From the IMG/VR virus record IMGVR_UViG_3300045988_122538: DNA of 64,000 nucleotides; one strand, given 5' to 3'. Position 1 is the stretch's first letter; every line of letters starts with the position of its first letter. Shown here one piece after another: positions 1 through 64,000 of this stretch. The notes below the pieces were generated by a model. It worked only from the letters and a program-made list of their open reading frames with translations, had not been told where the DNA came from and did not search any database. The stretch comes from a virus. The translations under genes and the position numbers were made by a program.

Positions 1-1
1 A

Positions 2-1372
2 AGTATTGATGATATAAAGACTAAAATTGATACAATGCGTGCTTTAGCAAAGGATTCTCAGATAAGCACAGCATTGTCGTATTATGCTACAGATGCTACT
101 ACAACAAATACGAAGGGTCAAATTATATGGGCAGATTCTAAAGATAAGAATTGTGCAAACATTATAAATGGACTTTTCAAACGATGGAATGTAAATATGT
201 ATGTTCGAGATCATATACTTGAACTTGCTACTATTGGTAATTTCTATATGCCAACTACTTGGATGTATAATGCACCTTCTAAACAAACCATTCATGTTGG
301 AGTAGGGCTTGATAACAATACTATCCCTGATGATAAGTATGACATTATTCCAGCTTATATGATACCACCTGAAGATATTATTCATATTTGGTATCAAGGT
401 AAGCCACAAGGTTATATTTATCAGCCTGAGGATGGTGTACAAGACTATATTTCATATCCTGAGGATGCTGTTATACACTTCTCATTAGGCGGATTATTAG
501 GTGAGTATACAATTGATACTCGTAATTCTGACGGTGATGAAGAAACATTTGATATTCAATTTGCTGAACCTCTTATGAGTAATGCCGTATCTCCTACACA
601 GACATTAAGTTTGTTGGAGGACTCATTGTTGTTAGCTTCTTTGATAAGAACTATTAAGTTCATAAATGTAGATTGTCAAGACGCTGAGGAAGAAGAAGTT
701 CAAGATATACTTCAGCGTATGAAGGATATTGTTGAACAGCAGATTTCTATAAATACTGCTACAGGTGATGCTCAAAGTTTCGTCAATCCACAAAGTCCTA
801 ACAATCTTGTTTACTTAGCAAAGGTAAACGGAAATGATGCTATATCTGTAACTGATCTTAACATGGCAGAAGCTACTGAAGCTGATAATAAATTGCTTGA
901 TTACTATCAGAACAAGAAGCTATCTGTACTCGGTGTTCCAAAGGAAGCGATGAACTTCTCTTCTGCAGAGGGTCTAGGTAATGCAGGTACTGTAATGTCA
1001 CAGCGTTCTGCTCTTTATGCTAACATCTTAAATCGTCTTATGACTGCATATAAAGAGGGATGGCGTACAGCTCTTAATGCTTATTTCAAAGTAAACGGTT
1101 ACAGCGGATATGTTGATAACTTTGAACTTCACATGAATCCTATAGTTACAACACAGTCTACTGTACAATTTGAAAAGCGAGATGCTGCATTGAACCAAGC
1201 AACTACACTTGTACAGCTACTCAGAGATACAGGAGTTAGTCATAAAGAAGCTTATACAATAGCACTTACTGAGATACTTTCAGAGGTATTTCCTCAGATT
1301 GGTTCTGATATACCTACTTGGGACATAGCTTCAGAAGCAACAGGAGAAGGAGGCGGCGATGATGTTCTCTAA
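2..1372 (+). CDS. putative portal protein (5' end cut by window edge)
   Basis: Frame is open from nt 2 with no upstream stop. More than 445 aa, first gene of the head-neck-tail module, acidic C-terminal tail (GEGGGDDVL). Call rests on size and position only. Confidence 0.4.
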   Translation, partial: SIDDIKTKIDTMRALAKDSQISTALSYYATDATTTNTKGQIIWADSKDKNCANIINGLFKRWNVNMYVRDHILELATIGNFYMPTTWMYNAPSKQTIHVGVGLDNNTIPDDKYDIIPAYMIPPEDIIHIWYQGKPQGYIYQPEDGVQDYISYPEDAVIHFSLGGLLGEYTIDTRNSDGDEETFDIQFAEPLMSNAVSPTQTLSLLEDSLLLASLIRTIKFINVDCQDAEEEEVQDILQRMKDIVEQQISINTATGDAQSFVNPQSPNNLVYLAKVNGNDAISVTDLNMAEATEADNKLLDYYQNKKLSVLGVPKEAMNFSSAEGLGNAGTVMSQRSALYANILNRLMTAYKEGWRTALNAYFKVNGYSGYVDNFELHMNPIVTTQSTVQFEKRDAALNQATTLVQLLRDTGVSHKEAYTIALTEILSEVFPQIGSDIPTWDIASEATGEGGGDDVL

Positions 1373-1724
1373 TCCTAAATTATTATCACATCAGTTCTTC
1401 AGTGAATTGAAGCAATACAATAGTACAAACTTCAAAGCTCTTCATACTGCACAACTTACAGAAGATGACCCTGTAATTATGAAGGCATTTAGTAGTGTTA
1501 TCACACGATTCTTTATCTTTTGTGAAAAGCATCCTGAGTTGTCTGAAACTGAGCGTAGAATGCTTTATTTTCAGTTAAAGGTGGATATGATAGCTCGTTT
1601 CTTCTCTAACTATCCAAATACAAATACTGATGATTTAGTAGCATTTCAAACTGAATTGCGTTACTTTGTTAAAGAAAATGAAAACGGTGGTGATAAAAAT
1701 GCTGAGTCAGCCATTGCAGTATAA
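1359..1724 (+). CDS. hypothetical protein
   Basis: 121-aa ORF with AGGAGG just upstream. Start overlaps the end of the previous gene. No domain recognised. Confidence 0.6.
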   Translation: MMFSNPKLLSHQFFSELKQYNSTNFKALHTAQLTEDDPVIMKAFSSVITRFFIFCEKHPELSETERRMLYFQLKVDMIARFFSNYPNTNTDDLVAFQTELRYFVKENENGGDKNAESAIAV

Positions 1725-2310
1725 CATCTCAGATTGGCATCAGTTATCTGATGCCAAATCTAATAATAGTAGAGATTTGAGTATCTCTGTTTCTGATATC
1801 ATACAGGATGCTAGGCTTACTGGACTTAGAATTCAATTAAATCATACTCAATTTGGTGTGCTATTTGCTTGTGTATTGAACGCACAGGGTAGTATGGTTA
1901 CAGAATTCAATGAAAATCTTGTTGTTGAATTTACTACAAAACAGATTCTTGCTGAGCTTAAGAAATACGGTTTCTTGATTACGTTTGAACCTAGGGCACA
2001 TCTTCCCGGTAATCAGATTCAATATCTAATGACATTAAAGGGACTAGGCTATGATAAGCTCAGAATAATGAATGTTTATAAGTACAACATTCAAGGAACA
2101 AAACAATTTCAGTGGTATGTTATAGCATTCAATATTCATGATGAAAATTGGCTTAATAATGGATATTCAATTTCAGAGACTGAATTCATGAAAGCTCTTA
2201 AAGATGGTAGATGCATAAATATATCTGCTATTAGTAAGACTCAAAGATGGTCATGGAGTTGGTTAGACTATGTAGCTAACATTGATGACATATTGGAGGA
2301 TAACGCATGA
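1699..2310 (+). CDS. hypothetical protein
   Basis: Track frame 1666..2310. I prefer the internal ATG at 1699, which follows GGTGGTGA. No domain recognised. Confidence 0.55.
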   Translation: MLSQPLQYNISDWHQLSDAKSNNSRDLSISVSDIIQDARLTGLRIQLNHTQFGVLFACVLNAQGSMVTEFNENLVVEFTTKQILAELKKYGFLITFEPRAHLPGNQIQYLMTLKGLGYDKLRIMNVYKYNIQGTKQFQWYVIAFNIHDENWLNNGYSISETEFMKALKDGRCINISAISKTQRWSWSWLDYVANIDDILEDNA

Positions 2311-2549
2311 GAGATAAGTTCAACAAAGAGCATGTATTGAGTTTGTGCAAACCTGGTGACTATGGTATAATGGCACCGCCTATGGATGCTCAAGTTGCAT
2401 TGCAGGAATTGTGTCGATACTTTTTAGGTAAAGATTGGTATGATAGTTCTGGTGCAAGTAATCCAGAGCAGGTAAACACAGCAATTGTTGCTGAAATTGA
2501 GATGAATTACAGAGGTGCTAAATTAAAGCGTAAAGTAGTATATGAATGA
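2307..2549 (+). CDS. hypothetical protein
   Basis: 80-aa ORF with GGAGG upstream and an ATGA start/stop overlap with the previous gene. Confidence 0.6.
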   Translation: MRDKFNKEHVLSLCKPGDYGIMAPPMDAQVALQELCRYFLGKDWYDSSGASNPEQVNTAIVAEIEMNYRGAKLKRKVVYE

Positions 2550-2561
2550 GTGGTGATATTG

Positions 2562-3101
2562 ATGTCTATCAATCTTATAGGCGAAGATATAAAACTTATG
2601 AGAGCTAGATACAATGAAGCTCTCGAAATGCAAGGAATACCTTGTAAGTATCAATTTCCTAATATGGCTACTACAAATGAACAAGGAGAACCTCTAGTAG
2701 ACAGTTATTCTGATATGATTGATACTCATATATTCTTTGAAGGGTCTCCTAAAGTAAAAACATTCAAGCGTTTAGGTTGGGTAGTTGAAAATGATAAGGA
2801 CTTACCGTTCTTGCTCCATTGTAGTTTTGATTTGCCTAACTTACAAAAAGATAGTCTATTTCATATGTCAGGTCAATACACAGGTATGCCTGATAGAACA
2901 TTCAGAGTAACTGAGCTCACATGCGATTTTCAAGCACCTGATCATATGATTGCACAAGTAGTGCCTGTATATGATAAAAAACAGACTGTTGGTCGCACTA
3001 AGAAAGAGCGTCAGAATACATTTAAGACAAGCAACCATTTCTTAACAGAACCTGTAGATTATAGAGGTCAGTATATATCTGAACAAGAAGGTGAGCAGTA
3101 A
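2562..3101 (+). CDS. hypothetical protein (possible neck/connector component)
   Basis: Track frame 2550..3101. ATG 2562 follows GAGTGGTGA. Lies between the portal-like gene and the sheath; inference is positional only. Confidence 0.55.
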   Translation: MSINLIGEDIKLMRARYNEALEMQGIPCKYQFPNMATTNEQGEPLVDSYSDMIDTHIFFEGSPKVKTFKRLGWVVENDKDLPFLLHCSFDLPNLQKDSLFHMSGQYTGMPDRTFRVTELTCDFQAPDHMIAQVVPVYDKKQTVGRTKKERQNTFKTSNHFLTEPVDYRGQYISEQEGEQ

Positions 3102-3718
3102 TGATATATCTATATGATGAAGCAATTGTAAATGATTTGAAAAATTCATTCAATCCAAATGCAGTAGAAAATCCTGTTGTAAGTGTTGTATCACCTGACA
3201 AAGTTATTGATATAGCTGCACAGCTACAGAATGATGAGATAACATTTCCGATAGTGGCATTGACACGAAATGATGATATCTCTATTGATACAAATCTTAC
3301 AAACTTCACTCGTATGCATAAAGGTGTAGCGGCTGTTATAGATCCTAAAACTAATAATCTGTATTATGAACATGCAATTCCGCTGAACCTCGAATATTCA
3401 TTAACTGTACTTGCTACTAATACTGCTGATATGGATGAGCTAATACGAGAGCTAATATTCAAATACACAAGAATGTATTTCTTGACAATAACATTACCAT
3501 ATGAAGGTCAACGAAAAGTACGGTTTGGTGTAACAATAAATTCTGATTCTGCTATTGAACGATCATCTGGTGTTGTAGAATATTTAGAATCAGGGCAGAT
3601 ATATCAGTCAATAATTCGATTGAAATGTGAGGGTTGTGTATATGTGAAGTATACACCTGTACATCTCAAACGTACTGCTCATGAAATTGTCCCAGCAGTG
3701 CCTACTAAAAGTAAGTAA
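3101..3718 (+). CDS. hypothetical protein (possible neck/tail-terminator)
   Basis: 205-aa ORF with TAATG overlap to the previous gene, just upstream of the sheath module. Positional inference only. Confidence 0.55.
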   Translation: MIYLYDEAIVNDLKNSFNPNAVENPVVSVVSPDKVIDIAAQLQNDEITFPIVALTRNDDISIDTNLTNFTRMHKGVAAVIDPKTNNLYYEHAIPLNLEYSLTVLATNTADMDELIRELIFKYTRMYFLTITLPYEGQRKVRFGVTINSDSAIERSSGVVEYLESGQIYQSIIRLKCEGCVYVKYTPVHLKRTAHEIVPAVPTKSK

Positions 3719-3728
3719 ACCTTATATA
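3718..3728 (+). promoter_or_regulatory. AACCTTATATA box (candidate late-type promoter element)
   Basis: Exact copy of a recurrent intergenic motif, 38 nt upstream of ATG 3756, at the head of the sheath operon. Confidence 0.4.
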
Positions 3729-3755
3729 TCTACATAACATAGTGAGGTGAGAAGT

Positions 3756-4010
3756 ATGATTTATAAAAATTTGTCATTCACCACAAAAACTTTTTATGGT
3801 GTGACATTCAAGCCTGGCGAAGAGCATGAAGTGCCTGGTTATATCAACCATCCAAAGTTTTTGAGATTGACGGCCTTCTCTGCCAAACATGATGATCAGA
3901 AAAATCCTGAGAAGGATACTAAATCTGAATCTTCTAAGAAAACTACAACGTCGTCTAAGACAACGACTAAAAAGGAGGTAAATTTAGATGGCGCAAATAA
4001 CAATCAATGA
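3756..4010 (+). CDS. hypothetical protein with K/S/T-rich C-terminus
   Basis: Track frame 3747..4010. ATG 3756 follows GAGGTGA. C-terminal tail is SKKTTTSSKTTTKKE. Overlaps the sheath start. Confidence 0.5.
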   Translation: MIYKNLSFTTKTFYGVTFKPGEEHEVPGYINHPKFLRLTAFSAKHDDQKNPEKDTKSESSKKTTTSSKTTTKKEVNLDGANNNQ

Positions 4011-6081
4011 GATCAGTCAGAATTACACATATAATATCGGCAGTAACGCTTTTGCTACTGTAGCATTGCCTATTACTGCTATGTGGGGTCCTGCATATAT
4101 GGAGCCTACTACAATGGGTGTAACTAAAGACGAGATGCTCGAGATGACTACATGGAATCATTTTCCAGCTACTCAGTCTGGATTAGAGTCTTTTGTAGCT
4201 ACTTACAGAGGTCCTGCATCAAATTTCAGAATGTACAATGATTATTCTTACCAGATGGCGATGACATTGCTTACAGCTGGTTATGACGTACTCGTATGTC
4301 GCGTGTGCCCAGGTACACTTGCTCAAGGTACATTGATTATCGATTCTGGAATGAATACTCCTCTTGCAGTGTCTGCAAAGTATCCTGGAACTTTTGGTAA
4401 TCAGATCAGAGTTACACTTAAGAAGGTTACAAAGAAAGAATATGACTCTGTCAAAAAGACATATGTTGAACTTCCATATTACTGGAATGCTATTGTATAT
4501 GTTTGTGATTCATCTGGAGTTCAGACTGCTGTAGAAAATCTGATATTTGTATTTGATATCAATAATTCTACAGATAACATTCCGCACATCAGTGAAGTTG
4601 AATCTAAATTTATCACTTTTGCATATGATAACATTACATCAGACAATCAAAATCCGGCTGATGACTTGTCTTGTTATTTAGCTGGTGGTACAGATAACAT
4701 CAATTCGGTAACTTCAAAAGTTCCTACAGATGCTGTAAAGGGTGTCTACAACGGTCAGGAAAAATGGTTTACACCTATCTACAAAGAACCAGCTAATTGG
4801 AATACTGTATATACTGATACAGTTACTTTTGTAGGGTATGCTGATGCAACTAATGAACCTACATTTGTAACAACATCAGCTGGTTCTCAAGGTAAGGCTC
4901 CTGAATTCCGAGAAGGTGTTTATTACAATAAACTTGAAGTAGATGTATCTAATGAATTCTCGACAGAATTAACAAAAATTGCAGTGATCCGTTATGGTGA
5001 TGAGAAGGCTAATTATGTTGTTCAGTTGAAGAACGCTGCTGCTAATATTTCAGATATTACAAAGCTTACTTCTTTCTATCACATGGAATGGATCTATAAT
5101 GCTGCTTGTGATGTTTATGATCTGCTTAAGGATAAGCTCAATTATAATCCACAGCGTATTATCAGCCCAGGTTGGGATGATCAGGATTACTTGAAGCTTA
5201 CAGGTGATTATGGTACTGTTTTCCAAGTATCTCCTATTCACCAGAAAATCCTTGAAGTTTCATATTACAGTAGATGTGCTGCTGGTATGATCGACATCCC
5301 TCGTTCGTGTCCAAGACGTCTTGTGTACAATGATGATGTTGAAAATCCTGGATATGCTCAGATGCTGTCTCGCAATGAAGTACCAGCAGGCGGTAATGAT
5401 GTAAACGCTGTATTGTTCAATACACATTGTGCATTGTTTGCACCTTGGGGTCAGTATAAGTATGTAGGTATGGGTAAGCAATGTATTGCTCCTCCTGCTT
5501 TACTTGCATTACTGATTCAACGAGCAATGATTCTAAATCAATCTTTGCAGTATGAATGGGCTCTTCCTACAAACAGAACTCATAATCTAAACATCGGAAA
5601 GATGGATTATAAGGTTCCGAAGAAGCTGCTTGATATTTGGCAGAAGCTTGAAGGTGTAGGTGTAAACGTAATCACCGAGATTCCAGAACTTGGTTTAAGT
5701 ATCTGGGGCAACTCTACATTATATGAAGTACCACCTGCAACTTATCAGGCACTTGCAAATCTATCTACTCGTTTCCTTGTAAATGCTGTAGAAGATATCG
5801 CATATAAGTGCGGTCTTGCTATCACATTCCAGTACAATAATGAACAAGCATACAATAAGTTCTATGCTGGTGTTACACCAACTCTTGATACTATGAAGAA
5901 TGTCGGTGCTATTGATGACTATTATGTCAAGATGGCTGCTGATATCAATGGTCTTGATCAAGTGAATGCTAACACAGTAATTGGTAAGATTTATCTTGTC
6001 ATCAACGGTGTTATCAATGACATTATCATTGATCTTATTGCTCTCCCGCCTGGGACAGATCTAAATCAGTACAGATCATAA
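3988..6081 (+). CDS. tail sheath protein
   Basis: 697 aa with an AAGGAGG RBS. C-terminal GVNVITEIPELGLSIWGNSTL fits the conserved sheath C-terminal pattern. A tube-sized gene follows. Confidence 0.85.
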   Translation: MAQITINEISQNYTYNIGSNAFATVALPITAMWGPAYMEPTTMGVTKDEMLEMTTWNHFPATQSGLESFVATYRGPASNFRMYNDYSYQMAMTLLTAGYDVLVCRVCPGTLAQGTLIIDSGMNTPLAVSAKYPGTFGNQIRVTLKKVTKKEYDSVKKTYVELPYYWNAIVYVCDSSGVQTAVENLIFVFDINNSTDNIPHISEVESKFITFAYDNITSDNQNPADDLSCYLAGGTDNINSVTSKVPTDAVKGVYNGQEKWFTPIYKEPANWNTVYTDTVTFVGYADATNEPTFVTTSAGSQGKAPEFREGVYYNKLEVDVSNEFSTELTKIAVIRYGDEKANYVVQLKNAAANISDITKLTSFYHMEWIYNAACDVYDLLKDKLNYNPQRIISPGWDDQDYLKLTGDYGTVFQVSPIHQKILEVSYYSRCAAGMIDIPRSCPRRLVYNDDVENPGYAQMLSRNEVPAGGNDVNAVLFNTHCALFAPWGQYKYVGMGKQCIAPPALLALLIQRAMILNQSLQYEWALPTNRTHNLNIGKMDYKVPKKLLDIWQKLEGVGVNVITEIPELGLSIWGNSTLYEVPPATYQALANLSTRFLVNAVEDIAYKCGLAITFQYNNEQAYNKFYAGVTPTLDTMKNVGAIDDYYVKMAADINGLDQVNANTVIGKIYLVINGVINDIIIDLIALPPGTDLNQYRS

Positions 6082-6111
6082 GTAATGTCATATGAAAGTC
6101 TGTATAGAGAA

Positions 6112-6129
6112 TGCAACAGTATTGTTGCA
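6112..6129 (+). terminator. hairpin between sheath and tube (possible attenuator)
   Basis: 7-bp stem TGCAACA/TGTTGCA with a 4-nt loop. The downstream U-tract is weak. Confidence 0.3.
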
Positions 6130-6144
6130 ATTGTACTGATATAT

Positions 6145-6153
6145 GATCGTTAT
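6145..6153 (+). promoter_or_regulatory. AATCGTTAT-box variant (GATCGTTAT)
   Basis: One-mismatch copy of the recurrent motif, 45 nt upstream of the tube gene start. Confidence 0.35.
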
Positions 6154-6197
6154 ATTGAATAATCAGTAAAAAATAACTCATAGAAAGGAATGATATT

Positions 6198-6743
6198 ATG
6201 TTTACTCCTTTACAGATGGGTACAAACCACATGTTAGGCATAGATAACTACGTACCTCTTACAACAAATAACTTTGAAGTAAGAATCTACAACATGGACG
6301 GGTCTGCACCTACAGAGTTTTCAGATGTATTAACTTTATCTACAGATGAAGTTGGTTCTATTTCTGAGTCTCAAGATATCATTACTATTCACTACGGTAA
6401 TGGTGTTATTAAGTTCCCAAGTAAGGTTGACTTCGCTGAAACTGATTGGACACTCAATTGTTTCTGTGAGCCTAACGTCATTGAAAATCTTCGTGCTTGG
6501 AGACGACTGGTCTATGATCCAGATACTCAGAAGATGGGATTACCGTCACAGTACATGAAGCAAGTATACTTCATTAAGTATGACGGACAAGGTAATGTTC
6601 GAGATGTTATCAAATGCCCCGGCACTTGGATTGGTGCACTTGATAATGGTGGTGGTAGTCAGTCTGGCGGTGATGTCGTTAAGGTTAAGGTACCATTCAT
6701 CATTTCAAGAGCTATCTATCTCAAGCCTGAGGACTTACGATAA
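6198..6743 (+). CDS. putative tail tube protein
   Basis: 181-aa ORF immediately downstream of the sheath, the canonical tube position and size. No motif recognised. Confidence 0.6.
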   Translation: MFTPLQMGTNHMLGIDNYVPLTTNNFEVRIYNMDGSAPTEFSDVLTLSTDEVGSISESQDIITIHYGNGVIKFPSKVDFAETDWTLNCFCEPNVIENLRAWRRLVYDPDTQKMGLPSQYMKQVYFIKYDGQGNVRDVIKCPGTWIGALDNGGGSQSGGDVVKVKVPFIISRAIYLKPEDLR

Positions 6744-6745
6744 CT

Positions 6746-6754
6746 AATCGTTAT
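6746..6754 (+). promoter_or_regulatory. AATCGTTAT box (candidate phage promoter element)
   Basis: Exact copy, intergenic, 35 nt upstream of ATG 6789. Confidence 0.4.
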
Positions 6755-6788
6755 ATATTATATCAAAAACAATATTGGAGGTATCATT

Positions 6789-7133
6789 ATGAAGCATTTC
6801 AAAGCGGTTCCTGGCAAAGGCATTGTTGCAAGCAGCAATATCAAGGGCAGTAAACGCAGATCTATCAAAGCATCCACAGTCGATGAAATTGTACCTGGAT
6901 ACAGCGAGTATGATATCCAGGATGCAGCGTACAATTATATCTTAAGTGAGCTTGACGGTGATATAAATCATAGACTCACAGCTGAATCTGCTGCAGATAA
7001 TGCATTACGTGCATTTATTAAAGAATGTAAACAATACGAGGATCTTACAATCAGTGCAGATGAAGAGGCTCAGCTTCGTCCAATCTTCTATGATGTAGCT
7101 AATACTGAATTCAGCTTTGACGAAGATATGTAA
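6789..7133 (+). CDS. hypothetical protein
   Basis: 114-aa ORF with a GGAGG RBS. Basic N-terminal leader contains GIVASS and SIKAST motifs. Confidence 0.6.
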   Translation: MKHFKAVPGKGIVASSNIKGSKRRSIKASTVDEIVPGYSEYDIQDAAYNYILSELDGDINHRLTAESAADNALRAFIKECKQYEDLTISADEEAQLRPIFYDVANTEFSFDEDM

Positions 7134-7193
7134 TTTTCAGATATGTCGTGATTACATCTAATCAGCGATTTTATAATTCGATAACTTAACACT

Positions 7194-7241
7194 AAAGCTT
7201 CAATTGTGTAATATCTGAAATACACAGTTGAAGCTTTTATA
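7194..7241 (+). terminator. intrinsic terminator
   Basis: 17-bp stem AAAGCTTCAATTGTGTA/TACACAGTTGAAGCTTT with one G-U pair, a 10-nt loop and a following T-run. Confidence 0.75.
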
Positions 7242-7261
7242 TTATGTAAGGAGTAACTAAT

Positions 7262-7558
7262 ATGAAGAAACTAATATTATGTGCTACTATTGATACAGTG
7301 TCAGTAACTTTATCTAGAGGTGATGATTCAAGAACAAAAGGAACCGATTACTGGTTCATATACCCGAGTCGTTATGATTCCATTGTCCCAAATAATATAT
7401 GGGACGATTTAGGTGTATCTAAAGACGGAGCTGGTCATTTTTGGAATGATTCAGAAGCATTGGAATATATACAAGATAACATTGCAAACTATTATAATGT
7501 AAATGTAAATGTGTATAGTGAAACTGGATACCTTATAACTACACTATATCCAGAGTAA
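7262..7558 (+). CDS. hypothetical protein
   Basis: 98-aa ORF with an AAGGAG RBS. No domain recognised. Confidence 0.6.
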   Translation: MKKLILCATIDTVSVTLSRGDDSRTKGTDYWFIYPSRYDSIVPNNIWDDLGVSKDGAGHFWNDSEALEYIQDNIANYYNVNVNVYSETGYLITTLYPE

Positions 7559-7573
7559 TGCTAAAGTATAAAG

Positions 7574-7584
7574 AACCTTATATA
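7574..7584 (+). promoter_or_regulatory. AACCTTATATA box (candidate late-type promoter element)
   Basis: Exact copy, intergenic, 49 nt upstream of ATG 7633. Confidence 0.4.
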
Positions 7585-7632
7585 AAGATGTAGATAAACT
7601 CACCTAAAAACTTTTTAAGGAGTGTAATTTTA

Positions 7633-8448
7633 ATGATTTCAGAAAAGATTGAACTGTTAGGCAAAAGACTATACTCAAACATTCCACCAGTGTTAACACT
7701 TAAGAATGTTCCTACTGCGTCTGAGCTAGATATGGTAGGTAGTGAGGACTTCGACAGAACAATGATAGAAACTATCTTACCTGCGTCTATCGAAGAGGAA
7801 GTTGATTTCAATGAACTGCTGGAGATTGATTATCAGTGGATCTGCAGATGTTTGCGTATCCTTAACTTCGGTCCATATTATACTACAAATGCTATCTTCT
7901 GTAAGCATTGTGGTAAAACTTCATATGGAGAATATCAAGTTAATCTGAATACAATCGCTTGTAATCCAATCCCTGATGACTTCGTGAACGAAATCAAGAT
8001 TACAAGAGATGAATTCATTGATTTCAAAGGAGACATCATAATCAAGTTGCCTTCAATTCGTTCTATCTTGAATGCATATAAAGACAAGGCATTTCAGTCA
8101 CCTACAGGGCAGACAAACAGAGAACTTGCAAGAATTTGTTACATGATTTCTTCAATCAAAGGTAAGTCTAATCTTACACCTATTGATATTAAGATGATGC
8201 TTCAGCAACAGCTCTCCGCTGCAGATTATATCATTCTGAAGAATAAGGTAACAGAGCTTACAGACTTTGGTCTGCGTGCTGGTGGTGTAGCTCAGTGTCC
8301 GGCGTGTGGCAGCGAAGATGCTGCATTTATCGCGTTGCCGGACGACCGTTTCTTTCGTCCGACCGTGGGAAATCTCAAACAGTGGAAGCTCGATAGAAGT
8401 GCAAGGGCAACTAAAGACGTTTCAGGAGATACGTCAGCAGATGTATGA
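7633..8448 (+). CDS. zinc-ribbon protein upstream of the tape measure (possible tail assembly chaperone)
   Basis: 271 aa with an AAGGAG RBS. Two CxxC pairs (CKHCG...CNP and CPACG). Occupies the gpG-like slot before the tape measure. Functional call is positional only. Confidence 0.4.
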   Translation: MISEKIELLGKRLYSNIPPVLTLKNVPTASELDMVGSEDFDRTMIETILPASIEEEVDFNELLEIDYQWICRCLRILNFGPYYTTNAIFCKHCGKTSYGEYQVNLNTIACNPIPDDFVNEIKITRDEFIDFKGDIIIKLPSIRSILNAYKDKAFQSPTGQTNRELARICYMISSIKGKSNLTPIDIKMMLQQQLSAADYIILKNKVTELTDFGLRAGGVAQCPACGSEDAAFIALPDDRFFRPTVGNLKQWKLDRSARATKDVSGDTSADV

Positions 8449-8617
8449 AAACATCATTGATGAAACATTATTTATCGCTAGAGCATCTGAGGGTGCTGTA
8501 TCTGCAGAATGGATAATGGATCAACCAATATTCATACGTAAGAAATATGTAGATTCATTCACTAAAGAACTTAAAGAGCGTGAACGTGCTTTGAAGAGTT
8601 CAAGTAGAAAGCGGTAA
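8441..8617 (+). CDS. small ORF overlapping the stop of the previous gene (gpGT-like position)
   Basis: ATG 8441 lies in the frame of track ORF 8306..8617. Start/stop overlap is ATGTATGA, with GGAG 13 nt upstream. The ORF encodes 58 aa ending KELKERERALKSSSRKR. Confidence 0.4.
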   Translation: MYENIIDETLFIARASEGAVSAEWIMDQPIFIRKKYVDSFTKELKERERALKSSSRKR

Positions 8618-8683
8618 CCAACAGGGATGGGATTATACAATCCTGTCCCTATTTTTAATACTCAATCAGGAGGTGTGTACGAT

Positions 8684-11600
8684 ATGCCAGATACTAACAG
8701 TGAAAATACTAACACTTCTACAGGTGGTGCTGATATACTATCGTCTTTGAATAATTACTTCAATAGTACTACTGCAAGTAGGAATGATACTATAGCATTG
8801 TTGAAATCTATAGACCAAACCACTAAACAGATACTTCAATCCGGTGGTGGAATGTCAGCATCTAATGCACAAAACATGATGCCTGGATACCGAAGCAGTA
8901 ACACATATTTCCAAAGTCGTGCTGGATACAGTAGTCGTGGTGGCGGTAGTTCGTTTTCTAAATTCACTGACGGTCTAGAATCTGTACTACTAGATGAGTT
9001 AGTAGGTAGAGAATTCAAAGATAAACTTCGTGGTATACGTGATAAGTTAGCACGTGACATAGGAGTAAACATTGAAGATGTACCAAACGCATTAGGTAAA
9101 GCATTAGGCAGTAAGCTTGCTGGGGCTATAAAAAACACTGACATATTCAAAAATGTAATGGGCAGTGTTCGTTCATATGGTGGTGGTCTATACACCCGTA
9201 TGCACGATGCATATGTTAATGGGCGTAATGCAAGCTATACTAAAGCTACTGGTAAAGCTTTTAATGCTTCTAGTACAAGTGCATCTGCATTCCGAAGTAT
9301 TTTAGGTGGTAGCGGTACTAAAACATCTACTGGAGGTTCTGCTGCATTCAAAACAGCTAATTCATCTGCATTTAGTATGAATGTTCATACTGTTATATTA
9401 AAAGCTGATCAGTTGATTACTACTTCAGATACAGATCAATTTGGTGATGCATTATCTAACATATTTGACTTGATAACAGGTAGTAGTACATCTGCAGGGG
9501 CATCAGGAGCAGCTGGAGCTGGAGCAGCTAAGGTTGGAGCAGCTGGCGCTGGAGCTGGAGCAGTAGGAACTGGAGCTGGAGCAGCAGGAGCTGGAGCAGG
9601 TCTAGTAGAAGCAGGAGCTGGAGCCGGTCTAGTAGAAGCAGGGGCAGCATTATCAGGTCTAGCTTCAGTTGTTGTAGCAGCTCTCCCTGAAATTTTAATT
9701 GTAGTAGCCGCTATAGCTGCTGTTACACTTGCATTACGTGCACTTGAACCTGCAGTAGAAAATACTAAAAAGCTGCTAAGTTCGTTAGAGAAAGCAGCTG
9801 ATCGTTATGAATCTAGTAGAGAAGCTAGTTTAGAAGCAGCAGAAGCTAGAATGAAGGCTGACTTTGAAACAATGGTCAGAAAGCCTTTTGAGATTTTAGA
9901 AGAAGCTGCACAGAATCTATATGATGCATGGGACCAGAATGTAAGAATCATCAATGGTACTCAAGGATATAACAAGGATGAGTTATATGAGTTGATGGGT
10001 GACTTCGCAAATCGCTTACGTAGTGAAGGTCTTGAAAGAGTTGTTAGTACCGATACTGTTACTAACAATTTAGCAAAGGTTCTTGAATCTGGTTTAAGCG
10101 GTCAAGTTGCAGAAGAGTTTGCATATCTTGCTACTAAACTGAATGCAGCTATCCCTACTCAAGATTTCTTTGAGTATGCAAGCACATATAGCTCAATCGC
10201 TGCTAATGCAATTCAAAAAGGTTCCTCTCAAGCAGATGCTATCGAGTATGCTAACAATCAACTTGAATCTTTCGCTAGTAACTTACTATATGCAAGTAGA
10301 GAAATATCAGGTGGATTTACAACCGGTCTGCAAAATGCGAACGAATTATTTCAACAATCTGTTCAGATAGCTCAAGCAAGTAAAACAAACAACGCTTCTG
10401 AAATATCTGGTGTTATGACTGCTGTAGCGTCTATAGTAGGTGCAGTCGCTCCTGACCTTGCAACTTCTATGACAGATGCTATATACAAAGCAGCAACTGG
10501 TGGTAATAGTTCTGAGATTGTAGCACTACGTTCACTTGCAGGTATCAATGCGTCTAATACTGAATTTCTAAAAAAACTAGCAGAAAATCCACAGAAGGTA
10601 TTCACTTCACTATTTGAGAATCTTGGCAGCATGCAAAAGATGTCAGAAGATGCTTACATGGAAGTAGCTGAGGGCTTATCTAGTGTATTTGGTGTATCTA
10701 TGGATGCGTTTGCTCGTGTAGATTTCAACTATCTTGCACAGGCTATTTCATCTATGAATACATCTAATGGTGCATTGAATGAAAACTTAGAGTTACTTGC
10801 ATCTGGTGAAACTACTACAAGTGCTGAACAACTTAGAATGCAGCAAATCAATGAATATATGTGGGAGGAAGGACTTGCATATGTAATGGACAATGCTGCT
10901 GCTAGAGAAATTCAGAAACACATGTGGGATGAACAAATAGCAAAGGAGCTCATGGAATCTACATATGGTGTAGAGATTGAGGGTGCAGCACTTGAATTCC
11001 TAGAAGGTATACGAAAGACTATTGATAACATACTTGGATTCTTGAACCCATTCAAAGTTCTGAGTAAAGTTGCAAATGTAATAGGAAGTATATCTGAAGC
11101 AAGAGCACAAGATGTTGATGTTACACAGATGCTCGAATTAGGTAAGCTTGGTGGGGGCAACGCTCGAGCACTTTATAATTTAACTACAAGAAATGCAGAT
11201 CTTAATTTGACTGAAAATCTAGTAGACCTGATGGGTGGTGTATCAGAATACAACATTGCATCTACAGGTCGTAAACTTGTAAGCGATCTTCTATATACAG
11301 GATGGAATAGTTCATTTGATGCTACTTACGGTGGACAAGGTCTGAATGCTTTATATGCACTAGTATCTTCAGGTGCAGGTAAAGCTGGTAGAGCTTTATC
11401 GTCAATGTTTAGTGGTAAGTCTGCATATAGTTGGGGGACCATTGGTAAGAGCACAGCTAACGCATTATCCACAGCTGCTAACTCATACACATATACACCT
11501 AGTGGATTAGCTAAAATATCGGAACAAGCTACTCAAGCATCTTCAACAGCACAAGCACAGCAGAAAGCAACAGCTCAATTAACTGCTATGTTGCAGTCTA

Positions 11601-12202
11601 TGGATGATTATGTAGCACAGGCTACAGCTAATGGTGAATCGGCTGATTATGATGACTGGGTGAAGTCATCTTCTTCTGCAAATCATATATCTGATTTCTC
11701 AGCAGCATTACAAGATGCAGGTTTAACAGAGGAAGCTGTTAGATCTCAATTCGATGCAGCTACTACACAAGCAGCACAAACAGCTGAAAAAGAACGTAAA
11801 CTTAGAGAAGAGAAATTCTGGACTGATACAGTGGATCTGTTAACTGTAAATAATACAATCCTTCAAGATATATTCGACAAACAAGCTGAATTCTTCCAGT
11901 CAGTTGTGGATTACTTCATAAACCATCTAGTTTATTCAGATTCTTACAGTCATGAAGATGTAACAAAAGTTCAGAAGAGAGAAAAGAGTAAATCTGAAAC
12001 AGCAATATATGCATTAGCACAAGCACTTACACAGAACACTACAGATTTACTTGATCCAACAGTGCAGACAAACACATTATTAGCTCAAATATTGAAACTT
12101 GTCAATGTACTTGTACAACAAGGTAGCTTAAATACAGAATCTGGTGCTATGTCTAACATACTATCAAACATGGCAACAGGTAATTGGGAGATTAAGGTAT
12201 AA
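8684..12202 (+). CDS. tail tape measure protein
   Basis: Track frame 8627..12202. ATG 8684 follows AGGAGGTG. More than 1100 aa, with an Ala/Gly repeat tract followed by a hydrophobic segment and long helical regions. Lies downstream of tube and chaperone. Confidence 0.8.
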   Translation: MPDTNSENTNTSTGGADILSSLNNYFNSTTASRNDTIALLKSIDQTTKQILQSGGGMSASNAQNMMPGYRSSNTYFQSRAGYSSRGGGSSFSKFTDGLESVLLDELVGREFKDKLRGIRDKLARDIGVNIEDVPNALGKALGSKLAGAIKNTDIFKNVMGSVRSYGGGLYTRMHDAYVNGRNASYTKATGKAFNASSTSASAFRSILGGSGTKTSTGGSAAFKTANSSAFSMNVHTVILKADQLITTSDTDQFGDALSNIFDLITGSSTSAGASGAAGAGAAKVGAAGAGAGAVGTGAGAAGAGAGLVEAGAGAGLVEAGAALSGLASVVVAALPEILIVVAAIAAVTLALRALEPAVENTKKLLSSLEKAADRYESSREASLEAAEARMKADFETMVRKPFEILEEAAQNLYDAWDQNVRIINGTQGYNKDELYELMGDFANRLRSEGLERVVSTDTVTNNLAKVLESGLSGQVAEEFAYLATKLNAAIPTQDFFEYASTYSSIAANAIQKGSSQADAIEYANNQLESFASNLLYASREISGGFTTGLQNANELFQQSVQIAQASKTNNASEISGVMTAVASIVGAVAPDLATSMTDAIYKAATGGNSSEIVALRSLAGINASNTEFLKKLAENPQKVFTSLFENLGSMQKMSEDAYMEVAEGLSSVFGVSMDAFARVDFNYLAQAISSMNTSNGALNENLELLASGETTTSAEQLRMQQINEYMWEEGLAYVMDNAAAREIQKHMWDEQIAKELMESTYGVEIEGAALEFLEGIRKTIDNILGFLNPFKVLSKVANVIGSISEARAQDVDVTQMLELGKLGGGNARALYNLTTRNADLNLTENLVDLMGGVSEYNIASTGRKLVSDLLYTGWNSSFDATYGGQGLNALYALVSSGAGKAGRALSSMFSGKSAYSWGTIGKSTANALSTAANSYTYTPSGLAKISEQATQASSTAQAQQKATAQLTAMLQSMDDYVAQATANGESADYDDWVKSSSSANHISDFSAALQDAGLTEEAVRSQFDAATTQAAQTAEKERKLREEKFWTDTVDLLTVNNTILQDIFDKQAEFFQSVVDYFINHLVYSDSYSHEDVTKVQKREKSKSETAIYALAQALTQNTTDLLDPTVQTNTLLAQILKLVNVLVQQGSLNTESGAMSNILSNMATGNWEIKV
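9584..9637 (+). repeat. tandem 27-nt repeat inside the Ala/Gly tract of the tape measure
   Basis: GCAGGAGCTGGAGC[A/C]GGTCTAGTAGAA occurs twice (26/27 identical). It sits within a GCTGGA-type low-complexity run at roughly 9497-9650. Confidence 0.85.
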
Positions 12203-12211
12203 CCTTCTATA
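12201..12211 (+). promoter_or_regulatory. AACCTTATATA-box variant (AACCTTCTATA)
   Basis: One-mismatch copy directly after the tape-measure stop, 37 nt upstream of ATG 12248. Confidence 0.3.
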
Positions 12212-12247
12212 TTTATAAACATATCAATAGGGCGGAGGTAAAATTCT

Positions 12248-15061
12248 ATGAATTTTGTTAGATTTCCAGTAAGTGCAACAAATATATTCCCTATAGCTAA
12301 TACTAAGAAGGGCGGTCAGTTAGTAACTGAATTCAACCTTCGTTGTATAGATAGTGTAAGTACAGATGAATCTATTCAGTATATGGTGGGTCCGTCTTTT
12401 GTGCATGGTGCTTCTGATTTTGAAGTTAAGTGTCAAGGTTCTACAGGTTCATTCTTTGCAGACCAAGATGATATATCAGGTTCAACATCTGTGATAACAA
12501 TAATGCCAGGTAGAGGTGTTATCAATGGTCACTTTGTAGAGCTTCTAACACCGATTGAAGTTGATATGACTGAGGCATATGCTTTAGCTACTAAGAATGG
12601 TGAGAATTTCAGCGGTTCACTTGCAATTGGACTGAAAGCAATGTATAGCACAGAAACTACATTGGCTGGTGCACTATTGCCTGAGTCTGTTGCAAAGATC
12701 AATGTAGATAATCCTGAAGATAGCATAAGTTCTTTATATGAAGGTATTCAAGTTGTTATACTACCTGTAGAAGAATTTATACTTCCAATTGATTCTCCGT
12801 CTGATGTATCGCAAGTAACAGCACATATCAAGTTAGCAGAATTTACATACATCAATGGTGCAGTAAAGGGTCTGACTAATAACTATCCTGCAAAATGTAT
12901 CATGTTACCTGCAAGTAGAGTAGGTACTATAGGGAATGGAGATAGTAGTGCTTCAAGTGAGTTCATTAGTAAGAAAGGGCTTGATCCAAAGAAGCTATAT
13001 ACATATGCGGGGTATAGTACTAAGGTAAATGCTGATGGTACTCCTGTAGTAGCTGATACTTGGTGCGATTCTATGGATTCTTTGATGGTATGGGATGCAG
13101 ATCCTAAACTTGTAACTAAGGGTTCTGAAGAAGATATTCAACCGTACAATGAGGCTACATTTGGTGTTTCTGGTAATCGTGTTCAGCTGTTCTTACCTCA
13201 TAAACAGCCTGATATCAATGGTAAGGAATTTATCACAGATCAAACTGGTGCTCCTCAACGATACAAAGCAAAAACATATCCATTACCTGTAGCAGACTTT
13301 GTAAATGGTACTCCAGGTACAGTTGACTCTAAGTATACTAACAACATCAAGAACATCAAAAATATGATATTCAATTTGTATAACCTTGCACAAGTTAAAG
13401 GTGTACAAAGAGCATATATTGAGAACTTAAAATTTGATGATAACGGTGAAAGACCTCTTCCTGAAATCAATTCAAAGTGGGAGGTAGGAGACTATGTTCT
13501 TGTAGGTACAGATGATACTGTAAATGAAACCACAGAAACTGTTACTACATGGATACGCAACCCATCTACTTTATATGTTGTAATTCCAGGAATTGTAAAT
13601 CAGATTGCAACTGCTGGTGGTCTTGCTAAACCTGAAGGGCTTGAGCTAGCACGAAAGGAATTAACACCTGAAGATGCTACTCAGTTAGGTATCACAGATA
13701 AATTACATGTTAATGATGATGTATTGTTATCTGTTTTTGGTTATGATACACAGTCATACAGAGGGCTTGTAAATTCTGATTATTTTACTATCGAATATCT
13801 AGATGATACTGGTATTGTAACTACATATGTATACTACAGAGTAGCAGCTACATCTGAGAGAGAATATACTGTACCACCAATTATGCTCACAGGTCAAATA
13901 CCATTAGCATCTACATCTCAAATCGGTGGATTCATTGATGTAGAAGAAACTGCATTAGATCAAGGATATGTACACATTGATAGCAATGGTAATCTTGTTT
14001 TACTAGATTACGCATTATTGCGTACAGGTGTTTTAGCATATCAGCTTGGCGAAGATTTTACAACCCCTGCTGGTATAAGCTATGAAGAGGTTCAGTCATT
14101 GCTCAATGAATATGTTAATGAACGAGTTGCATTTCCTAATGCTTCTCATATTGAAAAGTCTGAACATCCTCATGTTATCTATATCAATCTCAACTTATCT
14201 AAATCCGAAGAACTTGTTACACTCAACCTTGGTGACATCGATTCAAGATTTGGTACATCTATATGTGTTAACATCTACGGTGAAGTAGATTCTAACACAA
14301 CTATCAACATCAGTAATTGTGAGAAAATCCGTATTGGTAATATTCCGATATCTACAAATGGTGGTCCTCAAATCAATTTGTATCGTTGTAACTTGTATTA
14401 TGATTCTGGTGTACTCAATTGGGTACGTAATATTGAAAATCTTGAATTATGGTATGAGAAGTATGCAGTTGATGGAGAAGACCTATCTACCCTGCCAGAC
14501 CTTATGGTTGATGGGTTGACTGTTACAGAGATTGGAATTCCACCTGTAGGTCAAGATGTAGGTTACTGGACAGAGGATACTCCTAACGATAACCATTTCA
14601 GATATGCTTTGAAGAGTGTAACATTTGATACACACGGAATGGTTACAGGTTGTTCTGTTCTTATCAAAAATTCAAGTACAGCTAATGTAGAAACTGGTAA
14701 AGTTATAATCTCAGGAAAGTGTGATTTCCCAACTGGTAATGGTCTTGATATGCCGTTAGCTCGTATTGATAAGCCAGTAAAGATAACTGGTGATTTTGTA
14801 GTAGCGTATTCATCAATGTATGATAGTACTTCAAAGCGAATGCTTGTTCAAGATACAAAATTCACAATGATTACTCCATATTATGATGGTCTTGATATTG
14901 CAAACAATAAAGCAGGTACACTTGTAGATGGTAAGATTCATTTTCTCTGTGATGTATTCTATATATCTAGAACAGAGGGGTTAGATCCTGCTACAACAAT
15001 GTCGCTTGATGGTTGGGATACACAAACTTATCATAGATTTGAAGGATATACTCTTTCTTAA
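12248..15061 (+). CDS. large virion structural protein (tail tip/baseplate)
   Basis: 937-aa ORF with a GGAGG RBS, immediately downstream of the tape measure. No motif recognised. Confidence 0.45.
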   Translation: MNFVRFPVSATNIFPIANTKKGGQLVTEFNLRCIDSVSTDESIQYMVGPSFVHGASDFEVKCQGSTGSFFADQDDISGSTSVITIMPGRGVINGHFVELLTPIEVDMTEAYALATKNGENFSGSLAIGLKAMYSTETTLAGALLPESVAKINVDNPEDSISSLYEGIQVVILPVEEFILPIDSPSDVSQVTAHIKLAEFTYINGAVKGLTNNYPAKCIMLPASRVGTIGNGDSSASSEFISKKGLDPKKLYTYAGYSTKVNADGTPVVADTWCDSMDSLMVWDADPKLVTKGSEEDIQPYNEATFGVSGNRVQLFLPHKQPDINGKEFITDQTGAPQRYKAKTYPLPVADFVNGTPGTVDSKYTNNIKNIKNMIFNLYNLAQVKGVQRAYIENLKFDDNGERPLPEINSKWEVGDYVLVGTDDTVNETTETVTTWIRNPSTLYVVIPGIVNQIATAGGLAKPEGLELARKELTPEDATQLGITDKLHVNDDVLLSVFGYDTQSYRGLVNSDYFTIEYLDDTGIVTTYVYYRVAATSEREYTVPPIMLTGQIPLASTSQIGGFIDVEETALDQGYVHIDSNGNLVLLDYALLRTGVLAYQLGEDFTTPAGISYEEVQSLLNEYVNERVAFPNASHIEKSEHPHVIYINLNLSKSEELVTLNLGDIDSRFGTSICVNIYGEVDSNTTINISNCEKIRIGNIPISTNGGPQINLYRCNLYYDSGVLNWVRNIENLELWYEKYAVDGEDLSTLPDLMVDGLTVTEIGIPPVGQDVGYWTEDTPNDNHFRYALKSVTFDTHGMVTGCSVLIKNSSTANVETGKVIISGKCDFPTGNGLDMPLARIDKPVKITGDFVVAYSSMYDSTSKRMLVQDTKFTMITPYYDGLDIANNKAGTLVDGKIHFLCDVFYISRTEGLDPATTMSLDGWDTQTYHRFEGYTLS

Positions 15062-15076
15062 TTTGGAGGCGGTTTG

Positions 15077-15712
15077 ATGTATATACATGACCTTATCAAA
15101 ATACATTTAGTTAGAGAGGGTTATCTTCCTAACTATCCATACCATCTCATATCAGATGCTGAAATGTGTGATGCATTTTTTAACGAAGAAGATGAGTCAA
15201 AAAGCTATTTCCATGTTACATATCCACGTAGCATGGCATCATACTTAAGCGAGCCTTATGTATTGAAAGATTGTAAGGGTAAGCCTATTCTTGATAAGGA
15301 TGGAAATCAAATTGAAGAGACGCCATATGAGGGCCTAGAGCGTGTCATTCGTTATTATATGAATAAACTCAAAACTACTAAGGACGATACATGTGTATTG
15401 CCTGATTGGGTTTATTCATATATGTTAGGCTCAGTAATAAGCATTCAAAGTGATCCTTTAGATGTTCATGATCTAATCAAACCATTAGGTGCAGATAACA
15501 TAGATGATGAATTCACTCCAGAGGCTGCTTTAGCTTGTTATAAAACAAGTAAGTTATGGATACGAAATACACTCATTGATGTTTGGGAGCATAATGCTAA
15601 TGGTGTAAAGTCTACAGATTGTCCTGGATGTCAGAATCTAAGACCACCTACGATGTTTGGTGAGCCTCATATCATAAAGAGTATCCGGTTATCTGATGCG
15701 TCTCCGATATAA
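15077..15712 (+). CDS. hypothetical protein
   Basis: Track frame 15074..15712. ATG 15077 follows GGAGG. Confidence 0.6.
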   Translation: MYIHDLIKIHLVREGYLPNYPYHLISDAEMCDAFFNEEDESKSYFHVTYPRSMASYLSEPYVLKDCKGKPILDKDGNQIEETPYEGLERVIRYYMNKLKTTKDDTCVLPDWVYSYMLGSVISIQSDPLDVHDLIKPLGADNIDDEFTPEAALACYKTSKLWIRNTLIDVWEHNANGVKSTDCPGCQNLRPPTMFGEPHIIKSIRLSDASPI

Positions 15713-15726
15713 AGGAGTGATGACAT

Positions 15727-16722
15727 ATGCAATACTTGAAGATAACAGAGTCTACTACATTGTCTGAGTTAATATCACAAGTAGGTGCTCGTAATGTAGA
15801 CGCTATTCTGTCATTAAATATGATAGAACGTACACCTAACATCGGAGCTGCATATACAGCTAATTTTGATTCAGCTCAATCTCGTGAGTCTGTAAAATCT
15901 CAGACAAAGATTACACGTCTGAATACAATGACTTCTGATTCTGATGTATTTGAAACTGCTTTATTATTAAGCGAAAGCGGCTGGAAATACTTAGAAGCAA
16001 CTGGTAGTTTACCTGGTACGCTTAAGATACCTGAAACAATAACGCTACCAAGTTCGACATCTATACTCGGTGATGGTCAACCAGTATCTCGTGTAACTTA
16101 TGATAAGACAGTTGCTATGCTCAAAGCGTCAGCTTCAATAGATCCTTCTGTACTCAACGAGTATAGTTCACGTAAAGGATCAACAATTGTAGACACTACT
16201 GCATCAACTGGAACTATTCAATGGTTCAAATTACCATGGGGACTCATAACATTACATTCTTCATTGAGTGATAAATCTGTTGATTTTCCTGTTTATCCAG
16301 ACGAGTTTGAAGATGGTATCAAAGCTAACTACGAAAATATGCCAGATACGCTGTATCAATATGAACCTTGGCAGATATACAAAAGTTCAGGACCTAGAAC
16401 TAACACGTATACATTCAAGATGCACAGAGATATGTGGACTGGTGATCACAGAGACGGTAAATGCAATGAACTTATACGTTTCTGTCAAGCTAATTGCTAC
16501 CCACTATTTCAAGGAGCTGCTGTACACACATCAACAGTTACTTTGTATATTGCAGGGGATCCAATCATTTCTGGTATAATGACTGATGTCAAAACATCAT
16601 TTGATGGTCCTATTGGACTTGATGATTTTCCACTCGTATGTAAGTTAAGTATAACAATCACAGAGGTATCACCTGAACCTTTGAACTATACTAAAGTATT
16701 AGAGAAAGGGTTGATTGGATGA
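15727..16722 (+). CDS. hypothetical protein (baseplate module)
   Basis: 331-aa ORF with an AAGGAG RBS. N-terminus is weakly LysM-like (TLSELISQVGARNVDAILSLN). Confidence 0.55.
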   Translation: MQYLKITESTTLSELISQVGARNVDAILSLNMIERTPNIGAAYTANFDSAQSRESVKSQTKITRLNTMTSDSDVFETALLLSESGWKYLEATGSLPGTLKIPETITLPSSTSILGDGQPVSRVTYDKTVAMLKASASIDPSVLNEYSSRKGSTIVDTTASTGTIQWFKLPWGLITLHSSLSDKSVDFPVYPDEFEDGIKANYENMPDTLYQYEPWQIYKSSGPRTNTYTFKMHRDMWTGDHRDGKCNELIRFCQANCYPLFQGAAVHTSTVTLYIAGDPIISGIMTDVKTSFDGPIGLDDFPLVCKLSITITEVSPEPLNYTKVLEKGLIG

Positions 16723-17279
16723 GAACAAGTTCTGATTTGACTTATCAAGAGAAAGAAGATATAAAGAAATATCAAGATGAACATGGTATAAAGCAATATC
16801 AAGAGGGAAAAGCTCTAGAGCAGTATCTTGAGAAAAAGAATATACCATTTTATAAGCCTATATATTATGATACGCTTGTACCATATCAGACAATTGAGCA
16901 TACAGGTATTCAGTATAATGTTTGTTATGACTTTGACCATATCAGCAGATACAAAGGTCTACGACAGCTTACACATAATCCGGGTGACGAAGATAGATTC
17001 ATAACACTGGAAACACCTAATCCGATATTAAGTAATGCAAAGTTCAAATATTATGATGTACCTCGTATGGAAGAAAATCGCCTTGACCTTATTGCATATA
17101 AGTTCTATGGTTCTGCACAGTATAGTTGGATAGTAGCGTATTTCAATGGTATTGAAGATGGATTCACAGTAAGTGAAGGTCAACGATTGAGGATATTAGA
17201 GAACTTCACAGATCTATTCAACAATGGAGAGCTGCTTGCAGCTATACCAGCATTACAGCTAAATTTAGGTTCAGAATAA
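16719..17279 (+). CDS. LysM-like tail protein (P2 gpX / XkdP-type)
   Basis: YYDVPRMEENRLDLIAYKFYGSAQYSWIVAYFNGI fits the LysM pattern. ATGA overlap with the upstream gene. Confidence 0.55.
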   Translation: MRTSSDLTYQEKEDIKKYQDEHGIKQYQEGKALEQYLEKKNIPFYKPIYYDTLVPYQTIEHTGIQYNVCYDFDHISRYKGLRQLTHNPGDEDRFITLETPNPILSNAKFKYYDVPRMEENRLDLIAYKFYGSAQYSWIVAYFNGIEDGFTVSEGQRLRILENFTDLFNNGELLAAIPALQLNLGSE

Positions 17280-17313
17280 TTCGTGTATACTTCATAGCAG
17301 GAGGTGATAATTC

Positions 17314-18771
17314 ATGAAAAAACAGCCATTTGTAAATTTCACACTTGCTGGTGTTAACTTAACAGAGTTTGGTCTAAAAATTCCTAATCCAGTATCATCA
17401 CTAGACGTTGCTAACAGTGAAATTGCTAGTATGACATCATGGACACTTAACTGTGTTGTAGGCGGTGATACAGATAAGAAAATAAATGTAGCTGCATTTG
17501 AAGCGTTGTTATATAGTGCTGCACAGTCCGCAAGTCAGTATGCTAATTCAAGTGGTATACCGGTTGCATTTATTTTTGGATGGTTAGATGAGTATGGTAA
17601 TGTTGCAGAGTATAAATCATATCAAGGATTCACATTGAAATTCAATGTTACTACAAACGGTATGTATATGCAGTATAAGTTAACAGGATATGCTACACTA
17701 TCGTTACAAAGTAGTATGCCTGTACTTAGAATACCAGCAATAAGCGGAATTGTTCAACCATCTGCTATTGTAGTAGCACTCGCACAATCTACCAAAGCTA
17801 CATCTTACTATGAACTAGATGTAGATAGAAATGATGCACCTACATTAGTAAGTCATGGTCCTCTTACTACAAGCTTCAATAAGTATGTTAGAGGAGAATT
17901 CACTGGGGAAGATGATTATGATGATTTTCCAGGACTTCTACCGTTATCTAAATCGTATAGTGCATCTAAAGATGCTGCTGGGTTGAAATATCCATACAGA
18001 AAATTGAGCCAGATAATGAATAATGTATCTATATCACCAGTAAGTGATTTCCTCAAAACAAGTAATGTAGATACAACCCCTCAATGTTCTTCGTTTAGTT
18101 ACTGGGTAGATGAACCTACTATGACACGACCTGGTGTTATACATTATAAGAGTAATGCAGGACTTACATCTGCACAGAGTAAAGATATACTTGAGTTTGG
18201 GACATCTAACACTAACATACTATCATTAACTGGTACATATGATGGTGTAGCATATAACATGTCGAACATGAATTTCACTCAAGTTGGTTTTGCTGTAGAT
18301 GGCAGTGGTAACACTATAATGCAGGGTGCAGAAGTCGTCAATAGCTGGAGCAGTTCATTAGCTCAAGTGTTCCAATCTGCTAACATTATCAATGATATAA
18401 ATGCCCTTGCAACGCAGTTCAGTGGTGATTTTGCTGTTACTATTCCAGGTGCTGTAAAGCAATATGAATTAGCTCAGCCTGTATCGTTGTTAGTTATGAT
18501 GGGTGGTACACTGTCACCTATTTCAGGAATCTACAGTGTAATATCTGTAAGTCATACTATCAGCACAACATTCTTAACTACATTGAAATTACAGCGACTA
18601 GTAATGAGTAGTGCAAATCAAGTAGCAACTTCTCAAGGAATATATGTAGCTGGTAGCGGAAATTATGCTCCATCATCTTACAGCACTACAAAGAATATAA
18701 TTACTCCTTATAAAGTAGACCTAGGTGATATGTATCCAAACTTTGAGCATATGTCTACAGTGTCTTTATAA
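17314..18771 (+). CDS. putative baseplate hub protein (gpD/XkdQ slot)
   Basis: 485-aa ORF with an AGGAGGTG RBS. Follows the LysM protein as in PBSX/P2-type modules. Positional inference only. Confidence 0.4.
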   Translation: MKKQPFVNFTLAGVNLTEFGLKIPNPVSSLDVANSEIASMTSWTLNCVVGGDTDKKINVAAFEALLYSAAQSASQYANSSGIPVAFIFGWLDEYGNVAEYKSYQGFTLKFNVTTNGMYMQYKLTGYATLSLQSSMPVLRIPAISGIVQPSAIVVALAQSTKATSYYELDVDRNDAPTLVSHGPLTTSFNKYVRGEFTGEDDYDDFPGLLPLSKSYSASKDAAGLKYPYRKLSQIMNNVSISPVSDFLKTSNVDTTPQCSSFSYWVDEPTMTRPGVIHYKSNAGLTSAQSKDILEFGTSNTNILSLTGTYDGVAYNMSNMNFTQVGFAVDGSGNTIMQGAEVVNSWSSSLAQVFQSANIINDINALATQFSGDFAVTIPGAVKQYELAQPVSLLVMMGGTLSPISGIYSVISVSHTISTTFLTTLKLQRLVMSSANQVATSQGIYVAGSGNYAPSSYSTTKNIITPYKVDLGDMYPNFEHMSTVSL

Positions 18772-18791
18772 TATGTGGAGGTAAATTATCA

Positions 18792-19346
18792 ATGGCAATC
18801 TATAAGAAACTTTCTTATTCAATACTTACAAGATCAGCTACTAACATACTAGTTCCATACATATCTAATGACCAAGATGATTGGTACAAAGTATATGGTG
18901 GTTATCATACAGGTTTAGATATAGAAGGGTCAGAAATATACTCATTCCAATCCGGTGTCGTTACTCAGATTGGTGATATGGGAAATGGCCTATGTTCTGT
19001 TGTTATTCAATATACCGCTAAAACATCCCTCAGATATGCAAATATGTCTAGTACTTGCATACATGAGGGTGATGTTATACGTCAAGGTCAAATGATAGGT
19101 GTTGCTAAGAAGTTTGTGCATTTTGAATACCTAACTTCTGAAAAAGAAGATTCTATGTGGCCCGTAAGAGTAGGATCTAATACTTATTTCAAACACAACC
19201 CTGAATTACTTATTGATGGAACAGTTAAACTAGATGCTAATGACTGGTCGCAGATTCAAAGAGCTGATACAACTAGTATACCATATGCACTCAGAGAGTC
19301 ACAGAAATCTGAATTTGGTGTTAATGGTAAGGAGGATTCTGAATAA
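18792..19346 (+). CDS. M23-family peptidase-like protein
   Basis: GGYHTGLDI gives the HxxxD motif, and VHFEY sits where the HxH motif is expected, so the site may be degenerate. GDVIRQGQMIG loop is also present. Confidence 0.6.
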   Translation: MAIYKKLSYSILTRSATNILVPYISNDQDDWYKVYGGYHTGLDIEGSEIYSFQSGVVTQIGDMGNGLCSVVIQYTAKTSLRYANMSSTCIHEGDVIRQGQMIGVAKKFVHFEYLTSEKEDSMWPVRVGSNTYFKHNPELLIDGTVKLDANDWSQIQRADTTSIPYALRESQKSEFGVNGKEDSE

Positions 19347-21058
19347 TGTCGAACTCAAACTTAGTAAGTTATGTTGATTCAGGATCAAGTAACTACAACC
19401 AACGAACAGGTCCTATATCTAAGATCACAATTCACCATGCAGCTGGTAAGTTAACATTACAACAATTTTCAAACATAATGCATTCACCAAGTCGAGAAGT
19501 AAGTTGGAATTATGCTATTGCATATGATGGATCAATTGGGCTATTCATACCTGAAGCATATAGAGCATGGACTACATCTAACAGAGATAATGATATGGTT
19601 GCTATAACTATAGAAGTGTCTAACTCGTCAAATGGTGAACCTTGGCCTATTTCTGATGAATCATACAAATCACTCATAAACTTGTGTGAGGATATTTGTA
19701 GACGTAATAACATAACAGCTATCAAGTATACAGGTGATAAGTCAGGAAACCTAACAATGCACAAGTGGTTTGCATCTACAGGATGTCCTGGAACTACTTT
19801 ATCTGCGAAATTTCCTGAAATAATGAACGAGGTAAACAAGCGTTTAGGTCAACCTTGTACATTGCAGTATGTTACAAACCCACTTACAGGAGAGGTAACA
19901 GCTGCTGGGTTAGGTCAAAACGCTTCTATTATATCTGTAGATTCTCTTATTGATTATTCTGCATTTACACCTTATGTTGCAACAATAGACAGAAATGTAA
20001 AATCTGTTGATTTTGATAAGCTTAAAGAATCTGGTGTATGTATTGTAATGATAGAAGCTGGTAGACTATACAACGATAATCATCAAGAAGTAGAGTTGTA
20101 TTCAAACCCACTCATTGATAGTCAAGTAGTAGGTGCTGGTAAAGCATCAATTGATTATGGATTAGTTGCAGATGTAAGAGCTCATAGTGTAGAAGAAGCT
20201 AATAAAGAGCTTAAAGAGCTAACACGTATTATTCAAAAATATACTCCACCGTATGGTATATGGCTAAACATCAATCTATCATCTGATAGAGCAACTAATA
20301 ACAAAATTATAGATAGGTATGAATTTGTTTTACAAGCATTAGGTCTAAAAGATAAGATAGGTCTATATGCAACTAGAGCTCAAATGAAACGTATTGACTG
20401 GACTGAGAAAAGACAGAATGTATTGTACTTATGGCTTAATGATCATGTAGAAGAATCTGAACATCTATCACAAATACTGTCACCAGAATTCTTCATGTTC
20501 GATGAGTCGAAGGCAAGTGATGTACCTGTAATAAATAATACAATATATACATCATCTGGAACAAGTAGCACAACATTCAATTATACAGATTGGTTGTTTG
20601 TAGGAGATTCTAGAACTGTCGGAATGAGCAATGCTGTTGGTAACATTGACTTTGTTGCTAAGGTAGGTTCTGGCTACAATTTCATGACTTCACAACTTAC
20701 AAATATCAAGAATACATATCACAATGCAAATATTGTATTCTGGTTTGGAGTTAATGATCTAGGTAATATAGATAAATATATAGCAGCTTACAATGATCTA
20801 TGTATGAGTATGTCAGATTGTAAGATTGTTGTAGCTACAGTAGGACCTACATCTGGAAGTTATACTAATCTTATGCCTGACATACAAGATTTCAATGCAG
20901 AGCTTAAAACTGGTTTGAATCCTAATATAGCATTGATTGATGTATTCAGCAAAATGGTAAGTGATACATTCAATTCGTCTGATGGTCTACATTACGACAC
21001 AAAAACATACAAATGTGTATACAATTACATTGTGAAAGGAACATATACAGAACAGTAA
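19346..21058 (+). CDS. multidomain tail-associated lysin: amidase_2 + GH25-like region + SGNH esterase
   Basis: N-terminus (ITIHHAAG...STGCPG) is an N-acetylmuramoyl-L-alanine amidase type. The middle segment is loosely GH25-like but lacks obvious catalytic D/E. The C-terminus has SGNH blocks FVGDSRTVG, WFGVND and DGLHY. Confidence 0.8.
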   Translation: MSNSNLVSYVDSGSSNYNQRTGPISKITIHHAAGKLTLQQFSNIMHSPSREVSWNYAIAYDGSIGLFIPEAYRAWTTSNRDNDMVAITIEVSNSSNGEPWPISDESYKSLINLCEDICRRNNITAIKYTGDKSGNLTMHKWFASTGCPGTTLSAKFPEIMNEVNKRLGQPCTLQYVTNPLTGEVTAAGLGQNASIISVDSLIDYSAFTPYVATIDRNVKSVDFDKLKESGVCIVMIEAGRLYNDNHQEVELYSNPLIDSQVVGAGKASIDYGLVADVRAHSVEEANKELKELTRIIQKYTPPYGIWLNINLSSDRATNNKIIDRYEFVLQALGLKDKIGLYATRAQMKRIDWTEKRQNVLYLWLNDHVEESEHLSQILSPEFFMFDESKASDVPVINNTIYTSSGTSSTTFNYTDWLFVGDSRTVGMSNAVGNIDFVAKVGSGYNFMTSQLTNIKNTYHNANIVFWFGVNDLGNIDKYIAAYNDLCMSMSDCKIVVATVGPTSGSYTNLMPDIQDFNAELKTGLNPNIALIDVFSKMVSDTFNSSDGLHYDTKTYKCVYNYIVKGTYTEQ

Positions 21059-21070
21059 AGAGGTGATATC

Positions 21071-23254
21071 ATGAGCTTTGTTCCTAGATTAGATGCCCCT
21101 CCTGCTTCTAGTCCATATTGGAAAACTACAGGTTCAGGCGGTTATAACAAGTGTATCAACATATCTGGTGGTTCTGTATTACCTAACTGTGTAGGATACG
21201 CATATGGTAGATTCATGGAAATAATGAATGCTACATCATGTAATCTATCTACACATAATGCAGGACTTTGGTATGGAAATACTAGCGATGGGTATACTCG
21301 AAGTGATAAACCTCAGTTAGGTGCTGTAGTGTGTTGGAGTAGACCTGGTGAAGCTGGTCACGTAGCTATTGTAGAGCAAATAAATGCTGATGGTAGTATA
21401 GTTACATCTAACAGTGCATATGGTGGTAAACGATTCTATACACAAACATTATCACCACCAGGATATACCTGGAGCGGTAATTATCATCTACAAGGTTTCA
21501 TATGTAATCCATCTGTATCTAGTAGCACTACTGGTACAACTACAGGTAATGCTAGTAAGTTATATCAATTCATAAATTGTGCAAAATCTCAAATAGGTAA
21601 AAAACAGGAATGGGTAAGAGAAACAATTGGTTGTGGTGATATTGAATGGTGTGGTGCATTTGTAGCATCGTGTGCAAAAGTTGCAGGTATATTAGATATT
21701 TTGATTCCGAATAGCTGTAGCTCTGAATATCTAGCTACAGCAGGTGTAGATAAAGGTTGGGGTACTTATCATGAAGGACCTTATCAAGGTTGTGTATTTA
21801 CACCACAAGCTGGGGACTTAATCACATTTCGATGGGAGAATCACTATCCTACTAAATATTCATGTGATCATATTGGTATAGTGACAGATTGTGATGGTAC
21901 TACAATACATACAGTTGAAGGTAATACTGGTACATGGGATAGACACACAAGCTCAATAAAATCTAAAGAGTATGATATAAACTACAAATGTATAAATGGG
22001 TATTATAGACCTAATTGGTCTCTAGTTGGTGCTAGTGTAAATGATGTTTTATTAGGTGGTGCTGCTGGCGGTGCTGCATTTTCGTTGTATAATACACAGA
22101 ATACTAGAGAGGACGCGATGATACGTGAGATAGGCTACTTAGATAGTAATTATAAACCTTCTATATCTACATCTAAGATAAAATTGTCTGTTATAAACTA
22201 CACATCAAGATTAGCTGAAATGTTCTCTCGATTCACAGTTTCAAGCGACGCTGTTGATAATGTATCCATTGATGGTATCGACAATCCAAGTGCTAAAGCT
22301 GCAATTGAATTTCTTATGGGAAAGGGTCTAAATGCAGCAGCAGCTTGTGGTATATGTGGTAACGTAGAACATGAATCTGTACCTCCATACAACACAGCAT
22401 CTGTAGGTGACTATGGTACGTCTTTTGGTATATGTCAGTGGCACAATGAGCGTGGAACTGCTATGAAGCGTATGGTAGGTGACGATTGGGCATCAAATTT
22501 AACCGGACAATTAGAGTATCTTTGGTATGAGTTAAATAATGGTTATACGTCTGTTTTAGCAGCTATAAAGCAAGTACCTAATACAGTTGAAGGTGCAAAG
22601 TCAGCTGCTGATGTATTTGTTAGAAAATTTGAAGTTCCAGCATATGTAGATCAGCAATCTTTGATACGTCAAGCATCTGCTGCTGAATTATTTTCTAAAT
22701 GTATAGTTCAGCAAACATCTTATGGTGGTGGTATAGCTACGCAAGTGAAAACACAGTCAGGTAGAACACCTGGTAATGCTGTAACACATAACATACCATC
22801 GTCTGTTAGGCAAGCTGGCATAACAGCTAACTACACAAACTACCCATATTTCTTTAATATATGGGCAAGAAGTAGTGTTCAAAGAAAACTAGCAGATATA
22901 TGGGCACAACAAGGTAGGCCTAGCGATAGAAATATAGCTACTATAAGTGGATATTACTGCATAGCTATTACATTAACACTAGGTACTACCGGTGATATAG
23001 TAACTGTTGTTTTAGAAGATGGTACATCTTTCAACTGCATTGTAGCTGATTCTAAAGGTGCTAATCCTGCATTGAAGGGTGAGTCTGGTAATGAGTACGG
23101 ACACTCATTCGGCAATGGTACAATCGACATTATTGAGTGGGAGAAAAATGGTACTTCTTCTTCTAATGAAGATAATCATACACAGATAGATCTAACAGGA
23201 TGGAAAGGGAAGAAAGTATCTAAAATCATAAATCATGGACCATACTTATCATGA
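21071..23254 (+). CDS. multidomain tail lysin: CHAP + CHAP/NlpC-P60 + phage tail lysozyme domain
   Basis: First Cys/His pair is NCVGYAYGRF...GHVAIVE. Second is WCGAFVASC...DHIGIVTD...VEGNTG. CGICGNVEHES...FGICQWHNERG matches the tail-lysozyme pattern. Confidence 0.8.
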   Translation: MSFVPRLDAPPASSPYWKTTGSGGYNKCINISGGSVLPNCVGYAYGRFMEIMNATSCNLSTHNAGLWYGNTSDGYTRSDKPQLGAVVCWSRPGEAGHVAIVEQINADGSIVTSNSAYGGKRFYTQTLSPPGYTWSGNYHLQGFICNPSVSSSTTGTTTGNASKLYQFINCAKSQIGKKQEWVRETIGCGDIEWCGAFVASCAKVAGILDILIPNSCSSEYLATAGVDKGWGTYHEGPYQGCVFTPQAGDLITFRWENHYPTKYSCDHIGIVTDCDGTTIHTVEGNTGTWDRHTSSIKSKEYDINYKCINGYYRPNWSLVGASVNDVLLGGAAGGAAFSLYNTQNTREDAMIREIGYLDSNYKPSISTSKIKLSVINYTSRLAEMFSRFTVSSDAVDNVSIDGIDNPSAKAAIEFLMGKGLNAAAACGICGNVEHESVPPYNTASVGDYGTSFGICQWHNERGTAMKRMVGDDWASNLTGQLEYLWYELNNGYTSVLAAIKQVPNTVEGAKSAADVFVRKFEVPAYVDQQSLIRQASAAELFSKCIVQQTSYGGGIATQVKTQSGRTPGNAVTHNIPSSVRQAGITANYTNYPYFFNIWARSSVQRKLADIWAQQGRPSDRNIATISGYYCIAITLTLGTTGDIVTVVLEDGTSFNCIVADSKGANPALKGESGNEYGHSFGNGTIDIIEWEKNGTSSSNEDNHTQIDLTGWKGKKVSKIINHGPYLS

Positions 23255-23265
23255 GGTGATATATA

Positions 23266-23565
23266 ATGATTACATACGGGTATGCAAAGGCATACAAATA
23301 TGCAGGTGACGGTACATTATCGGTCAAAGTACGAATACCATCTGTTCATGGACCATATAAACAGTCTAATGCAAAAGGGAAGACCATTAAGAATTATGTG
23401 TTGGACAACGATTTACCTTGGTATCCGTCTTTGTTGTTACCGCACCTGCCTCAAGAGGGTGAAGTAGTTGCTATTGCATCACTGGATAAAGGAAACAATG
23501 ACTTCATTGTTATTGGACTAACTGGTGGTAGCTACAATGCAGGTGCAACTAATGTAGGAGGTTGA
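23266..23565 (+). CDS. small baseplate-associated protein (hypothetical)
   Basis: 99-aa ORF with a GAGGTGA RBS, directly upstream of the gp25-like gene. Positional inference only. Confidence 0.4.
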   Translation: MITYGYAKAYKYAGDGTLSVKVRIPSVHGPYKQSNAKGKTIKNYVLDNDLPWYPSLLLPHLPQEGEVVAIASLDKGNNDFIVIGLTGGSYNAGATNVGG

Positions 23566-23571
23566 TGAATA

Positions 23572-24018
23572 ATGACGAATTCTTTATCGTTTCCAAACAT
23601 GTTTGATGTAGCACGAAACAAAGTAGGTGTATTGTCTGATAATGAATCTATAGTAAACCGATCTAGATTGCTTATATTGACAGAGCCAACAGAGCTCTAT
23701 CATAATCCTAATTTTGGTGTAGGTTTGAAACGTCATTTATGGCATTATAATACTGAGAACGAGAAAGCTATTCTAAAGGATAGAATTGTAGAACAGTTAC
23801 GTCTACATGAGCCATGTTGTGCACCTGATAAAACATCATTTGCAGATGGATTACTATTTACAGGTGTAGAAGATGACCTAGCTGCTCAAAAGTACAATCG
23901 ACTTACAATGACAGTAGGTATTCAGACTGTATTTGGTGATAATGTCAGTGTGGACATATCAGATTTACAGTCTGTTCTTGATGCTGGTCAAGAAACATAC
24001 AAAGAATTGCATAAATAA
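23572..24018 (+). CDS. baseplate wedge protein, GPW/gp25-like
   Basis: LSFPNMFD...ESIVNRSRLLILTEPTELYHNPNFGVGL fits the gp25 family pattern. 148 aa, precedes the J-like gene. Confidence 0.75.
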   Translation: MTNSLSFPNMFDVARNKVGVLSDNESIVNRSRLLILTEPTELYHNPNFGVGLKRHLWHYNTENEKAILKDRIVEQLRLHEPCCAPDKTSFADGLLFTGVEDDLAAQKYNRLTMTVGIQTVFGDNVSVDISDLQSVLDAGQETYKELHK

Positions 24019-24039
24019 GAAACGGAGGTACAGTAAACT

Positions 24040-26022
24040 ATGTCAGATAATTTAAGAGGTATGATTAAATATACAAGTAGGGATTATGAGTCTATCATGT
24101 CAGAATTCTGGGAACTAGTTCCAAAGCTCACAGAATTATGGAGACCTGAGGCAGATGCAGACCCTGGCGTTGTACTTGGTAAATTCCTTGCAAGTATTGC
24201 AGATATGTTAGGTGTTAATCTAGATTGGCTTGCAAATGAGATTTTTGGTCCATCTGTTACACAAAGAAAGAATGCAGAGAAAATCTTTGGGCTAGTAGGT
24301 TATACACTTGGTTGGTATACAGCTGCAAGAACAGAAGTAACTTTTGTAAACAATCTTGAGCATGCTATTACTCTTGATTTTGGTTTCAATGGAGAAAACT
24401 TCTGCACACTGAATGCTTATACAGACATAACACAGCAGCCTCGTGTTATCACATACAACATTCTTCCTAGAACACATGAATATGGTGCACAAGAAACTCG
24501 TAGTAAGCGAGAAATAATTGCATCTGCTGTAGATACATTTGAAGAGTATGACCAAGTTACACTTAATCCTGGTGAAAAGGTTACACGTGTAGCAATTGAA
24601 GGTGAATTACGTCAAGTATCATACAAAGTATCTGAGGTCAAAGCTAATAATTACATTATCAAGTTACCATCTCAGCATATTGATACTACAGCTGTGTGGA
24701 TGAAAGCAAGAACTTCCCTTAATTTTTCAGATGGTTATGCTAATACTAACTGGAAGCAGGTAGAATCTGCATCTGAATTTGTAACTCCAGAACCAAGATT
24801 CGCTGTTACATATGATAACTATAGTAATGCTCAGATTCAAGTATCTAACTATCTAAATCAGCTTGAAAATTACAACGATAACTACTTGACTGTTTATTGG
24901 ATTGAATGTTCAGGTGCAATTGGTTCAGTAAGTGAAAATGTACTCGGTAATTTCCAGCCTGCAAAGCCTGCAGGATATGGTGGTAGTGAAAATCCTACAA
25001 GTATGGATGGTATTCTTATATCTAACTTGTCAAATACTACAGAACTTCCTCATACTCATACAGTTACAGGTAAAAGTCCAGAATCTGCAAAAGAAGCATA
25101 TGTTAACAGTCGTAATTATGTGAATACTTGGGACAGCTTGATAACTATTCCTGATTATAATAGATTCATCAAACGTGAACCTGGTGTTGATTGCGGTATT
25201 GTCATTGATTGCCAGAAAGCATTGGAAATCAACCTTGCTATTTACAAAAATACGTCGCTTACAGATGATCAAAAGTCTAAGATGTATATCACATATCATG
25301 ATTTCCCTGAGAATGATAATGATATGTTTGATTGGGAAAACATCTTGAAGTTAGGCTTTGACCCTGTAGATCCAAATAAGTTTATTTTCGCAACTAATTT
25401 CAAAACCTACACAGCAATGTGTTTTGCTATATACAATGACTTTGAATCTTCATCATATGGACAAAATACAATTGCAACATTAAACAAACCTAATCCTACA
25501 TGGGAATCTCCTACTATGGAACAAGCTTGTTTCAAACGATATAAGATGCCAGGAGATGTAATTGATGGTATTATACAGGATTACACACCTATTGGTGCTA
25601 TGTCTGTTGATTTACAGTTTGGATATGCAAGAATCTTCCCTTGGTATGTAGTAGGTGAAATTTATCCAAAGAATCCTGTATCTCAAGATGTAGCTGCTAA
25701 CATTGTTGCTCGTGTCAAGGAAGCGTTAGCATTGTACTTCTCTCCTGCTAATCGTGAATTTGGTCAGAAGCCTACTGTCATGGAAGTAGTAGATGTAATT
25801 GAGAATGCAGATAATCGCATTAAGTACTTTGATGCAGGAAGCTTAAAAAATCCAGTTATTGTGTATAAAGAATTCGTGAAGAATCAATTTGGTAACACAA
25901 TGCACATAACATATGATATTGAGTATTTCAATCCTATTTCATTTGCTCAATACAAAGATCCAGGAGCACTTGCTACTAACCCTAACATCCGAATTGCACC
26001 TGATTGGGTTCTATCTAAATAA
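24040..26022 (+). CDS. baseplate J-like protein
   Basis: N-terminal DYESIMSEFWELVPKLTELWRPEADADPGVVLGKFLASIADMLGVNLDWLANE is typical of baseplate J/gp6-like proteins. 660 aa. Confidence 0.8.
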   Translation: MSDNLRGMIKYTSRDYESIMSEFWELVPKLTELWRPEADADPGVVLGKFLASIADMLGVNLDWLANEIFGPSVTQRKNAEKIFGLVGYTLGWYTAARTEVTFVNNLEHAITLDFGFNGENFCTLNAYTDITQQPRVITYNILPRTHEYGAQETRSKREIIASAVDTFEEYDQVTLNPGEKVTRVAIEGELRQVSYKVSEVKANNYIIKLPSQHIDTTAVWMKARTSLNFSDGYANTNWKQVESASEFVTPEPRFAVTYDNYSNAQIQVSNYLNQLENYNDNYLTVYWIECSGAIGSVSENVLGNFQPAKPAGYGGSENPTSMDGILISNLSNTTELPHTHTVTGKSPESAKEAYVNSRNYVNTWDSLITIPDYNRFIKREPGVDCGIVIDCQKALEINLAIYKNTSLTDDQKSKMYITYHDFPENDNDMFDWENILKLGFDPVDPNKFIFATNFKTYTAMCFAIYNDFESSSYGQNTIATLNKPNPTWESPTMEQACFKRYKMPGDVIDGIIQDYTPIGAMSVDLQFGYARIFPWYVVGEIYPKNPVSQDVAANIVARVKEALALYFSPANREFGQKPTVMEVVDVIENADNRIKYFDAGSLKNPVIVYKEFVKNQFGNTMHITYDIEYFNPISFAQYKDPGALATNPNIRIAPDWVLSK

Positions 26023-26036
26023 GGAGGTTCAAGTAT

Positions 26037-27314
26037 ATGGATATCAAAAACATATCACTTCCTGAAATATACAAAGAAAGTGCAGATTTCAGATTCTTCT
26101 GTAAATGGTTTGAAGAAGCTCTTGGTAAGATAAAATATGACACAGAGAACTTCTTTGATCTTTATGATCCATTAAAATGCCCAGAAGATTTACTCTGGGC
26201 TCTTGCAGATACTATGGGATACAAGTATGATGATCGCCTTCCTACATCATTCAATAGACTTGTACTATTGTATTTCATGTCTATGATACGGAACAGAGGT
26301 AGTAAAGATGGTGTAACATTAGCTGCGGAAACTAATCTTGCACAATTTCCTATCTTAATGAAAGCACAAGGTTATACCGATGAATATACTGTGAAACATG
26401 AAGGTAAAGAAATTTTATATAACCGACTTGAGGATACATCTATACCTGTAAACTCTGTATATGTAACTGCACATACTCCAGAAGGATATATTGATGTAGT
26501 TTACTTCTCTACTAAGATACCGTTAGATGCTTGTATTGAGTATGTAAGACCGCTTGGAATGTTTTTATTCCAAACAGCTGGAGTTCGCTTCGATACTCGT
26601 ACTAAAATTACAGTAGATGCTCGTCTTACACATACAGCAGAGCTTGGAATATCTATAGGACCTACACATGTTGGTCATTATCGCAGAGAAGATTATGCTC
26701 GTTTACAAAAAACTGTTGATCATGAAGATACTATGCCTACAAACGATAAAACTCATGTTCGTAATCCAGTTTGGTATAGAAATAGTGACTATGAGGATGA
26801 TACTTATGGTGACGGTGAATATGGTAGCGGTGCTGGTATGTATCCTAACGGTAAAGGTCCTGGTTGTGATCCTGGATATCGTTCATTATTCTCATTACAG
26901 ATGTCAAATAATGAGGAAATAGTCAAAGCGTTGATAGATCCTATATTCAGTTTAGGATATCAGCCTCAGTCTGTAGATACTATGGTACCAATGGATTACT
27001 TGAATCCTCCGTACAGAGATACAGATAAACCTAGAGTCAATTTACGATATGACAAACACATAGACGAATTATCAACTCCGGGTTCTGGTATCGGTAAGTA
27101 TGATGTTGTTACTGTAGAACCAAATCGCAGTAAGGATATATTGAATCCTAGACCTGCTGTAAATCCTGTTATGTCTTCACTTGGTGATTCAATATCATTA
27201 AATGATACAAACACTAAGTATACAAAGGTTACAGATGCAGATGCTGGAACTATTAAATCGGCTGATGTAGTAGACGGTGATATCGTGATTGATACAAATA
27301 AATCGTCATCTTAA
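26037..27314 (+). CDS. baseplate/tail protein, P2 gpI-like
   Basis: LPEIYKESADFRFFCKWFEE...DLYDPLKCPEDLLWALADTMGY matches the gpI-type N-terminal pattern. Follows the J-like gene. Confidence 0.65.
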   Translation: MDIKNISLPEIYKESADFRFFCKWFEEALGKIKYDTENFFDLYDPLKCPEDLLWALADTMGYKYDDRLPTSFNRLVLLYFMSMIRNRGSKDGVTLAAETNLAQFPILMKAQGYTDEYTVKHEGKEILYNRLEDTSIPVNSVYVTAHTPEGYIDVVYFSTKIPLDACIEYVRPLGMFLFQTAGVRFDTRTKITVDARLTHTAELGISIGPTHVGHYRREDYARLQKTVDHEDTMPTNDKTHVRNPVWYRNSDYEDDTYGDGEYGSGAGMYPNGKGPGCDPGYRSLFSLQMSNNEEIVKALIDPIFSLGYQPQSVDTMVPMDYLNPPYRDTDKPRVNLRYDKHIDELSTPGSGIGKYDVVTVEPNRSKDILNPRPAVNPVMSSLGDSISLNDTNTKYTKVTDADAGTIKSADVVDGDIVIDTNKSSS

Positions 27315-27323
27315 CCTTTAATA
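27313..27323 (+). promoter_or_regulatory. AACCTTATATA-box variant (AACCTTTAATA)
   Basis: Begins in the stop codon of the previous gene, 20 nt upstream of ATG 27343. An identical variant occurs at 47585. Confidence 0.3.
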
Positions 27324-27342
27324 AATACATGGAGGTGTTCGT

Positions 27343-27612
27343 ATGCCTACAGATATATTCAATGAAAAATACCCTAAATTAGGTCAAGGACCTGCTACTA
27401 AAGTAAGCGAAGATGCTAAAGTAGTAGATCCTAAAGCTAAGGCAAAAGATGATGTAGGGTTTACACATCCTAATCTTCATAGAAGAATATACACACCATC
27501 TGATGGTAGTTTACATCATAAATACGAACTAGGTATAGAAGGTACATGTTCTTACAGAACTACTGAAACAATTACACATGATGAAGAATCAAAAACTTCT
27601 GAAATACCGTAA
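27343..27612 (+). CDS. hypothetical protein
   Basis: 89-aa ORF with a GGAGGTG RBS. Confidence 0.55.
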   Translation: MPTDIFNEKYPKLGQGPATKVSEDAKVVDPKAKAKDDVGFTHPNLHRRIYTPSDGSLHHKYELGIEGTCSYRTTETITHDEESKTSEIP

Positions 27613-27639
27613 GTCCAATATAGAAAGTAGGTGATTACA

Positions 27640-29958
27640 ATGAAGTTAGATTCAGTTCAATGTTCTAAAGATCTTGGTGTTAAATACAATGTAACATTTA
27701 AGGTGTTAGATGCTGCAACAGGAGAACTAGTATCTGAACATATTGGTCATAACCAAGCTACTAATTCAATGCTTACTGGTATAGCACATTACCTAAAAGG
27801 TGATGGTATCTTAAATCAAGCAACACATATGTTATCTCGACATATACCAAGATACATATCGCTTGGAACTATGGGTCTATTTTCTCAAGACGAAGAGATA
27901 GTAGCTGAAATTGGTGATGACGGAAAGATTCAATATGTGAATACTGGTTTACCTGCCGGTATCGGGGATAAACAATATGAAGATGATGGTACGACAGTAA
28001 GAAGTGAGACAAGACGTTTCACTTCTTATATTGATACCATGCCTGGCTATGGTGCAGACGGATATGATAGTAATCGTAATAACAACAGAAGTAAATTAGG
28101 TCTTGGTCCAGTATTTGCAAATCGTAGTTCAGCAAACACAGAACATCCTAAAACTGTTGAATGTGAGCTTATATCGGATACATTCCCTCGAGCTTCTATT
28201 ACTTACAGAGAGCTGGTACCAGAATGTAATGCAGAAATTGCAGAGACAATTGATATCATTTATAGTGCTATGATTTCTACAGGTGCACTTGCACAGTTCA
28301 GAGAACCTGACAAGGATTATGTTTTCATAACAGAAGCTGGCCTATGGTCAAATGATGTATGGACAGACACTGCAAGCAATGGTCTATTAGCTGGTTACAG
28401 AATTGCTCCTCCTGATGAAAAGAATTGGGACATGACTGTAGCAGCGAATCGTGAACTGCTAAAGCGTAACATAATTAAAGTAAAGAAAAATCAAGTTGTA
28501 CAGGTAATATGGAAGATACAATTAGGCTCTCATAGGCAACTAATTGGTAAGGATATGCACTGTGATTGTACATGTCCATCATCTGATTGTCCTTGTCATG
28601 GTGGTAACAAGCCTAAACCTACTTATCCACAAATCCGCATAAATATTGTACAAGAAAACTGTACAATGAATATAGGTGAATCTGTTAAGCTTGATCTAGA
28701 TATCATAACAACTTATGAGGACGGTACAACATCTACGGTTAGATGGACTCCTGATTCTGAGACAAAGATAATATGGTCATCTAACAAACCTTCTGTAATA
28801 TCTGTTGATACAGCTGGTACAATTACATCATTAGTAGCGGGTGATGCAACAATAACTGCAAAGCTTTCTAGTGACAATGCAATTTATGATACTTGTAGAG
28901 CTCAGAGTAAAGTAGATCTTCCTCTTGATGATGAAGTTACATCCTATGCCATTTTCTCAACTGGTAGCTTGCATCTTGGTGCTCGTGTACAGATTACTGC
29001 AAATAAACTTGCAGTTAGCGAACGATTGATTTGGGAAGCTTCTGGAAATCCTAATGGTTCTATAACTGGTACAGGTACTGACTCATCATTTTACATTCTT
29101 GGAGAAAATACGTCTGAAGCAGTTCCTGCTATTGTATCTAGCGGTGGTAATTATTTCGACATTGATGTTTATGCACCTGAAGGTATAACACATTCGTTGT
29201 CTAATTATTCAAAACCATATGGTATATATCGTGGAGGTTCACTACACAAGTTACCGGATGATTATACGATACCATCTATTCGATTGATAAATGTAACAGA
29301 TAATTTACAAGAGTTACCTCATGTAGACGCAAGTCTAGGACATTCTGTTGTAATAACAGAAAATTGTGCTACAATACTATCACAGGTACAACCTAGTAGC
29401 TCAAGCTCATTTGTACAGTTATCATTGTCTGATGGTAGAAAGGTATCTGGATATATTGTTGGTACAATTGAGTCTACTGATATTGTAGCAACATCTTTAG
29501 ATAATGGTGTATCAACTACAATGACATTACATGGGTATGGTTCAATACACATGAACTCATCTTCGGATGCTCAAGTTCACATATATGTAGAACCTGGTAA
29601 CTATGCAATACATCAATTACTTCATAGTGGTAACTATGCTTATTTTGAGTTTGTAAGTGCTTCACCTGCAACACCTGTGTTCATGTATGTACAAGAACGA
29701 GTTCAGTTAGCAGATGATGGTTACATTATAAATAAGGGTGATACACGATCTGGATTGATATACTGTGATGGAGGAAACTTAACAGAATCTGATGGTAGAA
29801 GTTATCCTGCATTCAGCTGCGGCACTGGTAATGAGCTGCGTCTTTATGTTGAAGCTCCTAACGGTACAATCAATATTCGTAATGATTCAGTTGTTAGAGG
29901 CTGCTTGTATGCTAACAATGTTGTAATTGGTAACGATGTACAGGTTATCATTGAGTAG
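27640..29958 (+). CDS. tail fibre / receptor-binding protein with Big_2-like domain
   Basis: Track frame 27631..29958. ATG 27640 follows AGGTGA. VISVDTAGTITSLVAGDATITAK fits the bacterial Ig-like group 2 pattern. Lies distal to the baseplate genes. Confidence 0.6.
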   Translation: MKLDSVQCSKDLGVKYNVTFKVLDAATGELVSEHIGHNQATNSMLTGIAHYLKGDGILNQATHMLSRHIPRYISLGTMGLFSQDEEIVAEIGDDGKIQYVNTGLPAGIGDKQYEDDGTTVRSETRRFTSYIDTMPGYGADGYDSNRNNNRSKLGLGPVFANRSSANTEHPKTVECELISDTFPRASITYRELVPECNAEIAETIDIIYSAMISTGALAQFREPDKDYVFITEAGLWSNDVWTDTASNGLLAGYRIAPPDEKNWDMTVAANRELLKRNIIKVKKNQVVQVIWKIQLGSHRQLIGKDMHCDCTCPSSDCPCHGGNKPKPTYPQIRINIVQENCTMNIGESVKLDLDIITTYEDGTTSTVRWTPDSETKIIWSSNKPSVISVDTAGTITSLVAGDATITAKLSSDNAIYDTCRAQSKVDLPLDDEVTSYAIFSTGSLHLGARVQITANKLAVSERLIWEASGNPNGSITGTGTDSSFYILGENTSEAVPAIVSSGGNYFDIDVYAPEGITHSLSNYSKPYGIYRGGSLHKLPDDYTIPSIRLINVTDNLQELPHVDASLGHSVVITENCATILSQVQPSSSSSFVQLSLSDGRKVSGYIVGTIESTDIVATSLDNGVSTTMTLHGYGSIHMNSSSDAQVHIYVEPGNYAIHQLLHSGNYAYFEFVSASPATPVFMYVQERVQLADDGYIINKGDTRSGLIYCDGGNLTESDGRSYPAFSCGTGNELRLYVEAPNGTINIRNDSVVRGCLYANNVVIGNDVQVIIE

Positions 29959-29970
29959 GAGGTGTAGATA

Positions 29971-30318
29971 GTGGACGAAATTGTATTTACTCCTGCAGCT
30001 GTATTAGATCTTTTAACACAGATTGAAGAGTTGAAAGATTATGAAATCGGAATTAAGGACGGAGTGTCTGGCAAACTTCAAGTAACCGTAGGCGAATCGG
30101 TTTACACTATTGATACAAACAACGTTGCTGAGGTTCATGTAGATGAATCTACAGTTAATGATGTAGAAGATGTAAATCAAGACGCATATTCGTCAATGTC
30201 AGATTCAGGTGAGGTTGAGCTTGAACCTATAAATTCGGGCATTATAAAACAATTTGCTAAAACATTACTTGTAGGTGGGCTTGTTCGACTTACATCTAAG
30301 ATTTTAAGTAAGGAGTGA
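29971..30318 (+). CDS. hypothetical acidic protein
   Basis: 115-aa ORF with a GTG start after AGGAGGTG. Acidic central region. Confidence 0.5.
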   Translation: MDEIVFTPAAVLDLLTQIEELKDYEIGIKDGVSGKLQVTVGESVYTIDTNNVAEVHVDESTVNDVEDVNQDAYSSMSDSGEVELEPINSGIIKQFAKTLLVGGLVRLTSKILSKE

Positions 30319-30323
30319 TTCAT

Positions 30324-31685
30324 ATGAAAGCTAATGTGAAGAATGCTAAACCTATTAACGCCGCATCATCTTCTTCTCCTATACTTGGTACCTATGAAGG
30401 TGAAGCACTTGATACTAACATCACAAATAACAATGGTCTTGATATTACTTCTGAAGTGATTGAAGCTGTACTTGAATCTGAGGATTATGCTGTTGGTATT
30501 GAAAATGGCTGGTTCATTGGATTCTTAGGACATCCAGAAGATCCAAATTGCATGGACTTCAAAGACGGTTGTATTGTGTTAACAGATATGGAACTCAATT
30601 CAGATGGAAAAGTACATGCGTCATTTAATCTACTTGATACACCTGTAGGTCGGGTTGTAAAGACCTTACAAGATGCGGGTGTCAAGTTTGGTATATCCAT
30701 AAGAGGTGCAGGTGACATCATTGATCAATCTGTAGATCCTGATACATTTGTATTCAGGGGTTATGACCTTGTATCATTTCCTGCATATCCAAATTCCATT
30801 CCTACATTCACTGAAATTGCAGCTTCTACAAACATTGAAACTCAGAAGAAATACAAAGCTGTATGTGCAGCTGTAAGAAAGAATCTTTCTTCTATTACAA
30901 GTGCATCTACAATTAATGTCATTCAGTCACAGTTTGCTCCTCAGTCAGAAGAATATGCTATGATGAACCGTAGAAAAGCTGAGATTGAAAATTGTCAAGA
31001 TGATAACCTTGATATCAGTGATCAAAAGATTGAAGCTATGACACAGTTGTATTTAGATACATTACAAAATGTATCTGTACTAGCATCACAGCTTGAATCT
31101 ATGAAACAACGTAATGCTGCTATTTCATCTGCTTCACGTAGAAAAATATCTGCATTGAAGCGAATTACAGCAAGTCAACTGCATGATGCCTTATCTGGTC
31201 TAGATAGCGTAACAGCTTCATGCGACGAGTTGAAGCATAAGAATGCTATCTTATGTGCACAGTTAGCAGACCAAAAAGAAGCTAACCTTATATATAAGCA
31301 GAAGGTCGAAAACAGTACAAATGAACTCAAAAAGAAGAACAAAATTATTGCAAGCTTACAATCTGAGCTTCGTGAAACCGTCACAGCAAGTTCAAAGATT
31401 AAGGCGAGCGCATCTAACCTGGGTGTAACTAATGATGAACTTCAAAATGAGCTTCTAGTGTGCAAGAAACAGCTAGGTGATTTCCAAAATGCGTATGCAA
31501 GTATGTATGCAGCAGCTCTCGGAGTTGACCTAGCACCTATGTCTATTAAATCATCTACTTCTGTAGACGAATTGCAAGATATTGTAGCTGGTGCTACCAA
31601 CACTATAAATATGCCGTCTGCAGTTACTGTAGAACCAGTATACCTTGATGACGAAGTAGACAATGATGACCTTGCAACATTGTAA
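30324..31685 (+). CDS. putative capsid scaffolding protein, possibly with N-terminal protease domain
   Basis: Track frame 30315..31685. ATG 30324 follows AAGGAG. Globular N-terminal half, then a long coiled-coil-like Q/K/E/L-rich C-terminal half. Directly upstream of the capsid gene, a gpO-like architecture. Confidence 0.45.
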   Translation: MKANVKNAKPINAASSSSPILGTYEGEALDTNITNNNGLDITSEVIEAVLESEDYAVGIENGWFIGFLGHPEDPNCMDFKDGCIVLTDMELNSDGKVHASFNLLDTPVGRVVKTLQDAGVKFGISIRGAGDIIDQSVDPDTFVFRGYDLVSFPAYPNSIPTFTEIAASTNIETQKKYKAVCAAVRKNLSSITSASTINVIQSQFAPQSEEYAMMNRRKAEIENCQDDNLDISDQKIEAMTQLYLDTLQNVSVLASQLESMKQRNAAISSASRRKISALKRITASQLHDALSGLDSVTASCDELKHKNAILCAQLADQKEANLIYKQKVENSTNELKKKNKIIASLQSELRETVTASSKIKASASNLGVTNDELQNELLVCKKQLGDFQNAYASMYAAALGVDLAPMSIKSSTSVDELQDIVAGATNTINMPSAVTVEPVYLDDEVDNDDLATL

Positions 31686-31694
31686 TTTATTCAT

Positions 31695-31705
31695 AACCTT
31701 ATATG
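31695..31705 (+). promoter_or_regulatory. AACCTTATATA box (AACCTTATATG; candidate late-type promoter element)
   Basis: Intergenic, 32 nt upstream of the capsid gene ATG 31737. Confidence 0.4.
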
Positions 31706-31736
31706 TATCTAAATAAATAAATAGGAGTGATTCCAA

Positions 31737-33218
31737 ATGGCAATTAAGAGAACAACTCGTAAGCCGACAGCATCTCGTTCTCGTATGATCAACCGTAGAC
31801 CGATTACTGCTGGCACAAGTATTACTTCTGGTGTAAGAAGCAAGCAAGCTCCTAAGTCTAAGGTAATGGCAAGCTTCAATGCACTGAACCCTGCACAGAA
31901 GGCATTTGTTCGTCAGTTGCAGGCAACTTCTCGTAGACATGCATCTATCATGGGTGCAACTAATACGAGTAACATCGCAGCAAGACCTGAATTCATGGAA
32001 CTTCTTCCGTTATTTGTACAGAAGCTCTTGATTCTTGATGTTTTTGGTTCTGTTGCAATGAAGTCTAGACAGCAGATGATTCCATACTTCAAGTTTATCG
32101 CAGAAAACACTAAGGGTGAAACTCACGCAGGTGATATTCTTTCTAGCCCAATGGTTCAGCGTCAGGGTCTAGATCCAAATTTCACAGGCAGAGTTGTTAA
32201 GAACGAAGTTATTGGTTCTGGTGTATTAACTGCAACTGCTAACACTGTTCTTACTTCTTTCGCTTATTTACCTGTTCTTCCAGGTTCTGTTACAATTGAG
32301 ACTAACATCAGCGGTACTACTACATCTTATGTAGATAACGGTATGGGTGAAATTCTCGACAGCACTCAGAAGACTATTGCTACAATTGATTACAGCACTG
32401 GTGAAATTACACCTACTACTGATGGTGCAACTCCACTTACACTTGCTGATGGCGATACAATGAGAGCTACTTATCAGTATGATAACGAGACAGTAGGTCC
32501 AAATGCACAAGGCGATTATGGTGCTCAGATGGGCAAGGGCTATTTACAGCTTGATGAATTCAACTTAATCGCTGAAGCACATCAGCTTGCTTGTTATTGG
32601 TCTGTATATTCTGCTTTCGCAGCTCAGACCGAATACGGTAGCAACATTGCAGATATTGCAAAGGAAGCAGCTTTTTCTGAACTTACTGCTGAAATCAACA
32701 CTAAGGGATTCCAAGAACTTGCAAAGGCTGCAAGCTTCAAGCCGCAGTATAACTGGGACGCATCTCCTGTACTTTCTGGTTCTGTTGTTCCTTCTGACTA
32801 TCTGAACATGTTCAAGCTCAAGCTGAATCAGGCATCTTCTGCTATTTATCAGGCAACTAGACTCTCTCGTGGTAACAGACTTGTAGTCGGAACTAACGTA
32901 GCTGCTTATGTTGCAATGATTGATGGTTTCGCTGCTGATAGCACTGAAGATACTGTTGGTCCGTACAAGGCTGGTCGTCTTGATCAGATGGAAATCTACG
33001 TTGATCCGTCTTATGATCCGAACAAGTGGGTAATGTGCTGCAAGTCTAACGACATCAGACGTAACTCTGCACTATTCGGCGAATATATGCCTTTCACTGA
33101 TACACAGGCAATTGGTCTTGCTAACTCCAGCGTTCAGCAGGGCTACGCTACAATGTATGCTATGAAGGTTGTAAACCCGGCGACCGTTGTCAGCGGTAAG
33201 ATCACAGGCGTATTTTAA
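31737..33218 (+). CDS. putative major capsid protein
   Basis: 493 aa, follows the scaffold-like gene. Codon usage is markedly biased toward C-ending Phe/Asn/Ile and CGT/GGT, typical of very high expression. Basic N-terminal leader. No family motif recognised. Confidence 0.6.
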   Translation: MAIKRTTRKPTASRSRMINRRPITAGTSITSGVRSKQAPKSKVMASFNALNPAQKAFVRQLQATSRRHASIMGATNTSNIAARPEFMELLPLFVQKLLILDVFGSVAMKSRQQMIPYFKFIAENTKGETHAGDILSSPMVQRQGLDPNFTGRVVKNEVIGSGVLTATANTVLTSFAYLPVLPGSVTIETNISGTTTSYVDNGMGEILDSTQKTIATIDYSTGEITPTTDGATPLTLADGDTMRATYQYDNETVGPNAQGDYGAQMGKGYLQLDEFNLIAEAHQLACYWSVYSAFAAQTEYGSNIADIAKEAAFSELTAEINTKGFQELAKAASFKPQYNWDASPVLSGSVVPSDYLNMFKLKLNQASSAIYQATRLSRGNRLVVGTNVAAYVAMIDGFAADSTEDTVGPYKAGRLDQMEIYVDPSYDPNKWVMCCKSNDIRRNSALFGEYMPFTDTQAIGLANSSVQQGYATMYAMKVVNPATVVSGKITGVF

Positions 33219-33266
33219 TCAATACCCTCTGGTATCTAACATAAAATAATATGGAGGTTATGCAAA

Positions 33267-33677
33267 ATGGCAACTACCTATAAAGTTAAAATTATATACA
33301 ATGGTCCTGCAAATCCTGAAAACATTCGATTTGTATCTCCTATCTGCCCTGTATACTGCCCGTGTAACAGTTATGTTGATACGGCAGCTTATAAGGACAC
33401 TTGCTATGATACAAACATTGAAGGATTCGGCAAGATTGATGTATTAGAACCTTATGCTTCTACATCATTCCCGTTCCCTGTACCGCTTTCTCAGTTCAAG
33501 ATTGCTGTTATCGGCAAGCCTGTTAGTGCTGAAGCACCTAACGGTCCTAAGTATGTTGAATTCAACGTTGATTCTTACATGGAAGCATTCTGGTATACAC
33601 AAGCAGGTATTGCACTTGCTGATCAGGGCTTCGTTGTTGAGATCACTACTCCTAGCACAACTGAAGGCGGCAAGTAA
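33267..33677 (+). CDS. hypothetical capsid-associated protein
   Basis: 136-aa ORF with a GGAGG RBS and the same expression-type codon bias as the capsid gene. Positional inference only. Confidence 0.5.
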   Translation: MATTYKVKIIYNGPANPENIRFVSPICPVYCPCNSYVDTAAYKDTCYDTNIEGFGKIDVLEPYASTSFPFPVPLSQFKIAVIGKPVSAEAPNGPKYVEFNVDSYMEAFWYTQAGIALADQGFVVEITTPSTTEGGK

Positions 33678-33719
33678 GTTATCAACAAAATTATCTATTT
33701 GTAAGGAGGTCTATCAGAT

Positions 33720-34430
33720 ATGACTATAGACGAAGTTGTTAGTCAGGTAGCATTTATGTTAGGCCTACCTGCAAATAATAATGTAGAACAGCTTGATATA
33801 AGAGAAGCTGTTAACATAGCATTTCGTGAGTTAAAGAGATACATGAAGACTCCTGTAGATAAGACTGTACCATATGCTCCTAGATTGGACTTGGTAAAGC
33901 TTGGTATCAACACTAAAAGGGTCTTGAATGTGCAAGCAGCATATCCAAGGCTAGGTCTTACATTAGGCTCTATAGAAAGCGGAAACGTCTTTCAAGTAGC
34001 AGCATCGGTCAATACATCTAGTACCGGTAATTCAGGTACATCGATCAACATTGACCCTATAATGAATGAACTAGCACTTGCACAAGTTCGAAATTGTCTC
34101 GCAACTGATTTCCAATGGAAACACGATACACTTAACAAGGTAGTCTATTGTGCGCACAGGGCTCCTGTACCCGCCGCAGTTACAATCCGATATGTACCAA
34201 TATATCAAGATGTATCTGAGATCGAAAGTGATACCTGGATAGACTATTTAATAAGGATGAGTGAGGCTAATGTGAAAAAAGCATTAGGTCGTTCTCGTTC
34301 TAAATACAAAATCGACGGGTCTAATGTTTCACTTGATGGCGATACTCTTCTAAATGAAGCTAACGCAGAGCTTGAAGCTATTCGCAATGAGCTTAAGGAG
34401 AAGGGTAGTAAACTTGTCATCTTAAATTAA
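33720..34430 (+). CDS. hypothetical protein (head module)
   Basis: 236-aa ORF with an AAGGAGG RBS. Confidence 0.55.
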   Translation: MTIDEVVSQVAFMLGLPANNNVEQLDIREAVNIAFRELKRYMKTPVDKTVPYAPRLDLVKLGINTKRVLNVQAAYPRLGLTLGSIESGNVFQVAASVNTSSTGNSGTSINIDPIMNELALAQVRNCLATDFQWKHDTLNKVVYCAHRAPVPAAVTIRYVPIYQDVSEIESDTWIDYLIRMSEANVKKALGRSRSKYKIDGSNVSLDGDTLLNEANAELEAIRNELKEKGSKLVILN

Positions 34431-34461
34431 ATTTATTTGTAATTACAAGGAGGAAACGCAT

Positions 34462-34800
34462 ATGTTCATTCAGAAGAAGAGAGGTTCCAGAAGAGTAATG
34501 GCTGAAACTGATGTAGCTCCGGAAGCAGCAGAGTTGCTGTTCCAGGCTGAAGACGTTGCTGAGCTTGTTGCAGAAGTAACTGGCGAAGTTGTTGAAGTTG
34601 AAGCTGACGACCAGGGTGAAGCTGTTACATTCAATGTAGGCGACGATGCTTTCACTGTTGAAGCAGAAGGCGACGAGGAAGCAGTTGAATCTTCTACTCG
34701 TGTATCTCGTTCTAAGAGACCAGTTTCTGCATCTACCAGACGTGGTGCTGTATCTAGAGGCCGCAACGGCAGAGTTGTTCGTAAGGCTCCTCGTAGATAA
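34462..34800 (+). CDS. hypothetical protein, acidic core with basic N-leader and basic C-tail
   Basis: 112 aa with an AAGGAGG RBS. The E/D/A/V-rich centre is flanked by KKRGSRRVMAETD and SRSKRPVSASTRRGAVSRGRNGRVVRKAPRR. Confidence 0.6.
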   Translation: MFIQKKRGSRRVMAETDVAPEAAELLFQAEDVAELVAEVTGEVVEVEADDQGEAVTFNVGDDAFTVEAEGDEEAVESSTRVSRSKRPVSASTRRGAVSRGRNGRVVRKAPRR

Positions 34801-34803
34801 GAC

Positions 34804-34812
34804 AATCGTTAA
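34804..34812 (+). promoter_or_regulatory. AATCGTTAT-box variant (AATCGTTAA)
   Basis: One-mismatch copy directly after the stop at 34800, upstream of the terminator hairpin. Confidence 0.25.
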
Positions 34813-34829
34813 ATAACATGTACAATCAA

Positions 34830-34866
34830 AAGGCTTCTAGGCATTTGTGCGTAGGAGCCTTTTATT
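34830..34866 (+). terminator. intrinsic terminator
   Basis: 10-bp stem AAGGCTTCTA/TAGGAGCCTT with one G-U pair, a 12-nt loop, then TTTATT. Confidence 0.7.
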
Positions 34867-34886
34867 ACAATTTGAGGTGATTTATA

Positions 34887-35894
34887 ATGAATGTTAAACG
34901 ACAAAAACGTCAACCTATTGTAGCTGAAAGTACATTATCTAAGCTGACTAACTTCTTAAAGAACATTTCAGAAAAGCTATTCAACTTGTTTGATAAGCTT
35001 GGCGAATCTGGTATGAAGATAGTTGGTCAGAAAGATTTACCAGACGGTGGTCAATGGTTGAAGCTTGATTACAACGGTAAGACTGCTGAAGTTACTATCT
35101 CCCCTATTGATGGTAAAGAAGGTCACTTCAGTGTAGTTATTCAATCTTCATTTGGTGGTAAAACAACGCTTGATGATGTAAGTGAATCTGATATTGATTC
35201 TAAGATTGATGATGTACTTAAGAAAATCTTCAATGGCACATCTGATGTTAAGAGTTCTAAGAGTCTTAAGGTTACATTACAAACAATCAATTCTGCAACT
35301 GGTGTAGATGTAAACTTAACAGCTATCAAAGCAAATTATGATCCTGGTAAAGCTGTACAGGACTTAGAAACTGTGTTGGGTGATGATGCTTTTATCGCTC
35401 AGCTATCATCTGAACCAATTTCATTTGAGATTATAGATGAAGGCGATTCATATGATATCCAACAGACCGATAGTTTTGATACATGCGGTACAATCAATCA
35501 GCTTATTCAGTCAGCTATGCAGTTATGGGCTAACTTGAAAGTCATCAACTGGGCAGCTAAAGGAACTGGTTATTTTGAACTACGTAGTCGTAGCAGCGAT
35601 CTGTTATGGAGAATCTCTAGCGAAATTGACGTGTTCGGGGAATATGCTGTAGAAGTAAAGCAGCCTGCTCCTAATCCATTGTCAACTTGTTGTAATTTAT
35701 CTCTTATCATAGATCAAGGAGGATTCACTGCTGATCAAGGATATGCTCTTGTACGTGATGAGATCAAAACATATGTAAGCGTACTTGAAACGCTATATGT
35801 CAACTTCCCACATGATGTACAAAATCTATTAGACGAGATGATTCGTATGTGGAAGAAAGACTCTGAGTACCTTTATACAAGAGTATTGATGTAA
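34887..35894 (+). CDS. hypothetical protein with Dps/ferritin-like C-terminal segment
   Basis: INQLIQSAMQLWANLKVINWAAKGTGYFELRSRSSDLLWRISSEIDVFGEYAVEV parallels the Dps helix A/B pattern (LNQLL...L+N.HW.VKG..FF.LH...D.IAERI). The metal ligands are substituted. Confidence 0.4.
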   Translation: MNVKRQKRQPIVAESTLSKLTNFLKNISEKLFNLFDKLGESGMKIVGQKDLPDGGQWLKLDYNGKTAEVTISPIDGKEGHFSVVIQSSFGGKTTLDDVSESDIDSKIDDVLKKIFNGTSDVKSSKSLKVTLQTINSATGVDVNLTAIKANYDPGKAVQDLETVLGDDAFIAQLSSEPISFEIIDEGDSYDIQQTDSFDTCGTINQLIQSAMQLWANLKVINWAAKGTGYFELRSRSSDLLWRISSEIDVFGEYAVEVKQPAPNPLSTCCNLSLIIDQGGFTADQGYALVRDEIKTYVSVLETLYVNFPHDVQNLLDEMIRMWKKDSEYLYTRVLM

Positions 35895-35904
35895 GGAGAT
35901 TCAT

Positions 35905-36390
35905 ATGCTTAAGATTGTAGGTAACGGTATTTATGCCCATTGTTCTAATTTTGATGAATGGCGTACTAAATGTATAACATATATGCCAAGTAACATGTTT
36001 GATGCTCTATATCAAGAAGCTTTCATCTACTACGAAGACTTGATTGGTGAAAAACATTTTGTTATGAAGTTTGAACATAGATCAAGGTCTATTTCACTCA
36101 TAAGTAGTCCAGACTGGGACATCAGGCATGAGCCATCAGTAGGAGATGGTGTACGTGTATTCTATGATATAAACGATAATATAACATACAAGCTACTCAA
36201 AGGAAGAGGGCAGATATATCACAGTAAATGGATGTTTGTACAACCCGATTATACAGGATTCAATGTGAAGATATCTAAATTCCGTACTGTACAATGGAGC
36301 AGGATTCCAAACATAAACTCACTTAGAAACAAAATCGGATATCGCAGGTTCTGGAATGAATTTCTGAAAGAACATAAACTTTCTTTGTAA
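35905..36390 (+). CDS. hypothetical protein
   Basis: 161-aa ORF with an AAGGAG RBS. Confidence 0.6.
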   Translation: MLKIVGNGIYAHCSNFDEWRTKCITYMPSNMFDALYQEAFIYYEDLIGEKHFVMKFEHRSRSISLISSPDWDIRHEPSVGDGVRVFYDINDNITYKLLKGRGQIYHSKWMFVQPDYTGFNVKISKFRTVQWSRIPNINSLRNKIGYRRFWNEFLKEHKLSL

Positions 36391-36394
36391 GCAG

Positions 36395-36403
36395 AATCGT
36401 TAT
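36395..36403 (+). promoter_or_regulatory. AATCGTTAT box (candidate phage promoter element)
   Basis: Exact copy, intergenic, 39 nt upstream of ATG 36442. Confidence 0.4.
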
Positions 36404-36441
36404 ATACATTACACCTACTACATGTGTAGAGGAGGGTAGTA

Positions 36442-36840
36442 ATGTCACTGGAACAAGATGCTGAATATAGAAGAAAGCTAGAACATTGCGATAATATTTA
36501 TGCTGAGGTCAAGAAAATAATGGGTGCTGCAAGAAAATTATCTGCGGAGTGTGATAATAGTATATTGCACTCTCAAGCAATATCTAGTGTAGTAAGGGGT
36601 GATGCAGTAGAGAGAATGCCTCATATACAAGAAGCACAAGATGAATATGAAGCAAGATATATTCGAGATATGTTTTGTTACATAGCTGATAAAGAAGTAT
36701 GTAATGCTGTATATGATTCTTACTACGATAGTAAAAAGCAAAAACACCTTATATATGTGTATAATAGCATACAAGACGAACCTCGTAGAGCTCGTGTACG
36801 TGTTTTGACTCGTATGTTGTGGTATACACTTATCGACTAA
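36442..36840 (+). CDS. hypothetical protein
   Basis: 132-aa ORF with a GAGGAGGG RBS. Confidence 0.6.
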   Translation: MSLEQDAEYRRKLEHCDNIYAEVKKIMGAARKLSAECDNSILHSQAISSVVRGDAVERMPHIQEAQDEYEARYIRDMFCYIADKEVCNAVYDSYYDSKKQKHLIYVYNSIQDEPRRARVRVLTRMLWYTLID

Positions 36841-36858
36841 TAATTGGAGGGATTCAAT

Positions 36859-37338
36859 ATGCCTGAAACTAAGAATACAACTGTAGATGATCTGATTACT
36901 CCGCCTGCTGCTGATAAGGAAGTAGTTACGGATTCTACGACTAAAGTAGAGTCTGTTAAATCTGAAAAGCGTAAAACTACTGATACAAAGGCTGCTGAGA
37001 AGAAAGATTCTGCAACTAAGAAGTCAGATGATCTTAAGGTAACAAAGGAAATCAAATCTTCCGAAGATAAGCCTGTTGTTACTGAAAAGCAGATTGATGT
37101 TGATATGAGAGGCGGTACTGGTTTCGAGATTCCTAAACATGCACGTCTACGCGTATACAACACATCATTTACATCTGTATATAATCGTACAGTAAATGGC
37201 AAGTGGTATATCTATGCAGATGGTATTGTAAACGGACGTATTCGCATTACAGATGCTGCATACAAGGTTGAGGAACCAAGATGCTGCTGTGGTTGGGTAA
37301 CAGTAGAGTCTATTGCAAAGTATATCACACGTATTTGA
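36859..37338 (+). CDS. hypothetical protein with K/T/S/E-rich N-terminal half
   Basis: Track frame 36844..37338. ATG 36859 follows GGAGGG. Confidence 0.55.
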   Translation: MPETKNTTVDDLITPPAADKEVVTDSTTKVESVKSEKRKTTDTKAAEKKDSATKKSDDLKVTKEIKSSEDKPVVTEKQIDVDMRGGTGFEIPKHARLRVYNTSFTSVYNRTVNGKWYIYADGIVNGRIRITDAAYKVEEPRCCCGWVTVESIAKYITRI

Positions 37339-37350
37339 GGAGGTACAACC

Positions 37351-37479
37351 ATGGACGATCTGAAAGAACTTACAACTGAAAATGGTCTTACTGAGTCTAT
37401 TGACAATGATCTTTCATTTGAAAACCTGCCAGACTCTATGAAAGAAGAATTTGCAGATGGTAAAGGAGGAGAGGACTGA
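37351..37479 (+). CDS. small acidic ORF (42 aa) coupled to the endolysin
   Basis: Below the ORF-track cutoff. GAGGAGG RBS, ATG 37351. Stop TGA 37477-79 overlaps the endolysin ATG as TGATG. No transmembrane segment. Confidence 0.4.
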   Translation: MDDLKELTTENGLTESIDNDLSFENLPDSMKEEFADGKGGED

Positions 37480-38522
37480 TGGCATATACAAATAGTCCTT
37501 TGGTGTGTAAGACCCACTTATCACCTAAACATAATGTCAGAAAGTATCCGATTACAAAGATCACAATTCACCATGCTGCGGGTGTAATGAGCTTTGACGC
37601 ATTACTCAATTATGTAGCAACTTGTTCAAGAGATATGTCTGCTAACTATGTGTTACGTCAAGGTAAAATTGGACTTGTAGTTGAGGAGAAGTATAGAGCA
37701 TGGACATCTTCAAACGCTAACAATGACCACAGAGCTGTAACTATTGAAGTTGGTAACTCCTCTTCTGGTGGACAGTGGCCTATTTCTGATGAAGATCTTG
37801 CTCTGTTGATCAAATGGTGTGCAGATGTATGCAAGCGTAATAACATTCCGAAGTTGTATTATGATGGAACTCCTAATGGTTCTCTTACACTTCATGAGAT
37901 GTTTGCTGCAACAGGCTGCCCAGGACCTTATATCAAGTCGAAGATCAATTATATCTGCCAGGAAGTAAACAAGCTTATAAATTCTACCAACAGTGGTAAT
38001 ACAGCGCCATCTGCGCCAGCTGCAACTGGTAATAAGACATATAAGGTAATAACAAATGTATATGGTTATATGTCAGCATCAGATGCTGTATCTGATAAGA
38101 ACCGTAAGCGTACAGTTACTCCTGGAACTTACTACATTTACAATGAAACTTCTACAGCAGTAAATGTTACTTTGAAGAAATCTGTTCCAGGTGCTTGGAT
38201 CTGTAAAGCAAAGAATGTAGCAGCGTCTACATCTTCTAAGAAATCTGTAACAGCTATCGCACAGGAAGTAATTGCTGGTAAATGGGGTAATGGTGCTGAT
38301 CGTGTTAAAAATCTCAAGGCGGCTGGTTACAATCCAACAGAAGTTCAGGTTGAGGTAAACAGACTGTTGTCTGGTAAATCTTCTACTAAGAAATCTGTAA
38401 CTGAAGTTGCTAAAGAAGTAATTCAAGGAAAATGGGGAAACGGTTCAGCACGTAAACAGAAACTTGAAGCTGCTGGTTACAATTATGCTGAAGTACAAGC
38501 TGCTGTAAACAAGTTACTATAA
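37479..38522 (+). CDS. endolysin: N-acetylmuramoyl-L-alanine amidase (amidase_2) + two CW_7-type repeats
   Basis: ITIHHAAG...AVTIEVGNSS...ATGCPGP is the amidase_2 pattern. Two C-terminal repeats read KKSVT..A.EVI.GKWGNG..R...L.AAGYN..EVQ..VN+LL. Confidence 0.9.
   Translation: MAYTNSPLVCKTHLSPKHNVRKYPITKITIHHAAGVMSFDALLNYVATCSRDMSANYVLRQGKIGLVVEEKYRAWTSSNANNDHRAVTIEVGNSSSGGQWPISDEDLALLIKWCADVCKRNNIPKLYYDGTPNGSLTLHEMFAATGCPGPYIKSKINYICQEVNKLINSTNSGNTAPSAPAATGNKTYKVITNVYGYMSASDAVSDKNRKRTVTPGTYYIYNETSTAVNVTLKKSVPGAWICKAKNVAASTSSKKSVTAIAQEVIAGKWGNGADRVKNLKAAGYNPTEVQVEVNRLLSGKSSTKKSVTEVAKEVIQGKWGNGSARKQKLEAAGYNYAEVQAAVNKLL
38238..38519 (+). repeat. tandem coding repeat (about 150 nt, 2 copies) for the cell-wall-binding repeats
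   Basis: AAGAAATCTGTAAC... restarts at 38238 and 38388. The two units are clearly homologous at DNA and protein level. Confidence 0.8.
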
Positions 38523-38523
38523 T

Positions 38524-39024
38524 ATGAATATACGAATAGCTGGAACAGTAAATGATTCTATTGTTGACGGCAATGGTCTAAGATATACTATATTTGTACA
38601 AGGGTGCCCTCATCACTGTAAAGGTTGCCATAATCCTCAAACACATTCGTTTGATGGAGGTAAGGAAGTTTCAATATCTGATCTATTTGAGACAATTACA
38701 TCAAATACCTTACTAGACGGTGTAACATTCAGCGGTGGGGAACCATTTGCACAAGCTAAACCACTCGTAGAACTTGCTGATTTAGTAAAGCAAAACACTA
38801 ACTTAAATATAGTTACGTATACTGGTTATACATTTGAAGAAATTGTAACTAGTAATAATCCTGATTGGATAGCTCTATTGAATAGCACAGATATCTTGAT
38901 TGATGGTAAGTTTATTGAAGATCTAAAAAGCTACGAACTTAGATTCAGAGGTAGTTCAAATCAGCGATATATAGACGTTAAGCAAAGTCTACTACAACAT
39001 AAAGTAGTACTAGCCGATATTTGA
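38524..39024 (+). CDS. nrdG: anaerobic ribonucleoside-triphosphate reductase activating protein
   Basis: 166 aa. The radical-SAM cluster motif GCPHHCKGCHNPQT and the overall NrdG-like N-terminus (GNGLRYTIFVQGC) are present. Confidence 0.85.
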   Translation: MNIRIAGTVNDSIVDGNGLRYTIFVQGCPHHCKGCHNPQTHSFDGGKEVSISDLFETITSNTLLDGVTFSGGEPFAQAKPLVELADLVKQNTNLNIVTYTGYTFEEIVTSNNPDWIALLNSTDILIDGKFIEDLKSYELRFRGSSNQRYIDVKQSLLQHKVVLADI

Positions 39025-39028
39025 ATTT

Positions 39029-39065
39029 GAAGTGCAGGTCACACAGATCTGCACTTCTTATTTTA
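39029..39065 (+). terminator. intrinsic terminator
   Basis: 9-bp stem GAAGTGCAG/CTGCACTTC with an 11-nt loop, then TTATTTT. Confidence 0.75.
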
Positions 39066-39067
39066 TG

Positions 39068-39076
39068 AATCGTTAT
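39068..39076 (+). promoter_or_regulatory. AATCGTTAT box (candidate phage promoter element)
   Basis: Exact copy just after the terminator, 62 nt upstream of ATG 39139. A TATAAT hexamer lies at 39092-39097. Confidence 0.45.
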
Positions 39077-39138
39077 GTACAATGTAGTAGATATAATCTA
39101 TTACATATAGAAATATGAAAAACAAGGAGTACATAACA

Positions 39139-39828
39139 ATGAACAAGTATACAAGACGTCGTATGGTAGCATGGAGTGCTTTACTCGCAGTAATTGGTGT
39201 AGGCGGCCTCGAAATTGTCAAAGACAAAAGTGATGATTTATCCAATGTAGTAACACAGGATGTATATGCAGCATATGAAGAAACAGAAACTACAGTAGCT
39301 ACTTCTGGCAGAGCAGCAACGTTCAACACAGCTGCTACTTCTATGTCTACGCTTTCAACAACGTCAACAACTTATGAAGTTACAACAACTGAACCAGCTT
39401 GTTATTACACAGAGCTTCATCAGTATTGTGGAAATACATGGGGCAACACAGAGTTGTACCTTACAGAATATGAAGTGGAGTTACTCAGCACACTTGTATA
39501 TCTGGAAGGCGGTGGGGAGTCTTTCGAGTGCCAGAAGAATATTGCAAGCACAGTTATCAACAGAATGCTGACTTCTGATTATACACTTTCAGAAATTCTG
39601 TATGCAAACAATCAGTATTCTGTAGCAAGCAGACTCGCTTATTCATCTCCCAGTGAATCTTGTGAAGAAGCAGTTATGGAAGTTCTTAATTATGGTGCAA
39701 CGCTGCCGATATATGTAACATTCTTCCGTGCTGATTATTATCACGAATGGGGAGATCAGGTACCATATTGTAATGTTGATGATACATACTTTTCATACAG
39801 CCAGTCGCTGTTTGAAGCATACAATTAA
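39139..39828 (+). CDS. SleB-like cell wall hydrolase with N-terminal membrane anchor/signal
   Basis: Track frame 39115..39828. ATG 39139 follows AAGGAG. Hydrophobic N-terminus (VAWSALLAVIGVGGL). LVYLEGGGESFECQKNIASTVINRM...NQYSV fits the Hydrolase_2/SleB pattern. Confidence 0.75.
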   Translation: MNKYTRRRMVAWSALLAVIGVGGLEIVKDKSDDLSNVVTQDVYAAYEETETTVATSGRAATFNTAATSMSTLSTTSTTYEVTTTEPACYYTELHQYCGNTWGNTELYLTEYEVELLSTLVYLEGGGESFECQKNIASTVINRMLTSDYTLSEILYANNQYSVASRLAYSSPSESCEEAVMEVLNYGATLPIYVTFFRADYYHEWGDQVPYCNVDDTYFSYSQSLFEAYN

Positions 39829-39854
39829 AAATATAATATACAGGAGTAATACAT

Positions 39855-40220
39855 ATGAAATTTGAAGTAGTCAACAGCAACGGACAAGTTGTAATGAACA
39901 CAGATTCGATTGAATGTGTACCGACTCTTGATGAACTTGATGCAATGTCAAATGCAGGCTATCGTTACAAGGTAGATGGCAGGATTGTTGCTAAATCTAA
40001 AGTAATAGAAGCAGTAGGCGGAAGCAAGTCTACTGCTTCTTCTGTTTATAGTTCATCTGAATCTGGTACATATGTTAAAGGTGTAAGATGTATTGAAACA
40101 GGAGTCATATACAAAAACAAAGTAGAGGCTGGTAAGGCATTAGGTATGTCAGATTCATCTGTATATGATTCTATTAGACTCAAAAAGAAAGTAAAGGGAT
40201 ACAGTTTTGAGATAGTGTAA
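39855..40220 (+). CDS. hypothetical protein with NUMOD1-like HTH C-terminus
   Basis: VRCIETGVIYKNKVEAGKALGMSDSSVYDSIRLKKKVKGYSFE resembles the DNA-binding module of phage homing-endonuclease-type proteins. No nuclease motif seen. Confidence 0.4.
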   Translation: MKFEVVNSNGQVVMNTDSIECVPTLDELDAMSNAGYRYKVDGRIVAKSKVIEAVGGSKSTASSVYSSSESGTYVKGVRCIETGVIYKNKVEAGKALGMSDSSVYDSIRLKKKVKGYSFEIV

Positions 40221-40227
40221 TCGTTAT
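40219..40227 (+). promoter_or_regulatory. AATCGTTAT box (candidate phage promoter element)
   Basis: Exact copy overlapping the stop TAA 40218-20, 40 nt upstream of ATG 40267. Confidence 0.4.
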
Positions 40228-40266
40228 TGTACATATATCTACAAAATAACTAGAGGTGATAAATAA

Positions 40267-42078
40267 ATGATTCATGTTATTCAAAATGGTGATGTGTACG
40301 AGTTGACGTTCAAATACGATGAACTACTAATATCTCATGTTAAGAATGTACCAGGTCGTATATGGCATTCTGATAGAAAGAAGTGGACTATTCCGAAAGA
40401 GCATCTAGGATGGTTCTTAAATGAAATCAAAGGAACTATTTATGAGAATTGCGTTAGCATTCATTCTGATGAACATCTGAATGAAAATGCTACGTTAGAC
40501 TCTACATCACAGATTCCTGATGTTGATATTTCTGACATGCATCAATATGTTATGGAGGGTGGAAATCTTTACAAACATCAGATTGATTTCTTGAAATATG
40601 CTAAATCTCGAAAAGGTAGCGGATTCTTGCTTGCGGATGAGATGGGTCTAGGTAAGACATTAGAGGTAATGAACTATGCACTCTATCAGAAAGAAAAATA
40701 TGGATACAAACATTGTTTGATTATCTGCTGTGTGAATTCTGCAAAGTTCAGCTGGAAAGAGGATATTGAAAAACACACACGTGGGCAGGAGTCTGCATAT
40801 ATCCTTGGTACTCGTAAAAAACGGAATGGTGATGTCAGGTACAGTACTTCCGGTTCAGATAAAACACAAGATTTAGTTTCTGGACATATGTACGGTGATG
40901 AGTCTGCACTAGAGCTTCCATATTTCTTAATCACTAATATTGAATCGCTTAGAGCTAAAGTAGGTAAGAAATATATCTTAATTGATGAAATAGTTAAGTT
41001 AGCTTGGAAGCAAGAACTCGCTATGATTGCTATTGATGAAGTTCATAAGAATATGTCACCTAAATCTGCACAAGGTAAAGCGGTTCTTAAGATCAAACAA
41101 ATGACTGGATCAGCTATTGAATGGATACCAATGACTGGTACACCTATTGTTAACAAACCTACAGATGTATTCACACCGTTGAAACTCATTGGTGCTCATA
41201 GTATAAAGAGTTACTATGAGTGGTGTCAAACATTTGTTATCTATGGAGGATATGGTGACCATGAAGTTATGGGTTACAAGAATATTCCTCAGCTCAAAAC
41301 TATGTTACAACACAACATGCTCCGCAGGCTTAAGAAAGACGTACTCGATTTACCTGATAAGATCTATCATAACATATACGTAGAGAATACACCTACACAG
41401 ACACAACTCTATTCTAAGCTTCAAGTAGAGATGCAAGAAAACGAAGAATCAATCATTGGATCTATGAATCCGTTAGCTGCATTCTTAAGACTGCGTCAAG
41501 TGAACGGTAGTCCTGAACTTGTTGACCCTTCAATCATTGTTGACAGCAAGTATCTTTCTAAGAATGCTAAACTTGTTGAGCTGATGCGTCTATTAGAAGA
41601 AATTGTAGAACGTGACGAAAAGGTAGTTGTGTTTTCAAACTGGGTTGAACCGCTCAAAACCTTATATAAGTTTGTAGCAGCTAAATACAAAACTACATGT
41701 TTTACTGGTACGATGTCGGAAGACGATAGACAGAAGCATAAGCGAGTGTTTATCAATAATCCTGACTACAAAGTTATGCTTGGTACCATTGGCGCACTTG
41801 GTGTCAACCATACACTTACTGTAGCAACAAACGTCATCTTCTATGATGAACCTTGGACACCTGGTGATAAGATTCAAGCTGAAGATCGTTGTCATCGTAT
41901 CGGCTCTAAATTTCCTCTTAACATCTATACATTGTTAACTGTTAACACAGTAGACGATGCAGTTCACAGAATATTAGGCGATAAGTCTGATATCTCTAAT
42001 TATATCGTAGATGGTAAACTTAATTTACGAAATAATCCAGAGCTGTTTGAAAAGCTGTTAGGAACTTCCGGAAAGTAA
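40267..42078 (+). CDS. SNF2-family helicase/ATPase
   Basis: Motif I LLADEMGLGKTL and motif II DEVH are present. The C-terminal helicase domain reads VVVFSNW...GALGVNHTLTVATNVIFYDEPWTPGDKIQAEDRCHRIG. Confidence 0.9.
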   Translation: MIHVIQNGDVYELTFKYDELLISHVKNVPGRIWHSDRKKWTIPKEHLGWFLNEIKGTIYENCVSIHSDEHLNENATLDSTSQIPDVDISDMHQYVMEGGNLYKHQIDFLKYAKSRKGSGFLLADEMGLGKTLEVMNYALYQKEKYGYKHCLIICCVNSAKFSWKEDIEKHTRGQESAYILGTRKKRNGDVRYSTSGSDKTQDLVSGHMYGDESALELPYFLITNIESLRAKVGKKYILIDEIVKLAWKQELAMIAIDEVHKNMSPKSAQGKAVLKIKQMTGSAIEWIPMTGTPIVNKPTDVFTPLKLIGAHSIKSYYEWCQTFVIYGGYGDHEVMGYKNIPQLKTMLQHNMLRRLKKDVLDLPDKIYHNIYVENTPTQTQLYSKLQVEMQENEESIIGSMNPLAAFLRLRQVNGSPELVDPSIIVDSKYLSKNAKLVELMRLLEEIVERDEKVVVFSNWVEPLKTLYKFVAAKYKTTCFTGTMSEDDRQKHKRVFINNPDYKVMLGTIGALGVNHTLTVATNVIFYDEPWTPGDKIQAEDRCHRIGSKFPLNIYTLLTVNTVDDAVHRILGDKSDISNYIVDGKLNLRNNPELFEKLLGTSGK

Positions 42079-42100
42079 TGTATAAGCTGATAGAATACAA

Positions 42101-42109
42101 AATCGTTAT
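42101..42109 (+). promoter_or_regulatory. AATCGTTAT box (candidate phage promoter element)
   Basis: Exact copy, intergenic, 41 nt upstream of ATG 42150. Confidence 0.4.
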
Positions 42110-42149
42110 TTATTGTATTAAATAACATTTGTGAATATGAGGTGTTCTT

Positions 42150-42383
42150 ATGAAGCGAAAAATCACATCTTCGAAAGTACCTGTAACTGCTGCTGAAAAC
42201 GAGTCAGCATTTGATGATATTGTATCTAACATCAAGGATGATTTTGATTACATTGTAGAAGGTCTTGAAACATTAAACAGACGAGGTACAGATTCTGCTA
42301 AGCAAGCAATGTCAATTGCTGCTACTATCAGTTCAGACCTTGAAGGCTATATTGCTAATATAGCTGAATCTATTACAAAGTGA
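42150..42383 (+). CDS. hypothetical protein
   Basis: 77-aa ORF with a GAGGTG RBS. Leader is MKRKITSSKVPVTAAE. Confidence 0.6.
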   Translation: MKRKITSSKVPVTAAENESAFDDIVSNIKDDFDYIVEGLETLNRRGTDSAKQAMSIAATISSDLEGYIANIAESITK

Positions 42384-42396
42384 GGTTGACTTTATT

Positions 42397-42671
42397 ATGA
42401 AAATACTTACGAGAAAAATATATGCTTCTACTATGAATTATAATACACCGGAATTGAAAAACTTCGCAGAAGCCTTCAAAATATTGTAGTAGACGATGAC
42501 AATCAATTTATACAGCTTATCGATAATATGATAAACAATACACCAATGAATTATGTGCCTGAAACACGAGCACTCAAACGATGTATTGATGATATGCTTG
42601 AATACGACAGCAAGGAAGACGTTCGTGAGTGGGTACTTAAGTATGCAACAGACTTAGGGTGTATTTCTTAA
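42397..42671 (+). pseudogene. frame-split small gene (30-codon ORF plus a continuation in the -1 frame)
   Basis: ATG 42397 after GAGG runs to TAG 42487-89. The frame one nt back is open from 42444 to TAA 42669-71, and the conceptual fusion reads sensibly (...NFAEAFK/IVVDDDNQFIQLIDNM...). The junction lies at an A4 run. Confidence 0.35.
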
Positions 42672-42695
42672 TAACATATAAGGAGTGAATATAAT

Positions 42696-43688
42696 ATGAA
42701 AATTTCTAAGCGTAAGGTATTATGTGCATCTGCTAAACAAGTTAGACGTATGAACAGATCTTCTGTAATGGCTGCTGATAGTGATTACATCAAAATCGGT
42801 AACATGGTCATTCCTAAAGACGCAAGTCAGTATGGATACGATAGTTATGAAAACATTCAGAAAGATACAAGACGTCGTTATGATACTGAGAAGGCTGCTG
42901 AAAAAGAAGCTGCGGAAAGAGCAGCTCGTGAACAGAAAGGTGCAAAGTTATATAAACAAGTTGAATCTATTGTAAATTCTGGTAATACTGCAAGTGAACA
43001 GCTTCAAGAGCTATTTGATTTGATGGTACCTAATTCGGGTTCATCTGACACGGCTGCCGGTGAATTAGTTCGTGCTATGATGCGTTTACAATACAGATGG
43101 CACAATGACGGCGATATGTTTAATCAGGGTTATGGTCTAGAAACTTGTGCTCCTTCTGCTGCATATTTATGCGATAATGTAGAACCAGCTGCTGCTCTAT
43201 TTGAACAGTTAACTGGAATTATGGAGGGTGGCGATCAACAATATGAAGATGGTCTAAATGATCTTCAATCTATTGTTATTGACTACATCGTTGATAATCC
43301 TGAATTATGTGGAATGGAACCTCCTGCTGATTCTCGTGATTACCATAGCGAAACTGTAGATTGGTTCGTAGAAGCAGGTCATAGTTATGAATATGAGCTA
43401 GATGTATCTGGTGATTTAGAGGAATACGTCAGACATGGATGTATTTCATGGACTGATGTTGAATACATGGTTGAAGAGCTCACACGCACGTATGGTGGTG
43501 AGTTAGTAGCTTGGGCTGCTGATGGGTTCACAATCACAAATCTTACAAGTGATGAATATGAAGAATGGGATAGAATGTGGATCCCGGAACTTAATGCTTA
43601 TCTTGAATCGCTTGAAGAAGAGTTTCCTAATTATGGCGAAGAAGATGACGAGTACGATGAAGAATATGATGGAGAGGAGGATTACTAA
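42696..43688 (+). CDS. hypothetical, strongly acidic protein
   Basis: 330 aa with an AAGGAG RBS. Basic leader MKISKRKVLCASAKQVRRMNRSSVMAADSD. C-terminus is EEEFPNYGEEDDEYDEEYDGEEDY. Confidence 0.6.
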   Translation: MKISKRKVLCASAKQVRRMNRSSVMAADSDYIKIGNMVIPKDASQYGYDSYENIQKDTRRRYDTEKAAEKEAAERAAREQKGAKLYKQVESIVNSGNTASEQLQELFDLMVPNSGSSDTAAGELVRAMMRLQYRWHNDGDMFNQGYGLETCAPSAAYLCDNVEPAAALFEQLTGIMEGGDQQYEDGLNDLQSIVIDYIVDNPELCGMEPPADSRDYHSETVDWFVEAGHSYEYELDVSGDLEEYVRHGCISWTDVEYMVEELTRTYGGELVAWAADGFTITNLTSDEYEEWDRMWIPELNAYLESLEEEFPNYGEEDDEYDEEYDGEEDY

Positions 43689-43939
43689 TGAAAAAGATCA
43701 TTGCAGCAACTAAAGACTATTCACAGTTTGAAATTTCTGATATTGAAAGAGAGCTTCTCAACAATGTTGGATCAAGAGCAGGTGTAGATCCTGCAATAGT
43801 TGTACAGCTAGGTGATGGTACCGGCGGTGTAATCTACGAAGATGCAGATGGAAACATCATTATGGATAACTTAGATACAAACAAAGTCACATATGATGCA
43901 CAAAATATCATTGATGAAGTTGTATCCTCTTGGAAGTAA
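43688..43939 (+). CDS. hypothetical protein
   Basis: 83 aa with a GGAGG RBS and TAATG overlap. Leader is MKKIIAATKD. Confidence 0.6.
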   Translation: MKKIIAATKDYSQFEISDIERELLNNVGSRAGVDPAIVVQLGDGTGGVIYEDADGNIIMDNLDTNKVTYDAQNIIDEVVSSWK

Positions 43940-43954
43940 TGGAGTTGTGTTACA

Positions 43955-44194
43955 ATGAAACGATATGTAAAATGTTCACAAAGCACATTGAAAGCTACAG
44001 GTAGAACATGGTCATCGTTTGTTAAAGATGTAGAGTCTACTTTAGGATATGAAGTAGATTCTGCATACAAACGTAGTCCTGATGATTTTATTGCACTGTA
44101 CAAAGATGGTAAATCATATCTAGGTGAAGTAACAAAGTACTATGATGGTATGTATGAACTATTACTCAGCAATATAAAGCTGTGGATCTATTGA
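43955..44194 (+). CDS. hypothetical protein (MK+Y[IV]K leader family)
   Basis: 79 aa. N-terminus is MKRYVKCSQS. Confidence 0.55.
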   Translation: MKRYVKCSQSTLKATGRTWSSFVKDVESTLGYEVDSAYKRSPDDFIALYKDGKSYLGEVTKYYDGMYELLLSNIKLWIY

Positions 44195-44203
44195 GGTGGT
44201 TTA

Positions 44204-44536
44204 ATGAAGAAGTATATTAAATCAGTAAGCAACATGTCTCAATTGTCGACTTACTTAAATTTTGATGAAGCGAAAAATAAAATTCTTAAGATGCTGAATA
44301 ACGGTACTACGAAATCTGTATCTATTGTACCACGTGGTGCTGACGCAGCTTCTAAAGACATACTTGAATTAGCACAGATGCTCGAGTGTGACCAGGATAT
44401 AGCAGATGCATTAGAATCTGCAGGTGTAATCGGTCATTTAGATTTGGGGCACAACCGATACGCTCAAGGTCCTATTAGTTTGAAGTTCCGAATCACTATG
44501 AGCAAGCGTGGAAAATCCGGATGGTCTAATTGGTAA
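44204..44536 (+). CDS. hypothetical protein (MK+Y[IV]K leader family)
   Basis: 110 aa with a GAGGTGG RBS. N-terminus is MKKYIKSVSN. Confidence 0.6.
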   Translation: MKKYIKSVSNMSQLSTYLNFDEAKNKILKMLNNGTTKSVSIVPRGADAASKDILELAQMLECDQDIADALESAGVIGHLDLGHNRYAQGPISLKFRITMSKRGKSGWSNW

Positions 44537-44545
44537 GATGATAAT

Positions 44546-44611
44546 ATGAAGTTCAATGTAGATACAACACTAGGTAAGAAAGCAGAATCTAAAATCAGTG
44601 AATTAAGGTAG
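44546..44611 (+). pseudogene. 21-codon remnant homologous to the 5' end of the resolvase-like gene at 44992
   Basis: MKFNVDTTLGKKAESKISELR* against MAGIDVTLGKKAEQKIEEWL of 44992..45486: 11 of 16 aligned residues are identical, and the DNA is visibly similar. Confidence 0.45.
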
Positions 44612-44616
44612 GTTTT

Positions 44617-44979
44617 ATGAAGAGATATATTAAATCATCAGAAGCAGATTCAGTTATGCTATTACAAACAGATAAAATTGAAGAAGATAGCTATACCAAT
44701 TATCTATTTAATATAGTAGTAAATGGTAAAACTGTCGGTGATTGCAGCGTACTTGTTGATGAAGATTACGCATACTGTGAACGAATCGACATCAACAAAG
44801 ATCAAAGAAATCAAGGATTTGGTACTAATGCTTTATACAAACTTGCTGATATGTTTGGTGATATTGTAGTAGCTCCAGATAATGAAGATGCAAAACGTCT
44901 TTATGAACGAATTGGATGTGAATACAATGGAAACGATGCAGATTACATTGATCAAGGATATGGTGTTTACAGAATATGA
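44617..44979 (+). CDS. GNAT-family acetyltransferase (MK+Y[IV]K leader)
   Basis: 120 aa. The acetyl-CoA motif is QRNQGFGTNALYKL. N-terminus is MKRYIKSSEA. Confidence 0.65.
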   Translation: MKRYIKSSEADSVMLLQTDKIEEDSYTNYLFNIVVNGKTVGDCSVLVDEDYAYCERIDINKDQRNQGFGTNALYKLADMFGDIVVAPDNEDAKRLYERIGCEYNGNDADYIDQGYGVYRI

Positions 44980-44991
44980 TGGAGGCATATA

Positions 44992-45486
44992 GTGGCAGGT
45001 ATTGATGTTACACTCGGCAAGAAAGCTGAACAAAAAATTGAAGAGTGGCTTGACAGACCAAATGATGGATACTGTTTTGACAGAATACCAGATCAAATGA
45101 CAGGTTTCTATGGTTCTAAGAACATATGTGATTTCACATTGTTCAAAGCACCTAACATGTACTACATTGAGTCTAAAGCCACTTGGGAAGATAGATTTGA
45201 TTTTTCAATGCTTACACCAACACAACATGATAAGCTACTTGAGAAATCTAAAATTGCTTATGTCTATGGTGTAGTTATAATTCTGTTTGCACATCATCAA
45301 CGTGCATTTATAATTGATATAAACGACATCAAACATCTTGAAGATCAAGATAAACACTCTCTCAACATAAATAAGATTGATAATTGGAATATTCCGTACA
45401 AGGAAATCCAAACTATCCCTAACAGTCGAAAGACTTATCTAGATTATACAGGGGATTTTGATGTTGAATTTATGTGGAAGAGGTGA
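44992..45486 (+). CDS. RecU-like PD-(D/E)xK nuclease / Holliday junction resolvase
   Basis: GTG start after GGAGG. DRIPDQ...ICDFTLFKAPNMYYIESKAT...FDFSMLTPTQHDKL fits the RecU-type pattern. Confidence 0.55.
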   Translation: MAGIDVTLGKKAEQKIEEWLDRPNDGYCFDRIPDQMTGFYGSKNICDFTLFKAPNMYYIESKATWEDRFDFSMLTPTQHDKLLEKSKIAYVYGVVIILFAHHQRAFIIDINDIKHLEDQDKHSLNINKIDNWNIPYKEIQTIPNSRKTYLDYTGDFDVEFMWKR

Positions 45487-45493
45487 TAATGTT

Positions 45494-45925
45494 TTGAAAT
45501 TATATATCAAAGCTTCTAGTAATGTCATACTATCATCTGATATCAAATCATTTGTTACAAATTTGAGTAATAAGTGTTTAGATACTATCGGCTTATCATT
45601 GTATGTAGAAACCGCTAGACCTAACAAGCAAGGTACTAAGTTAGAGCTATATACATGTGGTACAAACACATGGGTTGGTGAATACACAGTTAAGTCTGAT
45701 CCAACAGAACGAGATTTCAATCGTGTATACAATGCTGTAGTAAAACGCTTTTTAGAAGTTACTCAAAATTGGTACAAAACATATCTTTCTGATAAGATGA
45801 GCATTGATGAGTCAATTGATTACACTATAACTAATAATCATATTGAACGTAAATCTAATTGTGATGTAAATACATTCAGAGAATTCATGCAAAATGCTAT
45901 CAGTTCAGGTAAGCTTCATAACTAA
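45494..45925 (+). CDS. hypothetical protein (MK+Y[IV]K leader family, TTG start inferred)
   Basis: Track frame 45458..45925 overlaps the previous gene. TTG 45494 follows GGAAGAGGTGA and gives (M)KLYIKASSN. Confidence 0.5.
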   Translation: MKLYIKASSNVILSSDIKSFVTNLSNKCLDTIGLSLYVETARPNKQGTKLELYTCGTNTWVGEYTVKSDPTERDFNRVYNAVVKRFLEVTQNWYKTYLSDKMSIDESIDYTITNNHIERKSNCDVNTFREFMQNAISSGKLHN

Positions 45926-45940
45926 CGTCCTTAATCATCA

Positions 45941-45949
45941 AATCGTTAT
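45941..45949 (+). promoter_or_regulatory. AATCGTTAT box
   Basis: Exact copy 16 nt after the stop, abutting the terminator hairpin. Confidence 0.3.
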
Positions 45950-45950
45950 A

Positions 45951-45989
45951 TAACGTGTAGCAGATAATGTTACACGTTATTTTGTTTTT
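45951..45989 (+). terminator. intrinsic terminator
   Basis: 9-bp stem TAACGTGTA/TACACGTTA with an 11-nt loop, followed by TTTTGTTTTT. Confidence 0.8.
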
Positions 45990-46030
45990 ACCTACAATTC
46001 TAAATAAACTATTAAATATAGCAAAACCTA

Positions 46031-46059
46031 TTGACTTTTTGTCGTAAATTTGCTATAAT
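46031..46059 (+). promoter_or_regulatory. consensus sigma70-type promoter with extended -10
   Basis: TTGACT (46031-36), a 17-nt spacer ending in TGC, then TATAAT (46054-59). Lies 46 nt upstream of ATG 46106. Confidence 0.8.
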
Positions 46060-46105
46060 ATAATTGTAGGATATACACATCGACATTCCAAAAGGAGGAA
46101 TTATC

Positions 46106-46456
46106 ATGAAACTTAATTCAAACGACATTTCCATCGACAACATGCACCACGGTGCTTATTCCAGCCTCGCAGGTGAATTCTACAACAATGGGTACGAACT
46201 CACTGTGGACGAGGACTGCAACCTGACTGCTGTTGCTATCAAAAACGCAGAAATGCTGCCGAAGATTGAAATCAAAACTGTGATCGAGTCTGGCAGCTAC
46301 TGCTATTCTCCGAAGGCTATTTTCCCGGTCCTCGACTTCGACGACATGGAATACTGGGATGACTTCACTCACTGGACCAACAAATACGCTGAAATTGGCA
46401 AAATGCTGTCTGACTTGGTGGAATTCACATACAACCCTAATATGTGGGAGGACTAA
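46106..46456 (+). CDS. small, very acidic, Arg-free protein with atypical codon usage (function unknown)
   Basis: 116 aa. Perfect AAGGAGG with a 7-nt spacer. 21 D/E against 7 K and no R. C/G-ending codons are preferred: all 5 Phe are TTC and no Leu is TTA. Confidence 0.75.
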   Translation: MKLNSNDISIDNMHHGAYSSLAGEFYNNGYELTVDEDCNLTAVAIKNAEMLPKIEIKTVIESGSYCYSPKAIFPVLDFDDMEYWDDFTHWTNKYAEIGKMLSDLVEFTYNPNMWED

Positions 46457-46494
46457 TCCTCAGGTTCAATCTAACATCTGTATCAACCAAAACG

Positions 46495-46525
46495 GTGTGC
46501 AAGTCATATGATTTGCACACTTTTT
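46495..46525 (+). terminator. intrinsic terminator
   Basis: 8-bp stem GTGTGCAA/TTGCACAC with a 10-nt loop, then TTTTT. Confidence 0.8.
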
Positions 46526-46550
46526 ATGTGTAATCACTGCTTATAACATG

Positions 46551-46559
46551 ATTCGTTAT
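46551..46559 (+). promoter_or_regulatory. AATCGTTAT-box variant (ATTCGTTAT)
   Basis: One-mismatch copy, intergenic, 35 nt upstream of ATG 46594. Confidence 0.3.
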
Positions 46560-46593
46560 ATATGATATCACAAACAATATGGAGGTATCTAAC

Positions 46594-47511
46594 ATGTTTG
46601 ACACGAAATCAATTGTATTCATTGATAATTTGGAATTCTGGTTCTGCAGATGTGGTCTTACTAACAGCTTTTCTGTATACTACAACAAACCAGATTCCGA
46701 GAAGCCTATTGCTATCTACAATGAGTCTGAGGATAAATTAGATCTCAATGCAGAAGCTGGGCCGTTTGAGGACAATATTGAATCTAAGATTCGTTCTGCA
46801 TTCTACATCTTCAAAGATGGTCGTCCTGAATACGAAGTAGGCAGATTCATTGACAGCAAACTTTTGGCAGACAATGCTGATCCAACGTGTATCGATACAA
46901 GGTGCTATCTGTTTGATAAGATCCTTGCAGGTGCTATCTGTATGCACATTGAACACAGCAAGGTTCCGTCTAGTGCAAACGACAGCGGTGTAACATATGC
47001 AGCACGTTGTATCAACTGGCTCAGAAGCACAGACTTCTATAACTCTCCTGCTTCTACAAGATTCCACGAAGCTATTCCAAACGGACTGCTACTGCATACT
47101 CTTAAGGTCCTGAATCAGGTATATCAGCTTATGTCGCTCCCGGCTTTCAGCAGTGTAAAATTGCATGAAGCTGCAATTGTCGCACTTGCACATGACTGGT
47201 GTAAAATCGGCACATATGAATCATATATGAAAAATGTCAAAGACGAATCTACAGGTGTTTGGAATAAGGTTCCAGCATACAAACATAAGGACACAAGCAT
47301 TCCGTTTGGACATGGTGTTTCCTCTATGTATATTGCTCAGCGATTCGTCTATATGAATATGCAGCAAGCACTTGCTATTCGTTGGCATATGGGAAGATGG
47401 TATGTTTCCGATTCTGAAATGAATGATCTTCAGAATGCAAACGAGAATTATCCATTGGTTCATCTCCTTCAATTTGCAGATCAACTTGCCATCACAAATT
47501 ATGCAAACTAA
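46594..47511 (+). CDS. HD-domain phosphohydrolase-like protein
   Basis: Track frame 46579..47511. ATG 46594 follows GGAGG. H...HD signature is LLLHTLKV ... ALAHDWCKIG. Confidence 0.55.
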   Translation: MFDTKSIVFIDNLEFWFCRCGLTNSFSVYYNKPDSEKPIAIYNESEDKLDLNAEAGPFEDNIESKIRSAFYIFKDGRPEYEVGRFIDSKLLADNADPTCIDTRCYLFDKILAGAICMHIEHSKVPSSANDSGVTYAARCINWLRSTDFYNSPASTRFHEAIPNGLLLHTLKVLNQVYQLMSLPAFSSVKLHEAAIVALAHDWCKIGTYESYMKNVKDESTGVWNKVPAYKHKDTSIPFGHGVSSMYIAQRFVYMNMQQALAIRWHMGRWYVSDSEMNDLQNANENYPLVHLLQFADQLAITNYAN

Positions 47512-47547
47512 CTATCGATATTTCTTAATTTAATTTACTCCTTGAGG

Positions 47548-47580
47548 TATAGGCGTCCATTTTGGTCGCCTATATTTTAT
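47548..47580 (+). terminator. intrinsic terminator
   Basis: 8-bp stem TATAGGCG/CGCCTATA with an 11-nt loop, then TTTTAT. Confidence 0.6.
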
Positions 47581-47584
47581 GAGT

Positions 47585-47595
47585 AACCTTTAATA
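47585..47595 (+). promoter_or_regulatory. AACCTTATATA-box variant (AACCTTTAATA)
   Basis: Identical to the variant at 27313. Lies 37 nt upstream of ATG 47632. Confidence 0.3.
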
Positions 47596-47631
47596 GTAAC
47601 GAACATAAATTCCTAGGAGGTATATTTTATC

Positions 47632-48294
47632 ATGGTTGGAATTCCAAGTACTATCAAGCAATATGCTCAGGAAGATATAAATGCAGCATTAGGTAGAGTA
47701 AGTCATAACATGAAGTTCAAATCAATGACTTTTGAAACTAGCAAAGTAGATAGACTGAGCAATAATTATACAGTATATGCAACAGCTACTATATTGTGTC
47801 CAGATTTAAGACTACAGTTTGATTTCATTATGGAATATGCTGTAGAAAATGATTATGTATATGCAAGTGGAGATGTAGATGAATTTGCAGCTTCACTTGA
47901 AGAACGATATGCAGAATGTGAAGATGGTAAAGATGGTGAACCTATCAAAGCATCCACTCGGATCAAACGTAAGCCTATTATGGCTGCTGATATAGATAGT
48001 GAAGATGAAGATGAGTTTGTAGATACTGTAGATGATTTATCTGATAGCGTTGATGATATTCAAGATACACTTGATGAAATTGACGGTACAGAAATTGAAG
48101 AAGACGATATAGATATTGATCTTGATAACAACATTGCAAATCACTACATTGCAGAATGTGACACTTGTCATGGCATCTTTATTTCTGCACTTGTTGAATC
48201 TGATCAAGAAGTTGAAAAAGTATCCGGTATATGCCCTCTTTGCGATAAGGAAACAGACCAGTACCTCAAATTCATTGTTCGTCCTGTAGAATAA
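47632..48294 (+). CDS. hypothetical acidic protein with C-terminal zinc ribbon
   Basis: 220 aa with an AGGAGG RBS. Contains a D/E run (DIDSEDEDEFVDTVDDLSDSVDDIQDTLDEIDGTEIEEDDIDIDLD) and CDTCHG...CPLCD. Confidence 0.6.
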   Translation: MVGIPSTIKQYAQEDINAALGRVSHNMKFKSMTFETSKVDRLSNNYTVYATATILCPDLRLQFDFIMEYAVENDYVYASGDVDEFAASLEERYAECEDGKDGEPIKASTRIKRKPIMAADIDSEDEDEFVDTVDDLSDSVDDIQDTLDEIDGTEIEEDDIDIDLDNNIANHYIAECDTCHGIFISALVESDQEVEKVSGICPLCDKETDQYLKFIVRPVE

Positions 48295-48306
48295 GGAGGT
48301 TTGATA

Positions 48307-48792
48307 ATGGATTGGGGTGGAATTGTAATTGCAGCACTACCAGTAGTTTCTGCTGTATTAGTTGCTGTACTAAACAACTGGGAGAAGATCAATCCTAGTA
48401 AACGTAAAGTAAATGAGATGTATAAAGTTGTATCTGAACTTAAATCTGAGTTACAGACAAGTATACAATCTAATTCTCAAAAGTTTGATGAGATATCAAA
48501 ACAAGTTGATACAATATCGGCAGCTCAACGAACAAGCTTACAGACAAGCATATTAGCATATTGTAAGACAGTACAAGATGCAATTGATCATGGTGAAACA
48601 GAATATAAAGAAGAGCTAAAACAGCTCATAATTCTGTATCATGAATATTATTTATGTGGGTACAACAGCCAAGGAAGATTGTATTTCAATGATACTATTG
48701 AAAAAGCAGCTGATGATAATAACACACTTGTTCATGAGCTGATGACTACATATTTTTCTGATTATGACCCTAACACACATAAACACACATAA
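48307..48792 (+). CDS. membrane-anchored protein (single N-terminal TM; holin candidate, weak)
   Basis: Track frame 48301..48792. ATG 48307 follows AAGGAGG. N-terminal hydrophobic segment is GGIVIAALPVVSAVLVAVL. Confidence 0.45.
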   Translation: MDWGGIVIAALPVVSAVLVAVLNNWEKINPSKRKVNEMYKVVSELKSELQTSIQSNSQKFDEISKQVDTISAAQRTSLQTSILAYCKTVQDAIDHGETEYKEELKQLIILYHEYYLCGYNSQGRLYFNDTIEKAADDNNTLVHELMTTYFSDYDPNTHKHT

Positions 48793-48810
48793 ACAAAAGG
48801 AGGATTTCAT

Positions 48811-49197
48811 ATGTATAATGACATTTTATCTGCTGTGTTAAGTTTAGCAGTGACGTTTGTAGGTGCTACACTTACAACTATTATTATTCCATCTATCGCA
48901 AATTGGTTGAAGTATAAGACACAGCACCAAAAGCTTCAGTCCGTTATAGATGATATAACAGTAACTGTTACATCTAGTGTAGATATGCTGGAACAGACTG
49001 TTGTAAATCAGCTTAAGGCTGATGGGAAATGGGATTCCAAATCTCAAGCTGAAGTACTTCAATCTGCAATAACTGAAGTAATAAACGGGTTATCTCGTAC
49101 AACATATCAGATATTGAAATCAGAAAGTACAGACATAGAAGCTCTTATTAAGCGATATATTGAAGCATATATCCAATCTAAGAAAACAGACAAGTAA
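48811..49197 (+). CDS. membrane-anchored protein (single N-terminal TM; LL-H-type holin-like, weak)
   Basis: 128 aa with an AAGGAGG RBS. ILSAVLSLAVTFVGATLTTIIIPSI is followed by a helical soluble part. Confidence 0.45.
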   Translation: MYNDILSAVLSLAVTFVGATLTTIIIPSIANWLKYKTQHQKLQSVIDDITVTVTSSVDMLEQTVVNQLKADGKWDSKSQAEVLQSAITEVINGLSRTTYQILKSESTDIEALIKRYIEAYIQSKKTDK

Positions 49198-49219
49198 TAA
49201 ATTGAAAGGGTGATCCTGT

Positions 49220-50872
49220 ATGCGTATAATTAAATCGCAGAGAAATATTGCTGCTTCTTATATGCCTCCTAATCCATATGATATAGGTCCCAGTGACCCT
49301 AAGGAGTACAAGGTAGCAGATACTTCTAACTACGAACTTAACGTTCAATTTGACGATCCTATTATCATTTATGATGATGGTGATTTTGAATTTACTTCTG
49401 ATAAGTACAATCTTGACCCTGCTCCTGACAGTACTGGTGAATATAAGGATGAAGAATACAATGTAAATGTCATTGATGCAGATACTTTGTATGATATCAT
49501 ATATGGTCAGTTGATTCAGAAACATGTAACGGAAAAATATCCGTCTGGTAGATATCGTGTAACTGGTATCATTACGCTTCAATTTGACATTGATGGTGTT
49601 GAATATGATGAGGAGTTTTACGGTATTGATGAAGACGGTGATCCAGATTATTCTCGTGATTACTATGCTGATAATGCTGATAATGCTGATGCAAAACTTG
49701 TAAGTTTAGACTTAACAAGCTTGAATATTACAGCTGAAATCAATAGTGCTAGCGATATAATTGTATCAGCTGATGACGAAGAAACATGGGATTATCTCAA
49801 AAGCAAGCAAGTTACAGACTCCGACGGTATGCTAACAGATTATACATTGTATGTAAATTCTGATGGTTCTCGTTACATCTGTATGTTCGGTGATAATGAC
49901 GTATATGAACCAGATCCTGCGTATGCCGACTGGGAAGGCGATTCTGAAGAAGAAGCTTATGAATGGTTCAACAACTACACTTCAGGATATGAAGATGAAG
50001 ATGACATCTATGGTGCTACAAACACTTCTAATTCTGCAGAGTATGCAGGTGAACGAAACTATGATGGTACACATGTATTCTTGGTGAGGTCACCGTTGTT
50101 TGATAACATGACGTATGAAAACATGCTTCGTGATATGAGTCAGTATCGTGTAGAATCTACAGGATATTCCGATACTTTATGCGTGTATGCTGAACCTGAT
50201 GAAAAACAAGGTGTCCTTGATTTAATTGAGGATTTCAATCAGAATATTTCTGATGATAATATTATCAGTGCAACTGATGTTGATTACGAAGATGATATAC
50301 AAGAAATTGGTCAGGAATTCACATCAGAAAATACCTCCATCAACAACAATCGACTCCCTGCGGTTTTCAACATGGTAAGTTTTGAACCTGGTACTGTAAA
50401 CATTGATTACGGTGGAGGTAAATTTGACAATGTTGCAGAATACCTCACACAGTATGATGTTGTAAACTTAGTTTATGACCCATATAACAGAACTGCAGAG
50501 CATAACAAAGAAGTAATTCGTCTTGTAAGGGAGCATGGTGGTGCTGATACTGCTACTTGCTCTAATGTGCTGAATGTTATCAAGGAACCTGAAGTACGAC
50601 TCAACGTATTAAACAACATCAAGAAGCTTGTAAAGCCTAATGGTAAGGTTTACATCACAGTATATGAGGGCAAGGGCAATAATGCTGAAGGTCCTACAAA
50701 GTCTGGCTATCAGCTTAATAGGAAGACAGCAGAATATATGGATGAAATTCAACAAGTATTTCCTGATGCAAAACGTAAGGGCAAGTTGATTGTTGCTACT
50801 AATAGTAGTGGTTCTGTAACAAGTGCTACAAATGAATCTTGCTATGACAATACTAGCTTAACTACCTTGTAA
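49220..50872 (+). CDS. acidic N-terminal region fused to a class I SAM-methyltransferase-like domain
   Basis: 550 aa. The first ~330 aa are D/E/Y-rich. C-terminal motifs: IDYGGGKFD (motif I-like), LVYDPY (acidic end of beta-2), CSNVLNVI, VKPNGKVYITVYEG. Confidence 0.5.
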   Translation: MRIIKSQRNIAASYMPPNPYDIGPSDPKEYKVADTSNYELNVQFDDPIIIYDDGDFEFTSDKYNLDPAPDSTGEYKDEEYNVNVIDADTLYDIIYGQLIQKHVTEKYPSGRYRVTGIITLQFDIDGVEYDEEFYGIDEDGDPDYSRDYYADNADNADAKLVSLDLTSLNITAEINSASDIIVSADDEETWDYLKSKQVTDSDGMLTDYTLYVNSDGSRYICMFGDNDVYEPDPAYADWEGDSEEEAYEWFNNYTSGYEDEDDIYGATNTSNSAEYAGERNYDGTHVFLVRSPLFDNMTYENMLRDMSQYRVESTGYSDTLCVYAEPDEKQGVLDLIEDFNQNISDDNIISATDVDYEDDIQEIGQEFTSENTSINNNRLPAVFNMVSFEPGTVNIDYGGGKFDNVAEYLTQYDVVNLVYDPYNRTAEHNKEVIRLVREHGGADTATCSNVLNVIKEPEVRLNVLNNIKKLVKPNGKVYITVYEGKGNNAEGPTKSGYQLNRKTAEYMDEIQQVFPDAKRKGKLIVATNSSGSVTSATNESCYDNTSLTTL

Positions 50873-50891
50873 AATCAGAAGTAACTACACG

Positions 50892-50900
50892 AATCGTTAT
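50892..50900 (+). promoter_or_regulatory. AATCGTTAT box
   Basis: Exact copy 20 nt after the stop, abutting the terminator hairpin. Lies 62 nt upstream of ATG 50962. Confidence 0.35.
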
Positions 50901-50943
50901 AGACTACATAATCAATTCCAATTGGTTATGTAGTCTATTTTAT
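50901..50943 (+). terminator. intrinsic terminator
   Basis: 11-bp stem AGACTACATAA/TTATGTAGTCT with a 14-nt loop, then ATTTTAT. Confidence 0.7.
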
Positions 50944-50961
50944 ATTAGGAGGCTCAATTGT

Positions 50962-51177
50962 ATGGATACAAAAGCTATTCAGATGATTCAATCTAGAATT
51001 CAGGACAAGAAAAAGCTGTTGGAGGCATACAACCGTCAAATCAATCAAAATATGGACACCATCAACACGAGAGTATTTGAGTCTAATATGATCGGATGTC
51101 TCATCAAGTCCGCAGAACTAAAAGCTCAAATTGATGAGGATGAATTTATTCTTGATGTTCTGTATGATAAAGCTTAA
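50962..51177 (+). CDS. hypothetical protein
   Basis: 71-aa ORF with an AGGAGG RBS. Helical/coiled-coil-like. Confidence 0.6.
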   Translation: MDTKAIQMIQSRIQDKKKLLEAYNRQINQNMDTINTRVFESNMIGCLIKSAELKAQIDEDEFILDVLYDKA

Positions 51178-51190
51178 GGAGGTATATATC

Positions 51191-51385
51191 ATGGCAAAGA
51201 ATCCAGCTCAAGAAAAGATAACACATAACTTCTATTCAGACGGAAGTCCTTATGACCAGTGCAGAAAATGTGCTCATTACACAAGAGAAAATGGCAGAGA
51301 GACTTGCAAGAAGATTGGTAAGTTCTGCCCTACCATTGCATTCAGCTGTTATAAGTTCAACCCAGACTACAAAGGAGATATGTAA
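51191..51385 (+). CDS. small Cys-rich protein
   Basis: Track frame 51131..51385. ATG 51191 follows AGGAGG. Cysteine pattern is CRKCAHY...CKKIGKFC...SC. Confidence 0.55.
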   Translation: MAKNPAQEKITHNFYSDGSPYDQCRKCAHYTRENGRETCKKIGKFCPTIAFSCYKFNPDYKGDM

Positions 51386-53010
51386 TGTCACTTAATACAT
51401 CACAGCAAGCTGCAGTAGACTCTACAGCTAAAAAGATACTTGTACTTGCAGGTGCTGGTACCGGTAAAACACACACAATGATTTCTCGTGTATCTAGATT
51501 GGTAAACGACGGTGTAGATGTTTCTAACATCCTTGTATTAACATTTACAAATGCTGCTGCAAGGGAAATGAATCAAAGATATATGAAAACACACCCTAAT
51601 GGTGCAGCTCCTAAGTTCTGCACTTTTCATGCATTCTGCTACTCGCTGCTTGCAAGGGATTTTACAGTTCGTAGAGTGCTAGGATATACTACAGTACCAC
51701 GTATTCCAAGCGAAGCTGAGTTACGTAAGCTTGAAACTAGCTGTAAGAAACAATGCGGTACTAGATTATCCGATGATAAGTTAAAAGGTAAGATCAAACT
51801 CACAAAGACAGAACAATTTCAGTATGACGTATATTGGAAACAGTATGACAAGTTGTTGAAATCAAATGGCCTAATTACATTTGATAGATTGTGTAATAGT
51901 ATATGTGGGTTATTTGCACAAGAATGCGAGTGTGTGCAGTCTTATAAGCAGCGTTATACACATCTGTTTGTAGATGAATTTCAGGATACTGATCCTCGTC
52001 AATGGAGATTTGTATCTTCATTTGTAAATGCTAACCTGTTTGTTGTTGGTGATGCTAAGCAAGCTATCTATTCATTTAGAGGTGCTGATAGCTCTATCAT
52101 CAAATCGTTGGCTGAAAATTCGGAGTGGGAAACTATAAAGCTATCTCAGAATTATCGTTCTACACAGCAAATATGTGATTTTGCAAATGCTATACACAAG
52201 TCCTGGAAAGATACTGCTTATGACCTAAAAATTGTATCTGATAAACAAGGAGATAATGTTGTTGTAAAATCTGAGTTTGTTATGGACGGTATAAATTCAC
52301 TTACTCAGCTATTTTCTATATTCAAATTTTCAAACCCTACTGACACTTATGCACTACTATGCAGAAGTAATTCAGAAGTTGCTCAAGTTAAACAGCTTCT
52401 ACAGAAAGCAAATATTCCATTCACTACAAACAACCAAGGTAAGGATATTGCAGGTATCATGAAAAGTGCTGTAGATAGTAGCTACATGGTAAGCTGGTTA
52501 GCAGATAAATTATCTGCAAGCGAGTACAATAACTTCATACGGTTATGTGCTGTAGATCCTAACTATGAAACTGAAGAGGGATTCTTATCGGAATATGGTA
52601 ATCGTGTTTCAAGATATTCTAAGGATATCTTTGCAATTCGTTCAGTTCTTGATTCTGATGTATTTGCTCCGCAGAAATGTGTAAGCATCAAAGAAATCTT
52701 ACATTTACCAAACACTCAGATTGAATTGACATCTCAGACAAATGAAGCTGTAGTAGATCATATCATGAAATGTATTGAATCAGCTACAGTAGAATCTAAT
52801 GTATATGTAGGTACAATTCATTCTGTAAAAGGTCTTGAATTTGACATTGTACATCTTATCGGTGTTAATGGTAAATCATTTCCTGTTTATAAAAATGAAG
52901 AGCAAATGAATGTATACTATGTAGGCTGCACACGAGCTAAGAAAGAGCTTGTTGTATGGAATTCTTCTATTGGATATGAAGAGGAGGTTGAATCAAACGA
53001 TGTTGTTTGA
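51385..53010 (+). CDS. UvrD/PcrA/Rep-family SF1 helicase
   Basis: Walker A is AGAGTGKTHT, motif II is VDEFQDT, and YSFRGA, QNYRST and TIHSVKGLEF are present. Confidence 0.9.
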   Translation: MSLNTSQQAAVDSTAKKILVLAGAGTGKTHTMISRVSRLVNDGVDVSNILVLTFTNAAAREMNQRYMKTHPNGAAPKFCTFHAFCYSLLARDFTVRRVLGYTTVPRIPSEAELRKLETSCKKQCGTRLSDDKLKGKIKLTKTEQFQYDVYWKQYDKLLKSNGLITFDRLCNSICGLFAQECECVQSYKQRYTHLFVDEFQDTDPRQWRFVSSFVNANLFVVGDAKQAIYSFRGADSSIIKSLAENSEWETIKLSQNYRSTQQICDFANAIHKSWKDTAYDLKIVSDKQGDNVVVKSEFVMDGINSLTQLFSIFKFSNPTDTYALLCRSNSEVAQVKQLLQKANIPFTTNNQGKDIAGIMKSAVDSSYMVSWLADKLSASEYNNFIRLCAVDPNYETEEGFLSEYGNRVSRYSKDIFAIRSVLDSDVFAPQKCVSIKEILHLPNTQIELTSQTNEAVVDHIMKCIESATVESNVYVGTIHSVKGLEFDIVHLIGVNGKSFPVYKNEEQMNVYYVGCTRAKKELVVWNSSIGYEEEVESNDVV

Positions 53011-53359
53011 TGTTGCAGGATGCTCACATAAGATGATTAGTAACACAGAACTGTTATTGAAGTCAATTGCATGGCATCTATCAAGCAAGCGTGACTGTAG
53101 AGGTAAGACATACAAAGTAATAATTGACAACAACACTGTATATTTTGACATATCGACTACATTACAGTCTCACTCAGGTGGCAGGAATTGTATGATGCCA
53201 GTAATTCAGCACATTATCATAGAACATTTTTCAGATATTGCTGATAAAAATCCAATAGTTAACAATCATTGTAATGTAATACCTGATTCATTAGTACCTG
53301 GTACATATGAATATAGACCATTTGCGTCAGGAAAGTATAGACACTGGTTCAAAGTATGA
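53000..53359 (+). CDS. hypothetical protein
   Basis: Track frame 52949..53359. ATG 53000 follows GAGGAGG. Confidence 0.55.
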   Translation: MLFDVAGCSHKMISNTELLLKSIAWHLSSKRDCRGKTYKVIIDNNTVYFDISTTLQSHSGGRNCMMPVIQHIIIEHFSDIADKNPIVNNHCNVIPDSLVPGTYEYRPFASGKYRHWFKV

Positions 53360-53379
53360 AGTAGATTGAGGTGGAACAT

Positions 53380-53646
53380 ATGTCAAATGATAAATCAAGT
53401 GTAACTATAATCTGTAAACGATGTAGCGGAGTAGATTCTACTCCACCGGAAGTTTACATTTTATCAAGATCAGCAACTTACTTAGATATATATGCAGCTA
53501 CTATTCTTGTTAAAGATGATCCTAGGATAACTGTCTATATATCTACGTTACATGGTCCAGATGATCTCATAATTCAGCTTGCAAATGACGTAAACTTTAA
53601 GAGACCATATTTCATAAAAGTATTAGAAGGCGGTAAGATTATATGA
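53380..53646 (+). CDS. hypothetical protein
   Basis: Track frame 53371..53646. ATG 53380 follows GAGGTGG. Confidence 0.55.
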   Translation: MSNDKSSVTIICKRCSGVDSTPPEVYILSRSATYLDIYAATILVKDDPRITVYISTLHGPDDLIIQLANDVNFKRPYFIKVLEGGKII

Positions 53647-53894
53647 ATATATTAGAGCACGAATGCATAGTAATTCCTGGCGGTATATACAGACATTTCA
53701 AAGGTTCTCTGTATGAAGTTATAGGTGTAGCAAAACATTCTGAGAATGGCGAGAACATGGTTGTATATCGAAGCTTAAATACAGGAGATATGTATGTACG
53801 TCCTATTGATATGTTTACATCTGACGTAGATAAAGACAAGTATCCAAATGTTAAACAGAAATGTAGATTTCAACTTGAATGTCTACCTGATTAA
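53643..53894 (+). CDS. DUF1653-like protein
   Basis: GIYRHFKGSLYEVIGVAKHSENGENMVVYRSLNTGDMYVRPIDMF fits the DUF1653 pattern. ATGA overlap with the previous gene. Confidence 0.65.
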   Translation: MNILEHECIVIPGGIYRHFKGSLYEVIGVAKHSENGENMVVYRSLNTGDMYVRPIDMFTSDVDKDKYPNVKQKCRFQLECLPD

Positions 53895-53913
53895 AATTTT
53901 GGAGGGTCAGTAT

Positions 53914-54216
53914 ATGATATCAATTGGAATTGTTAAGTTTCTGTCAGATGATACAATCATGTACTTTCGTTGGGAAGCTATAGAACACCATAGATCTGTT
54001 TGTAGATGTGGGTTTATCTACCCAAAGCTATACACTACATTTGAAGATGCTTGTCGTGGTAATGAGGAATACATGTACAATTTCAACACATGTACACATA
54101 ATCTAGAAGATGTAATGATTTGCTTCAATTGTTTTGATACATCATGGACAGTTTGTGGTAAATGTAAAGCTTGTAGATGTCCTGAATGTATGATGCTATC
54201 TAATACATCTGTATGA
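53914..54216 (+). CDS. small Cys-rich protein
   Basis: Track frame 53848..54216. ATG 53914 follows GGAGGG. Multiple CxxC pairs (CFNCF, CGKCKACRCPEC). Confidence 0.55.
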   Translation: MISIGIVKFLSDDTIMYFRWEAIEHHRSVCRCGFIYPKLYTTFEDACRGNEEYMYNFNTCTHNLEDVMICFNCFDTSWTVCGKCKACRCPECMMLSNTSV

Positions 54217-54230
54217 TTTGAGGTACTTAT

Positions 54231-54803
54231 ATGATCAAACAAAAACATGTAGATGGTATGCTACTAGCAACATTGCTTACAACACTGTTCTATTCAGCTA
54301 CATATCCATATATACATAAAGAAATTGTATCAGTAGTATCTGATTCTGTCATAGCATTGAACCAGATAATCAATTGTCTATCTATCATCATATATGGTAA
54401 GGTTTGGAACAAATATTCGGATAGACTTTTCAAGTTCTATCCTATATTTTGTGTTCTAGAAACATTACTATCTATCGGATCGGCAACATGGGCAATTGTA
54501 TCTGGAAATATATTATCATACTATATCATTGATACACTAATATTCTCTATTGTTACTCGTAACATATGTTGTGGTGGCGTAAAGCTTCGTGCTATTCGAT
54601 ATAGAACTGAAAAAGATAGAGAACATTTTGATAACAACAATAACTCAATGTCAGCTATAGCTACTATTATTGGTTCAGTTATAGCTATGGTATTAGATTT
54701 AGATTTCACTGTTATGCTTATTTTAGCTACAATTGGAAATTCAATTGATAATACATTCTACATTTTCATCTTCTACAACCAAAAGAAGCTGACCAAAAGG
54801 TAG
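54231..54803 (+). CDS. integral membrane protein
   Basis: 190 aa with several hydrophobic helices. Confidence 0.6.
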   Translation: MIKQKHVDGMLLATLLTTLFYSATYPYIHKEIVSVVSDSVIALNQIINCLSIIIYGKVWNKYSDRLFKFYPIFCVLETLLSIGSATWAIVSGNILSYYIIDTLIFSIVTRNICCGGVKLRAIRYRTEKDREHFDNNNNSMSAIATIIGSVIAMVLDLDFTVMLILATIGNSIDNTFYIFIFYNQKKLTKR

Positions 54804-54812
54804 AATCGTTAT
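54804..54812 (+). promoter_or_regulatory. AATCGTTAT box (candidate phage promoter element)
   Basis: Exact copy immediately after the stop TAG 54801-03, 29 nt upstream of ATG 54841. Confidence 0.4.
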
Positions 54813-54840
54813 TAAACATATCAAACATAAGGAGGTACAC

Positions 54841-56658
54841 ATGATGAAACTTTCATCAATCCGAATTCAAGGTATGCACAATGTCGTAGACAAAACTTAC
54901 AAACTCAATAATATGAATTATTTTGTAGGTCCTAACGGTGCAGGTAAATCTACTGTAATGCAGGCAATTCAGCTTGCACTCCTCGGCTATATTCCTGGTA
55001 CTGATAAAAAGAAATCAGCTATCTTCCAGCATTCTAATGGATATGCAATGTCAGTATCACTGGTTATTTCTGACTCTACAGGAGATATCACAATCACTCG
55101 TACATGGACTCGTAAGGGTAAGAATATTGAAGCACAAGTAATTACAGAACCTATGAGTGCTGATGTAGAGGCTATCATTGGCGATATTTCGCTGCCTATT
55201 CTTAACTTCAGCGAATTCATTTCGATGACATCTAACAAGCTGAAAGACTGGTTCATCAATTTTCTGCCTAACAGTGAATCTTCTATTGACTGGGATTCAA
55301 AGCTTCGTCAGGGTCTTTCTAGTTATGGTAAGATCCTCAACCCGGACTTTGTAACAGAAACAGTTGATTATGTTACAGGACTTGAGTCTCATGGGCTTGA
55401 TCAGATCAGAGACTTCAATGCTTATCTTAAGCAGACACAGTCAGCTAAAAAGGTAGAGTTAACACGTGTACAAGGTACAATTCAGAGCCTCATCTTTTAT
55501 GATGATTGTGATATGTCTGCTGATGTAGCTGAACTCAATGAGCAGAATCATAATGATACTCTACTCAAGGATATTCTTAAACAGCAAGTTCTTCGTATTG
55601 CTCATAATAAGAAGATTGACGCACAGTTGAAAACATTCACAGAAGTAATTTGTGATTCACTTGAATCAGATGAACGATATAAGTTTAACCTTAAAACTAT
55701 CGAAGATGCAAATGCAACTATTTCTAAGTACGAAGAAACTACTACAGATCTGTTATCAACTATTTCTGTTTTGAATCAGCAGCGTGTTGATAAGCAGTCT
55801 GTAATTGCAGGAGCAGGTGTATGCCCGTACAGCGGAACTGTATGTGATTCTATTAAGCAGATGCTGTCAGTATTTGAAGCTGACATCAAAGTAATTGATG
55901 CAGAACTTGCTAAATGCAATGAGGAACTTCAAGCTGCAAGAATCAAAGTAGATGCTGCTAAAAAGAATAAATTCAATTGTGAACGTCAGAATAATTTACT
56001 TGTATCTCAGTACAAACAGGTTGAAGCTCTGCGGAAACAGTATGATGTATGTGTTGGAGATCTTGATGAAAATGTATTGCAGATTAACATTCCGGACATC
56101 GAATCTCGAATCAAATCTCGTAATGATATGATTATCAAGATTGAAGCTAACAAGCAGTATAATGAGCTTACAACAAAACTTACTGCTCAGAAGTTCCAGA
56201 TTGAGCAAGAGATTGAAATCTTGAAAGATTGGATCAAACTTACAGATGTAAACGGTATGCAGTCTGATATTATGAAAGCTCCGTTCAACAAGCTTGCTGG
56301 AAAGATGTCAATGTATCTGAATAAATTCTTCGGAAGTACAGATCTTACAGCAGCATTCCATCTTACACAAGAAGCTAACAGTTTCAGTTTTGGTATTCGT
56401 AAGGCAGATAATACTTACATTGAATTTGATCTGCTGTCAAGCGGTGAAAAATGTCTGTATACATTGTCCCTTATGTTAGGGCTCATCGAAACATCGAATA
56501 CTCAGCTGCCGATTCTGCTTATTGATGACCTTCTTGATCATCTTGACACTTCAAGAATTACATCTTGCTTTGAAACCTTGTATAGTATCGATAATGTACA
56601 GGTACTCCTTGCAGGTGTACAGAATTCGCCTATTGATGAATGCACAGTAAAGGTATGA
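54841..56658 (+). CDS. Rad50/SbcC/SMC-like ATPase
   Basis: Walker A is GPNGAGKST. A long central coiled-coil contains a CPYSGTVC hook-like motif. The C-terminus has LSSGEK (signature) and LLIDDLLDHLD (Walker B). Confidence 0.7.
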   Translation: MMKLSSIRIQGMHNVVDKTYKLNNMNYFVGPNGAGKSTVMQAIQLALLGYIPGTDKKKSAIFQHSNGYAMSVSLVISDSTGDITITRTWTRKGKNIEAQVITEPMSADVEAIIGDISLPILNFSEFISMTSNKLKDWFINFLPNSESSIDWDSKLRQGLSSYGKILNPDFVTETVDYVTGLESHGLDQIRDFNAYLKQTQSAKKVELTRVQGTIQSLIFYDDCDMSADVAELNEQNHNDTLLKDILKQQVLRIAHNKKIDAQLKTFTEVICDSLESDERYKFNLKTIEDANATISKYEETTTDLLSTISVLNQQRVDKQSVIAGAGVCPYSGTVCDSIKQMLSVFEADIKVIDAELAKCNEELQAARIKVDAAKKNKFNCERQNNLLVSQYKQVEALRKQYDVCVGDLDENVLQINIPDIESRIKSRNDMIIKIEANKQYNELTTKLTAQKFQIEQEIEILKDWIKLTDVNGMQSDIMKAPFNKLAGKMSMYLNKFFGSTDLTAAFHLTQEANSFSFGIRKADNTYIEFDLLSSGEKCLYTLSLMLGLIETSNTQLPILLIDDLLDHLDTSRITSCFETLYSIDNVQVLLAGVQNSPIDECTVKV

Positions 56659-56661
56659 TAT

Positions 56662-57201
56662 ATGGACAATATAGAAAGCAAAATTGTATATGATCAGCGA
56701 ACTATAGTTCGTACACTATATACACTTGTACGTAATATCAAATGTGAAGTAGAGTTTGATGCTGAAAATCCGCCTGTTTATATTTGTATAATGAGTGGAG
56801 CAGTTCAATTCTTCTCTGCTATCACATTGATGTTACCACCAGGTAGATGTGAATATATCAAAGCACATAGTTATGGTGACAATCAATCAGCTGGAACACT
56901 TGTTGTTTCTGATATCAACAATTCTTCATTATTATCTGCAAAACATATCTTCATATTTGATGATATATGTGATAGTGGAGCTACGTTGAAAGCTGTGAGA
57001 GATATGGTGCAATCAGCTAATCCAACTGCATCTGTATATACTGTAGCCCTCATCAATCGTGTAAATGAAGATAAAGGGGTACCTTACTGGTCTGGTATTG
57101 ATACATCCGAATCTACATTCTTTGCAGGATTTGGTATGGATAATAAAGGACTAAATAGAAATCTATCATTTATCTATGATTGTACGGAGGACAAGATATG
57201 A
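56662..57201 (+). CDS. phosphoribosyltransferase (HGPRT-like)
   Basis: PRPP-binding motif is HIFIFDDICDSGATL. 179 aa. Confidence 0.7.
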   Translation: MDNIESKIVYDQRTIVRTLYTLVRNIKCEVEFDAENPPVYICIMSGAVQFFSAITLMLPPGRCEYIKAHSYGDNQSAGTLVVSDINNSSLLSAKHIFIFDDICDSGATLKAVRDMVQSANPTASVYTVALINRVNEDKGVPYWSGIDTSESTFFAGFGMDNKGLNRNLSFIYDCTEDKI

Positions 57202-57602
57202 ACATTCAAGAAGGTCAAGTGTATAATGTTGTAGTAACTAAAATTCTACCAAGAGGTATCATTGTACAGATTCAAGGTACATCTGATACTGAATTCATAC
57301 ATATCTCTAAATTATCTGTCAAATTTGTATCAGATATTTCAAAGCTTGTAACTGTTGGCGATAAGCTAGAGGCAGTATGTATTCAAGGTAAAGATAGGCT
57401 TGAGTTATCTTTACAACACTTACACCTTGAATCGTTATATAAACATGTAGAACGCAAGCAGCTTCCACCAAAGAAATCAACAAAGCAGAAATCAACTTCT
57501 GTTGAAGATATGATTGCAGCTGTTGAACGAGATTTCAAAGAGAAGCAGCGTGCTTCAGATTCAAGATTAAGACGAAAACAAAAGTCTAATCGAAGAAAGT
57601 AA
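57198..57602 (+). CDS. S1-domain RNA-binding protein with basic tail
   Basis: Track frame 57180..57602. ATG 57198 follows GGAGG. GQVYNVVVTKILPRGIIVQIQGTSDTEFIHISKLS...VGDKLEAVCI fits the S1 fold pattern. K/R-rich C-terminus. Confidence 0.7.
   Translation: MNIQEGQVYNVVVTKILPRGIIVQIQGTSDTEFIHISKLSVKFVSDISKLVTVGDKLEAVCIQGKDRLELSLQHLHLESLYKHVERKQLPPKKSTKQKSTSVEDMIAAVERDFKEKQRASDSRLRRKQKSNRRK
57430..57438 (+). promoter_or_regulatory. AATCGTTAT box (intragenic copy)
   Basis: Exact copy inside the S1-domain gene, about 200 nt upstream of ATG 57635. Confidence 0.25.
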
Positions 57603-57634
57603 ACACAAACTAACGACTATGGAGGAACAATAAC

Positions 57635-58153
57635 ATGATCAAGAAGATTTCTAACGAACTTTGGTATTCCACTATCACAAGTAAGTGCTATCTTTCAGCA
57701 GAGCTTGCTGAAAAAGCAGAAACTTGTGTATATGCTGATGTGTTAAACAATGCATATTCTATCCGTAACTGGATTACTCAGTATACTGATCTTTGTAAGA
57801 TGTATAAAGAAGATTGCAGTAAGGATGACAGATCTTTAGAATCTGTATTCAACGAATATGAACCGAAGTTTGATGCTATTATTCAGACTCTCTACGAAGC
57901 AGGTGTTAATAATGTTGATAACGCCTCATTGATTGACGTATGTAATAACGACGATCTTGATGATGTAGAATGTGAAGAAGCTGTAGACTGCGAAGATGAT
58001 GAGTGCTATGATTCTGGTGAAGAATATGCTCCTGAAAAGGTCATTGTAACAGTACATCGTTCATCTCGCAGAGGTCGACGCAGAGATCGACGCAGACCTA
58101 ATCGTTATGATAACTGTAACAAGTGCAGCAAAGATTGTGACGATTGCAACTGA
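57635..58153 (+). CDS. hypothetical Cys/Asp-rich protein with Arg-rich C-terminal patch
   Basis: 172 aa with a GGAGG RBS. Ends SSRRGRRRDRRRPNRYDNCNKCSKDCDDCN. Confidence 0.6.
   Translation: MIKKISNELWYSTITSKCYLSAELAEKAETCVYADVLNNAYSIRNWITQYTDLCKMYKEDCSKDDRSLESVFNEYEPKFDAIIQTLYEAGVNNVDNASLIDVCNNDDLDDVECEEAVDCEDDECYDSGEEYAPEKVIVTVHRSSRRGRRRDRRRPNRYDNCNKCSKDCDDCN
58100..58108 (+). promoter_or_regulatory. AATCGTTAT box (intragenic copy)
   Basis: Exact copy 45 nt before the stop of 57635..58153, facing the tRNA island. Confidence 0.25.
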
Positions 58154-58154
58154 T

Positions 58155-58165
58155 AACCTTATATA
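58155..58165 (+). promoter_or_regulatory. AACCTTATATA box
   Basis: Exact copy 2 nt after the stop, at the entrance of the tRNA island. Confidence 0.35.
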
Positions 58166-58179
58166 GTCTTACAGCTTAC

Positions 58180-58188
58180 AATCGTTAT
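58180..58188 (+). promoter_or_regulatory. AATCGTTAT box
   Basis: Exact copy at the entrance of the tRNA island, followed by the hairpin ATTCAGTC/GACTGAAT. Confidence 0.35.
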
Positions 58189-58369
58189 TATAAGTGATTC
58201 AGTCAGCTAGACTGAATAGGGAATCTCTAATGAAGAGAGTACTACCGTCTGAGGGTTGACGGTAGACCAGTCGGTGATAGACACATATCTTAATAGATAT
58301 AAGTTAGTGCAAGTCTAACTTCCGGCACCAAACGTTTTCTCAATTGAACGTACACAATCAATTGTATAT

Positions 58370-58446
58370 GGGCCTTTAGCTCAGTCGGTTAGAGCAGCTG
58401 ACTCATAATCAGCAGGTCGTCAGTTCAAGCCTGACAAGGCCCACCA
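58370..58446 (+). tRNA. tRNA-Met or Ile2 (anticodon CAU), CCA encoded
   Basis: Hand fold: GGGCCTT-TA-GCTC-AGTCGGTTA-GAGC-A-GCTGA-CTCATAA-TCAGC-AGGTC-GTCAG-TTCAAGC-CTGAC-AAGGCCC-A-CCA. G1-C72 and the anticodon stem are not initiator-like. Confidence 0.9.
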
Positions 58447-58518
58447 GCCCGCAAGGGCACCTTTTATATCCCTTTGTTCTACTATTTTATTTTACTCCTT
58501 TCATTTTTTTATTTGTTG

Positions 58519-58561
58519 TCTTAGAAATGATACATATCATGTGCGAGTATCATTTCTAAGA
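58519..58561 (+). repeat. perfect 15-bp inverted repeat (hairpin)
   Basis: TCTTAGAAATGATAC (58519-33), a 13-nt loop, then GTATCATTTCTAAGA (58547-61). Follows a T-rich tract after tRNA-Met. Confidence 0.9.
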
Positions 58562-58584
58562 TACAATTTTCCTCTAAGTAGGAC

Positions 58585-58593
58585 AATCGTTAT
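58585..58593 (+). promoter_or_regulatory. AATCGTTAT box
   Basis: Exact copy 28 nt upstream of tRNA-Gln. Confidence 0.4.
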
Positions 58594-58620
58594 TGTAAGT
58601 GAAGATAATCACTTACATGA

Positions 58621-58696
58621 TGGACTATAGCCAAGGGGTAAGGCAACGGACTTTGACTCCGTCATTCCGCTGGTTCGAATCCAGCTAGTCCAACCA
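58621..58696 (+). tRNA. tRNA-Gln (anticodon UUG), CCA encoded
   Basis: Hand fold: TGGACTA-TA-GCC-AAGGGGTAA-GGC-A-ACGGA-CTTTGAC-TCCGT-CATTCC-GCTGG-TTCGAAT-CCAGC-TAGTCCA-A-CCA. U1-A72 is as in bacterial tRNA-Gln. Confidence 0.85.
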
Positions 58697-59051
58697 GCAG
58701 TAGGAGTAATTTTCTCAATTTTAACGAACCTGCACACAAAAAAACATCGGTATAAGAATTGATGACATTCGGAAAGACGAACGCTGGTTTTAGAGCAAAT
58801 GTGGTTCCAACGTAAACAAATAAACAGGGATATGCGGCGAGGCGGACCTAAACGTCGACCATGTAGTGTCAGCGTAGCGAGATGATATGCATTCACTTCA
58901 CAGGGTATAGGCTGTTTAACCTGTGAAGAACAGCCAGCAGGGGCAGGACCTGCACACTACACCAGCTGTAAAGGGTGCTTTTCTCAATTTCTAATTACCA
59001 GCCGATAAAGTAGGAGAAAATTGATGACATTCTGGAAAGACAGATATCAAT

Positions 59052-59127
59052 GCTTCGATAGCTCAGTAGGTAGAGCAGGGGACTGAAAATCCCCGTGTCA
59101 TTGGTTCGATTCCAGTTCGGAGCACCA
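59052..59127 (+). tRNA. tRNA-Phe (anticodon GAA), CCA encoded
   Basis: Hand fold: GCTTCGA-TA-GCTC-AGTAGGTA-GAGC-A-GGGGA-CTGAAAA-TCCCC-GTGTC-ATTGG-TTCGATT-CCAGT-TCGGAGC-A-CCA. Confidence 0.9.
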
Positions 59128-59136
59128 AAACCAAAT

Positions 59137-59213
59137 CCGGATGTAACTCAGTTTGGTAGAGTGCTTGCTTTGGGAGCAAGATGCCGCAGGTTCGACTCCT
59201 GTCATTCGGACCA
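59137..59213 (+). tRNA. tRNA-Pro (anticodon UGG), CCA encoded
   Basis: Hand fold: CCGGATG-TA-ACTC-AGTTTGGTA-GAGT-G-CTTGC-TTTGGGA-GCAAG-ATGCC-GCAGG-TTCGACT-CCTGT-CATTCGG-A-CCA. C1-G72 is typical of bacterial tRNA-Pro. Confidence 0.9.
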
Positions 59214-59360
59214 GCTAGAGCTCAGCAGACACACCTTGACTTCATAGCAGTCTTAAAAATGAATGGAGCCCCGATTTCATTCGATTTACAGGGTGATTGA
59301 AAAATCGGATAAATCATGATTGGGTTGGTAAACCTCAGTTCGCTGGAAGCTTCCAAATAT

Positions 59361-59447
59361 GCCGCTGTGGTGGAATAGGCAGACACAAGGGACTTAAAAT
59401 CCCTCGGAGTAAAATCCGTACCGGTTCAAGTCCGGTCAGCGGCACCA
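59361..59447 (+). tRNA. tRNA-Leu (anticodon UAA), type II, CCA encoded
   Basis: Hand fold: GCCGCTG-TG-GTG-GAATAGGCAGA-CAC-A-AGGGA-CTTAAAA-TCCCT-long variable arm CGGAGTAAAATCCGT-ACCGG-TTCAAGT-CCGGT-CAGCGGC-A-CCA. Confidence 0.9.
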
Positions 59448-59984
59448 GTGCTGTTGATAGTTTAATGAGGTCGTAAGTTCAAGTTAACCTTATGAATGAG
59501 GTTCGGGCTTATGTGCCAATAGTCTGTGGAAACAAATTTCCGTGAGGTTGTATCAGCTATATCTGATATGTAAAACTAGGTCGTGAGCAGCGGGATTGCT
59601 ACCAAACCAGCAAGCAAGGTGGATAAGCCTTGCAAACTCAGCACAAAAAATGTCAGTTCCTTCAGAATTATTGACATTGGTGTTACCTCCAGTAACCTAT
59701 AAAAAAATGATCAGGAGCTGACATTATAAGGTGAATATATCTAGTGAGATATGCGTAGGTTGCAAACTACAATTATCAACAACGTAGTGACCTAGATACA
59801 ACACATGATAAAATATGATAGTTGTTATGTCAGAGTTGCAACGATGGTGTATCAGCATCATATGGTTCATGTAAAGGATGAATCAGATCGAAGGACGATA
59901 AAGATATTATGCGTACCTGGCTGTTAATCTGTTGGAAGGTGCAAGTCCTTTATTCACCCCCAATTTTTTTCTAAGGAGAACGAT
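59448..59984 (+). ncRNA. candidate large structured ncRNA (unclassified)
   Basis: 537 nt between tRNA-Leu and the deaminase gene with no ORF of 60 aa or more. At least six perfect 5-7 bp local hairpins. Ends in a tRNA-like T-arm, acceptor strand and CCA at 59935-59962. Confidence 0.3.
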
Positions 59985-60440
59985 ATGAATCCATTCATGG
60001 AATTGGCAATGTTAGAAGCCCTTGAAGGCATTGAATTAAATCATGGTGGACCGTTTGGAGCTGTTATCGTCAAAGACGGTAAAGTGATAAGCAGGGCACA
60101 TAACATGGTGATTGCTAACAATGATCCAACTGCTCATGGTGAAATTCAAGCAATTAGATCTGCATGTAAGAAACTCAATACATTTGATCTAACAGGTTGT
60201 GAAATTTACACTACTGGATATCCTTGTCCAATGTGTTTTTGTGCTATCCTTTGGTCAAACATTGATAAGGTGTATTACGGCTGTAATACATCTGATACAG
60301 AAATAATTGGATTTCGTGACAAGCAGTTTTATGATTCTATTCCTGCTAAGATGCAGGAGATATGTTATGAAGTAGATAGACAAGAATGTTTATCTATTTA
60401 CAACACTTACAACAATATGTCAGATGCTACTAATTACTAA
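59985..60440 (+). CDS. CDA-fold zinc deaminase, guanine-deaminase (GuaD)-like
   Basis: GGPFGAVIVKDGKVISRAHN...NDPTAHGEIQAIR...GYPCPMCFCAILWS closely parallels B. subtilis-type guanine deaminase. Zinc motifs are H(G)E and PCxxC. Confidence 0.8.
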   Translation: MNPFMELAMLEALEGIELNHGGPFGAVIVKDGKVISRAHNMVIANNDPTAHGEIQAIRSACKKLNTFDLTGCEIYTTGYPCPMCFCAILWSNIDKVYYGCNTSDTEIIGFRDKQFYDSIPAKMQEICYEVDRQECLSIYNTYNNMSDATNY

Positions 60441-60471
60441 TGTATTCAAGCTGATGTAACAGTCAGCATAT

Positions 60472-60553
60472 GCAGATGTGGTGAAAGCGGAAGCCACCTA
60501 GATTGAGTTCTAGCCCTTGTAGGATGCAGGTTCAAATCCTGCCATCTGCACCA
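60472..60553 (+). tRNA. type II tRNA-like gene with non-canonical anticodon loop (identity undetermined, possibly Ser-UGA-like or pseudogene)
   Basis: Good acceptor (GCAGATG/CATCTGC-A-CCA), T-arm (GCAGG-TTCAAAT-CCTGC), D-arm and variable arm. The anticodon arm CTAG-ATTGAGTT-CTAG gives only a 6-nt or 8-nt loop. Confidence 0.5.
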
Positions 60554-60850
60554 GAAACACAAAGTAAAGTGAAAGTACTCGTGAAAAGATTACAAACACT
60601 GAGATAAAACCATGGAGCTACTTGACATTAAGTAGTAGAGAAGTGGGTGTATCAGTAGCTTTATCATCATAGACCTTGTGGTTGGAGTAGCTGTCGCTAG
60701 GACAATATGCGATGCTGCATATAATTGCAGTGAGTGTCCCAGCTATTCTTAGTGTTTAGAGGTATCATAAAAAGTACCTGATTAGATGTCGGTGAGTATC
60801 GGCTAAACGTCAAAAGCTTTTCGTGTGACTATTACGAAAAATAGTCATAT

Positions 60851-60935
60851 GCGGATATGGTGAAATTGGCAGACACGTTAGATTTAGGTTCTAATGCCGT
60901 AAGGTGTGCAGGTTCGAGTCCTGTTATCCGCACCA
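60851..60935 (+). tRNA. tRNA-Leu (anticodon UAG), type II, CCA encoded
   Basis: Hand fold: GCGGATA-TG-GTG-AAATTGGCAGA-CAC-G-TTAGA-TTTAGGT-TCTAA-TGCCGTAAGGTGT-GCAGG-TTCGAGT-CCTGT-TATCCGC-A-CCA. Confidence 0.9.
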
Positions 60936-61276
60936 CAGGTTCTTGCATTCCAACCTAAGAGCACAAAAAAGACGAATGTAACTTGCTGCTAGCACTAGGA
61001 TAGTGGCATTTTAGACACCCTAGGGTTTTCATCCTTAACCTTAAAAAGGATAGACTATTTGAGCATTAGATAGGCTTTATGTTCGTTGTAGCTGCTTGCC
61101 TTTGTAGGGGTGGCTAGCGGACTAGTCCGATGTGCTAGGACATTAGTGCAATTAGCTCAGCAGTATGTCATGAATCTAATGTGTATTATTCTGCTAGGCA
61201 TGATATTATAGGTGAGTCTTTATATAAAGCGTGCTGTTCGGCAAACAGATATGATGCGGGGCAGCAACACCTATAT

Positions 61277-61367
61277 GTAGGAGTACCCAAGAGGTTCAAG
61301 GGAGCGGTCTTGAAAATCGCCAGCACAGGTGACTGTGGCGTGGGTTCGAATCCCACCTTCTACGCCA
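61277..61367 (+). tRNA. tRNA-Ser (anticodon UGA), type II, CCA encoded
   Basis: Hand fold: GTAGGAG-TA-CCC-AAGAGGTTCAA-GGG-A-GCGGT-CTTGAAA-ATCGC-CAGCACAGGTGACTGTGGC-GTGGG-TTCGAAT-CCCAC-CTTCTAC-G-CCA. Confidence 0.85.
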
Positions 61368-61408
61368 ATTTGTATTTCAAATAATGTGTATATGTAAAGG
61401 AGGAACTT

Positions 61409-61582
61409 ATGAAAGTATATGATAAAGATGATGATATGGAAGAATGCACTTCTCCATATGGTAACAGATCTTTGTTCATAACAAAAGAACAAATACAGGC
61501 TTTACTTGATGGTAAAGTGTTAGCCGATGATGAGTTTGATGAATATGGAATTTTCATTGAATTAGAAGATGCTGAAAAGTAG
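61409..61582 (+). CDS. small acidic ORF (57 aa)
   Basis: Below the ORF-track cutoff. AAGGAGG RBS, ATG 61409. Sequence is MKVYDKDDDMEECTSPYGNRSLFITKEQIQALLDGKVLADDEFDEYGIFIELEDAEK. Stop TAG is at 61580-82. Confidence 0.5.
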   Translation: MKVYDKDDDMEECTSPYGNRSLFITKEQIQALLDGKVLADDEFDEYGIFIELEDAEK

Positions 61583-61647
61583 GGTATGGTGTAACGGATA
61601 ACACAGGCGATTGCGAAGTATATCCAGTTCAATTCTGGAACCCTACA
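61579..61647 (+). pseudogene. tRNA-like element (good acceptor and T-arm, no foldable anticodon arm)
   Basis: GTAGGGT (61579-85) pairs with ACCCTAC (61640-46). T-arm is TCCAG-TTCAATT-CTGGA and D-arm is GTGT-AACGGATA-ACAC. Only 69 nt, no CCA, and the anticodon stem does not pair. Confidence 0.3.
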
Positions 61648-61745
61648 CAAAACTCGCTCGGTAATATCGAGGCGTAATAATTCCATTGACCTGTCGGGTT
61701 CACTCGGCAGGTCATATTACAATATGTAAAAAGAGGTTGAAAGTT

Positions 61746-62261
61746 ATGAGAAAACAAGTTGTAATCATCAATGGCAGTGGTGGAGTAGGTAAAGATACAT
61801 TCATTGATACATTGTCTAAAACATGTTTCAGTGAAAATGACGTATGGAATTATTCTTCTATTGACAAGATAAAAGAAATAGCAAAAACTATTGGTTGGGA
61901 TGGCAAGAAAGACGAAGCAGGTCGTAGATTTTTAGCAGGTCTAAAACATGTATGCGATGAGTATAACAACTTATCATTTGAAATGATGCGAGAGAAATAC
62001 TCAGAATTTCAGAAGAGCTCAGCTTCTATTCTATTCTTACATATACGCGAACCATACAACATTGAGTTTGCGAAGAATGCTTTTAGTGCTGTAACAGTAT
62101 TGGTAAGGCGGGATTCTGTAGAGCATATAACATCAAATGAAGCCGATATGAACGTAGAAAATTATTACTATGATTATGTTGTACACAACGATTCTGACAT
62201 TGAGGGTCTAAAAGATGAATGTCATAAATTCATCTATTACCTTAACAGTATCATAGACTAA
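61746..62261 (+). CDS. P-loop kinase (dNMP-kinase-like)
   Basis: Track frame 61686..62261. ATG 61746 follows GAGG. P-loop is INGSGGVGKDTF. 171 aa. Confidence 0.55.
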   Translation: MRKQVVIINGSGGVGKDTFIDTLSKTCFSENDVWNYSSIDKIKEIAKTIGWDGKKDEAGRRFLAGLKHVCDEYNNLSFEMMREKYSEFQKSSASILFLHIREPYNIEFAKNAFSAVTVLVRRDSVEHITSNEADMNVENYYYDYVVHNDSDIEGLKDECHKFIYYLNSIID

Positions 62262-62278
62262 TAACTACCAAACATAAA

Positions 62279-62287
62279 AATCGTTAT
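62279..62287 (+). promoter_or_regulatory. AATCGTTAT box (candidate phage promoter element)
   Basis: Exact copy, intergenic, 56 nt upstream of ATG 62343. Confidence 0.4.
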
Positions 62288-62342
62288 ATACTATGTAAAC
62301 AAGATATTCATAACATATCGAAACACGAAAGGAGAATTATCA

Positions 62343-63221
62343 ATGAACAAAGTATATAGTGAATTTCGTAGAGGTGATGTTTGGTTCGTCAAGCTGAACA
62401 CAGAGTTTGGTGATAATCAGGACAATTCATCTGTTCAACGTAAGAGCAGACCATATCTCATTGTGTCATGCGAAGCTAACAACAACTGCGCACCTACAAT
62501 CAATGCGGTTCCAATTACTACACGTCCTAGTGACCATCTTCCGATGCACATCTATTATGATTATAACGGTAGACATCAGCTTATTCTCTGTGAGCAGATT
62601 ACAACATTGTCTGTTCTTGATTTTCACAGAAGTGGTTCTCATTACATGTATAACTTGAGTGTTGATTTCATGAATACTGTAGATGATGCATTGTCTGCTC
62701 AGCTGGGTTTGCGTCCGAGAGTTGCTGATATGAAGGTACTTGAAAACCTTATTGATAAGATCTCAGCAGATAAAGAAGCAGAACTTAAACGTAAATACGA
62801 AGATGCTATTCAGTCTAAGGTATCTGAAATCGCTGCAAAGTTAGCTAAGAAGTTCAATGTAGATCTTACTTCTCAGGATATGCTTGATGGCGTAACTTAT
62901 AGACCTTCTGAAATTGCTTATGCGTCCAGTGAGGATAAGAAAACGATTTCTGATACAGCAAAAGAGCGTATGACATCGTCATCATCTGTGTCTGAACCTG
63001 AAGAACACATCACAGTTAAAACAAATGCAACTGCTGATGGATCTAAAAAATCAGATAAGAAACACAGCAGACGACAGTGGACAGAAGCAGCTATGAAGGA
63101 ATTTTTAGCAGCAAGTTCTCATCTTTCTGTATCAGCAATGTCTGCTAAATACGGAATTGCAAAGAAATCTGTAACACAGTATGTTTGCTTGTTCAAGAAG
63201 AAGTTGGAAACAAAGGATTAA
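62343..63221 (+). CDS. MazF/PemK-like domain fused to a long C-terminal extension ending in an HTH-like segment
   Basis: The N-terminal ~110 aa (RGDVWFVKL...QRKSRPYLIVS...VPITTRP...LILCEQITTLS) fit the PemK/MazF pattern. The C-terminal ~180 aa are low-complexity, followed by MSAKYGIAKKSVTQYVCLFKKKL. Confidence 0.65.
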   Translation: MNKVYSEFRRGDVWFVKLNTEFGDNQDNSSVQRKSRPYLIVSCEANNNCAPTINAVPITTRPSDHLPMHIYYDYNGRHQLILCEQITTLSVLDFHRSGSHYMYNLSVDFMNTVDDALSAQLGLRPRVADMKVLENLIDKISADKEAELKRKYEDAIQSKVSEIAAKLAKKFNVDLTSQDMLDGVTYRPSEIAYASSEDKKTISDTAKERMTSSSSVSEPEEHITVKTNATADGSKKSDKKHSRRQWTEAAMKEFLAASSHLSVSAMSAKYGIAKKSVTQYVCLFKKKLETKD

Positions 63222-63230
63222 GGTGATATA

Positions 63231-63830
63231 ATGACACCTAAGGAGCTGTTTGATGCTAACACGAGCATTGTAGGATGGTGTTTCAAAAAATATGTAAACA
63301 ATTACAAATCTCCTGAATTTGATGACATTATGCAAGAGGGTATGCTTGGCCTATGGGAAGCAGCTTGTAGATTTGATGACTCTAAAGGATATAAATTCAC
63401 AACATTCGCAGTACCATATGTATTTGGTCGTATGAAACACTATATGAGAAATAAAACAAATGTAATAAGACCACCTAGATCTGTATTTGAAAACAGTGAT
63501 GTTAAAGCATTATCTGAACTATACAGCATACAGTCATTAGATATGGAAGTGTTTGATGACGGTGGTACACCTGTATTATTACGAGACTTGATAGGTGCTC
63601 CTCCTGATGAATACGAATTCATAACAGAAGATCTACTTGAAAGCTTTCTTGATACTATCGACAATCAACTGCACAAAGATATCATGGAAGAGTATTATTA
63701 CTCGTACATATGGGGAATACATTCTAAACAAGTGTACCTGGCAGAAAAGTATGGAACTTGTCAGGCTCAAATTGCTCGAATAATCAAGAAGTACAATCAG
63801 AAATTTGTAGATTTTATACAAAAGTCCTAA
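63231..63830 (+). CDS. sigma-70-family sigma factor
   Basis: Region 2-like: DIMQEGMLGLWEAACRFDDSKGYKFTTFAVPYVFGRMKHYMR. Region 4-like HTH: AEKYGTCQAQIARIIKK. 199 aa. Confidence 0.8.
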   Translation: MTPKELFDANTSIVGWCFKKYVNNYKSPEFDDIMQEGMLGLWEAACRFDDSKGYKFTTFAVPYVFGRMKHYMRNKTNVIRPPRSVFENSDVKALSELYSIQSLDMEVFDDGGTPVLLRDLIGAPPDEYEFITEDLLESFLDTIDNQLHKDIMEEYYYSYIWGIHSKQVYLAEKYGTCQAQIARIIKKYNQKFVDFIQKS

Positions 63831-63840
63831 CAATAATCAA

Positions 63841-63873
63841 TATCATCTACCTTATATAAGTATGTAGATGATA
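63841..63873 (+). terminator. hairpin after the sigma gene, enclosing a TACCTTATATA box
   Basis: Perfect 10-bp inverted repeat TATCATCTAC/GTAGATGATA with a 13-nt loop. No clear U-tract. The motif variant at 63848-58 spans the 5' arm and loop. Confidence 0.4.
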
Positions 63874-63878
63874 TACAT

Positions 63879-63965
63879 GCCGGTGTGATGGAATTGGCAG
63901 ACATAGTTGACTCAAAATCATCTGATATATTTATCGTGTGGGTTCGAGTCCCGCCACCGGCACCA
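63879..63965 (+). tRNA. tRNA-Leu (anticodon CAA), type II, CCA encoded
   Basis: Hand fold: GCCGGTG-TG-ATG-GAATTGGCAGA-CAT-A-GTTGA-CTCAAAA-TCATC-TGATATATTTATCGT-GTGGG-TTCGAGT-CCCGC-CACCGGC-A-CCA. One U-U mismatch in the anticodon stem. Confidence 0.8.
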
Positions 63966-64000
63966 ACACCGCAATGTTGATTTTAACAGCATCGCGGTGA

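Follow-up and report, generated by a model that had tools for sequence, protein, structure and literature searches.

The internal proteins (IPs) of bacteriophage T4 have in common only a 10–19-aa capsid-targeting sequence (CTS), which suffices to package foreign proteins, and they are encoded by hypervariable genes; T4 propeptides are 7–65 aa long, and the T4 scaffold is cut many times (PMC9026906, PMC3012670). The IPs are described as basic (PMC9026906), and every experimentally characterised protease of the gp21 family cuts after Glu (PMC9026906, PMC10052503). The N-terminus of T4 IPII and IPIII reads MKTYQEFIAE↓A (arrows mark known or predicted cuts throughout).

Here, we analyzed a 64,000-nt DNA from an uncultured phage (IMG/VR record IMGVR_UViG_3300045988_122538; hereafter, the window, to which all coordinates refer, with the genes given below by start and end lying on its (+) strand) in which many unrelated proteins open with a basic stretch ending in [IVM]-x-[AC]-[SAE]. 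An earlier sequence-only reading had quoted a series of such leader peptides, all of which we found at the positions given, and had proposed that they serve as a prohead-protease or CTS signal like that of the T4 internal proteins.

Results

The leader motif is enriched at N-termini of the window and its relatives

Scoring the regular expression [KR].{0,3}[IVM].[AC][SAE] in the first 30 aa, with composition-preserving shuffles within each N-terminus as the control, revealed the motif in 14 of the 72 window proteins versus 1.9 ± 1.3 in shuffled sequences, and 0 of 2,000 shuffles reached 14. Site density was 1.20 per 100 aa in N-termini versus 0.22 elsewhere in the window proteome. The strict form Y[IV]K[ACS][SV] occurs four times, always at residues 4–8 and nowhere else in the window proteome. 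Two AT-rich controls showed no excess, with the motif present at 3 of 58 N-termini in T4 (1.3 expected) and 0 of 52 in Bacillus phage HSE3 (0.9 expected). A second motif, [IV].A[SA], which was derived independently from the scaffold domain described below and then scored in window N-termini, was likewise enriched (9/71 versus 2.6 ± 1.5; p = 0.001); the T4 motif [IVL].E[ASTG] was not enriched there (6/71 versus 5.7 expected).

The enrichment extends to relatives, in which 158 of 858 distinct pooled N-termini carry a leader (38 ± 6 in shuffles), with the position of the P3 residue peaking at residue 5 (40 of 158 leaders). The trait is bimodal by family: of the 40 families with at least four members, 24 lack the leader altogether, whereas ≥50% of members carry it in 7. 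About a quarter of the clade-wide matches (~38 of 158) equals the chance expectation, and single calls are uncertain, e.g., those at 7262 (LILCA) and 44204 (Val at P1′). The minimal leader form is M-K-R-Y-I-K-A↓S, and accessory leaders are basic and span 6–30 residues. Leaders are kept in orthologues at varying length, and the protein bodies that follow them are not paralogous (best pairwise E-value, 0.024 over 15 aa). The leader is not repeated at the DNA level; a 27-nt stretch of 89% identity is common only to the leaders at 44204 and 44617.

The same motif marks the prohead protease-scaffold fusion and the capsid propeptide

Judging from protein-family matches, the window is that of a myovirus with a T4-like head, comprising a gp20-like portal (PF07230), a gp21/S77-family protease, and a Gp23-family capsid protein (PF07068). 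The protein at 30324..31685, which the sequence-only reading had called scaffold-like, does contain a coiled-coil scaffold (residues ~170–453), but it is not only a scaffold: a prohead protease of the T4 gp21/S77 family (residues ~20–151) is fused to it. Specifically, the protein matches PHROG 207 (head maturation protease; E = 6.6e-21), PF03420 is present in its homologues, and a tblastn search with it finds cyanophage gp21. The top Foldseek hit of its AF2 model is T4 gp21 (5JBL; E = 7.6e-7), followed by herpesvirus assemblins, and hhalign against T4 gp21 (E = 1.3e-5) aligns the catalytic residues His70 and Ser125, both invariant.

Candidate self-cleavage sites in this protein are PINA↓A after residue 13, which some homologues lack, and the invariant EIAA↓S after residue 167, at the domain boundary. 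The scaffold part holds the further candidate sites VLA↓S, ITA↓S, VTA↓S, IIA↓S, VTA↓S, IKA↓S, IKS↓S, and IVA↓G; within residues 171–453, [IV].AS occurs 6 times versus 0.46 expected, and the low-pLDDT loops of the model (1–16, 152–169, and 355–366) coincide with candidate sites. Across homologous scaffolds of the clade, [IV]-x-A-[SA] totals 154 sites versus 21.9 expected, and the Glu motif is not over-represented. Protease specificity can be read from the composition of the scaffold. In the T4 gp22 scaffold, the experimentally known [IL].E motif occurs 16 times versus 5.75 expected, the HSE3 scaffold has 12 [IVL].E[ASTG] sites versus 3.3 expected, and [IV].A[SA] is enriched in neither. The present clade would differ from T4 gp21 in having Ala rather than Glu at P1, a reading that draws on sequence statistics and two comparisons at homologous positions; EIAA↓S of the window protease aligns with EITE↓S of T4 gp21, and the predicted after-Ala sites resemble those of the herpesvirus assemblin.

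The major capsid protein (31737..33218; Pfam Gp23, E = 6.7e-20; PHROG 138) begins with a basic propeptide of ~45 aa containing the candidate sites RRPITA↓G (after residue 25), ITS↓G, and KSKVMA↓S (after residue 45). Sites of the RRPITAG/KIMAS type are kept in 11 of 12 capsid orthologues, with the other propeptide sequence being variable. A conserved acidic head-module protein (34462..34800) has the leader MFIQKKRGSRRVMA↓ETDV, with a predicted cut after residue 14; in 20 of 21 orthologues, a basic leader of variable length ends in [VI]-x-A↓[EDG] and directly precedes the conserved acidic body. Another head-module protein (34887..35894; leader MNVKRQKRQPIVA↓EST, predicted cut after residue 13) has the basic leader in only 4 of 22 family members, all among its closest relatives, the others having INCS or INAG without basic residues. 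In the capsid protein, the protease, and the 34462 family alike, the N-terminal extension ends in the [IV]-x-A-type motif, which is conserved despite variable length upstream.

Leader-bearing accessory genes at 42150–45925

Directly downstream of a SNF2 helicase, and kept in that place across the clade, lies a gene for a small acidic protein (42150..42383) with the leader MKRKITSSKVPVTA↓AENES and a predicted cut after residue 14. The leader is present in 14 of 16 orthologues (e.g., MYRYIKA↓AEEPS, MKKLRRITA↓ASED, and MKRVIMS↓AEASED), with a conserved junction and a variable leader length. The adjacent gene (42397..42671) had been listed as leader-bearing; its leader peptide (MKILTRKIYA↓ST...) is present, but in its current form the reading frame spans just 30 aa and corresponds to the 5′ portion of a frameshifted gene of ~91 aa. 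The break is one A lost from an A-run near 42457, after which frame +2 goes on as ...KLRRSLQNIVVDDD...DLGCIS. The domain is intact in homologues P0201 and P0189, where it is fused upstream of a 42696-type domain via an internal cleavage-type linker, and the segment is missing from strain L011, which is 99% identical.

The gene at 42696..43688 encodes a 330-aa acidic protein with a two-site leader (KVLC↓AS after residue 10 and RSSVMA↓ADSDY after residue 26). In its AF2 model (pLDDT 86), residues 1–4 and 8–27 score below 50, and residue 31 marks both the start of the first strand and the point from which block means stay above 80; the leader is thus modeled as disordered and the body (~300 aa) as well folded, with no match to the fold in PDB or BFVD. 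Among homologues with a locatable DYIKIG motif (46 distinct N-termini), the junction reads [IV]x[AS]↓A in 37 and [LV]xE↓A, at the identical position, in 8. The Ala type is that of the present clade and the Glu type that of some other phage lineages, in whose genomes neighboring genes likewise start with MKL[RK]INE... or MIRVNE....

Downstream follow proteins with minimal leaders. An 83-aa acidic protein (43688..43939) starts with MKKIIA↓AT (predicted cut after residue 6), its orthologue in L013 starting with MKRIYSALNK, and a 79-aa protein (43955..44194) starts with MKRYVKC↓S (predicted cut after residue 7), its orthologues in L012 and L013 starting with MKRFIKCS. In the 110-aa protein at 44204..44536 (MKKYIKS↓V), Val at P1′ is atypical, and the counterpart in strain L011 reads MKRYIKS↓A; L012 and L013 lack the gene, and we therefore regard it as part of an inserted cassette. 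A 143-aa protein (45494..45925; (M)KLYIKA↓SSN, predicted cut after residue 7) uses a TTG start with a GAGGTG ribosome-binding site; L011 also has its gene, which L012 and L013 lack.

The gene at 44617..44979 encodes a GNAT acetyltransferase, as had been proposed (Pfam Acetyltransf_1, E = 7e-8), with the minimal leader MKRYIKS↓SEA and a predicted cut after residue 7. Beyond the phage's own variants, its closest homologues (≤72% identity) are ~10 aa shorter and have no leader, one residing in a conjugative element and one in a temperate prophage; a leader-bearing homologue, P0157 (MKRYIHSS), comes from the tail island of a same-clade phage. The leader is a portable module peculiar to this phage clade. 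The cassette formed by the 44204 and GNAT genes is inserted in the 5′ end of RecU, where a duplicated RecU fragment remains.

Accessory genes elsewhere in the window

The two-domain protein at 47632..48294 has internal candidate sites (PIKA↓S after residue 107 and KRKPIMA↓ADID after residue 118) ahead of an acidic zinc-ribbon domain. In relatives, this C-terminal domain is a separate leader-bearing gene (L019, MYKYIKA↓SDDEF; L022, MRIKSKRIYA↓SEF; also L025 and L020), and in multi-domain variants the motif and a basic linker are located at domain boundaries. The gene at 49220..50872 encodes a 550-aa acidic protein with the leader MRIIKSQRNIAA↓SY (predicted cut after residue 12), present in 13 of 19 family members. 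The methyltransferase fusion that had been read here agrees with a C-terminal match to Methyltransf_23 (E = 5e-6; 26.7 bits, just below the cut-off of 27). Among the putative effectors, functions could be assigned to the GNAT and the methyltransferase only.

Two further leader-bearing genes occupy a hypervariable island in the tail module (6789..7558), with sites GIVA↓S after residue 14 and RRSIKA↓S after residue 28 in 6789–7133 and a weak leader, MKKLILC↓A, in 7262–7558. The corresponding slot of relatives, flanked by the tube gene and the 7633 homologue, contains differing genes or is empty; many slot genes are leader-bearing (MKRVVKAS, MKRVIKNTRSINAAS, and MKKVVKAD), and L067 carries a leader-tagged GNAT in it. 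The cargo genes are hypervariable, even among near-identical strains, as are the IP genes of T4.

Discussion

We consider it fairly probable that the leader is a T4-type capsid-targeting propeptide matched to the phage's own prohead protease, which would cut after Ala rather than Glu. Ile/Val-x-Ala-Ser is the likely cutting site of the head protease, and cleavage of the leaders by that protease is strongly supported by the sequence comparisons. The tag probably works like the T4 head-loading tag; we infer both the scissile bond and the targeting role, and by analogy the tagged proteins may be packaged and injected. The earlier proposal is partly supported; its core idea, a shared prohead-protease and capsid-targeting signal, came through every computational test able to refute it: a gp21-family protease is encoded, the scaffold carries a matching motif, the leader is portable in a clade-specific manner, and elsewhere the leader type switches together with that of neighboring genes. 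Counting against the capsid-targeting reading, several tagged genes are situated among replication genes, and their expression might therefore precede proheads.

An unlikely alternative is that the motif is a prohead-protease site and not an address label, the tagged proteins being transient core or assembly parts, or late proteins switched by cleavage, that are expelled or degraded. In its favor, the motif also marks a scaffold whose destruction is expected, and the small, acidic head-module protein of the 34462 family is reminiscent of gp67 and gp68, T4 core proteins that end up fragmented (PMC9026906). A strong negative charge is common to most of the tagged proteins (net charge, −8 to −71), unlike the T4 IPs, which are described as basic (PMC9026906), and such acidity seems awkward beside packed DNA, fitting this alternative. 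However, the tagged set includes folded enzymes (GNAT and methyltransferase), and the well-folded 300-aa domain of the 42696 protein has sites in its disordered leader only, as do T4 and phiKZ proteins that are retained in the head and unlike scaffolds, which are cut throughout. Moreover, the tagged genes, besides being hypervariable, have been exchanged with other mobile elements, behavior typical of host-interaction genes and not of assembly factors.

It is highly improbable that a host factor, e.g., an N-terminal processing protease such as Prp, cuts or binds the leader instead of the phage protease. Prp trims ribosomal protein L27, and Staphylococcus phage 80alpha uses it for its capsid and scaffold proteins. 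The hosts are likely Firmicutes, given an endolysin with Amidase_2 and CW_7 repeats and a protease homologue annotated from a Clostridium sp. MAG, and L27-type sites likewise have Ala-Ser after the cut. Yet the phage encodes its own gp21-family protease, whose fused scaffold is saturated with the motif; the motif follows the phage lineage, because other lineages use T4-type L/I-x-E at the same junction and in neighboring genes; and, by eye, none of the leaders listed resembles that of L27 (...LNLQFF↓A). We give equally little credence to the common N-terminus reflecting gene history, i.e., short homology patches for cassette movement or duplication relics devoid of peptide function. The 27 nt common to the 44204 and 44617 leaders include 6 nt upstream of the ATG, insertion of their cassette left the duplicated RecU fragment, and near-identical strains differ in cargo content, but the remaining leaders differ in codons (CGA/AGA, AAA/AAG, ATT/ATC, and TCA/TCT) and upstream DNA. 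Conservation is at the peptide level, with key residues at variable distance from Met and also internal at domain boundaries; the motif is enriched inside the scaffold as well, and the bodies are not paralogous. A compositional or translational artefact, in which Lys-rich, AT-biased starts chosen for initiation yield MK(K/R) plus small residues, is extremely improbable: such starts are nothing unusual for AT-rich phages of Firmicutes, and the motif in its loose form is short, but neither the shuffles nor the T4 and HSE3 controls supported it, and the motif is enriched far from start codons in scaffold domains and conserved at orthologous junctions.

Under the capsid-targeting reading, the head would be built from a gp20-like portal, a gp21-family serine protease-scaffold fusion, and a Gp23-family capsid protein, with the protease recognising [Ile/Val]-x-[Ala>Ser/Cys]↓[Ser/Ala/acidic] and most likely cutting after Ala. 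It would cut the scaffold repeatedly, remove the ~45-aa capsid propeptide, and trim its own ends. A varied, fast-turnover accessory set (the GNAT, the methyltransferase fusion, and acidic proteins of no known fold) would end its leader in the site of this protease; acting like the T4 CTS, the leader would tether these proteins to the scaffold core during shell closure and then be removed by the protease. The mature accessory proteins may thereby be kept in the head and reach the next host with the DNA.

Results

Genome and head genes of the phage

All genes of the window lie on the (+) strand, the G+C content is ~36%, and the T4-like head genes comprise a portal gene (35–1372, + strand; Pfam Portal_T4 match), a head maturation protease gene (30324–31685, + strand; PHROG 207, E = 6.6e-21) placed directly before the capsid gene, and the major capsid protein gene itself (31737–33218, + strand; Pfam Gp23 match). 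The capsid protein is only 25–27% identical to that of the closest isolates, and IMG/VR contains the same phage plus graded relatives at 46–85% protein identity. Amidase_2 plus CW_7 repeats in the endolysin, together with the origin of one protease homologue in a Clostridium sp. MAG, make a Firmicute the probable host. The right-hand part of the window encodes a sigma-70 region-2 protein (63231–63830), nine tRNAs (58370–63965: Met, Gln, Phe, Pro, three Leu, Ser, and one unassigned; the call at 60472–60553 has an odd two-base anticodon loop assignment), and a 292-aa protein (62343–63221) that matches the PemK/MazF-like toxin family over residues 1–120 (E = 4.8e-13) and continues into a long C-terminal extension.

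A shared basic leader opens many unrelated proteins

The sequence-only reading had proposed that many unrelated proteins begin with the same basic leader ending in [IVM]-x-[AC]-[SAE], and all the peptides that it quoted are present in the window. Of the 72 window proteins, 14 contain the pattern [KR].{0,3}[IVM].[AC][SAE] within their first 30 residues, compared with 1.9 ± 1.3 expected from shuffles within the N-termini (0 of 2,000 shuffles reached 14), which confirms the shared leader. The density of such sites at N-termini is five times that in the remaining window proteome, and the strict form Y[IV]K[ACS][SV] occurs four times, each at residues 4–8 and nowhere else in that proteome. A motif derived from scaffolds, [IV].A[SA], and independent of N-termini, is also overrepresented (9 of 71 window N-termini vs. 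2.6 expected; p = 0.001), while the Glu motif [IVL].E[ASTG] shows no enrichment in the same set. Across all fetched relatives, leaders open 158 of 858 distinct N-termini (38 ± 6 by chance), with the Ile/Val peaking sharply at residue 5, which yields a minimal 7-residue tag, M-K-R-Y-I-K-A↓S (the arrow marks a predicted cut here and below). Tagging is bimodal by family: in 24 of the 40 families with four or more members no protein is tagged, and in 7 at least half of the proteins are. Helicases, RecU, the endolysin, neck proteins, and baseplate proteins are untagged.

We then weighed trivial origins of the leader. Lys-rich, AT-biased N-termini, which the sequence-only reading had listed among the outcomes that would refute its claim, fail to account for the motif because neither the shuffles nor AT-rich control phages give a comparable count (T4: 3 of 58 vs. 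1.3 expected; the Bacillus phage HSE3: 0 of 52 vs. 0.9). Spread of a DNA repeat was rejected, as only one 27-nt pair (44198/44611) was found and the codons differ otherwise, and so was paralogy, there being no significant similarity between the bodies of leader-bearing proteins. About one-quarter of the regular-expression matches are expected by chance; hence, weak single cases (the genes starting at 7262 and 44204) are not to be relied on. An in-house EM/ZOOPS motif search on the 71 N-termini overfitted and returned a diffuse, uninformative motif; in its place, we used regular-expression tests against shuffles and control phages, together with the motif derived independently from scaffolds.

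Leaders on head proteins and on variable accessory proteins

At the level of sequence motifs, the element that closes the tags is also found in the capsid propeptide, the protease N-terminus, the 34462 family, and the scaffolds. In the capsid protein, predicted cuts at RRPITA↓G and KVMA↓S lie within a basic extension of ~45 residues; 11 of 12 orthologues retain such sites, and the rest of the extension is variable. The acidic head-module protein 34462 (genes are named by start coordinate) carries a leader in 20 of 21 orthologues, 6 to ~35 residues long and always ending in [VI]-x-A↓[EDG] abutting the conserved body. The same motif closes the leaders of accessory proteins 42150 (14 of 16 orthologues tagged), 49220 (an acidic protein with a methyltransferase domain; 13 of 19 family members tagged), 42696, 43688, 43955, 44204, 44617 (a GNAT acetyltransferase), and 45494, as well as those of the tail-island accessory genes 6789 and 7262.

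Most tagged proteins are strongly acidic, and beyond the GNAT and a near-threshold methyltransferase domain, none could be assigned a function with Pfam, PHROGs, or a structure search of 42696. Pfam and PHROGs yielded nothing for the latter protein, and its mature part, despite a confident AlphaFold model (pLDDT 86, pTM 0.72), matched no entry of the PDB or BFVD. Metagenomes contain at least 126 homologues of 42696 (42696–43688), all without a name.

As in CTS (capsid targeting sequence)-type systems, the tagged genes are poorly conserved between relatives. The tail slot (6744–7632) is a hypervariable island, bounded by the tube gene and the conserved gene 7633, that differs in every relative; a 99% identical strain (L011) lacks 42397–42671 and has one additional tagged gene; and 44204, the GNAT gene, and 45494 are absent from the related contigs L012 and L013. 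The tail slots of relatives hold zero to seven unrelated genes, many of them leader-bearing, and that of contig L067 encodes two tagged proteins, a GNAT and one resembling a phosphoribosyltransferase.

Several local features accompany these genes. A truncated copy of the RecU 5′ end (MKFNVDTTLGKKAESKISELR, then a stop) lies upstream of the GNAT gene at 44544–44609, the RecU gene proper (44992–45486) restarts at GTG with MAGIDVTLGKKAEQKIEEWL, and the repeat pair spans 44567–44595 and 45010–45038, whereas RecU is intact (MKFNVDTSIGKKAEAKIKEWL) in L012 and L013, from which both 44204 and the GNAT gene are absent. Given the duplicated 5′ fragment and the intact RecU of these relatives, it looks as if a two-gene cassette (44204 and GNAT) was inserted into the RecU 5′ end with duplication of the target. 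At 42397–42671, a leader-bearing gene of ~91 aa is split into ORFs of 30 and 47 aa by the loss of one A in GAATTGAAAAACTTC, an A-run near 42457 through which the homologues P0201 and P0189 read; this frameshift could mean that the gene is a genuine pseudogene, that the assembly contains a homopolymer error, or that the A-run is a slippage site. The intergenic sequence TCGTTATATA(T/C/A), on the (+) strand at 6748, 36397, 42103, 45943, 46553, and 62281 and 30–160 nt before start codons, may be a phage-specific promoter element; because its count is not above chance (8 vs. 5.0 ± 2.2) and it is not specific to tagged genes, it provides no evidence on expression timing.

A gp21-family protease is fused to the scaffold

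The phage encodes a prohead serine protease of the gp21 family (MEROPS S77, PF03420). The AF2 model of the 30324–31685 product shows a folded N-terminal domain (residues ~20–151) and a long, helical, lamin-like C-terminal half. The top structural match of the former is T4 gp21 (5JBL; Foldseek E = 7.6e-7, TM 0.64), followed by herpesvirus assemblins (Foldseek hits 4–20, E = 0.01–0.2), which match at the fold level only. Because the gp21-like domain precedes the helical scaffold half, we regard 30324–31685 as a protease-scaffold fusion; the gene had been described as scaffold-like from sequence, which fits its second half and misses the protease in its first. In an hhalign comparison with T4 gp21 (E = 1.3e-5), LGHPEDP aligned with LNHPPRA and GISIRGAG with GVSSRGLG, so that His and Ser at the catalytic positions coincide, and both are invariant in 31 homologues. 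A tblastn search with the protease reached gp21 of T4-like cyanophages, and protease homologues at 70–81% identity carry PF03420, while the window protease itself had no Pfam match at E < 0.01. Sequence searches of the PDB, with both the single sequence and a profile, returned coiled-coil proteins only, and it was through the subsequent structure prediction and hhalign that the gp21 relationship was detected. The N-termini of the protease homologues converge on K-[IV]-T-A-S ahead of a conserved ILGTYEGE.

Scaffold composition and homologous junctions point to cleavage after Ala

The scaffold-composition approach was validated on T4 gp22, whose gp21 motif, [IL].E, is experimentally established (PMC9026906): gp22 contains 16 such sites vs. 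5.75 expected, with no enrichment of [IV].A[SA]. Likewise, the distantly related protease-scaffold fusion of HSE3 has 12 [IVL].E[ASTG] sites vs. 3.3 expected and no enrichment of [IV].A[SA]. The scaffolds of the window clade display the opposite pattern, with [IV].AS found 6 times in the window scaffold half (0.46 expected), [IV].A[SA] found 154 times in 29 diverse scaffold homologues (21.9 expected; consensus [IV]-T-A-S), and no excess of [IVL].E[ASTG]. The candidate sites coincide with low-confidence loops of the model, and EIAAS is invariant in the linker that joins protease and scaffold. A co-variation test of protease N-terminal variants (G[IV]xDT) against scaffold motifs gave no sign of a sub-clade switch, as all 113 scorable homologues among the best 120 of 1,172 have [IV].A[SA] scaffolds.

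The T4 rule of cutting after Glu in L/I-x-E does not seem to hold for the window, where Ala, Ser, or Cys stands in place of the Glu of other lineages. Specifically, the 42696 junction reads ...I-K-A↓A-E-S in the window clade vs. ...L-N-E↓A-D-S elsewhere, and the end of the protease domain, E-I-A-A↓S, aligns with E-I-T-E↓S of T4 gp21. With Ala in the place of Glu at both homologous positions, these comparisons support a scissile bond after Ala, and the resulting predicted consensus would have Ala at P1 followed by Ser/Ala at P1′, any residue at P2, and an aliphatic one at P3. The predicted P1′ residues are Ser46 of the capsid protein, Ala27 of 42696, Ser8 of the GNAT, and Ser13 of 49220.

The leader is probably a portable module matched to the protease

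Three results, concerning the GNAT, domain boundaries, and the 42696 junction, argue that the leader is a portable module matched to the protease. With the phage's own variants (P0121, P0131, and P0170) set aside, the closest GNAT homologues (identity up to 72%) are ~10 residues shorter and lack the leader; one resides in a conjugative element adjoining relaxase and ParAB, and another occupies the moron slot of a temperate prophage. The only other tagged GNAT homologues begin with MKRYI[RH]SS, and one of them lies in the tail island of a clade phage beside other tagged genes. Regarding domain boundaries, the acidic zinc-ribbon domain of 47632 follows KRKPIMA↓ADID, yet in the related contig L019 it is a stand-alone gene starting with MYKYIKA↓SDDEF, and it is likewise free-standing in L020, L022, and L025. 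Longer members of the 42696 family have an additional N-terminal domain joined via a basic linker and the motif, and in the 42696 model residues 1–4 and 8–27 are disordered, with the first strand at residue 31, soon after VMA↓A.

At the 42696 junction, 37 distinct N-termini have [IV]-x-[AS] ahead of the conserved body A-[ED]-S-D-Y-I-K-I-G-N, and 8 have [LV]-x-E there (MKIRVNE↓AESDY, MVRKLHLNE↓ADSDY). In L070, an ENA contig of another phage lineage that encodes the homologue P0210 and has no relative among isolates, 9 of 27 neighbours start with MKL[RK]I[ND]E..., which is a leader of the T4 I-x-E type; an S-adenosylmethionine lyase (PF23780) and two DUF3293 proteins are among them. In L071, which also has a Glu-type junction, neighbours start with MIRV[NL]E.... 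Since neighbours share Glu-type starts in genomes with a Glu-type junction, leader type follows the genome and not the protein family. The L070 stretch also encodes an AcrVA2-like protein, which is leaderless.

Discussion

A capsid-targeting signal processed by the prohead protease is the best-supported reading of the leader. The T4 internal proteins (IPs) and Alt carry propeptides of 7–19 residues, which direct them to the scaffolding core and which gp21 removes; a stretch of ten residues is enough to package foreign proteins, and the IPs, which have only the tag in common, differ from one relative to another. The T4 scaffold undergoes many cuts, and gp21 has its own N-terminal site (PMC9026906, PMC3012670). 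Both T4 and the window combine a gp21-family protease with a Gp23-family capsid protein and a gp20-like portal, and both place N-terminal propeptides (7–19 aa in T4, 6–30 aa in the window) on unrelated hypervariable proteins, ending in a motif common to capsid propeptide, scaffold, and protease (in the window, at the motif level only). M-K-x-Y opens both minimal tags (MKRYIKA↓S and MKTYQEFIAE↓A, with which T4 IPII and IPIII start), and enzymes of a host-modifying type are among the cargo (Alt in T4; the GNAT and methyltransferase as predicted cargo in the window). The systems differ in P1 (Glu in T4; Ala, or Ser/Cys, predicted in the window), in tag charge (strongly basic in the window, with two Glu in the T4 CTS), in the scaffold (fused to the protease vs. 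a separate gp22), in the cargo (mostly acidic vs. the basic T4 IPs; PMC9026906), and in the tagged share, which is larger in the window (about 15 of ~72 genes). Tag function in T4 was shown by experiment, whereas the window system is known from sequence alone; as far as sequences can be compared, all features agree with T4 apart from the tag's net charge and the residue that precedes the predicted cut.

The giant phages phiKZ, 201phi2-1, and SPN3US (protease gp175/gp245, motif S/A/G-x-E) resemble the window in having a diverged gp21-family protease and N-terminal propeptides on many proteins (in their case, head and ejection proteins). Each of their propeptides has several redundant sites (PMC9026906, PMC10052503), as do the window capsid protein and the leaders of 42696 and 6789. 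However, their proteases cut after Glu, unlike the Ala predicted for the window, and they have jumbo-sized genomes and an inner body or ejection-protein bolus. We know of no short universal 7-residue tag described for phiKZ-type phages.

The herpesvirus assemblin-scaffold polyprotein (UL26/UL80) is cut at an R-site, Y-[VL]-[KQ]-A↓[ST], and an M-site, [VL]-x-A↓S. There, as in the window, a protease of the same fold lies N-terminal to its fused scaffold, with one site at the protease-scaffold boundary (in the window, the invariant EIAA↓S of a disordered linker, where cleavage would occur) and more within the scaffold. The motif enriched in the window clade takes the form of the assemblin consensus, [VLI]-x-A↓S; if the homologous-position comparisons place the bond correctly, P3 would be aliphatic in the window too, with Ala and Ser flanking the cut. 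The Y-I-K-A-S of the minimal tag comes near the R-site pattern. To our knowledge, no herpesvirus marks the N-termini of cargo proteins with this site. In PrV, the assemblin sites are YLQA-T and VQA-S (PMC4498786). By sequence, the window protease falls outside the assemblin family (S21, with a Ser-His-His triad), its best relative in both sequence and structure being T4 gp21 (S77); because T4 and HSE3 use Glu, its predicted likeness to assemblins in specificity probably arose in parallel, on a fold common to both, and does not make it a member of that family.

Taken together, an uncultured clade of Firmicutes phages probably has a CTS system of the T4 type, whose predicted Ala specificity would be unprecedented for a gp21-family protease and whose set of tagged, exchangeable proteins is unusually large. 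All characterised gp21-family proteases cut after Glu (PMC9026906, PMC10052503). By analogy with T4, the tagged proteins would be packaged, trimmed, and injected, as the sequence-only reading had suggested (for injection, as a possibility); we consider cleavage of the leader by the phage protease highly likely and its targeting role reasonably probable, while delivery into the host is a somewhat doubtful step. Tentatively, a whole clade of uncultured gut-type Firmicutes myoviruses may have re-tuned its gp21-family protease from Glu to Ala at P1 (assemblin-like I/V-x-A↓S) and come to use a basic tag of 7 residues, MKRYIKA↓S, to address all of its cargo. In that case, sequence alone would reveal which proteins such phages inject, cargo genes would be traded among phages, plasmids, and prophages and re-tagged for the recipient's protease, and one protein family would switch between A-type and E-type leaders.

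These findings are also relevant to immune systems that sense prohead-protease activity, such as CBASS, which senses gp21-type cleavage in L-x-E loops (PMC12991175); a Glu-to-Ala switch could be an escape from such host sensors. An Ala site would be the first reported for the gp21 family and would bear on the evolution of specificity within the tailed-phage/herpesvirus fold. The T4 CTS serves as a loading handle for T4 heads, and the 7-residue tag would likewise be a convenient handle for loading reporters into the heads of Gram-positive phages. If the tag works as proposed, it marks the proteins that an uncultured phage brings into the next cell, giving a list of candidates for host takeover or anti-defence that includes the GNAT, the methyltransferase fusion, acidic zinc-ribbon proteins, a confidently folded domain without known relatives and, in a sister lineage, a tagged S-adenosylmethionine lyase.

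Follow-up and report, generated by a model that had tools for sequence, protein, structure and literature searches.

The 64,000-nt window (the whole stretch of viral DNA analysed here) carries a real, insulated monocistronic cassette in which a host-type promoter precedes an ORF for a very acidic protein of 116 amino acids. Our analysis suggests that an early-expression module resembling the promoter-early stem-loop (PeSL) elements of T4-type phages captured an accessory gene that is conserved yet evolves fast. This overall explanation could about equally prove right or wrong, and the mechanism proposed for the cassette itself is very probable. Expression of the protein both early and in abundance is predicted from the DNA sequence, and the protein is a good candidate, though not a proven one, for a factor that acts early on the host or against its defences. 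The insulated monocistronic unit had been proposed in a first-pass annotation, and the proposal was borne out by the consensus promoter of the host sigma70/sigmaA type and the consensus Shine-Dalgarno sequence found in it.

Organization of the cassette

The cassette follows an operon that includes the gene for a RecU-like Holliday-junction resolvase (44992-45486, + strand; Pfam RecU, 6e-5; PHROG 843, 2e-18). The last gene of this operon is a 143-aa ORF (45494-45925, + strand), which carries the N-terminal leader of the clade (M/V-LKLYIKASS), is also found in the sister genomes L052 and L140-142, and more likely starts with the GTG at 45494 than at the called start, 45458. Terminator 1 (45950-45990, + strand), placed to stop transcripts of the RecU operon, consists of a 13-bp hairpin (45950-45980; -16.4 kcal/mol, z = -5.7) and a T-run. 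It is followed by an UP-like tract with an AT content of 83% (TTCTAAATAAACTATTAAAT..., 45996-46030, + strand), which is kept in every copy of the module, and by a sigma70/sigmaA-type promoter (46031-46059, + strand) composed of the -35 element TTGACT (46031-46036), a 17-nt spacer, and the extended -10 element TGcTATAAT (46051-46059). With 11 of 12 hexamer positions matched in addition to the extended -10 element, this promoter is the top-scoring site on both strands of the window, for which Markov-1 simulations give a chance expectation of 0.15 sites as good. The transcription start site is predicted at approximately 46066. A Shine-Dalgarno sequence, AAGGAGG (46092-46098, + strand), invariant across module copies, is located 7 nt before the ATG at 46106 of the 116-aa ORF (46106-46456, + strand), which belongs to a RecU-adjacent phage family and is codon-optimised only in the lineage of the window. 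The monocistronic unit ends with terminator 2 (46494-46527, + strand), a 12-bp hairpin (46494-46521; -17.8 kcal/mol, z = -5.0) with a T-run. No Rfam match was obtained inside the cassette. The terminators, promoter, Shine-Dalgarno sequence, and ORF all lie where the first-pass annotation had placed them. Its statement that the consensus promoter is unique holds within the window, where the site is the best of 64 kb, but not genome-wide, as homologous copies exist in the same lineage.

A second, phage-specific promoter-like motif, AATCGTTATATAA (45941-45953, + strand), overlaps the 5' arm of terminator 1 and coincides with a recombination junction. This motif is enriched (19 matches versus 7.6 +/- 2.5 expected, a number reached in none of 100 shuffles), and its copies are intergenic, on the + strand, and 25-67 nt before gene starts. 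One copy (ATTCGTTATATAT, 46551-46563, + strand) precedes an HD-domain gene, for which it likely restarts transcription; the true start of that gene is likely to be at 46594. A phage-encoded sigma factor (63231-63830, + strand; Pfam Sigma70_r2, 2e-12), in which only region 2 was detected, is a candidate for the factor that reads the AATCGTTATATAA motif, in which case the consensus sigma70 promoter would be an exception in the genome of the window.

In the proposed mechanism, terminator 1 would stop the RecU-operon transcripts ahead of the cassette, and host RNA polymerase would fire the sigma70 promoter without phage factors, so that the promoter would be active at the start of infection. The phage-type motif over the 5' arm of terminator 1 would start transcripts inside the hairpin. 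Transcripts begun there would escape termination, so that the 116-aa gene, which this motif may also feed later in infection, probably stays on.

A repeated module resembling PeSL elements

Three homologous copies of the module are present in the sister genome IMGVR_UViG_3300045988_101827, each before a single gene, and none of the three genes (80-, 407-, and 116-aa ORFs) has a Pfam family. The third copy, located 7.4 kb upstream of the window, drives the 80-aa ORF, which is followed by a terminator. In L052 and L140-142, two copies flank a 401/407-aa gene that is absent from the window. At the indel junction, the sequence that flanks copy 1 continues, inside the shared AATCGTTATATAA, into the hairpin of copy 2, which shows that recombination between two module copies deleted the 407-aa gene from the genome of the window. 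The element that is present or absent is this neighbouring gene, not the 116-aa gene. Across nine module copies, the -35 element, TGcTATAAT, Shine-Dalgarno sequence, hairpin, and phage-type motif are invariant and the spacers are variable; in a paralogous hairpin copy (-16.1 kcal/mol), the stem is kept by compensating paired substitutions. Perfect TTGACA-17-TATAAT sites number approximately 10 in 284 kb of related RecU islands, versus 0.086 expected, and several of them lie directly 3' of terminator hairpins.

PeSLs (promoter-early stem-loops) were described in T4-type phages as regulatory cassettes that are mobile (Arbiol et al. 2010, PMC2839356; Comeau et al. 2014, PMC4122927). Like them, the module is a composite intergenic element that combines a terminator stem-loop, an AT-rich tract, and a strong sigma70-consensus promoter. 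It likewise occurs as mutually homologous repeats within the genome, in a hypervariable region and before single genes without assigned function, and a gene (the 407-aa gene) is inserted or deleted between near-identical genomes, with the breakpoints inside the elements. The module has, however, no sequence homology to the T4-type elements and is analogous rather than homologous to them. Its hairpins are AT-rich, whereas PeSL stems are polyG/polyC (GGGG...CCCC); recognisably homologous copies number only two to three per genome, far fewer than in RB49/phi1; and the arm of its terminator contains a further promoter motif, of the phage-specific type. In addition, the source phage is an uncultured non-T4 myovirus, probably of gut Bacillota, and the promoter and terminator activities of its module are predicted, whereas PeSLs have experimentally shown promoter and terminator activity and are associated with mini-circle formation. 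The PeSL principle, by which repeated terminator-plus-consensus-promoter modules express and shuffle accessory genes, is here extended beyond T4-type coliphages to an unrelated, uncultured human-gut phage clade, probably with Gram-positive hosts, which suggests that it is a general, convergent organisation of adaptive gene islands in large virulent phages.

Genomic position and evolution of the 116-aa gene

Related loci were gathered by anchoring on RecU, as the alignments of the 116-aa family were too divergent for a back-translated pattern search. RecU (60-81% identity in 36 related loci) is a conserved anchor just upstream of the variable island that contains the cassette. Synteny of the family gene, with RecU upstream of it, extends to at least 13 other lineages, where it is either co-transcribed with RecU or situated just after it; loci with this RecU-adjacent arrangement include L003-L010, L022-L044, and the P0019 contig. 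The gene is located between the genes for the SNF2 and UvrD helicases and SbcC. The family was detectable in 19 of 45 RecU-anchored loci, and unrelated small proteins fill the slot elsewhere. Both the slot downstream of RecU and the RecU-to-HD interval are hypervariable: in relatives, the slot is occupied by genes for a SAM lyase, Phage_30_3, or holins, and anti-restriction-type genes are found nearby, i.e. a SAM lyase gene in L008 and Lar_restr_allev genes in L011.

Within the lineage of the window, the 116-aa gene was found in each of the five alleles sampled and is under strong purifying selection (dN/dS 0.05-0.13). Between lineages, it diverges faster than any gene around it, with a protein identity to the sister clade of 34.5% versus 53-85% for its neighbours and 81% for RecU, and its phylogeny is incongruent with those of the neighbours. 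The antisense ORF at 46118-46372, which the first-pass annotation had considered spurious, is so indeed: it is the sense frame that has homologues, the dN/dS values given above, and a structural model with a pLDDT of 91.

Codon usage

The GC content at the third codon position (GC3) of the 116-aa ORF is 0.629, outside the range observed in all 71 other ORFs of the window (0.11-0.49), and its GC1 and GC2 are ordinary. The codon anomaly is even stronger than had been noted before, and the counts given at that time are exact (GC at 56 of the first 120 nt, five of five Phe codons TTC, seven of 10 Asn codons AAC, and no TTA). The shift is confined to certain codon classes, as 85% of the two-fold NNY codons end in C (background, 31%), whereas no shift to G is seen in the NNR codons (29% G-ending; background, 40%). 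The codons TTA, CTA, CCA, GTA, ATA, ACA, and GGA are avoided. The preferences run in the same direction as those of the capsid genes and are more extreme (Spearman 0.61, P = 2e-6). The usage is thus of the 'optimal codon' kind, in agreement with the earlier description of the unit as translationally optimised, and very high expression through the host machinery is its natural reading. Selection for very high expression of the ORF is probable; translational selection is not the sole possible cause of the bias, because for Leu and Val the ORF prefers CTC/CTG and GTG, where the capsid genes prefer CTT and GTT. Codon optimisation is absent from the 80- and 407-aa ORFs, which likewise stand behind copies of the module, so extreme expression does not follow from the presence of a module. 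The phage encodes tRNAs of its own, and the codons that these read account for 10% of the codons in the 116-aa ORF, 14% in the capsid genes, and 40% in the bulk; their avoidance was considered as a sign of early expression and rejected, since the late capsid genes avoid them too.

GC3 is 0.57-0.63 in the five alleles of the window's lineage versus 0.16-0.41, equal to the local background, in the 13 others, and the high values persist across alleles of the former with pS up to 0.29. No promoter scoring >10/12 was found in the 13 other lineages with the family gene. The promoter and the optimised codons are derived and confined to the window's lineage, the 13 orthologues elsewhere having ordinary codons. 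The synonymous sites appear to have been selected for optimal codons rather than to have undergone GC drift.

The 116-aa protein and its family

The first-pass annotation recognised no family for this protein, a view now superseded by an exhaustive HMMER search that retrieved 97 representative relatives (clusters at 50% identity). The nearest of them share 34-48% identity, none exceeds 48% among 1.84 billion representatives, and those sampled are all in AT-rich contexts with ordinary codons. The protein is a member of an undescribed family of acidic alpha/beta proteins of approximately 115 amino acids. A word-seeded protein search retrieved only the protein's own cluster, and the profile version retrieved nine members. 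Phmmer matches to the giant cadherin/VCBS-like proteins P0020 and P0039 were discarded as low-complexity repeat matches, and the C-terminally extended members P0018 and P0094 gave no Pfam domain and thus no domain-fusion hint. Neither the protein nor the 90-member alignment matched Pfam, PHROGs, NCBIfam, or PADLOC, a profile search of PDB sequences with the family returned only flagellar-hook noise (E = 0.2), and neither megablast nor tblastn found a counterpart of the locus, the 116-aa protein, or RecU among 50,697 deposited phages.

The protein has a mass of 13.4 kDa, a pI of 4.25, and a net charge of about -14, and its content of 21 D/E, 7 K, and no R is exactly as counted previously. This acidity is not distinctive, as the proteins encoded at 42696, 47632, 49220, and 29971 are equally or more acidic and the whole family is acidic (median pI, 4.4). 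An acidic loop at residues 77-86 (DFDDMEYWDD) is partly conserved across the family, and the C-terminus has a conserved acidic-aromatic tail, P-x-x-[YW]-E-D, reminiscent of the interaction tails of SSB-type proteins. The predicted structure is a confident mixed alpha/beta model (pLDDT 91) with approximately 10 flexible N-terminal residues (pLDDT 58), and its fold looks new: the best Foldseek matches had E-values of 1.3 in PDB and 0.09 in BFVD (an uncharacterised protein), so that the Foldseek search suggested earlier gave no support to a DNA mimic. KA1/AMPK-like matches with TM scores of 0.3-0.4 were regarded as noise.

A short leader, M-K-[KR]-x-[IV]-[KR]-[AS]-[AS], occurs in fixed register at the N-terminus of 45 of 90 family members (internal frequency, 0.7%). 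In the window, nine of 70 ORFs carry it (1.2 expected, P = 3e-6); these cluster next to the cassette, with leader-bearing proteins encoded at 42150-45925 and 49220. In related loci, 40 of 193 ORFs have it, among them those for GNAT, methyltransferase, and SAM lyase proteins. The MCP, the protease, and the products of neighbouring head genes have similar N-terminal strings, basic-x-I-x-A-[SG]. The 116-aa protein of the window (MKLNSNDISID...) has no leader, showing neither the basic pair nor I-x-A-S. The idea that the 'KRYI' leader is a mere translation of the CGTTATAT promoter motif was rejected, since those gene starts are without the DNA motif.

Possible roles of the 116-aa protein

The extreme expression design suggests that the protein may be needed in very large, stoichiometric amounts. 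Most likely, it would bind and neutralise a host component, either a defence or a takeover target, rather than act as an enzyme. Such a host-binding role is proposed because the protein is constrained within the lineage and most divergent between lineages, and because it is encoded in a hypervariable island near the anti-restriction-type genes of relatives. We regard the role of host-directed inhibitor as tentative, somewhat less likely to be right than wrong. The host-takeover or anti-defence pattern seen in the first-pass annotation fits in so far as the protein is small, acidic, fast-evolving, and encoded in a hypervariable island, whereas the Ocr-like DNA mimicry suggested along with it is unsupported by fold or sequence. 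Sequence, profile, and Foldseek searches revealed no homology or fold tie to a known inhibitor. The site in the replication/recombination module and the frequent coupling to RecU fit a phage-internal role equally well, and the leader on half of the family means that the family could be virion cargo and not an early cytoplasmic factor.

Regarding the latter, the T4 internal proteins (IPs) are diverse defence proteins whose only common feature is a capsid targeting sequence (PMC3012670), and PeSL analogues border the loci that encode them (PMC2839356). Small hypervariable proteins, loci flanked by promoter-plus-stem-loop elements, and a common short N-terminal leader on unrelated proteins are likewise found here, and a counter-defence role is plausible. 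By analogy, the 116-aa family might be an abundant virion-internal protein that is packaged via the basic leader and ejected, with high expression serving capsid copy number and dual early and phage-type promoters resembling those of T4 IP loci. The leader on half of the family and on many other ORFs of the window and related loci, the leader-like strings on the MCP, protease, and head proteins, and the flexible N-terminus of the model are consistent with this proposal, but it appears improbable: the leader differs from that of the T4 IPs in being basic, with an I-x-[AS]-[AS] pattern, and its own function is conjectural; the gene is not part of the structural module; and the window's protein has lost the leader, which makes leader-routed packaging unlikely for it. 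We also consider it unlikely that the protein is an accessory recombination or replication factor, e.g. a partner or regulator of RecU for which demand is high in this phage, although the gene directly follows RecU in almost every lineage, lies between the helicase genes and SbcC, and frequently overlaps the stop codon of RecU, so that the two would be translationally coupled, and although the conserved acidic-aromatic tail would suit an interaction partner. The family is limited to 19 of 45 RecU-anchored loci, with unrelated small proteins in the slot elsewhere; it diverges far faster than RecU (34.5 versus 81% identity to the sister clade), with an incongruent phylogeny; and in the window's lineage a terminator and another ORF uncouple the gene from RecU.

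An Ocr-like DNA mimic that blocks restriction-modification or other DNA-binding defence enzymes would agree with the size of 116 amino acids, the net charge and pI, the partly conserved acidic loop, the early-type promoter, and the SAM lyase (L008) and Lar_restr_allev (L011) genes near relatives. The product of T7 gene 0.3 (Ocr) is likewise small and very acidic, and, as predicted for the 116-aa protein, it is an abundant product of host RNA polymerase acting at a strong promoter. The analogy rests on size and charge only, and this charge is shared with the four other proteins of the window named above. As the first-pass annotation had stated, there is no sequence similarity to Ocr, the protein and its family matching no PDB chain and no Pfam family; Ocr is all-helical, unlike the predicted mixed alpha/beta protein, for which Foldseek gave no match at E below 0.09 in PDB or BFVD. 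Moreover, the 116-aa gene lies mid-genome in a recombination module, and its family is as a rule transcribed together with RecU instead of from an early promoter. We therefore judge DNA mimicry to be quite unlikely. Least probable, and in our view very unlikely, is recent horizontal acquisition of a foreign gene with its own promoter and terminator and the composition of its donor. Morons of lambdoid and other phages, associated with the names of Juhala et al. (in 2000) and Hendrix, are reportedly such autonomous promoter-gene-terminator units with a composition unlike that of their neighbours. The cassette shares these traits with them, the phylogeny of its gene is incongruent with those of the neighbours, its CTG/CTC and GTG usage is above even that of the capsid genes, and the neighbouring 407-aa gene is truly a present/absent cassette. 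However, orthologues of the 116-aa gene occupy the equivalent position in at least 13 other lineages, and the gene is present in five of five sampled alleles. The shift is limited to synonymous sites and certain codon classes, with ordinary GC1 and GC2 and no G shift in NNR codons, and GC3 has stayed high in alleles that differ by a pS of up to 0.29. No relative above 48% identity exists among the 1.84 billion representatives, those sampled lying in AT-rich contexts with ordinary codons, and there is no sign that the source phage is temperate. Because the family holds a conserved position downstream of RecU in the clade, the 116-aa gene is not a recent foreign acquisition, and the moron explanation offered earlier as an alternative is not upheld.

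A further scenario, which we also hold to be unlikely, would combine packaging with the host-directed role: the protein would belong to a clade-wide counter-defence arsenal that is normally leader-marked (MK[KR]x[IV][KR][AS][AS], on approximately 20% of RecU-area ORFs) capsid cargo, and the window's lineage would have switched to immediate-early overexpression. In this lineage, the leader would have been lost and the protein mass-produced right after DNA entry through the PeSL-like host-promoter cassette and fully optimised codons. If this is true, packaging and immediate-early overexpression are interchangeable ways to have an inhibitor at time zero, and the 116-aa protein represents a new anti-defence fold. 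As for the host-directed inhibitor that we tentatively prefer, the profile of the family (constraint within and turnover between lineages, a neighbourless fold, and an extreme predicted expression design) is that sought in prospecting for anti-defence and takeover proteins, and the gene is small and easily synthesised and tested.

Phage clade and host

The source clade consists of uncultured gut myoviruses of approximately 120 kb, with no cultured member. The MCP is 23-27% identical to those of deposited phages, with 25-27% identity to those of Bacillus, Listeria, and Streptococcus myoviruses. The endolysin provides family-level hints to the host, as its CW_7 domains resemble those of Erysipelotrichaceae, Solobacterium, Ruminococcus, and Lachnospiraceae. 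One full-length endolysin match with 75% identity was rejected as a host pointer, since it probably stems from a phage contig binned into a MAG. The host probably lies within the Gram-positive gut Bacillota. As entry points to this phage clade, the single-element promoter motif, the sigma factor with region 2 only, and the N-terminal leader on unrelated proteins may be of use.

Genome context and structure of the cassette

The 64 kb of phage DNA is AT-rich (37% GC), and all of its genes lie on the plus strand. A structural module (1–39 kb; protease, MCP at 31737–33218, and baseplate genes) and a replication/recombination module (40–57 kb; SNF2- and UvrD-type helicases, RecU, HD phosphohydrolase, and SbcC) precede the 58–64 kb region, in which a cluster of nine tRNA genes (58370–63965) comprises Met, Gln-UUG, Phe-GAA, Pro-UGG, Leu-UAA, Leu-UAG, Leu-CAA, Ser-UGA, and an aberrant call at 60472–60553. 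For the HD-domain gene, the likely start is the ATG at 46594 (GGAGG 8 nt upstream), not 46579 of the mechanical ORF list; other contigs call a 305-aa product from the start corresponding to 46594. Many human-gut metagenomes contain the same genome as ~124–126-kb contigs. None of the deposited phages is close to it, and its MCP shares only 25–27% identity with the MCPs of myoviruses of Bacillus, Listeria, and Streptococcus. The endolysin (Amidase_2 plus CW_7 repeats), RecU, and the holin families of relatives point to gut Bacillota, an assignment above family level, as the probable host.

On the plus strand, the cassette consists of a hairpin with a T-run (terminator T1, 45950–45990; −16.4 kcal/mol, z = −5.7), the promoter TTGACT-17-TGcTATAAT (46031–46059), the SD sequence AAGGAGG, which a 7-nt spacer separates from the ATG at 46106, the 116-aa ORF, and a second hairpin with a T-run (terminator T2, 46494–46527; −17.8 kcal/mol, z = −5.0). 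All counts made for this ORF in the first-pass annotation were exact on recount, and its statement that no other such promoter occurs in the window holds: on both strands of the 64 kb, no other site combines a match of at least 11/12 and an extended −10 with a spacer of 17 nt. Sites of this quality are expected by chance 0.15 times per window, and the cassette is a real finding beyond chance.

A phage-type promoter motif overlapping the terminator

The window also contains a promoter-like motif, AATCGTTAT(A/T)(T/A)A, which is strand-specific and intergenic and lies 25–67 nt before structural, replication, and tRNA genes. With up to one mismatch, TCGTTATATA gave 19 matches against 7.6 ± 2.5 expected, a number reached in 0 of 100 shuffles. 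Copies were located on the plus strand at 6148, 6749, 36398, 40222, 42104, 45944, 46554, 50895, 54807, 58183, 58588, and 62282, with no visible −35 partner, and in other lineages (L022 and L143) orthologues are likewise preceded by the motif. Taken together with a 199-aa sigma factor (63231–63830, plus strand) in which only Sigma70 region 2 was detected (2e-12), the −35-less motif resembles T4 gp55-type late promoters, which have a single element. The sigma factor is a candidate reader of the motif. Its own gene lies behind the copy at 62282 and directly downstream of a gene (62343–63221) whose 292-aa product has a toxin domain of the PemK/MazF type (Pfam match).

One motif copy overlaps the 5′ arm of T1. 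The same arrangement recurs at 50890–50950 in the window (motif at 50895; hairpin and T-run at 50899–50938, −21.7 kcal/mol) and at ~6750–6810 in the related locus L007, which suggests a recurrent design of a promoter embedded in a terminator that would halt upstream transcripts and restart new ones. Transcripts begun at the motif inside the T1 arm would be unable to form the hairpin and would read through, while those arriving from upstream would terminate. If so, promoters of two types, one of the host and one of the phage, serve the cassette ORF, and a purely immediate-early reading is too narrow. The regulatory reading in the first-pass annotation was otherwise largely right.

A repeated regulatory module

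The cassette's upstream region belongs to a module of ~180 bp comprising the phage motif, hairpin, T-run, AT tract, −35, extended −10, a conserved leader, and the SD sequence. In four sister genomes (L052 and L140–L142) it is present twice, before the 116-aa gene and before a 401/407-aa gene (L052, 4618–5841; L140, 1099–2322; L141/L142, 1115–2320). The latter gene has ordinary codons (GC3 0.33), every other genome sampled from the lineage carries it, and a 401-aa homologue is found at a different place in L007. It is missing from the window between 45953 and 45954, where the upstream flank of copy 1 is joined to the hairpin of copy 2 within the common AATCGTTATATAA; the window genome is the deletion variant. 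The paralogous copies are ~85% identical, with hairpin arms that differ by paired, stem-preserving substitutions, and nine copies agree throughout in their −35, TGcTATAAT, SD, and motif but vary at spacer positions. A third homologous copy, which in a sister genome lies ~7.4 kb before the point where the window begins (L014, 2541–2963), precedes a monocistronic 80-aa CxxC...CxxC (zinc-ribbon-like) ORF with ordinary codons (2667–2909), followed by a strong, bidirectional-looking terminator (2935–2963). The module is a repeated and recombinogenic element.

In RecU islands of other lineages, perfect 12/12 TTGACA-17-TATAAT sites number ~10 in 284 kb against 0.086 expected (~100-fold): L025 4990, L028 6165, L031 4625, L032 5178, L033/L044 5281, L038 4931, L039 6347, and L040 368. 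Several lie directly 3′ of terminator hairpins, and the genes behind them have ordinary codon usage. In definition and behaviour, the modules of the window lineage match the mobile promoter-early stem-loop cassettes (PeSLs) described in T4-type phages (PMC2839356, PMC4122927), but they are analogous rather than homologous: their stems are AT-rich, they occur in few copies, and the phage does not belong to the T4 type. New here is a PeSL-like cassette without homology to PeSLs, and the gene it drives encodes a protein from an undescribed family.

Codon usage of the 116-aa gene

The GC3 of the cassette ORF is 0.63, compared with 0.11–0.49 in the 71 other ORFs of the window, and its GC1 and GC2 are normal. 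Among two-fold NNY codons, 33/39 end in C (background, 31%), and 5/17 NNR codons end in G (background, 40%). A GC3 of 0.57–0.63 together with the consensus promoter is confined to the window and near-identical sisters. Orthologues in 13 other lineages have a GC3 of 0.16–0.41, GC3 and NNY-C fractions equal to the local background, and no upstream promoter scoring >10/12; a sister clade (RecU 81% and SNF2 85% identical) carries an ordinary gene copy behind the phage-type motif. Promoter and bias are derived states of one lineage.

The cassette ORF and the capsid genes share a codon axis (Spearman 0.61, P = 2e-6), along which TTA, CTA, CCA, GTA, ACA, ATA, GGA, and AGT are avoided and CCG, GGC, AGC, ATC, and ACT are gained, the cassette ORF being more extreme. 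Translational selection would explain the bias better than foreign origin, because GC1 and GC2 are ordinary and NNR codons are unshifted, because no donor is closer than 48% identity, and because the bias persists across alleles (pS up to 0.29). A recently acquired moron, offered earlier as the alternative explanation of this composition, is on these grounds highly improbable. The fit to translational selection is not perfect; the cassette ORF prefers CTC/CTG and GTG, and capsid genes prefer CTT and GTT. Nor is the bias a consequence of the promoter, given that GC3 is 0.33 and 0.23 in the two other genes preceded by homologous modules. The window tRNAs mostly read the A/T-ending codons favoured by bulk phage genes, which capsid genes and the 116-aa ORF avoid. 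The PemK/MazF-type gene has the codon preferences nearest those of the capsid genes (r = 0.73).

The protein family and its genomic position

A word-seeded search with the 116-aa protein recovered just its own 90% cluster. The earlier remark that no family was recognised is superseded by an exhaustive phmmer search of 1.84 billion representatives (E ≤ 1e-3), which identified 97 relatives, nearly all of 105–135 aa; two giant repeat proteins among the matches were rejected as low-complexity artefacts. Members share near-invariant Y30, P52, F73-P74, D85, and W94, an acidic-aromatic C-terminus, and a pI of 4.05–5.25 (median 4.4). None of 90 members matched in Pfam, PHROG, NCBIfam, PADLOC, or PDB sequence searches. 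A confident AlphaFold2 model built from the 90-sequence alignment (pLDDT 91.3, pTM 0.81) predicts two short helices, a four-stranded sheet, and a long C-terminal helix, for which Foldseek returned nothing significant (best E = 1.3 in PDB; best E = 0.09 in BFVD, TM 0.45, to an uncharacterised protein).

In every relative with recoverable DNA, a RecU-like resolvase gene lies just upstream of the family gene, which often overlaps the RecU stop codon and is positioned, as in the window, between the SNF2 and UvrD helicases. A RecU-anchored survey detected a member in 19 of 45 loci; elsewhere, different small, mostly acidic proteins fill the slot. Within the lineage, dN/dS is 0.05–0.13 and a few sites are multi-allelic (positions 24, 63–64, 80, and 99). 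Between lineages, this gene has diverged more than any other shared gene nearby (34.5% identity to the sister clade; neighbours, 53–85%). The window protein is nearer to a more distant phage (47%) than to the sister clade, and alleles therefore appear to have been exchanged.

A shared N-terminal leader

A basic N-terminal leader, MK[KR]x[IV][KR][AS][AS], is present in fixed register in 45 of 90 family members. In the form M-K-[KR]-x-[IV]-[KR]-[ASC]-[AST], it was found in 9/70 window ORFs against 1.2 expected (P = 3e-6), namely those starting at 42150, 42696, 43688, 43955, 44617, 45494, 49220, 7262, and 61686, with a near-match at 44204, and in 40/193 ORFs of related RecU islands (L003–L046). 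The ORF after RecU probably starts at GTG 45494, not 45458, which gives the leader (M)LKLYIKASS. The carriers are otherwise unrelated, including a GNAT (44617), a methyltransferase-domain protein (49220), and a SAM lyase (L008), and leader-like strings occur near the N-termini of MCP (31737), protease (30315), the product of 34887, and head-module proteins. The diverse injected defence proteins of T4 have only a capsid targeting sequence in common (PMC3012670), a documented analogue of a short sequence on otherwise diverse proteins. By this analogy, the leader is possibly a prohead-protease or capsid-targeting signal. The window's 116-aa protein has lost it; speculatively, a protein once delivered in the capsid may here have come to be made in the immediate-early phase instead.

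Proposed function of the 116-aa protein

Because neither homology nor fold assignment is possible, function has to be argued from design and context. The design of the cassette predicts the highest output of any window gene. The cassette lies in a hypervariable island where relatives carry SAM lyase, Phage_30_3, and holins, and its product is small, acidic, non-universal, fast-evolving between lineages, and constrained within them. Our tentative preference is for an abundant protein that binds a host component stoichiometrically, the target belonging to either counter-defence or takeover. Virion cargo resembling the T4 internal proteins would suit the leader of other family members, which this protein no longer has, and is unlikely; equally doubtful is an accessory factor of RecU or the replisome, a role suggested by the constant RecU neighbour in a slot that many loci fill with different proteins. 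An Ocr-like DNA mimic specifically, the analogy drawn in the first-pass annotation from size and charge, is less probable still; it has no homology or fold assignment behind it, and acidity alone is undistinctive in this phage because several other proteins are equally or more acidic. Acidity is matched or exceeded at 42696–43688, 47632–48294, 49220–50872, and 29971–30318 (net charge −0.12 to −0.16 per residue). The cassette is a well-defined candidate that is cheap to test, and attached to it are several features of this uncultured clade that call for explanation.

Downstream of the window (L011, 17968–18734), two genes with Lar_restr_allev (restriction alleviation) domains lie amid many small ORFs, so the genome encodes anti-restriction functions at other positions. 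Genes for NrdD, an NAD-dependent ligase, and ThyX are also found downstream of the window.

Follow-up and report, generated by a model that had tools for sequence, protein, structure and literature searches.

The non-coding segment described here (positions 59448-59984, 537 nt) lies between the gene of tRNA-Leu(UAA) (59361-59447) and the ATG of a deaminase gene (59985). It sits within a tRNA array carried by the window, i.e. the whole 64 kb stretch of DNA that was analysed, which represents a myovirus-like phage and encodes tail sheath, baseplate, and major head proteins. In the array, tRNAs have been gained and lost between relatives, and leaders made of a hairpin and ATAT recur ahead of the tRNAs.

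A preliminary description had called the segment free of ORFs and the longest non-coding stretch of the window. The coordinates and the ORF scan agree with the former (ORFs reach at most 41 aa on the + strand and 48 aa on the - strand), and the latter holds for stretches without tRNAs or + strand ORFs of at least 60 aa. Small ORFs of 40 aa (+ strand) and 48 aa (- strand) were rejected as genes on account of a frame-breaking indel and a module boundary. The six perfect hairpins listed in that description are all present, and the heptamer TGACATT was found again at every position given for it, with six copies in 58763-60629, where the window-wide shuffle mean predicts about 0.6. As sigma-70 promoter elements these motifs were rejected, the promoter scan being no better than shuffles. 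Compared with shuffles, the fold of the whole segment has a z-score of -2.69 on the + strand and -1.31 on the - strand.

Table 1. Positions of the features in and around the segment.
Feature	Position	Strand	Evidence or remark
tRNA-Leu(UAA), CCA encoded	59361..59447	+	ARAGORN; Rfam tRNA, 57.7 bits; 5' neighbour; module A follows without a gap
Module A, structured RNA of ~197 nt, elements P1-P5	59448..59644	+	homologues, covariation, constant boundaries
P1, 5' strand GTGCTG	59448..59453	+	pairs with CAGCAC, 59639-59644
P2, long 5' hairpin GGTCGTAAGTTC...GGGCTTATG.GCC, inner AACCTTA/TGAGGTT	59469..59517	+	minimum-energy folds
33-nt block CAATAGTCTGTGGAAACAAATTTCCGTGAGGTT, holding P3 (59528-59541) and the P4 5' strand	59517..59549	+	15 aligned copies
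P4a, hairpin GTATCAG-CTATAT-CTGATAT	59550..59569	+	compensatory changes in 5 of 7 pairs across clades
P4b, hairpin GT(G)AGCAG-CGGGA-TTGCTAC	59583..59602	+	compensatory changes in 4 of 7 pairs
P4, 3' strand AACC.GC, closing the P4a/P4b junction with 59542-59549	59605..59611	+	RNAalifold
P5, hairpin GCAAGG-TGGATAAG-CCTTGC	59614..59633	+	compensatory changes in 5 of 6 pairs
Module B, an A-run and then a stable compound hairpin	59645..59749	+	fold z = -3.51; inverted repeat I13
Module C, conserved non-coding leader	59750..59962	+	directly upstream of the deaminase lineage
RBS AAGGAG and 151-aa nucleoside (guanine/TadA-like) deaminase, ATG at 59985	59973..60440	+	Pfam

Modules of the segment and relatives of module A

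The segment consists of three separable modules, A, B, and C, in a row. It is not a single unit, since the modules occur separately in relatives, where they may be absent or replaced, and no long-range helix joins them in the consensus folds. The conserved unit is about 197 nt long, while the other 340 nt consist of modules that relatives lack or have replaced. A structured non-coding RNA beside phage tRNAs, as had been proposed, is genuine and has the context of GOLLD and ROOL (PMC5737381), but it measures about 197 nt rather than 537 nt.

Homologues of module A were found at L001/L032, L002/L051, L057, L071, L075, L087, and L108, and further ones at L072, L073, L074, L079, L098, L155, L156, and L157. 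They form five sequence clades, all in gut-phage contigs, which are only 62-64% identical to one another. Among close relatives the identity is 96-98%, a tRNA-like value above that of the deaminase third codon positions (84-91%). In the window the first base of module A is the one next after the CCA of tRNA-Leu(UAA), and its boundaries are unchanged beside four different 3' neighbours: at L071 and L075 it is fused directly to the spacer found at 60554, at L108 unrelated sequence follows, and in the type 2 loci, L155, and L156 it stands between other tRNA genes. Wherever the sequence of both flanks is available, these are tRNA genes. In type 1 loci module A comes after tRNA-Leu(UAA), with no tRNA directly downstream of it, and in type 2 loci it comes before tRNA-Leu(UAA); it also adjoins other tRNAs, namely Gly, Leu(CAA), and Pro. 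Three further clades have its last base 3-7 nt ahead of the following tRNA. Arrays available at length carry 4-10 tRNAs and a single module A, and model R1 detected no extra copy in the window or the loci. At L074 the order is complete: a promoter matching TTGACA-17-TATAAT at 12 of 12 positions with an extended TG (2043-2071), tRNA-Gly, module A, tRNA-Leu, and a 19-pair terminator (2844-2887). The data show for module A its modular nature, a conserved secondary structure, its strand, a place between tRNAs, and, at L074, one complete promoter-to-terminator unit. No conserved protein neighbour or partner was found across the clades in the flanks examined.

Module A is absent from Rfam 15 and appears to be a new structured RNA in a few gut phages. 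At the gathering threshold, Rfam models run on the 64 kb gave no match in the segment, including ROOL, GOLLD, and T-box, and at E values up to 10 no ROOL, GOLLD, T-box, or RNase P was found over 58300-61500 (3.2 kb) and 59440-59655 (216 nt); membership in the ROOL or GOLLD class, for which a covariance-model check had been suggested, was not borne out at either setting. The only Rfam matches lay above E = 1 and were noise (CRISPR-DR14, snoZ102, manA, C0719), and the Rfam models revealed no known self-cleaving ribozyme or riboswitch in the segment. BLASTN in distant mode against 50,697 GenBank phage records returned the tRNA as the sole match. An anchor-pattern scan of the GTDB representative genomes yielded 30 matches, all by chance, and a pattern scan of metagenomes yielded 49, four of them real. 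In IMG/VR, scans with 15-mers and 16-mers of module C gave only two near-identical contigs as real matches, and a scan whose anchors did not depend on the 5' block brought up three matches, all by chance, and no new member. The motif string of module A was absent from 200 supplement files of PMC8040213 and from a literature string search.

Secondary structure and covariation of module A

In the core of an alignment of 15 copies from the five clades (A8), which was fitted to the model and thereby favours structure, 98.0% of the cells are paired and compensatory (both-side) changes occur in 14 of 31 pairs, with few independent events underlying these counts, as the clades number only five and the copies within each are near-identical. 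These measures were reached by none of 500 shuffles, slid-partner controls gave only 1-4 such pairs, and an alignment by MAFFT only (A7) agrees with A8. The helices are rich in G-U pairs, which on the opposite strand would be C-A mismatches; they assign module A to the tRNA (+) strand. Its fold energy is mildly better than that of shuffles (z = -1.86), and covariation in the A8 core gave nothing convincing for a pseudoknot or an extra helix.

The terminal stem P1 is present in every clade with unrelated sequences, namely ATGCTGAT/ATCAGCAT in L071, AAGATAAATAGT/ACTATTTATCTT in type 2, AAAGAGGTC/GACCTCTTT in L155, CAAGGTACA/TGTACCTTG in L156, and TAAAAGACAGTT/AACTGTCTTTTA in L157. The window's own P1 has 6 bp and is not significant alone; a chance helix as long as P1 arose in none of 2000 shuffles for L072 and for L157, in 8 of 2000 for L156, in 32 for L155, and in 41 for L071. 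Likewise, the minimum-energy fold of each clade has a long hairpin (P2) at the same position, with differing sequences. The 33-nt block that follows is essentially invariant (32 of 33 columns in 15 copies) while the surrounding helices have changed sequence; its variation consists of one P3 position, deleted in five copies and changed in one, and of the first base in L156. P3 itself (GGAAA/TTTCC) essentially never varies and is not confirmed as a helix, and the six pairs of P4 are all invariant, so that covariation neither supports nor contradicts them. P5 shows an independent C-G to U-A change in L075, inside the type 1 clade. Three of the hairpins listed in the preliminary description correspond to elements of the model, GGAAA/TTTCC to P3, TATCAG/CTGATA to P4a, and GCAAGG/CCTTGC to P5, whereas AATGTCA/TGACATT, in module B, has a competitor.

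Modules B and C and the deaminase gene

The competitor is a 13-nt inverted repeat (59649-61 x 59713-25, 12 of 13 complementary), which the minimum-energy fold prefers. It forms the outer stem of the compound hairpin of module B, whose inner hairpins include GTTAC/GTAAC, and a small hairpin, ATATCT/AGATAT (59737-52), comes after it. Module B is present only in near-identical relatives (the window, L001, L002, L057, and L087) and is missing from L058, L071, L075, and L108. It may be a hairpin spacer specific to one lineage.

Module C starts with ATAT-GCGTAGG, after a hairpin and ATAT leader like those before class II tRNAs; its end is formed by a weak hairpin and CCA. It occurs in all six loci with this deaminase lineage (the window, L001, L002, L057, L058, and L087); at L058 it stands alone after tRNA-Lys, without the other modules. 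Upstream of deaminases of 69-75% identity (L003, L004, L060) or of 83% identity (L059) it is absent. Its copies are 94-98% identical between relatives as against 84-91% at the deaminase third codon positions. The z-score of its fold is -0.09, and double changes occur in only 2 pairs, not above shuffles; the search for homologues with covariation, proposed earlier, yielded relatives with compensatory changes for module A but no significant covariation for module C. A 40-aa ORF in module C is ruled out by a 1-nt indel.

The 3' end of the segment had been described as a tRNA-like T-arm. The sequence GAAGG-TGCAAGT-CCTTT followed by ATTCACC-C-CCA is indeed present at 59935-59962, but in L058, the most distant copy, a G-to-T change breaks a T-stem pair and the acceptor strand has a 1-nt deletion. 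The loop, TGCAAGT, has G where the universal U55 is expected, and local folding favours GUUGG..GGUG/CACC.CCAAU over the T-arm. Two larger tRNA-like candidates were rejected. A giant element closed by GGTGAAT (59730) and ATTCACC (59952) fails at L058, which lacks the 5' strand, and for an 85-nt class II tRNA starting from GATGAAT (59878), the consensus fold uses the bases in AGGACG/CGTACCT and CAG/CTG.

The deaminase matches Pfam dCMP_cyt_deam_1 (E = 4e-25) and scores 69.6 bits against the TadA model, under the cut-off of 150. Its nearest relatives among proteins carry the names guanine deaminase or nucleoside deaminase, and one of them is from a Clostridia MAG. Module C is taken as the conserved leader of this gene and may be cis-regulatory. 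A more specific proposal, that it acts as an attenuator or a riboswitch-like leader, is tentative and on balance doubtful. It agrees with the position directly upstream of the RBS in six of six loci, including L058, where everything further upstream differs, with conservation above that of synonymous sites, and with a 3' hairpin followed by a U-rich run, to which the minimum-energy fold adds an alternative pairing, GGAUGAAU x AUUCACCCC. However, Rfam offers no matching riboswitch or leader, the terminal hairpin, at -5 to -10 kcal/mol, is weak, the 83%-identical deaminase of L059 has a different upstream sequence, and neither the fold energy nor the double changes mentioned above speak for a conserved structure. 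Since all copies are at least 94% identical, their conservation may in part reflect recent common ancestry.

Proposed nature of module A and comparison with known RNAs

It is fairly probable that module A is a discrete structured non-coding RNA in a three-module chain of a phage tRNA operon, with modules B and C as spacer and leader. In this scheme module A would be transcribed on the + strand along with the tRNAs. Because its first base follows the CCA of tRNA-Leu(UAA) and its last base, in three other clades, is 3-7 nt short of the next tRNA, it may be freed from the precursor by the tRNA-trimming enzymes, with RNase Z or 3' trimming acting upstream and RNase P downstream, and P1 would then shield its ends. 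The 33-nt block, near-unchanged while the neighbouring helices changed sequence, may be the recognition site or active core; the conserved partner would probably belong to the translation or tRNA machinery. That the RNA is excised by tRNA-processing enzymes, is stable, and acts in trans is inferred. Most likely, module A is a stable non-coding RNA that these enzymes release from the tRNA precursor, as inferred for rnaC and rnaD of phage T4.

Several rival readings were weighed. It is very improbable that the whole 537 nt form one large ornate RNA of the ROOL/GOLLD type: the segment adjoins tRNAs in a phage, as reported for both classes (PMC5737381), and its z-score of -2.69 on the + strand is in keeping with such an RNA, but no Rfam family matches at E up to 10 beyond the noise noted above, parts of the segment are found separately in relatives, the consensus folds lack a long-range helix between modules, and module C by itself has a z-score of -0.09. 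The turnover of tRNAs in the array might instead have left decayed tRNA genes and neutral spacer. The hairpin and ATAT leader before module C, the T-arm-like hairpin and NCCA at its end, and a 16-nt stretch of P2 that resembles the T-arm region of tRNA-Met (E = 0.04) would fit such an origin. However, no tRNA cloverleaf in 59448-59984 is recognized by ARAGORN with default settings or by the Rfam tRNA model up to E = 10 (a relaxed ARAGORN run alone forced a model with a 139-nt 'intron'), and there is otherwise no similarity to 64 tRNAs from related arrays. Compensatory evolution and a near-invariant block (32 of 33 columns) in clades of 62-64% identity are also unlike a pseudogene. Decay is quite unlikely for the segment, although it may apply to modules B and C.

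Module A might also work only in cis, as a folding insulator or a processing platform for cutting the flanking pre-tRNAs, and then be degraded. That it abuts tRNA ends and lies between tRNAs wherever both flanks are available accords with such a role, as do the hairpin and ATAT leaders repeated before tRNAs of the array. It is nevertheless unlikely, for module A is downstream of tRNA-Leu(UAA) in type 1 and upstream in type 2, occurs also by Gly, Leu(CAA), and Pro, and is present once per array despite 4-10 tRNAs, while a block invariant in 32 of 33 columns and a five-helix fold exceed the needs of an insulator. A site acting as DNA (for recombination, replication, or protein binding) would explain why module boundaries are recombination junctions between array variants and why TGACATT-type motifs are enriched in the array; yet pairing is kept through G-U intermediates that work only in + strand RNA, stems change sequence and stay complementary, with a terminal stem that differs in every clade, and module A lies inside a promoter-to-terminator unit with tRNAs, all of which makes this reading extremely unlikely.

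A bolder version of the discrete-RNA reading was suggested by AGCAA (59609-13; AGCGA in L156), immediately 5' of P5, and the P5 loop UGGAA (UGAAA in L072, UGGA-U-A in type 1), which together give the pattern AGNNA...UGNNA in 15 of 15 copies, a short pattern in which each pentamer fixes just three bases. In the near-invariant core these might interdigitate as a double T-loop and dock the tRNA elbow, as in T-box Stem I, RNase P J11/12-J12/13, and the L1 stalk, making module A a trans-acting tRNA-binding RNA. In pattern and in the order of the strands the pentamers agree with the apex of T-box Stem I (PMC3664808), and module A also lies among tRNA genes. However, no residues precede the second pentamer in the P5 loop (N3 = 0), as against six in the ProI example (PMC3664808), so that the docking platform could not form in that manner. 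The proposal is improbable. If true, it would add a fourth natural class with a double T-loop, after the L1 stalk, RNase P, and T-boxes, and during infection the phage would use the RNA to chaperone, sense, protect, or process tRNAs, its own or those of the host.

The tRNA arrays of phages are commonly taken to consist of tRNA genes and spacers; here one 'spacer' at least is a folded, conserved RNA whose core is near-invariant, which several distinct gut phages carry and Rfam 15 lacks. Long non-coding gaps in such arrays are mosaics, to be dissected by module before any is called a large RNA. The unnamed candidate RNAs from viromes and the gut (PMC10690425, PMC8040213) come from the same sources as module A (IMG/VR, human gut), with the same kind of covariation evidence. 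GOLLD and ROOL, two classes of unknown function, are carried by phages or prophages and frequently lie close to tRNA genes (PMC5737381, PMC12286853); GOLLD is larger than module A, in which neither a pseudoknot nor a covariance-model match was detected.

The closest parallel is offered by rnaC and rnaD of phage T4 (species 1 and 2 stable RNAs), small non-coding RNAs of 139 and 119 nt inside a phage tRNA cluster, which we take to mature from a tRNA precursor. rnaD starts 1 nt after tRNA-Arg, with rnaC next, and module A likewise abuts the CCA of tRNA-Leu on the same strand. Compared with the T4 RNAs, module A has a greater length, a closed terminal stem, and no tRNA-like T-arm of the sort that rnaC has at its 3' end; model R1, run with filters off, gave no match in the T4 region. 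The function of rnaC and rnaD is still unknown (PMC9697503), and for none of the orphan RNAs that accompany phage tRNAs (rnaC/rnaD, GOLLD, ROOL) has a function become known in as much as 50 years. To these RNAs module A is a tractable addition of 200 nt, whose size and clear boundaries favour probing, pull-down, and structural work, and whose strict association with tRNA genes leads to the testable hypothesis of an interaction with tRNA or tRNA enzymes.

Mosaic composition of the segment

The segment lies between tRNA-Leu(UAA) and the ATG (59985) of a 151-aa deaminase gene, and its longest open reading frames encode 41 aa (+ strand) and 48 aa (- strand). As stated in the preliminary description, it is the longest non-coding stretch of the window, that is, the longest without a tRNA or a + strand ORF of 60 aa or more. 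All six of the hairpins proposed there were found at their positions, and the recurrence of TGACATT was borne out by six copies in 58763-60629, compared with ~0.6 expected (mean of window-wide shuffles, same length); a 23-nt repeat supplies two of the six. The phage is large, with all genes on the + strand, among them those for tail sheath, baseplate, and major head proteins. Of the nine tRNA genes in its array (tRNA gene cluster), eight lie close together in 58370-61367, and a sigma-70 promoter scan of this array gave nothing above shuffles.

Related phage loci (L numbers) were found via the deaminase protein and via DNA patterns. The entire segment is present at 94-100% identity in the near-identical relatives L001, L002, L057, and L087. 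L058, with a deaminase 86% identical, has only 59749-59984, directly 3' of tRNA-Lys and a leader hairpin; L071 and L075 have 59448-59643, joined straight to the spacer beginning at window 60554; and L108 has 59448-59659, followed by unrelated sequence. Since the parts occur separately in these relatives, the segment is very unlikely to be a single 537-nt RNA as had been suggested, and it is treated here as three modules, A, B, and C.

Coordinates of the segment and of related features (window unless a locus is named)
Feature	Position	Remarks
S1-domain RNA-binding protein gene	57180-57602	array-flanking
Perfect 15-bp inverted repeat	58519-58561	TCTTAGAAATGATAC / GTATCATTTCTAAGA, 13-nt loop; between tRNA-Met and tRNA-Gln
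23-nt repeat	58757-58779; 59019-59042	AATTGATGACATTC(T)GGAAAGAC; in 355-nt spacer 5' of tRNA-Phe
tRNA-Leu(UAA)	59361-59447	
Segment	59448-59984	
Module A	59448-59644	
Module B	59645-59749	outer stem, 13-nt inverted repeat, 59649-61 with 59713-25
Module C	59750-59962	
Deaminase gene	59985-60440; L058 5001-5456; L059 95-565	
Hairpin-ATAT sites	60450-60471; 60820-60850; L058 4743-4766; L059 565-595	
tRNA-like gene	60472-60553; L001 4488-4567; L057 5489-5570; L058 5489-5569; L087 3855-3936; L108 182-261; L071 1141-1220	
297-nt spacer	60554-60850; L071 1221-1531 (-); L075 5246-5559 (-); L108 262-565; L057 5571-5876	5' of tRNA-Leu(UAG)
292-aa protein gene	62343-63221	array-flanking; PemK/MazF toxin domain at N-terminus
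Sigma-70 region 2 protein gene	63231-63830	array-flanking
L074 promoter	2043-2071	TTGACA-17-TATAAT, perfect, extended TG
L074 leader, ~300 nt	2075-2370	non-coding, between promoter and tRNA-Gly
L074 tRNA-Gly	2371-2444	
L074 module A	2445-2640	
L074 tRNA-Leu(UAA)	2641-2728	
L074 terminator	2844-2887	19 pairs
L156 tRNA-like element, ~145 nt	3514-3660	between tRNA-Pro and module A

Module A in phage tRNA operons

Module A was found in five sequence clades, with one copy per array (R1, the covariance model of the module), and its sources, where named, are human-gut metagenomes; an anchor-pattern scan of GTDB representative genomes found no copy. Types 1 and 2 share only 62-64% identity. Among close relatives identity is 96-98%, like that of the tRNAs, and third codon positions of the deaminase are lower (84-91%).

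Settings and terminal stem (P1) of module A; the last column counts the shuffles, of 2000, giving a helix of equal length
Copies	Setting	P1	Shuffles
Type 1: window, L001/L032, L002/L051, L057, L087, L108, L071, L075	3' of tRNA-Leu(UAA)	window GTGCTG / CAGCAC	667 (6 bp, not significant alone)
		L075 GCTGAT / ATCAGC	617 (6 bp, not significant alone)
		L071 ATGCTGAT / ATCAGCAT	41
Type 2: L072, L073, L074, L079, L098	between tRNA-Gly(UCC) and tRNA-Leu(UAA)	L072 AAGATAAATAGT / ACTATTTATCTT	0
L155	between tRNA-Pro and tRNA-Gly	AAAGAGGTC / GACCTCTTT	32
L156	between tRNA-Pro and tRNA-Leu(CAA)	CAAGGTACA / TGTACCTTG	8
L157	no called tRNA; 3' of module A, apparent start of tRNA-Leu(UAA), cut by locus end (read by eye)	TAAAAGACAGTT / AACTGTCTTTTA	0

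In a MAFFT alignment of 12 copies, 98.4% of the cells of the core structure are paired and seven pairs are changed on both sides, compared with zero to one in slid-partner controls. When three more distant clades were added (15 copies from the five known clades, fitted to the structural model), 98.0% of cells were paired and 14 of 31 pairs had compensatory changes; none of 500 shuffles matched any of the five measures, and slid-partner controls gave one to four compensatory pairs. The covariation is located in helices P4a, P4b, and P5. P3 (GGAAA/TTTCC) and P4 (GU..GGUU/AACC.GC) never vary, therefore covariation neither supports nor contradicts them, and they are unconfirmed candidate helices. 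In each clade P1 joins the two ends of the module, from its first base to its last, by sequences unrelated between clades, and P2, a long 5' hairpin, is likewise found in each clade with differing sequence. In contrast to P2, CAATAGTCTGTGGAAACAAATTTCCGTGAGGTT, a block of 33 nt, stays essentially invariant across the 15 copies (32 of 33 columns); it differs at one P3 position, which five copies lack and one has changed, and, in L156, at its first base. GUAAAA and ACCWAACCAGC are similarly conserved. The many G-U pairs place the predicted RNA on the + strand, the same as the tRNAs.

An alternative pairing was seen in type 1 and not in the other clades, in which the P2 3' strand (window 59503-59512) could base-pair with the loop and 3' strand of P5 (59623-59632, ATAAGCCTTG). 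It reaches up to 10 bp with the P2 strand TAGGGCTTAT of L108, L057, L032, and L051, and 8 bp with GGGCTTAT in the window.

Judging from the order of promoter, tRNA, module A, tRNA, and terminator in L074, module A is part of a tRNA operon. Its first base directly follows the tRNA CCA in the window, and 3-7 nt separate its end from the next tRNA in type 2, L155, and L156; in type 1 its 3' end is undefined. Overall, these comparisons of sequences establish module A as a discrete element that is folded, lies on the + strand, and evolves under purifying selection within tRNA operons. It would be released by the enzymes that cleave the adjoining tRNAs, P1 would shield its ends, and the essentially invariant core may be a recognition site for a conserved partner. 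No protein gene is common to the module A clades in the flanks examined. The tRNA-like element of L156, with ends GGTGAGTG...CACTCACC, a canonical T-arm GGGGGTTCAAATCCCTCC, and a long internal insertion, was not called by ARAGORN.

Modules B and C and other elements of the array

Module B forms a stable compound hairpin (fold z = -3.51) and is confined to near-identical relatives. All six loci with this deaminase lineage carry module C 5' of the ribosome-binding site, at 94-98% mutual identity. The module folds no better than shuffles do (z = -0.09), and its predicted helices have two double changes, not above controls. A 40-aa ORF within it was ruled out by a 1-nt indel. The preliminary description saw a tRNA-like 3' end here: a T-arm-like hairpin and ATTCACC-C-CCA do end the module, but L058 breaks the hairpin and deletes an 'acceptor' base, and local folds favour GUUGG..GGUG/CACC.CCAAU over the T-arm. 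Module C shows no similarity to 64 tRNAs of related arrays. The module starts as ATAT-GCGTAGG, 3' of a hairpin and ATAT leader like those of class II tRNAs in these arrays. The data fit both a cis-acting deaminase leader and a remnant, and module C may be either.

A short hairpin, ATAT, and then G+1 precede each class II tRNA gene and module C (e.g. AGCTGATGTAACAGTCAGC-ATAT and GACTATTACGAAAAATAGTC-ATAT, the latter with A-U replaced by a compensatory G-C pair in L108), and this arrangement may serve as a signal for processing or punctuation.

The deaminase, guanine-deaminase/TadA-like, occurs within tRNA arrays of several phages. Its nearest relatives are cellular proteins, one from a Clostridia MAG, and its score with the TadA model, 69.6 bits, falls short of the cut-off (150); its substrate may be tRNA or purines. 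The class II (Leu-type) tRNA-like gene has a 5-bp anticodon stem (CTAGA/TCTAG) and a loop of just 6 nt (TTGAGT), with a 2-base 'anticodon (ga)' in ARAGORN and 36.5 bits on the Rfam tRNA model. Since it is kept at ~95% identity across several related phages, this odd tRNA may be functional and not a pseudogene. The 297-nt spacer is 82-90% conserved in phages without modules B and C and has seven doubly changed pairs (RNAalifold); a second structured RNA of the array could lie here.

Comparison with known RNAs

The ROOL or GOLLD membership considered earlier is not supported, since among all 4,227 Rfam 15 models cmscan matched tRNAs alone at gathering thresholds, and nothing credible appeared in the segment at E up to 10 (3.2-kb search, and 216-nt search with the laxest filters). 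A distant-mode BLASTN search of 50,697 GenBank phage records likewise matched tRNA alone. The module A family is thus absent from Rfam 15 and these phage records, and a literature search did not find its sequence string; it could still be an unnamed entry in the large candidate structured-RNA catalogues (PMC10690425, PMC8040213).

T-box Stem I, RNase P, and the L1 stalk dock the elbow of tRNA with a double T-loop module (PMC3664808, PMC4810234). Module A has AGCAA (59609-13) directly 5' of P5, and UGGAA, or UGGA-U-A in type 1, in the loop of that helix, which matches the AGNNA...UGNNA signature and strand order of the double T-loop. However, this is a short pattern, and the loop differs in its geometry, with no residue preceding the second pentamer; that these pentamers would dock a tRNA elbow is speculative and very improbable. 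The closest analogy is T4 rnaC/rnaD, which adjoin tRNA-Arg in the tRNA cluster of T4 and have a function still not known (PMC9697503); by the R1 search, they and module A are not homologous. Module A is of a kind already known, an orphan structured RNA accompanying phage tRNAs.
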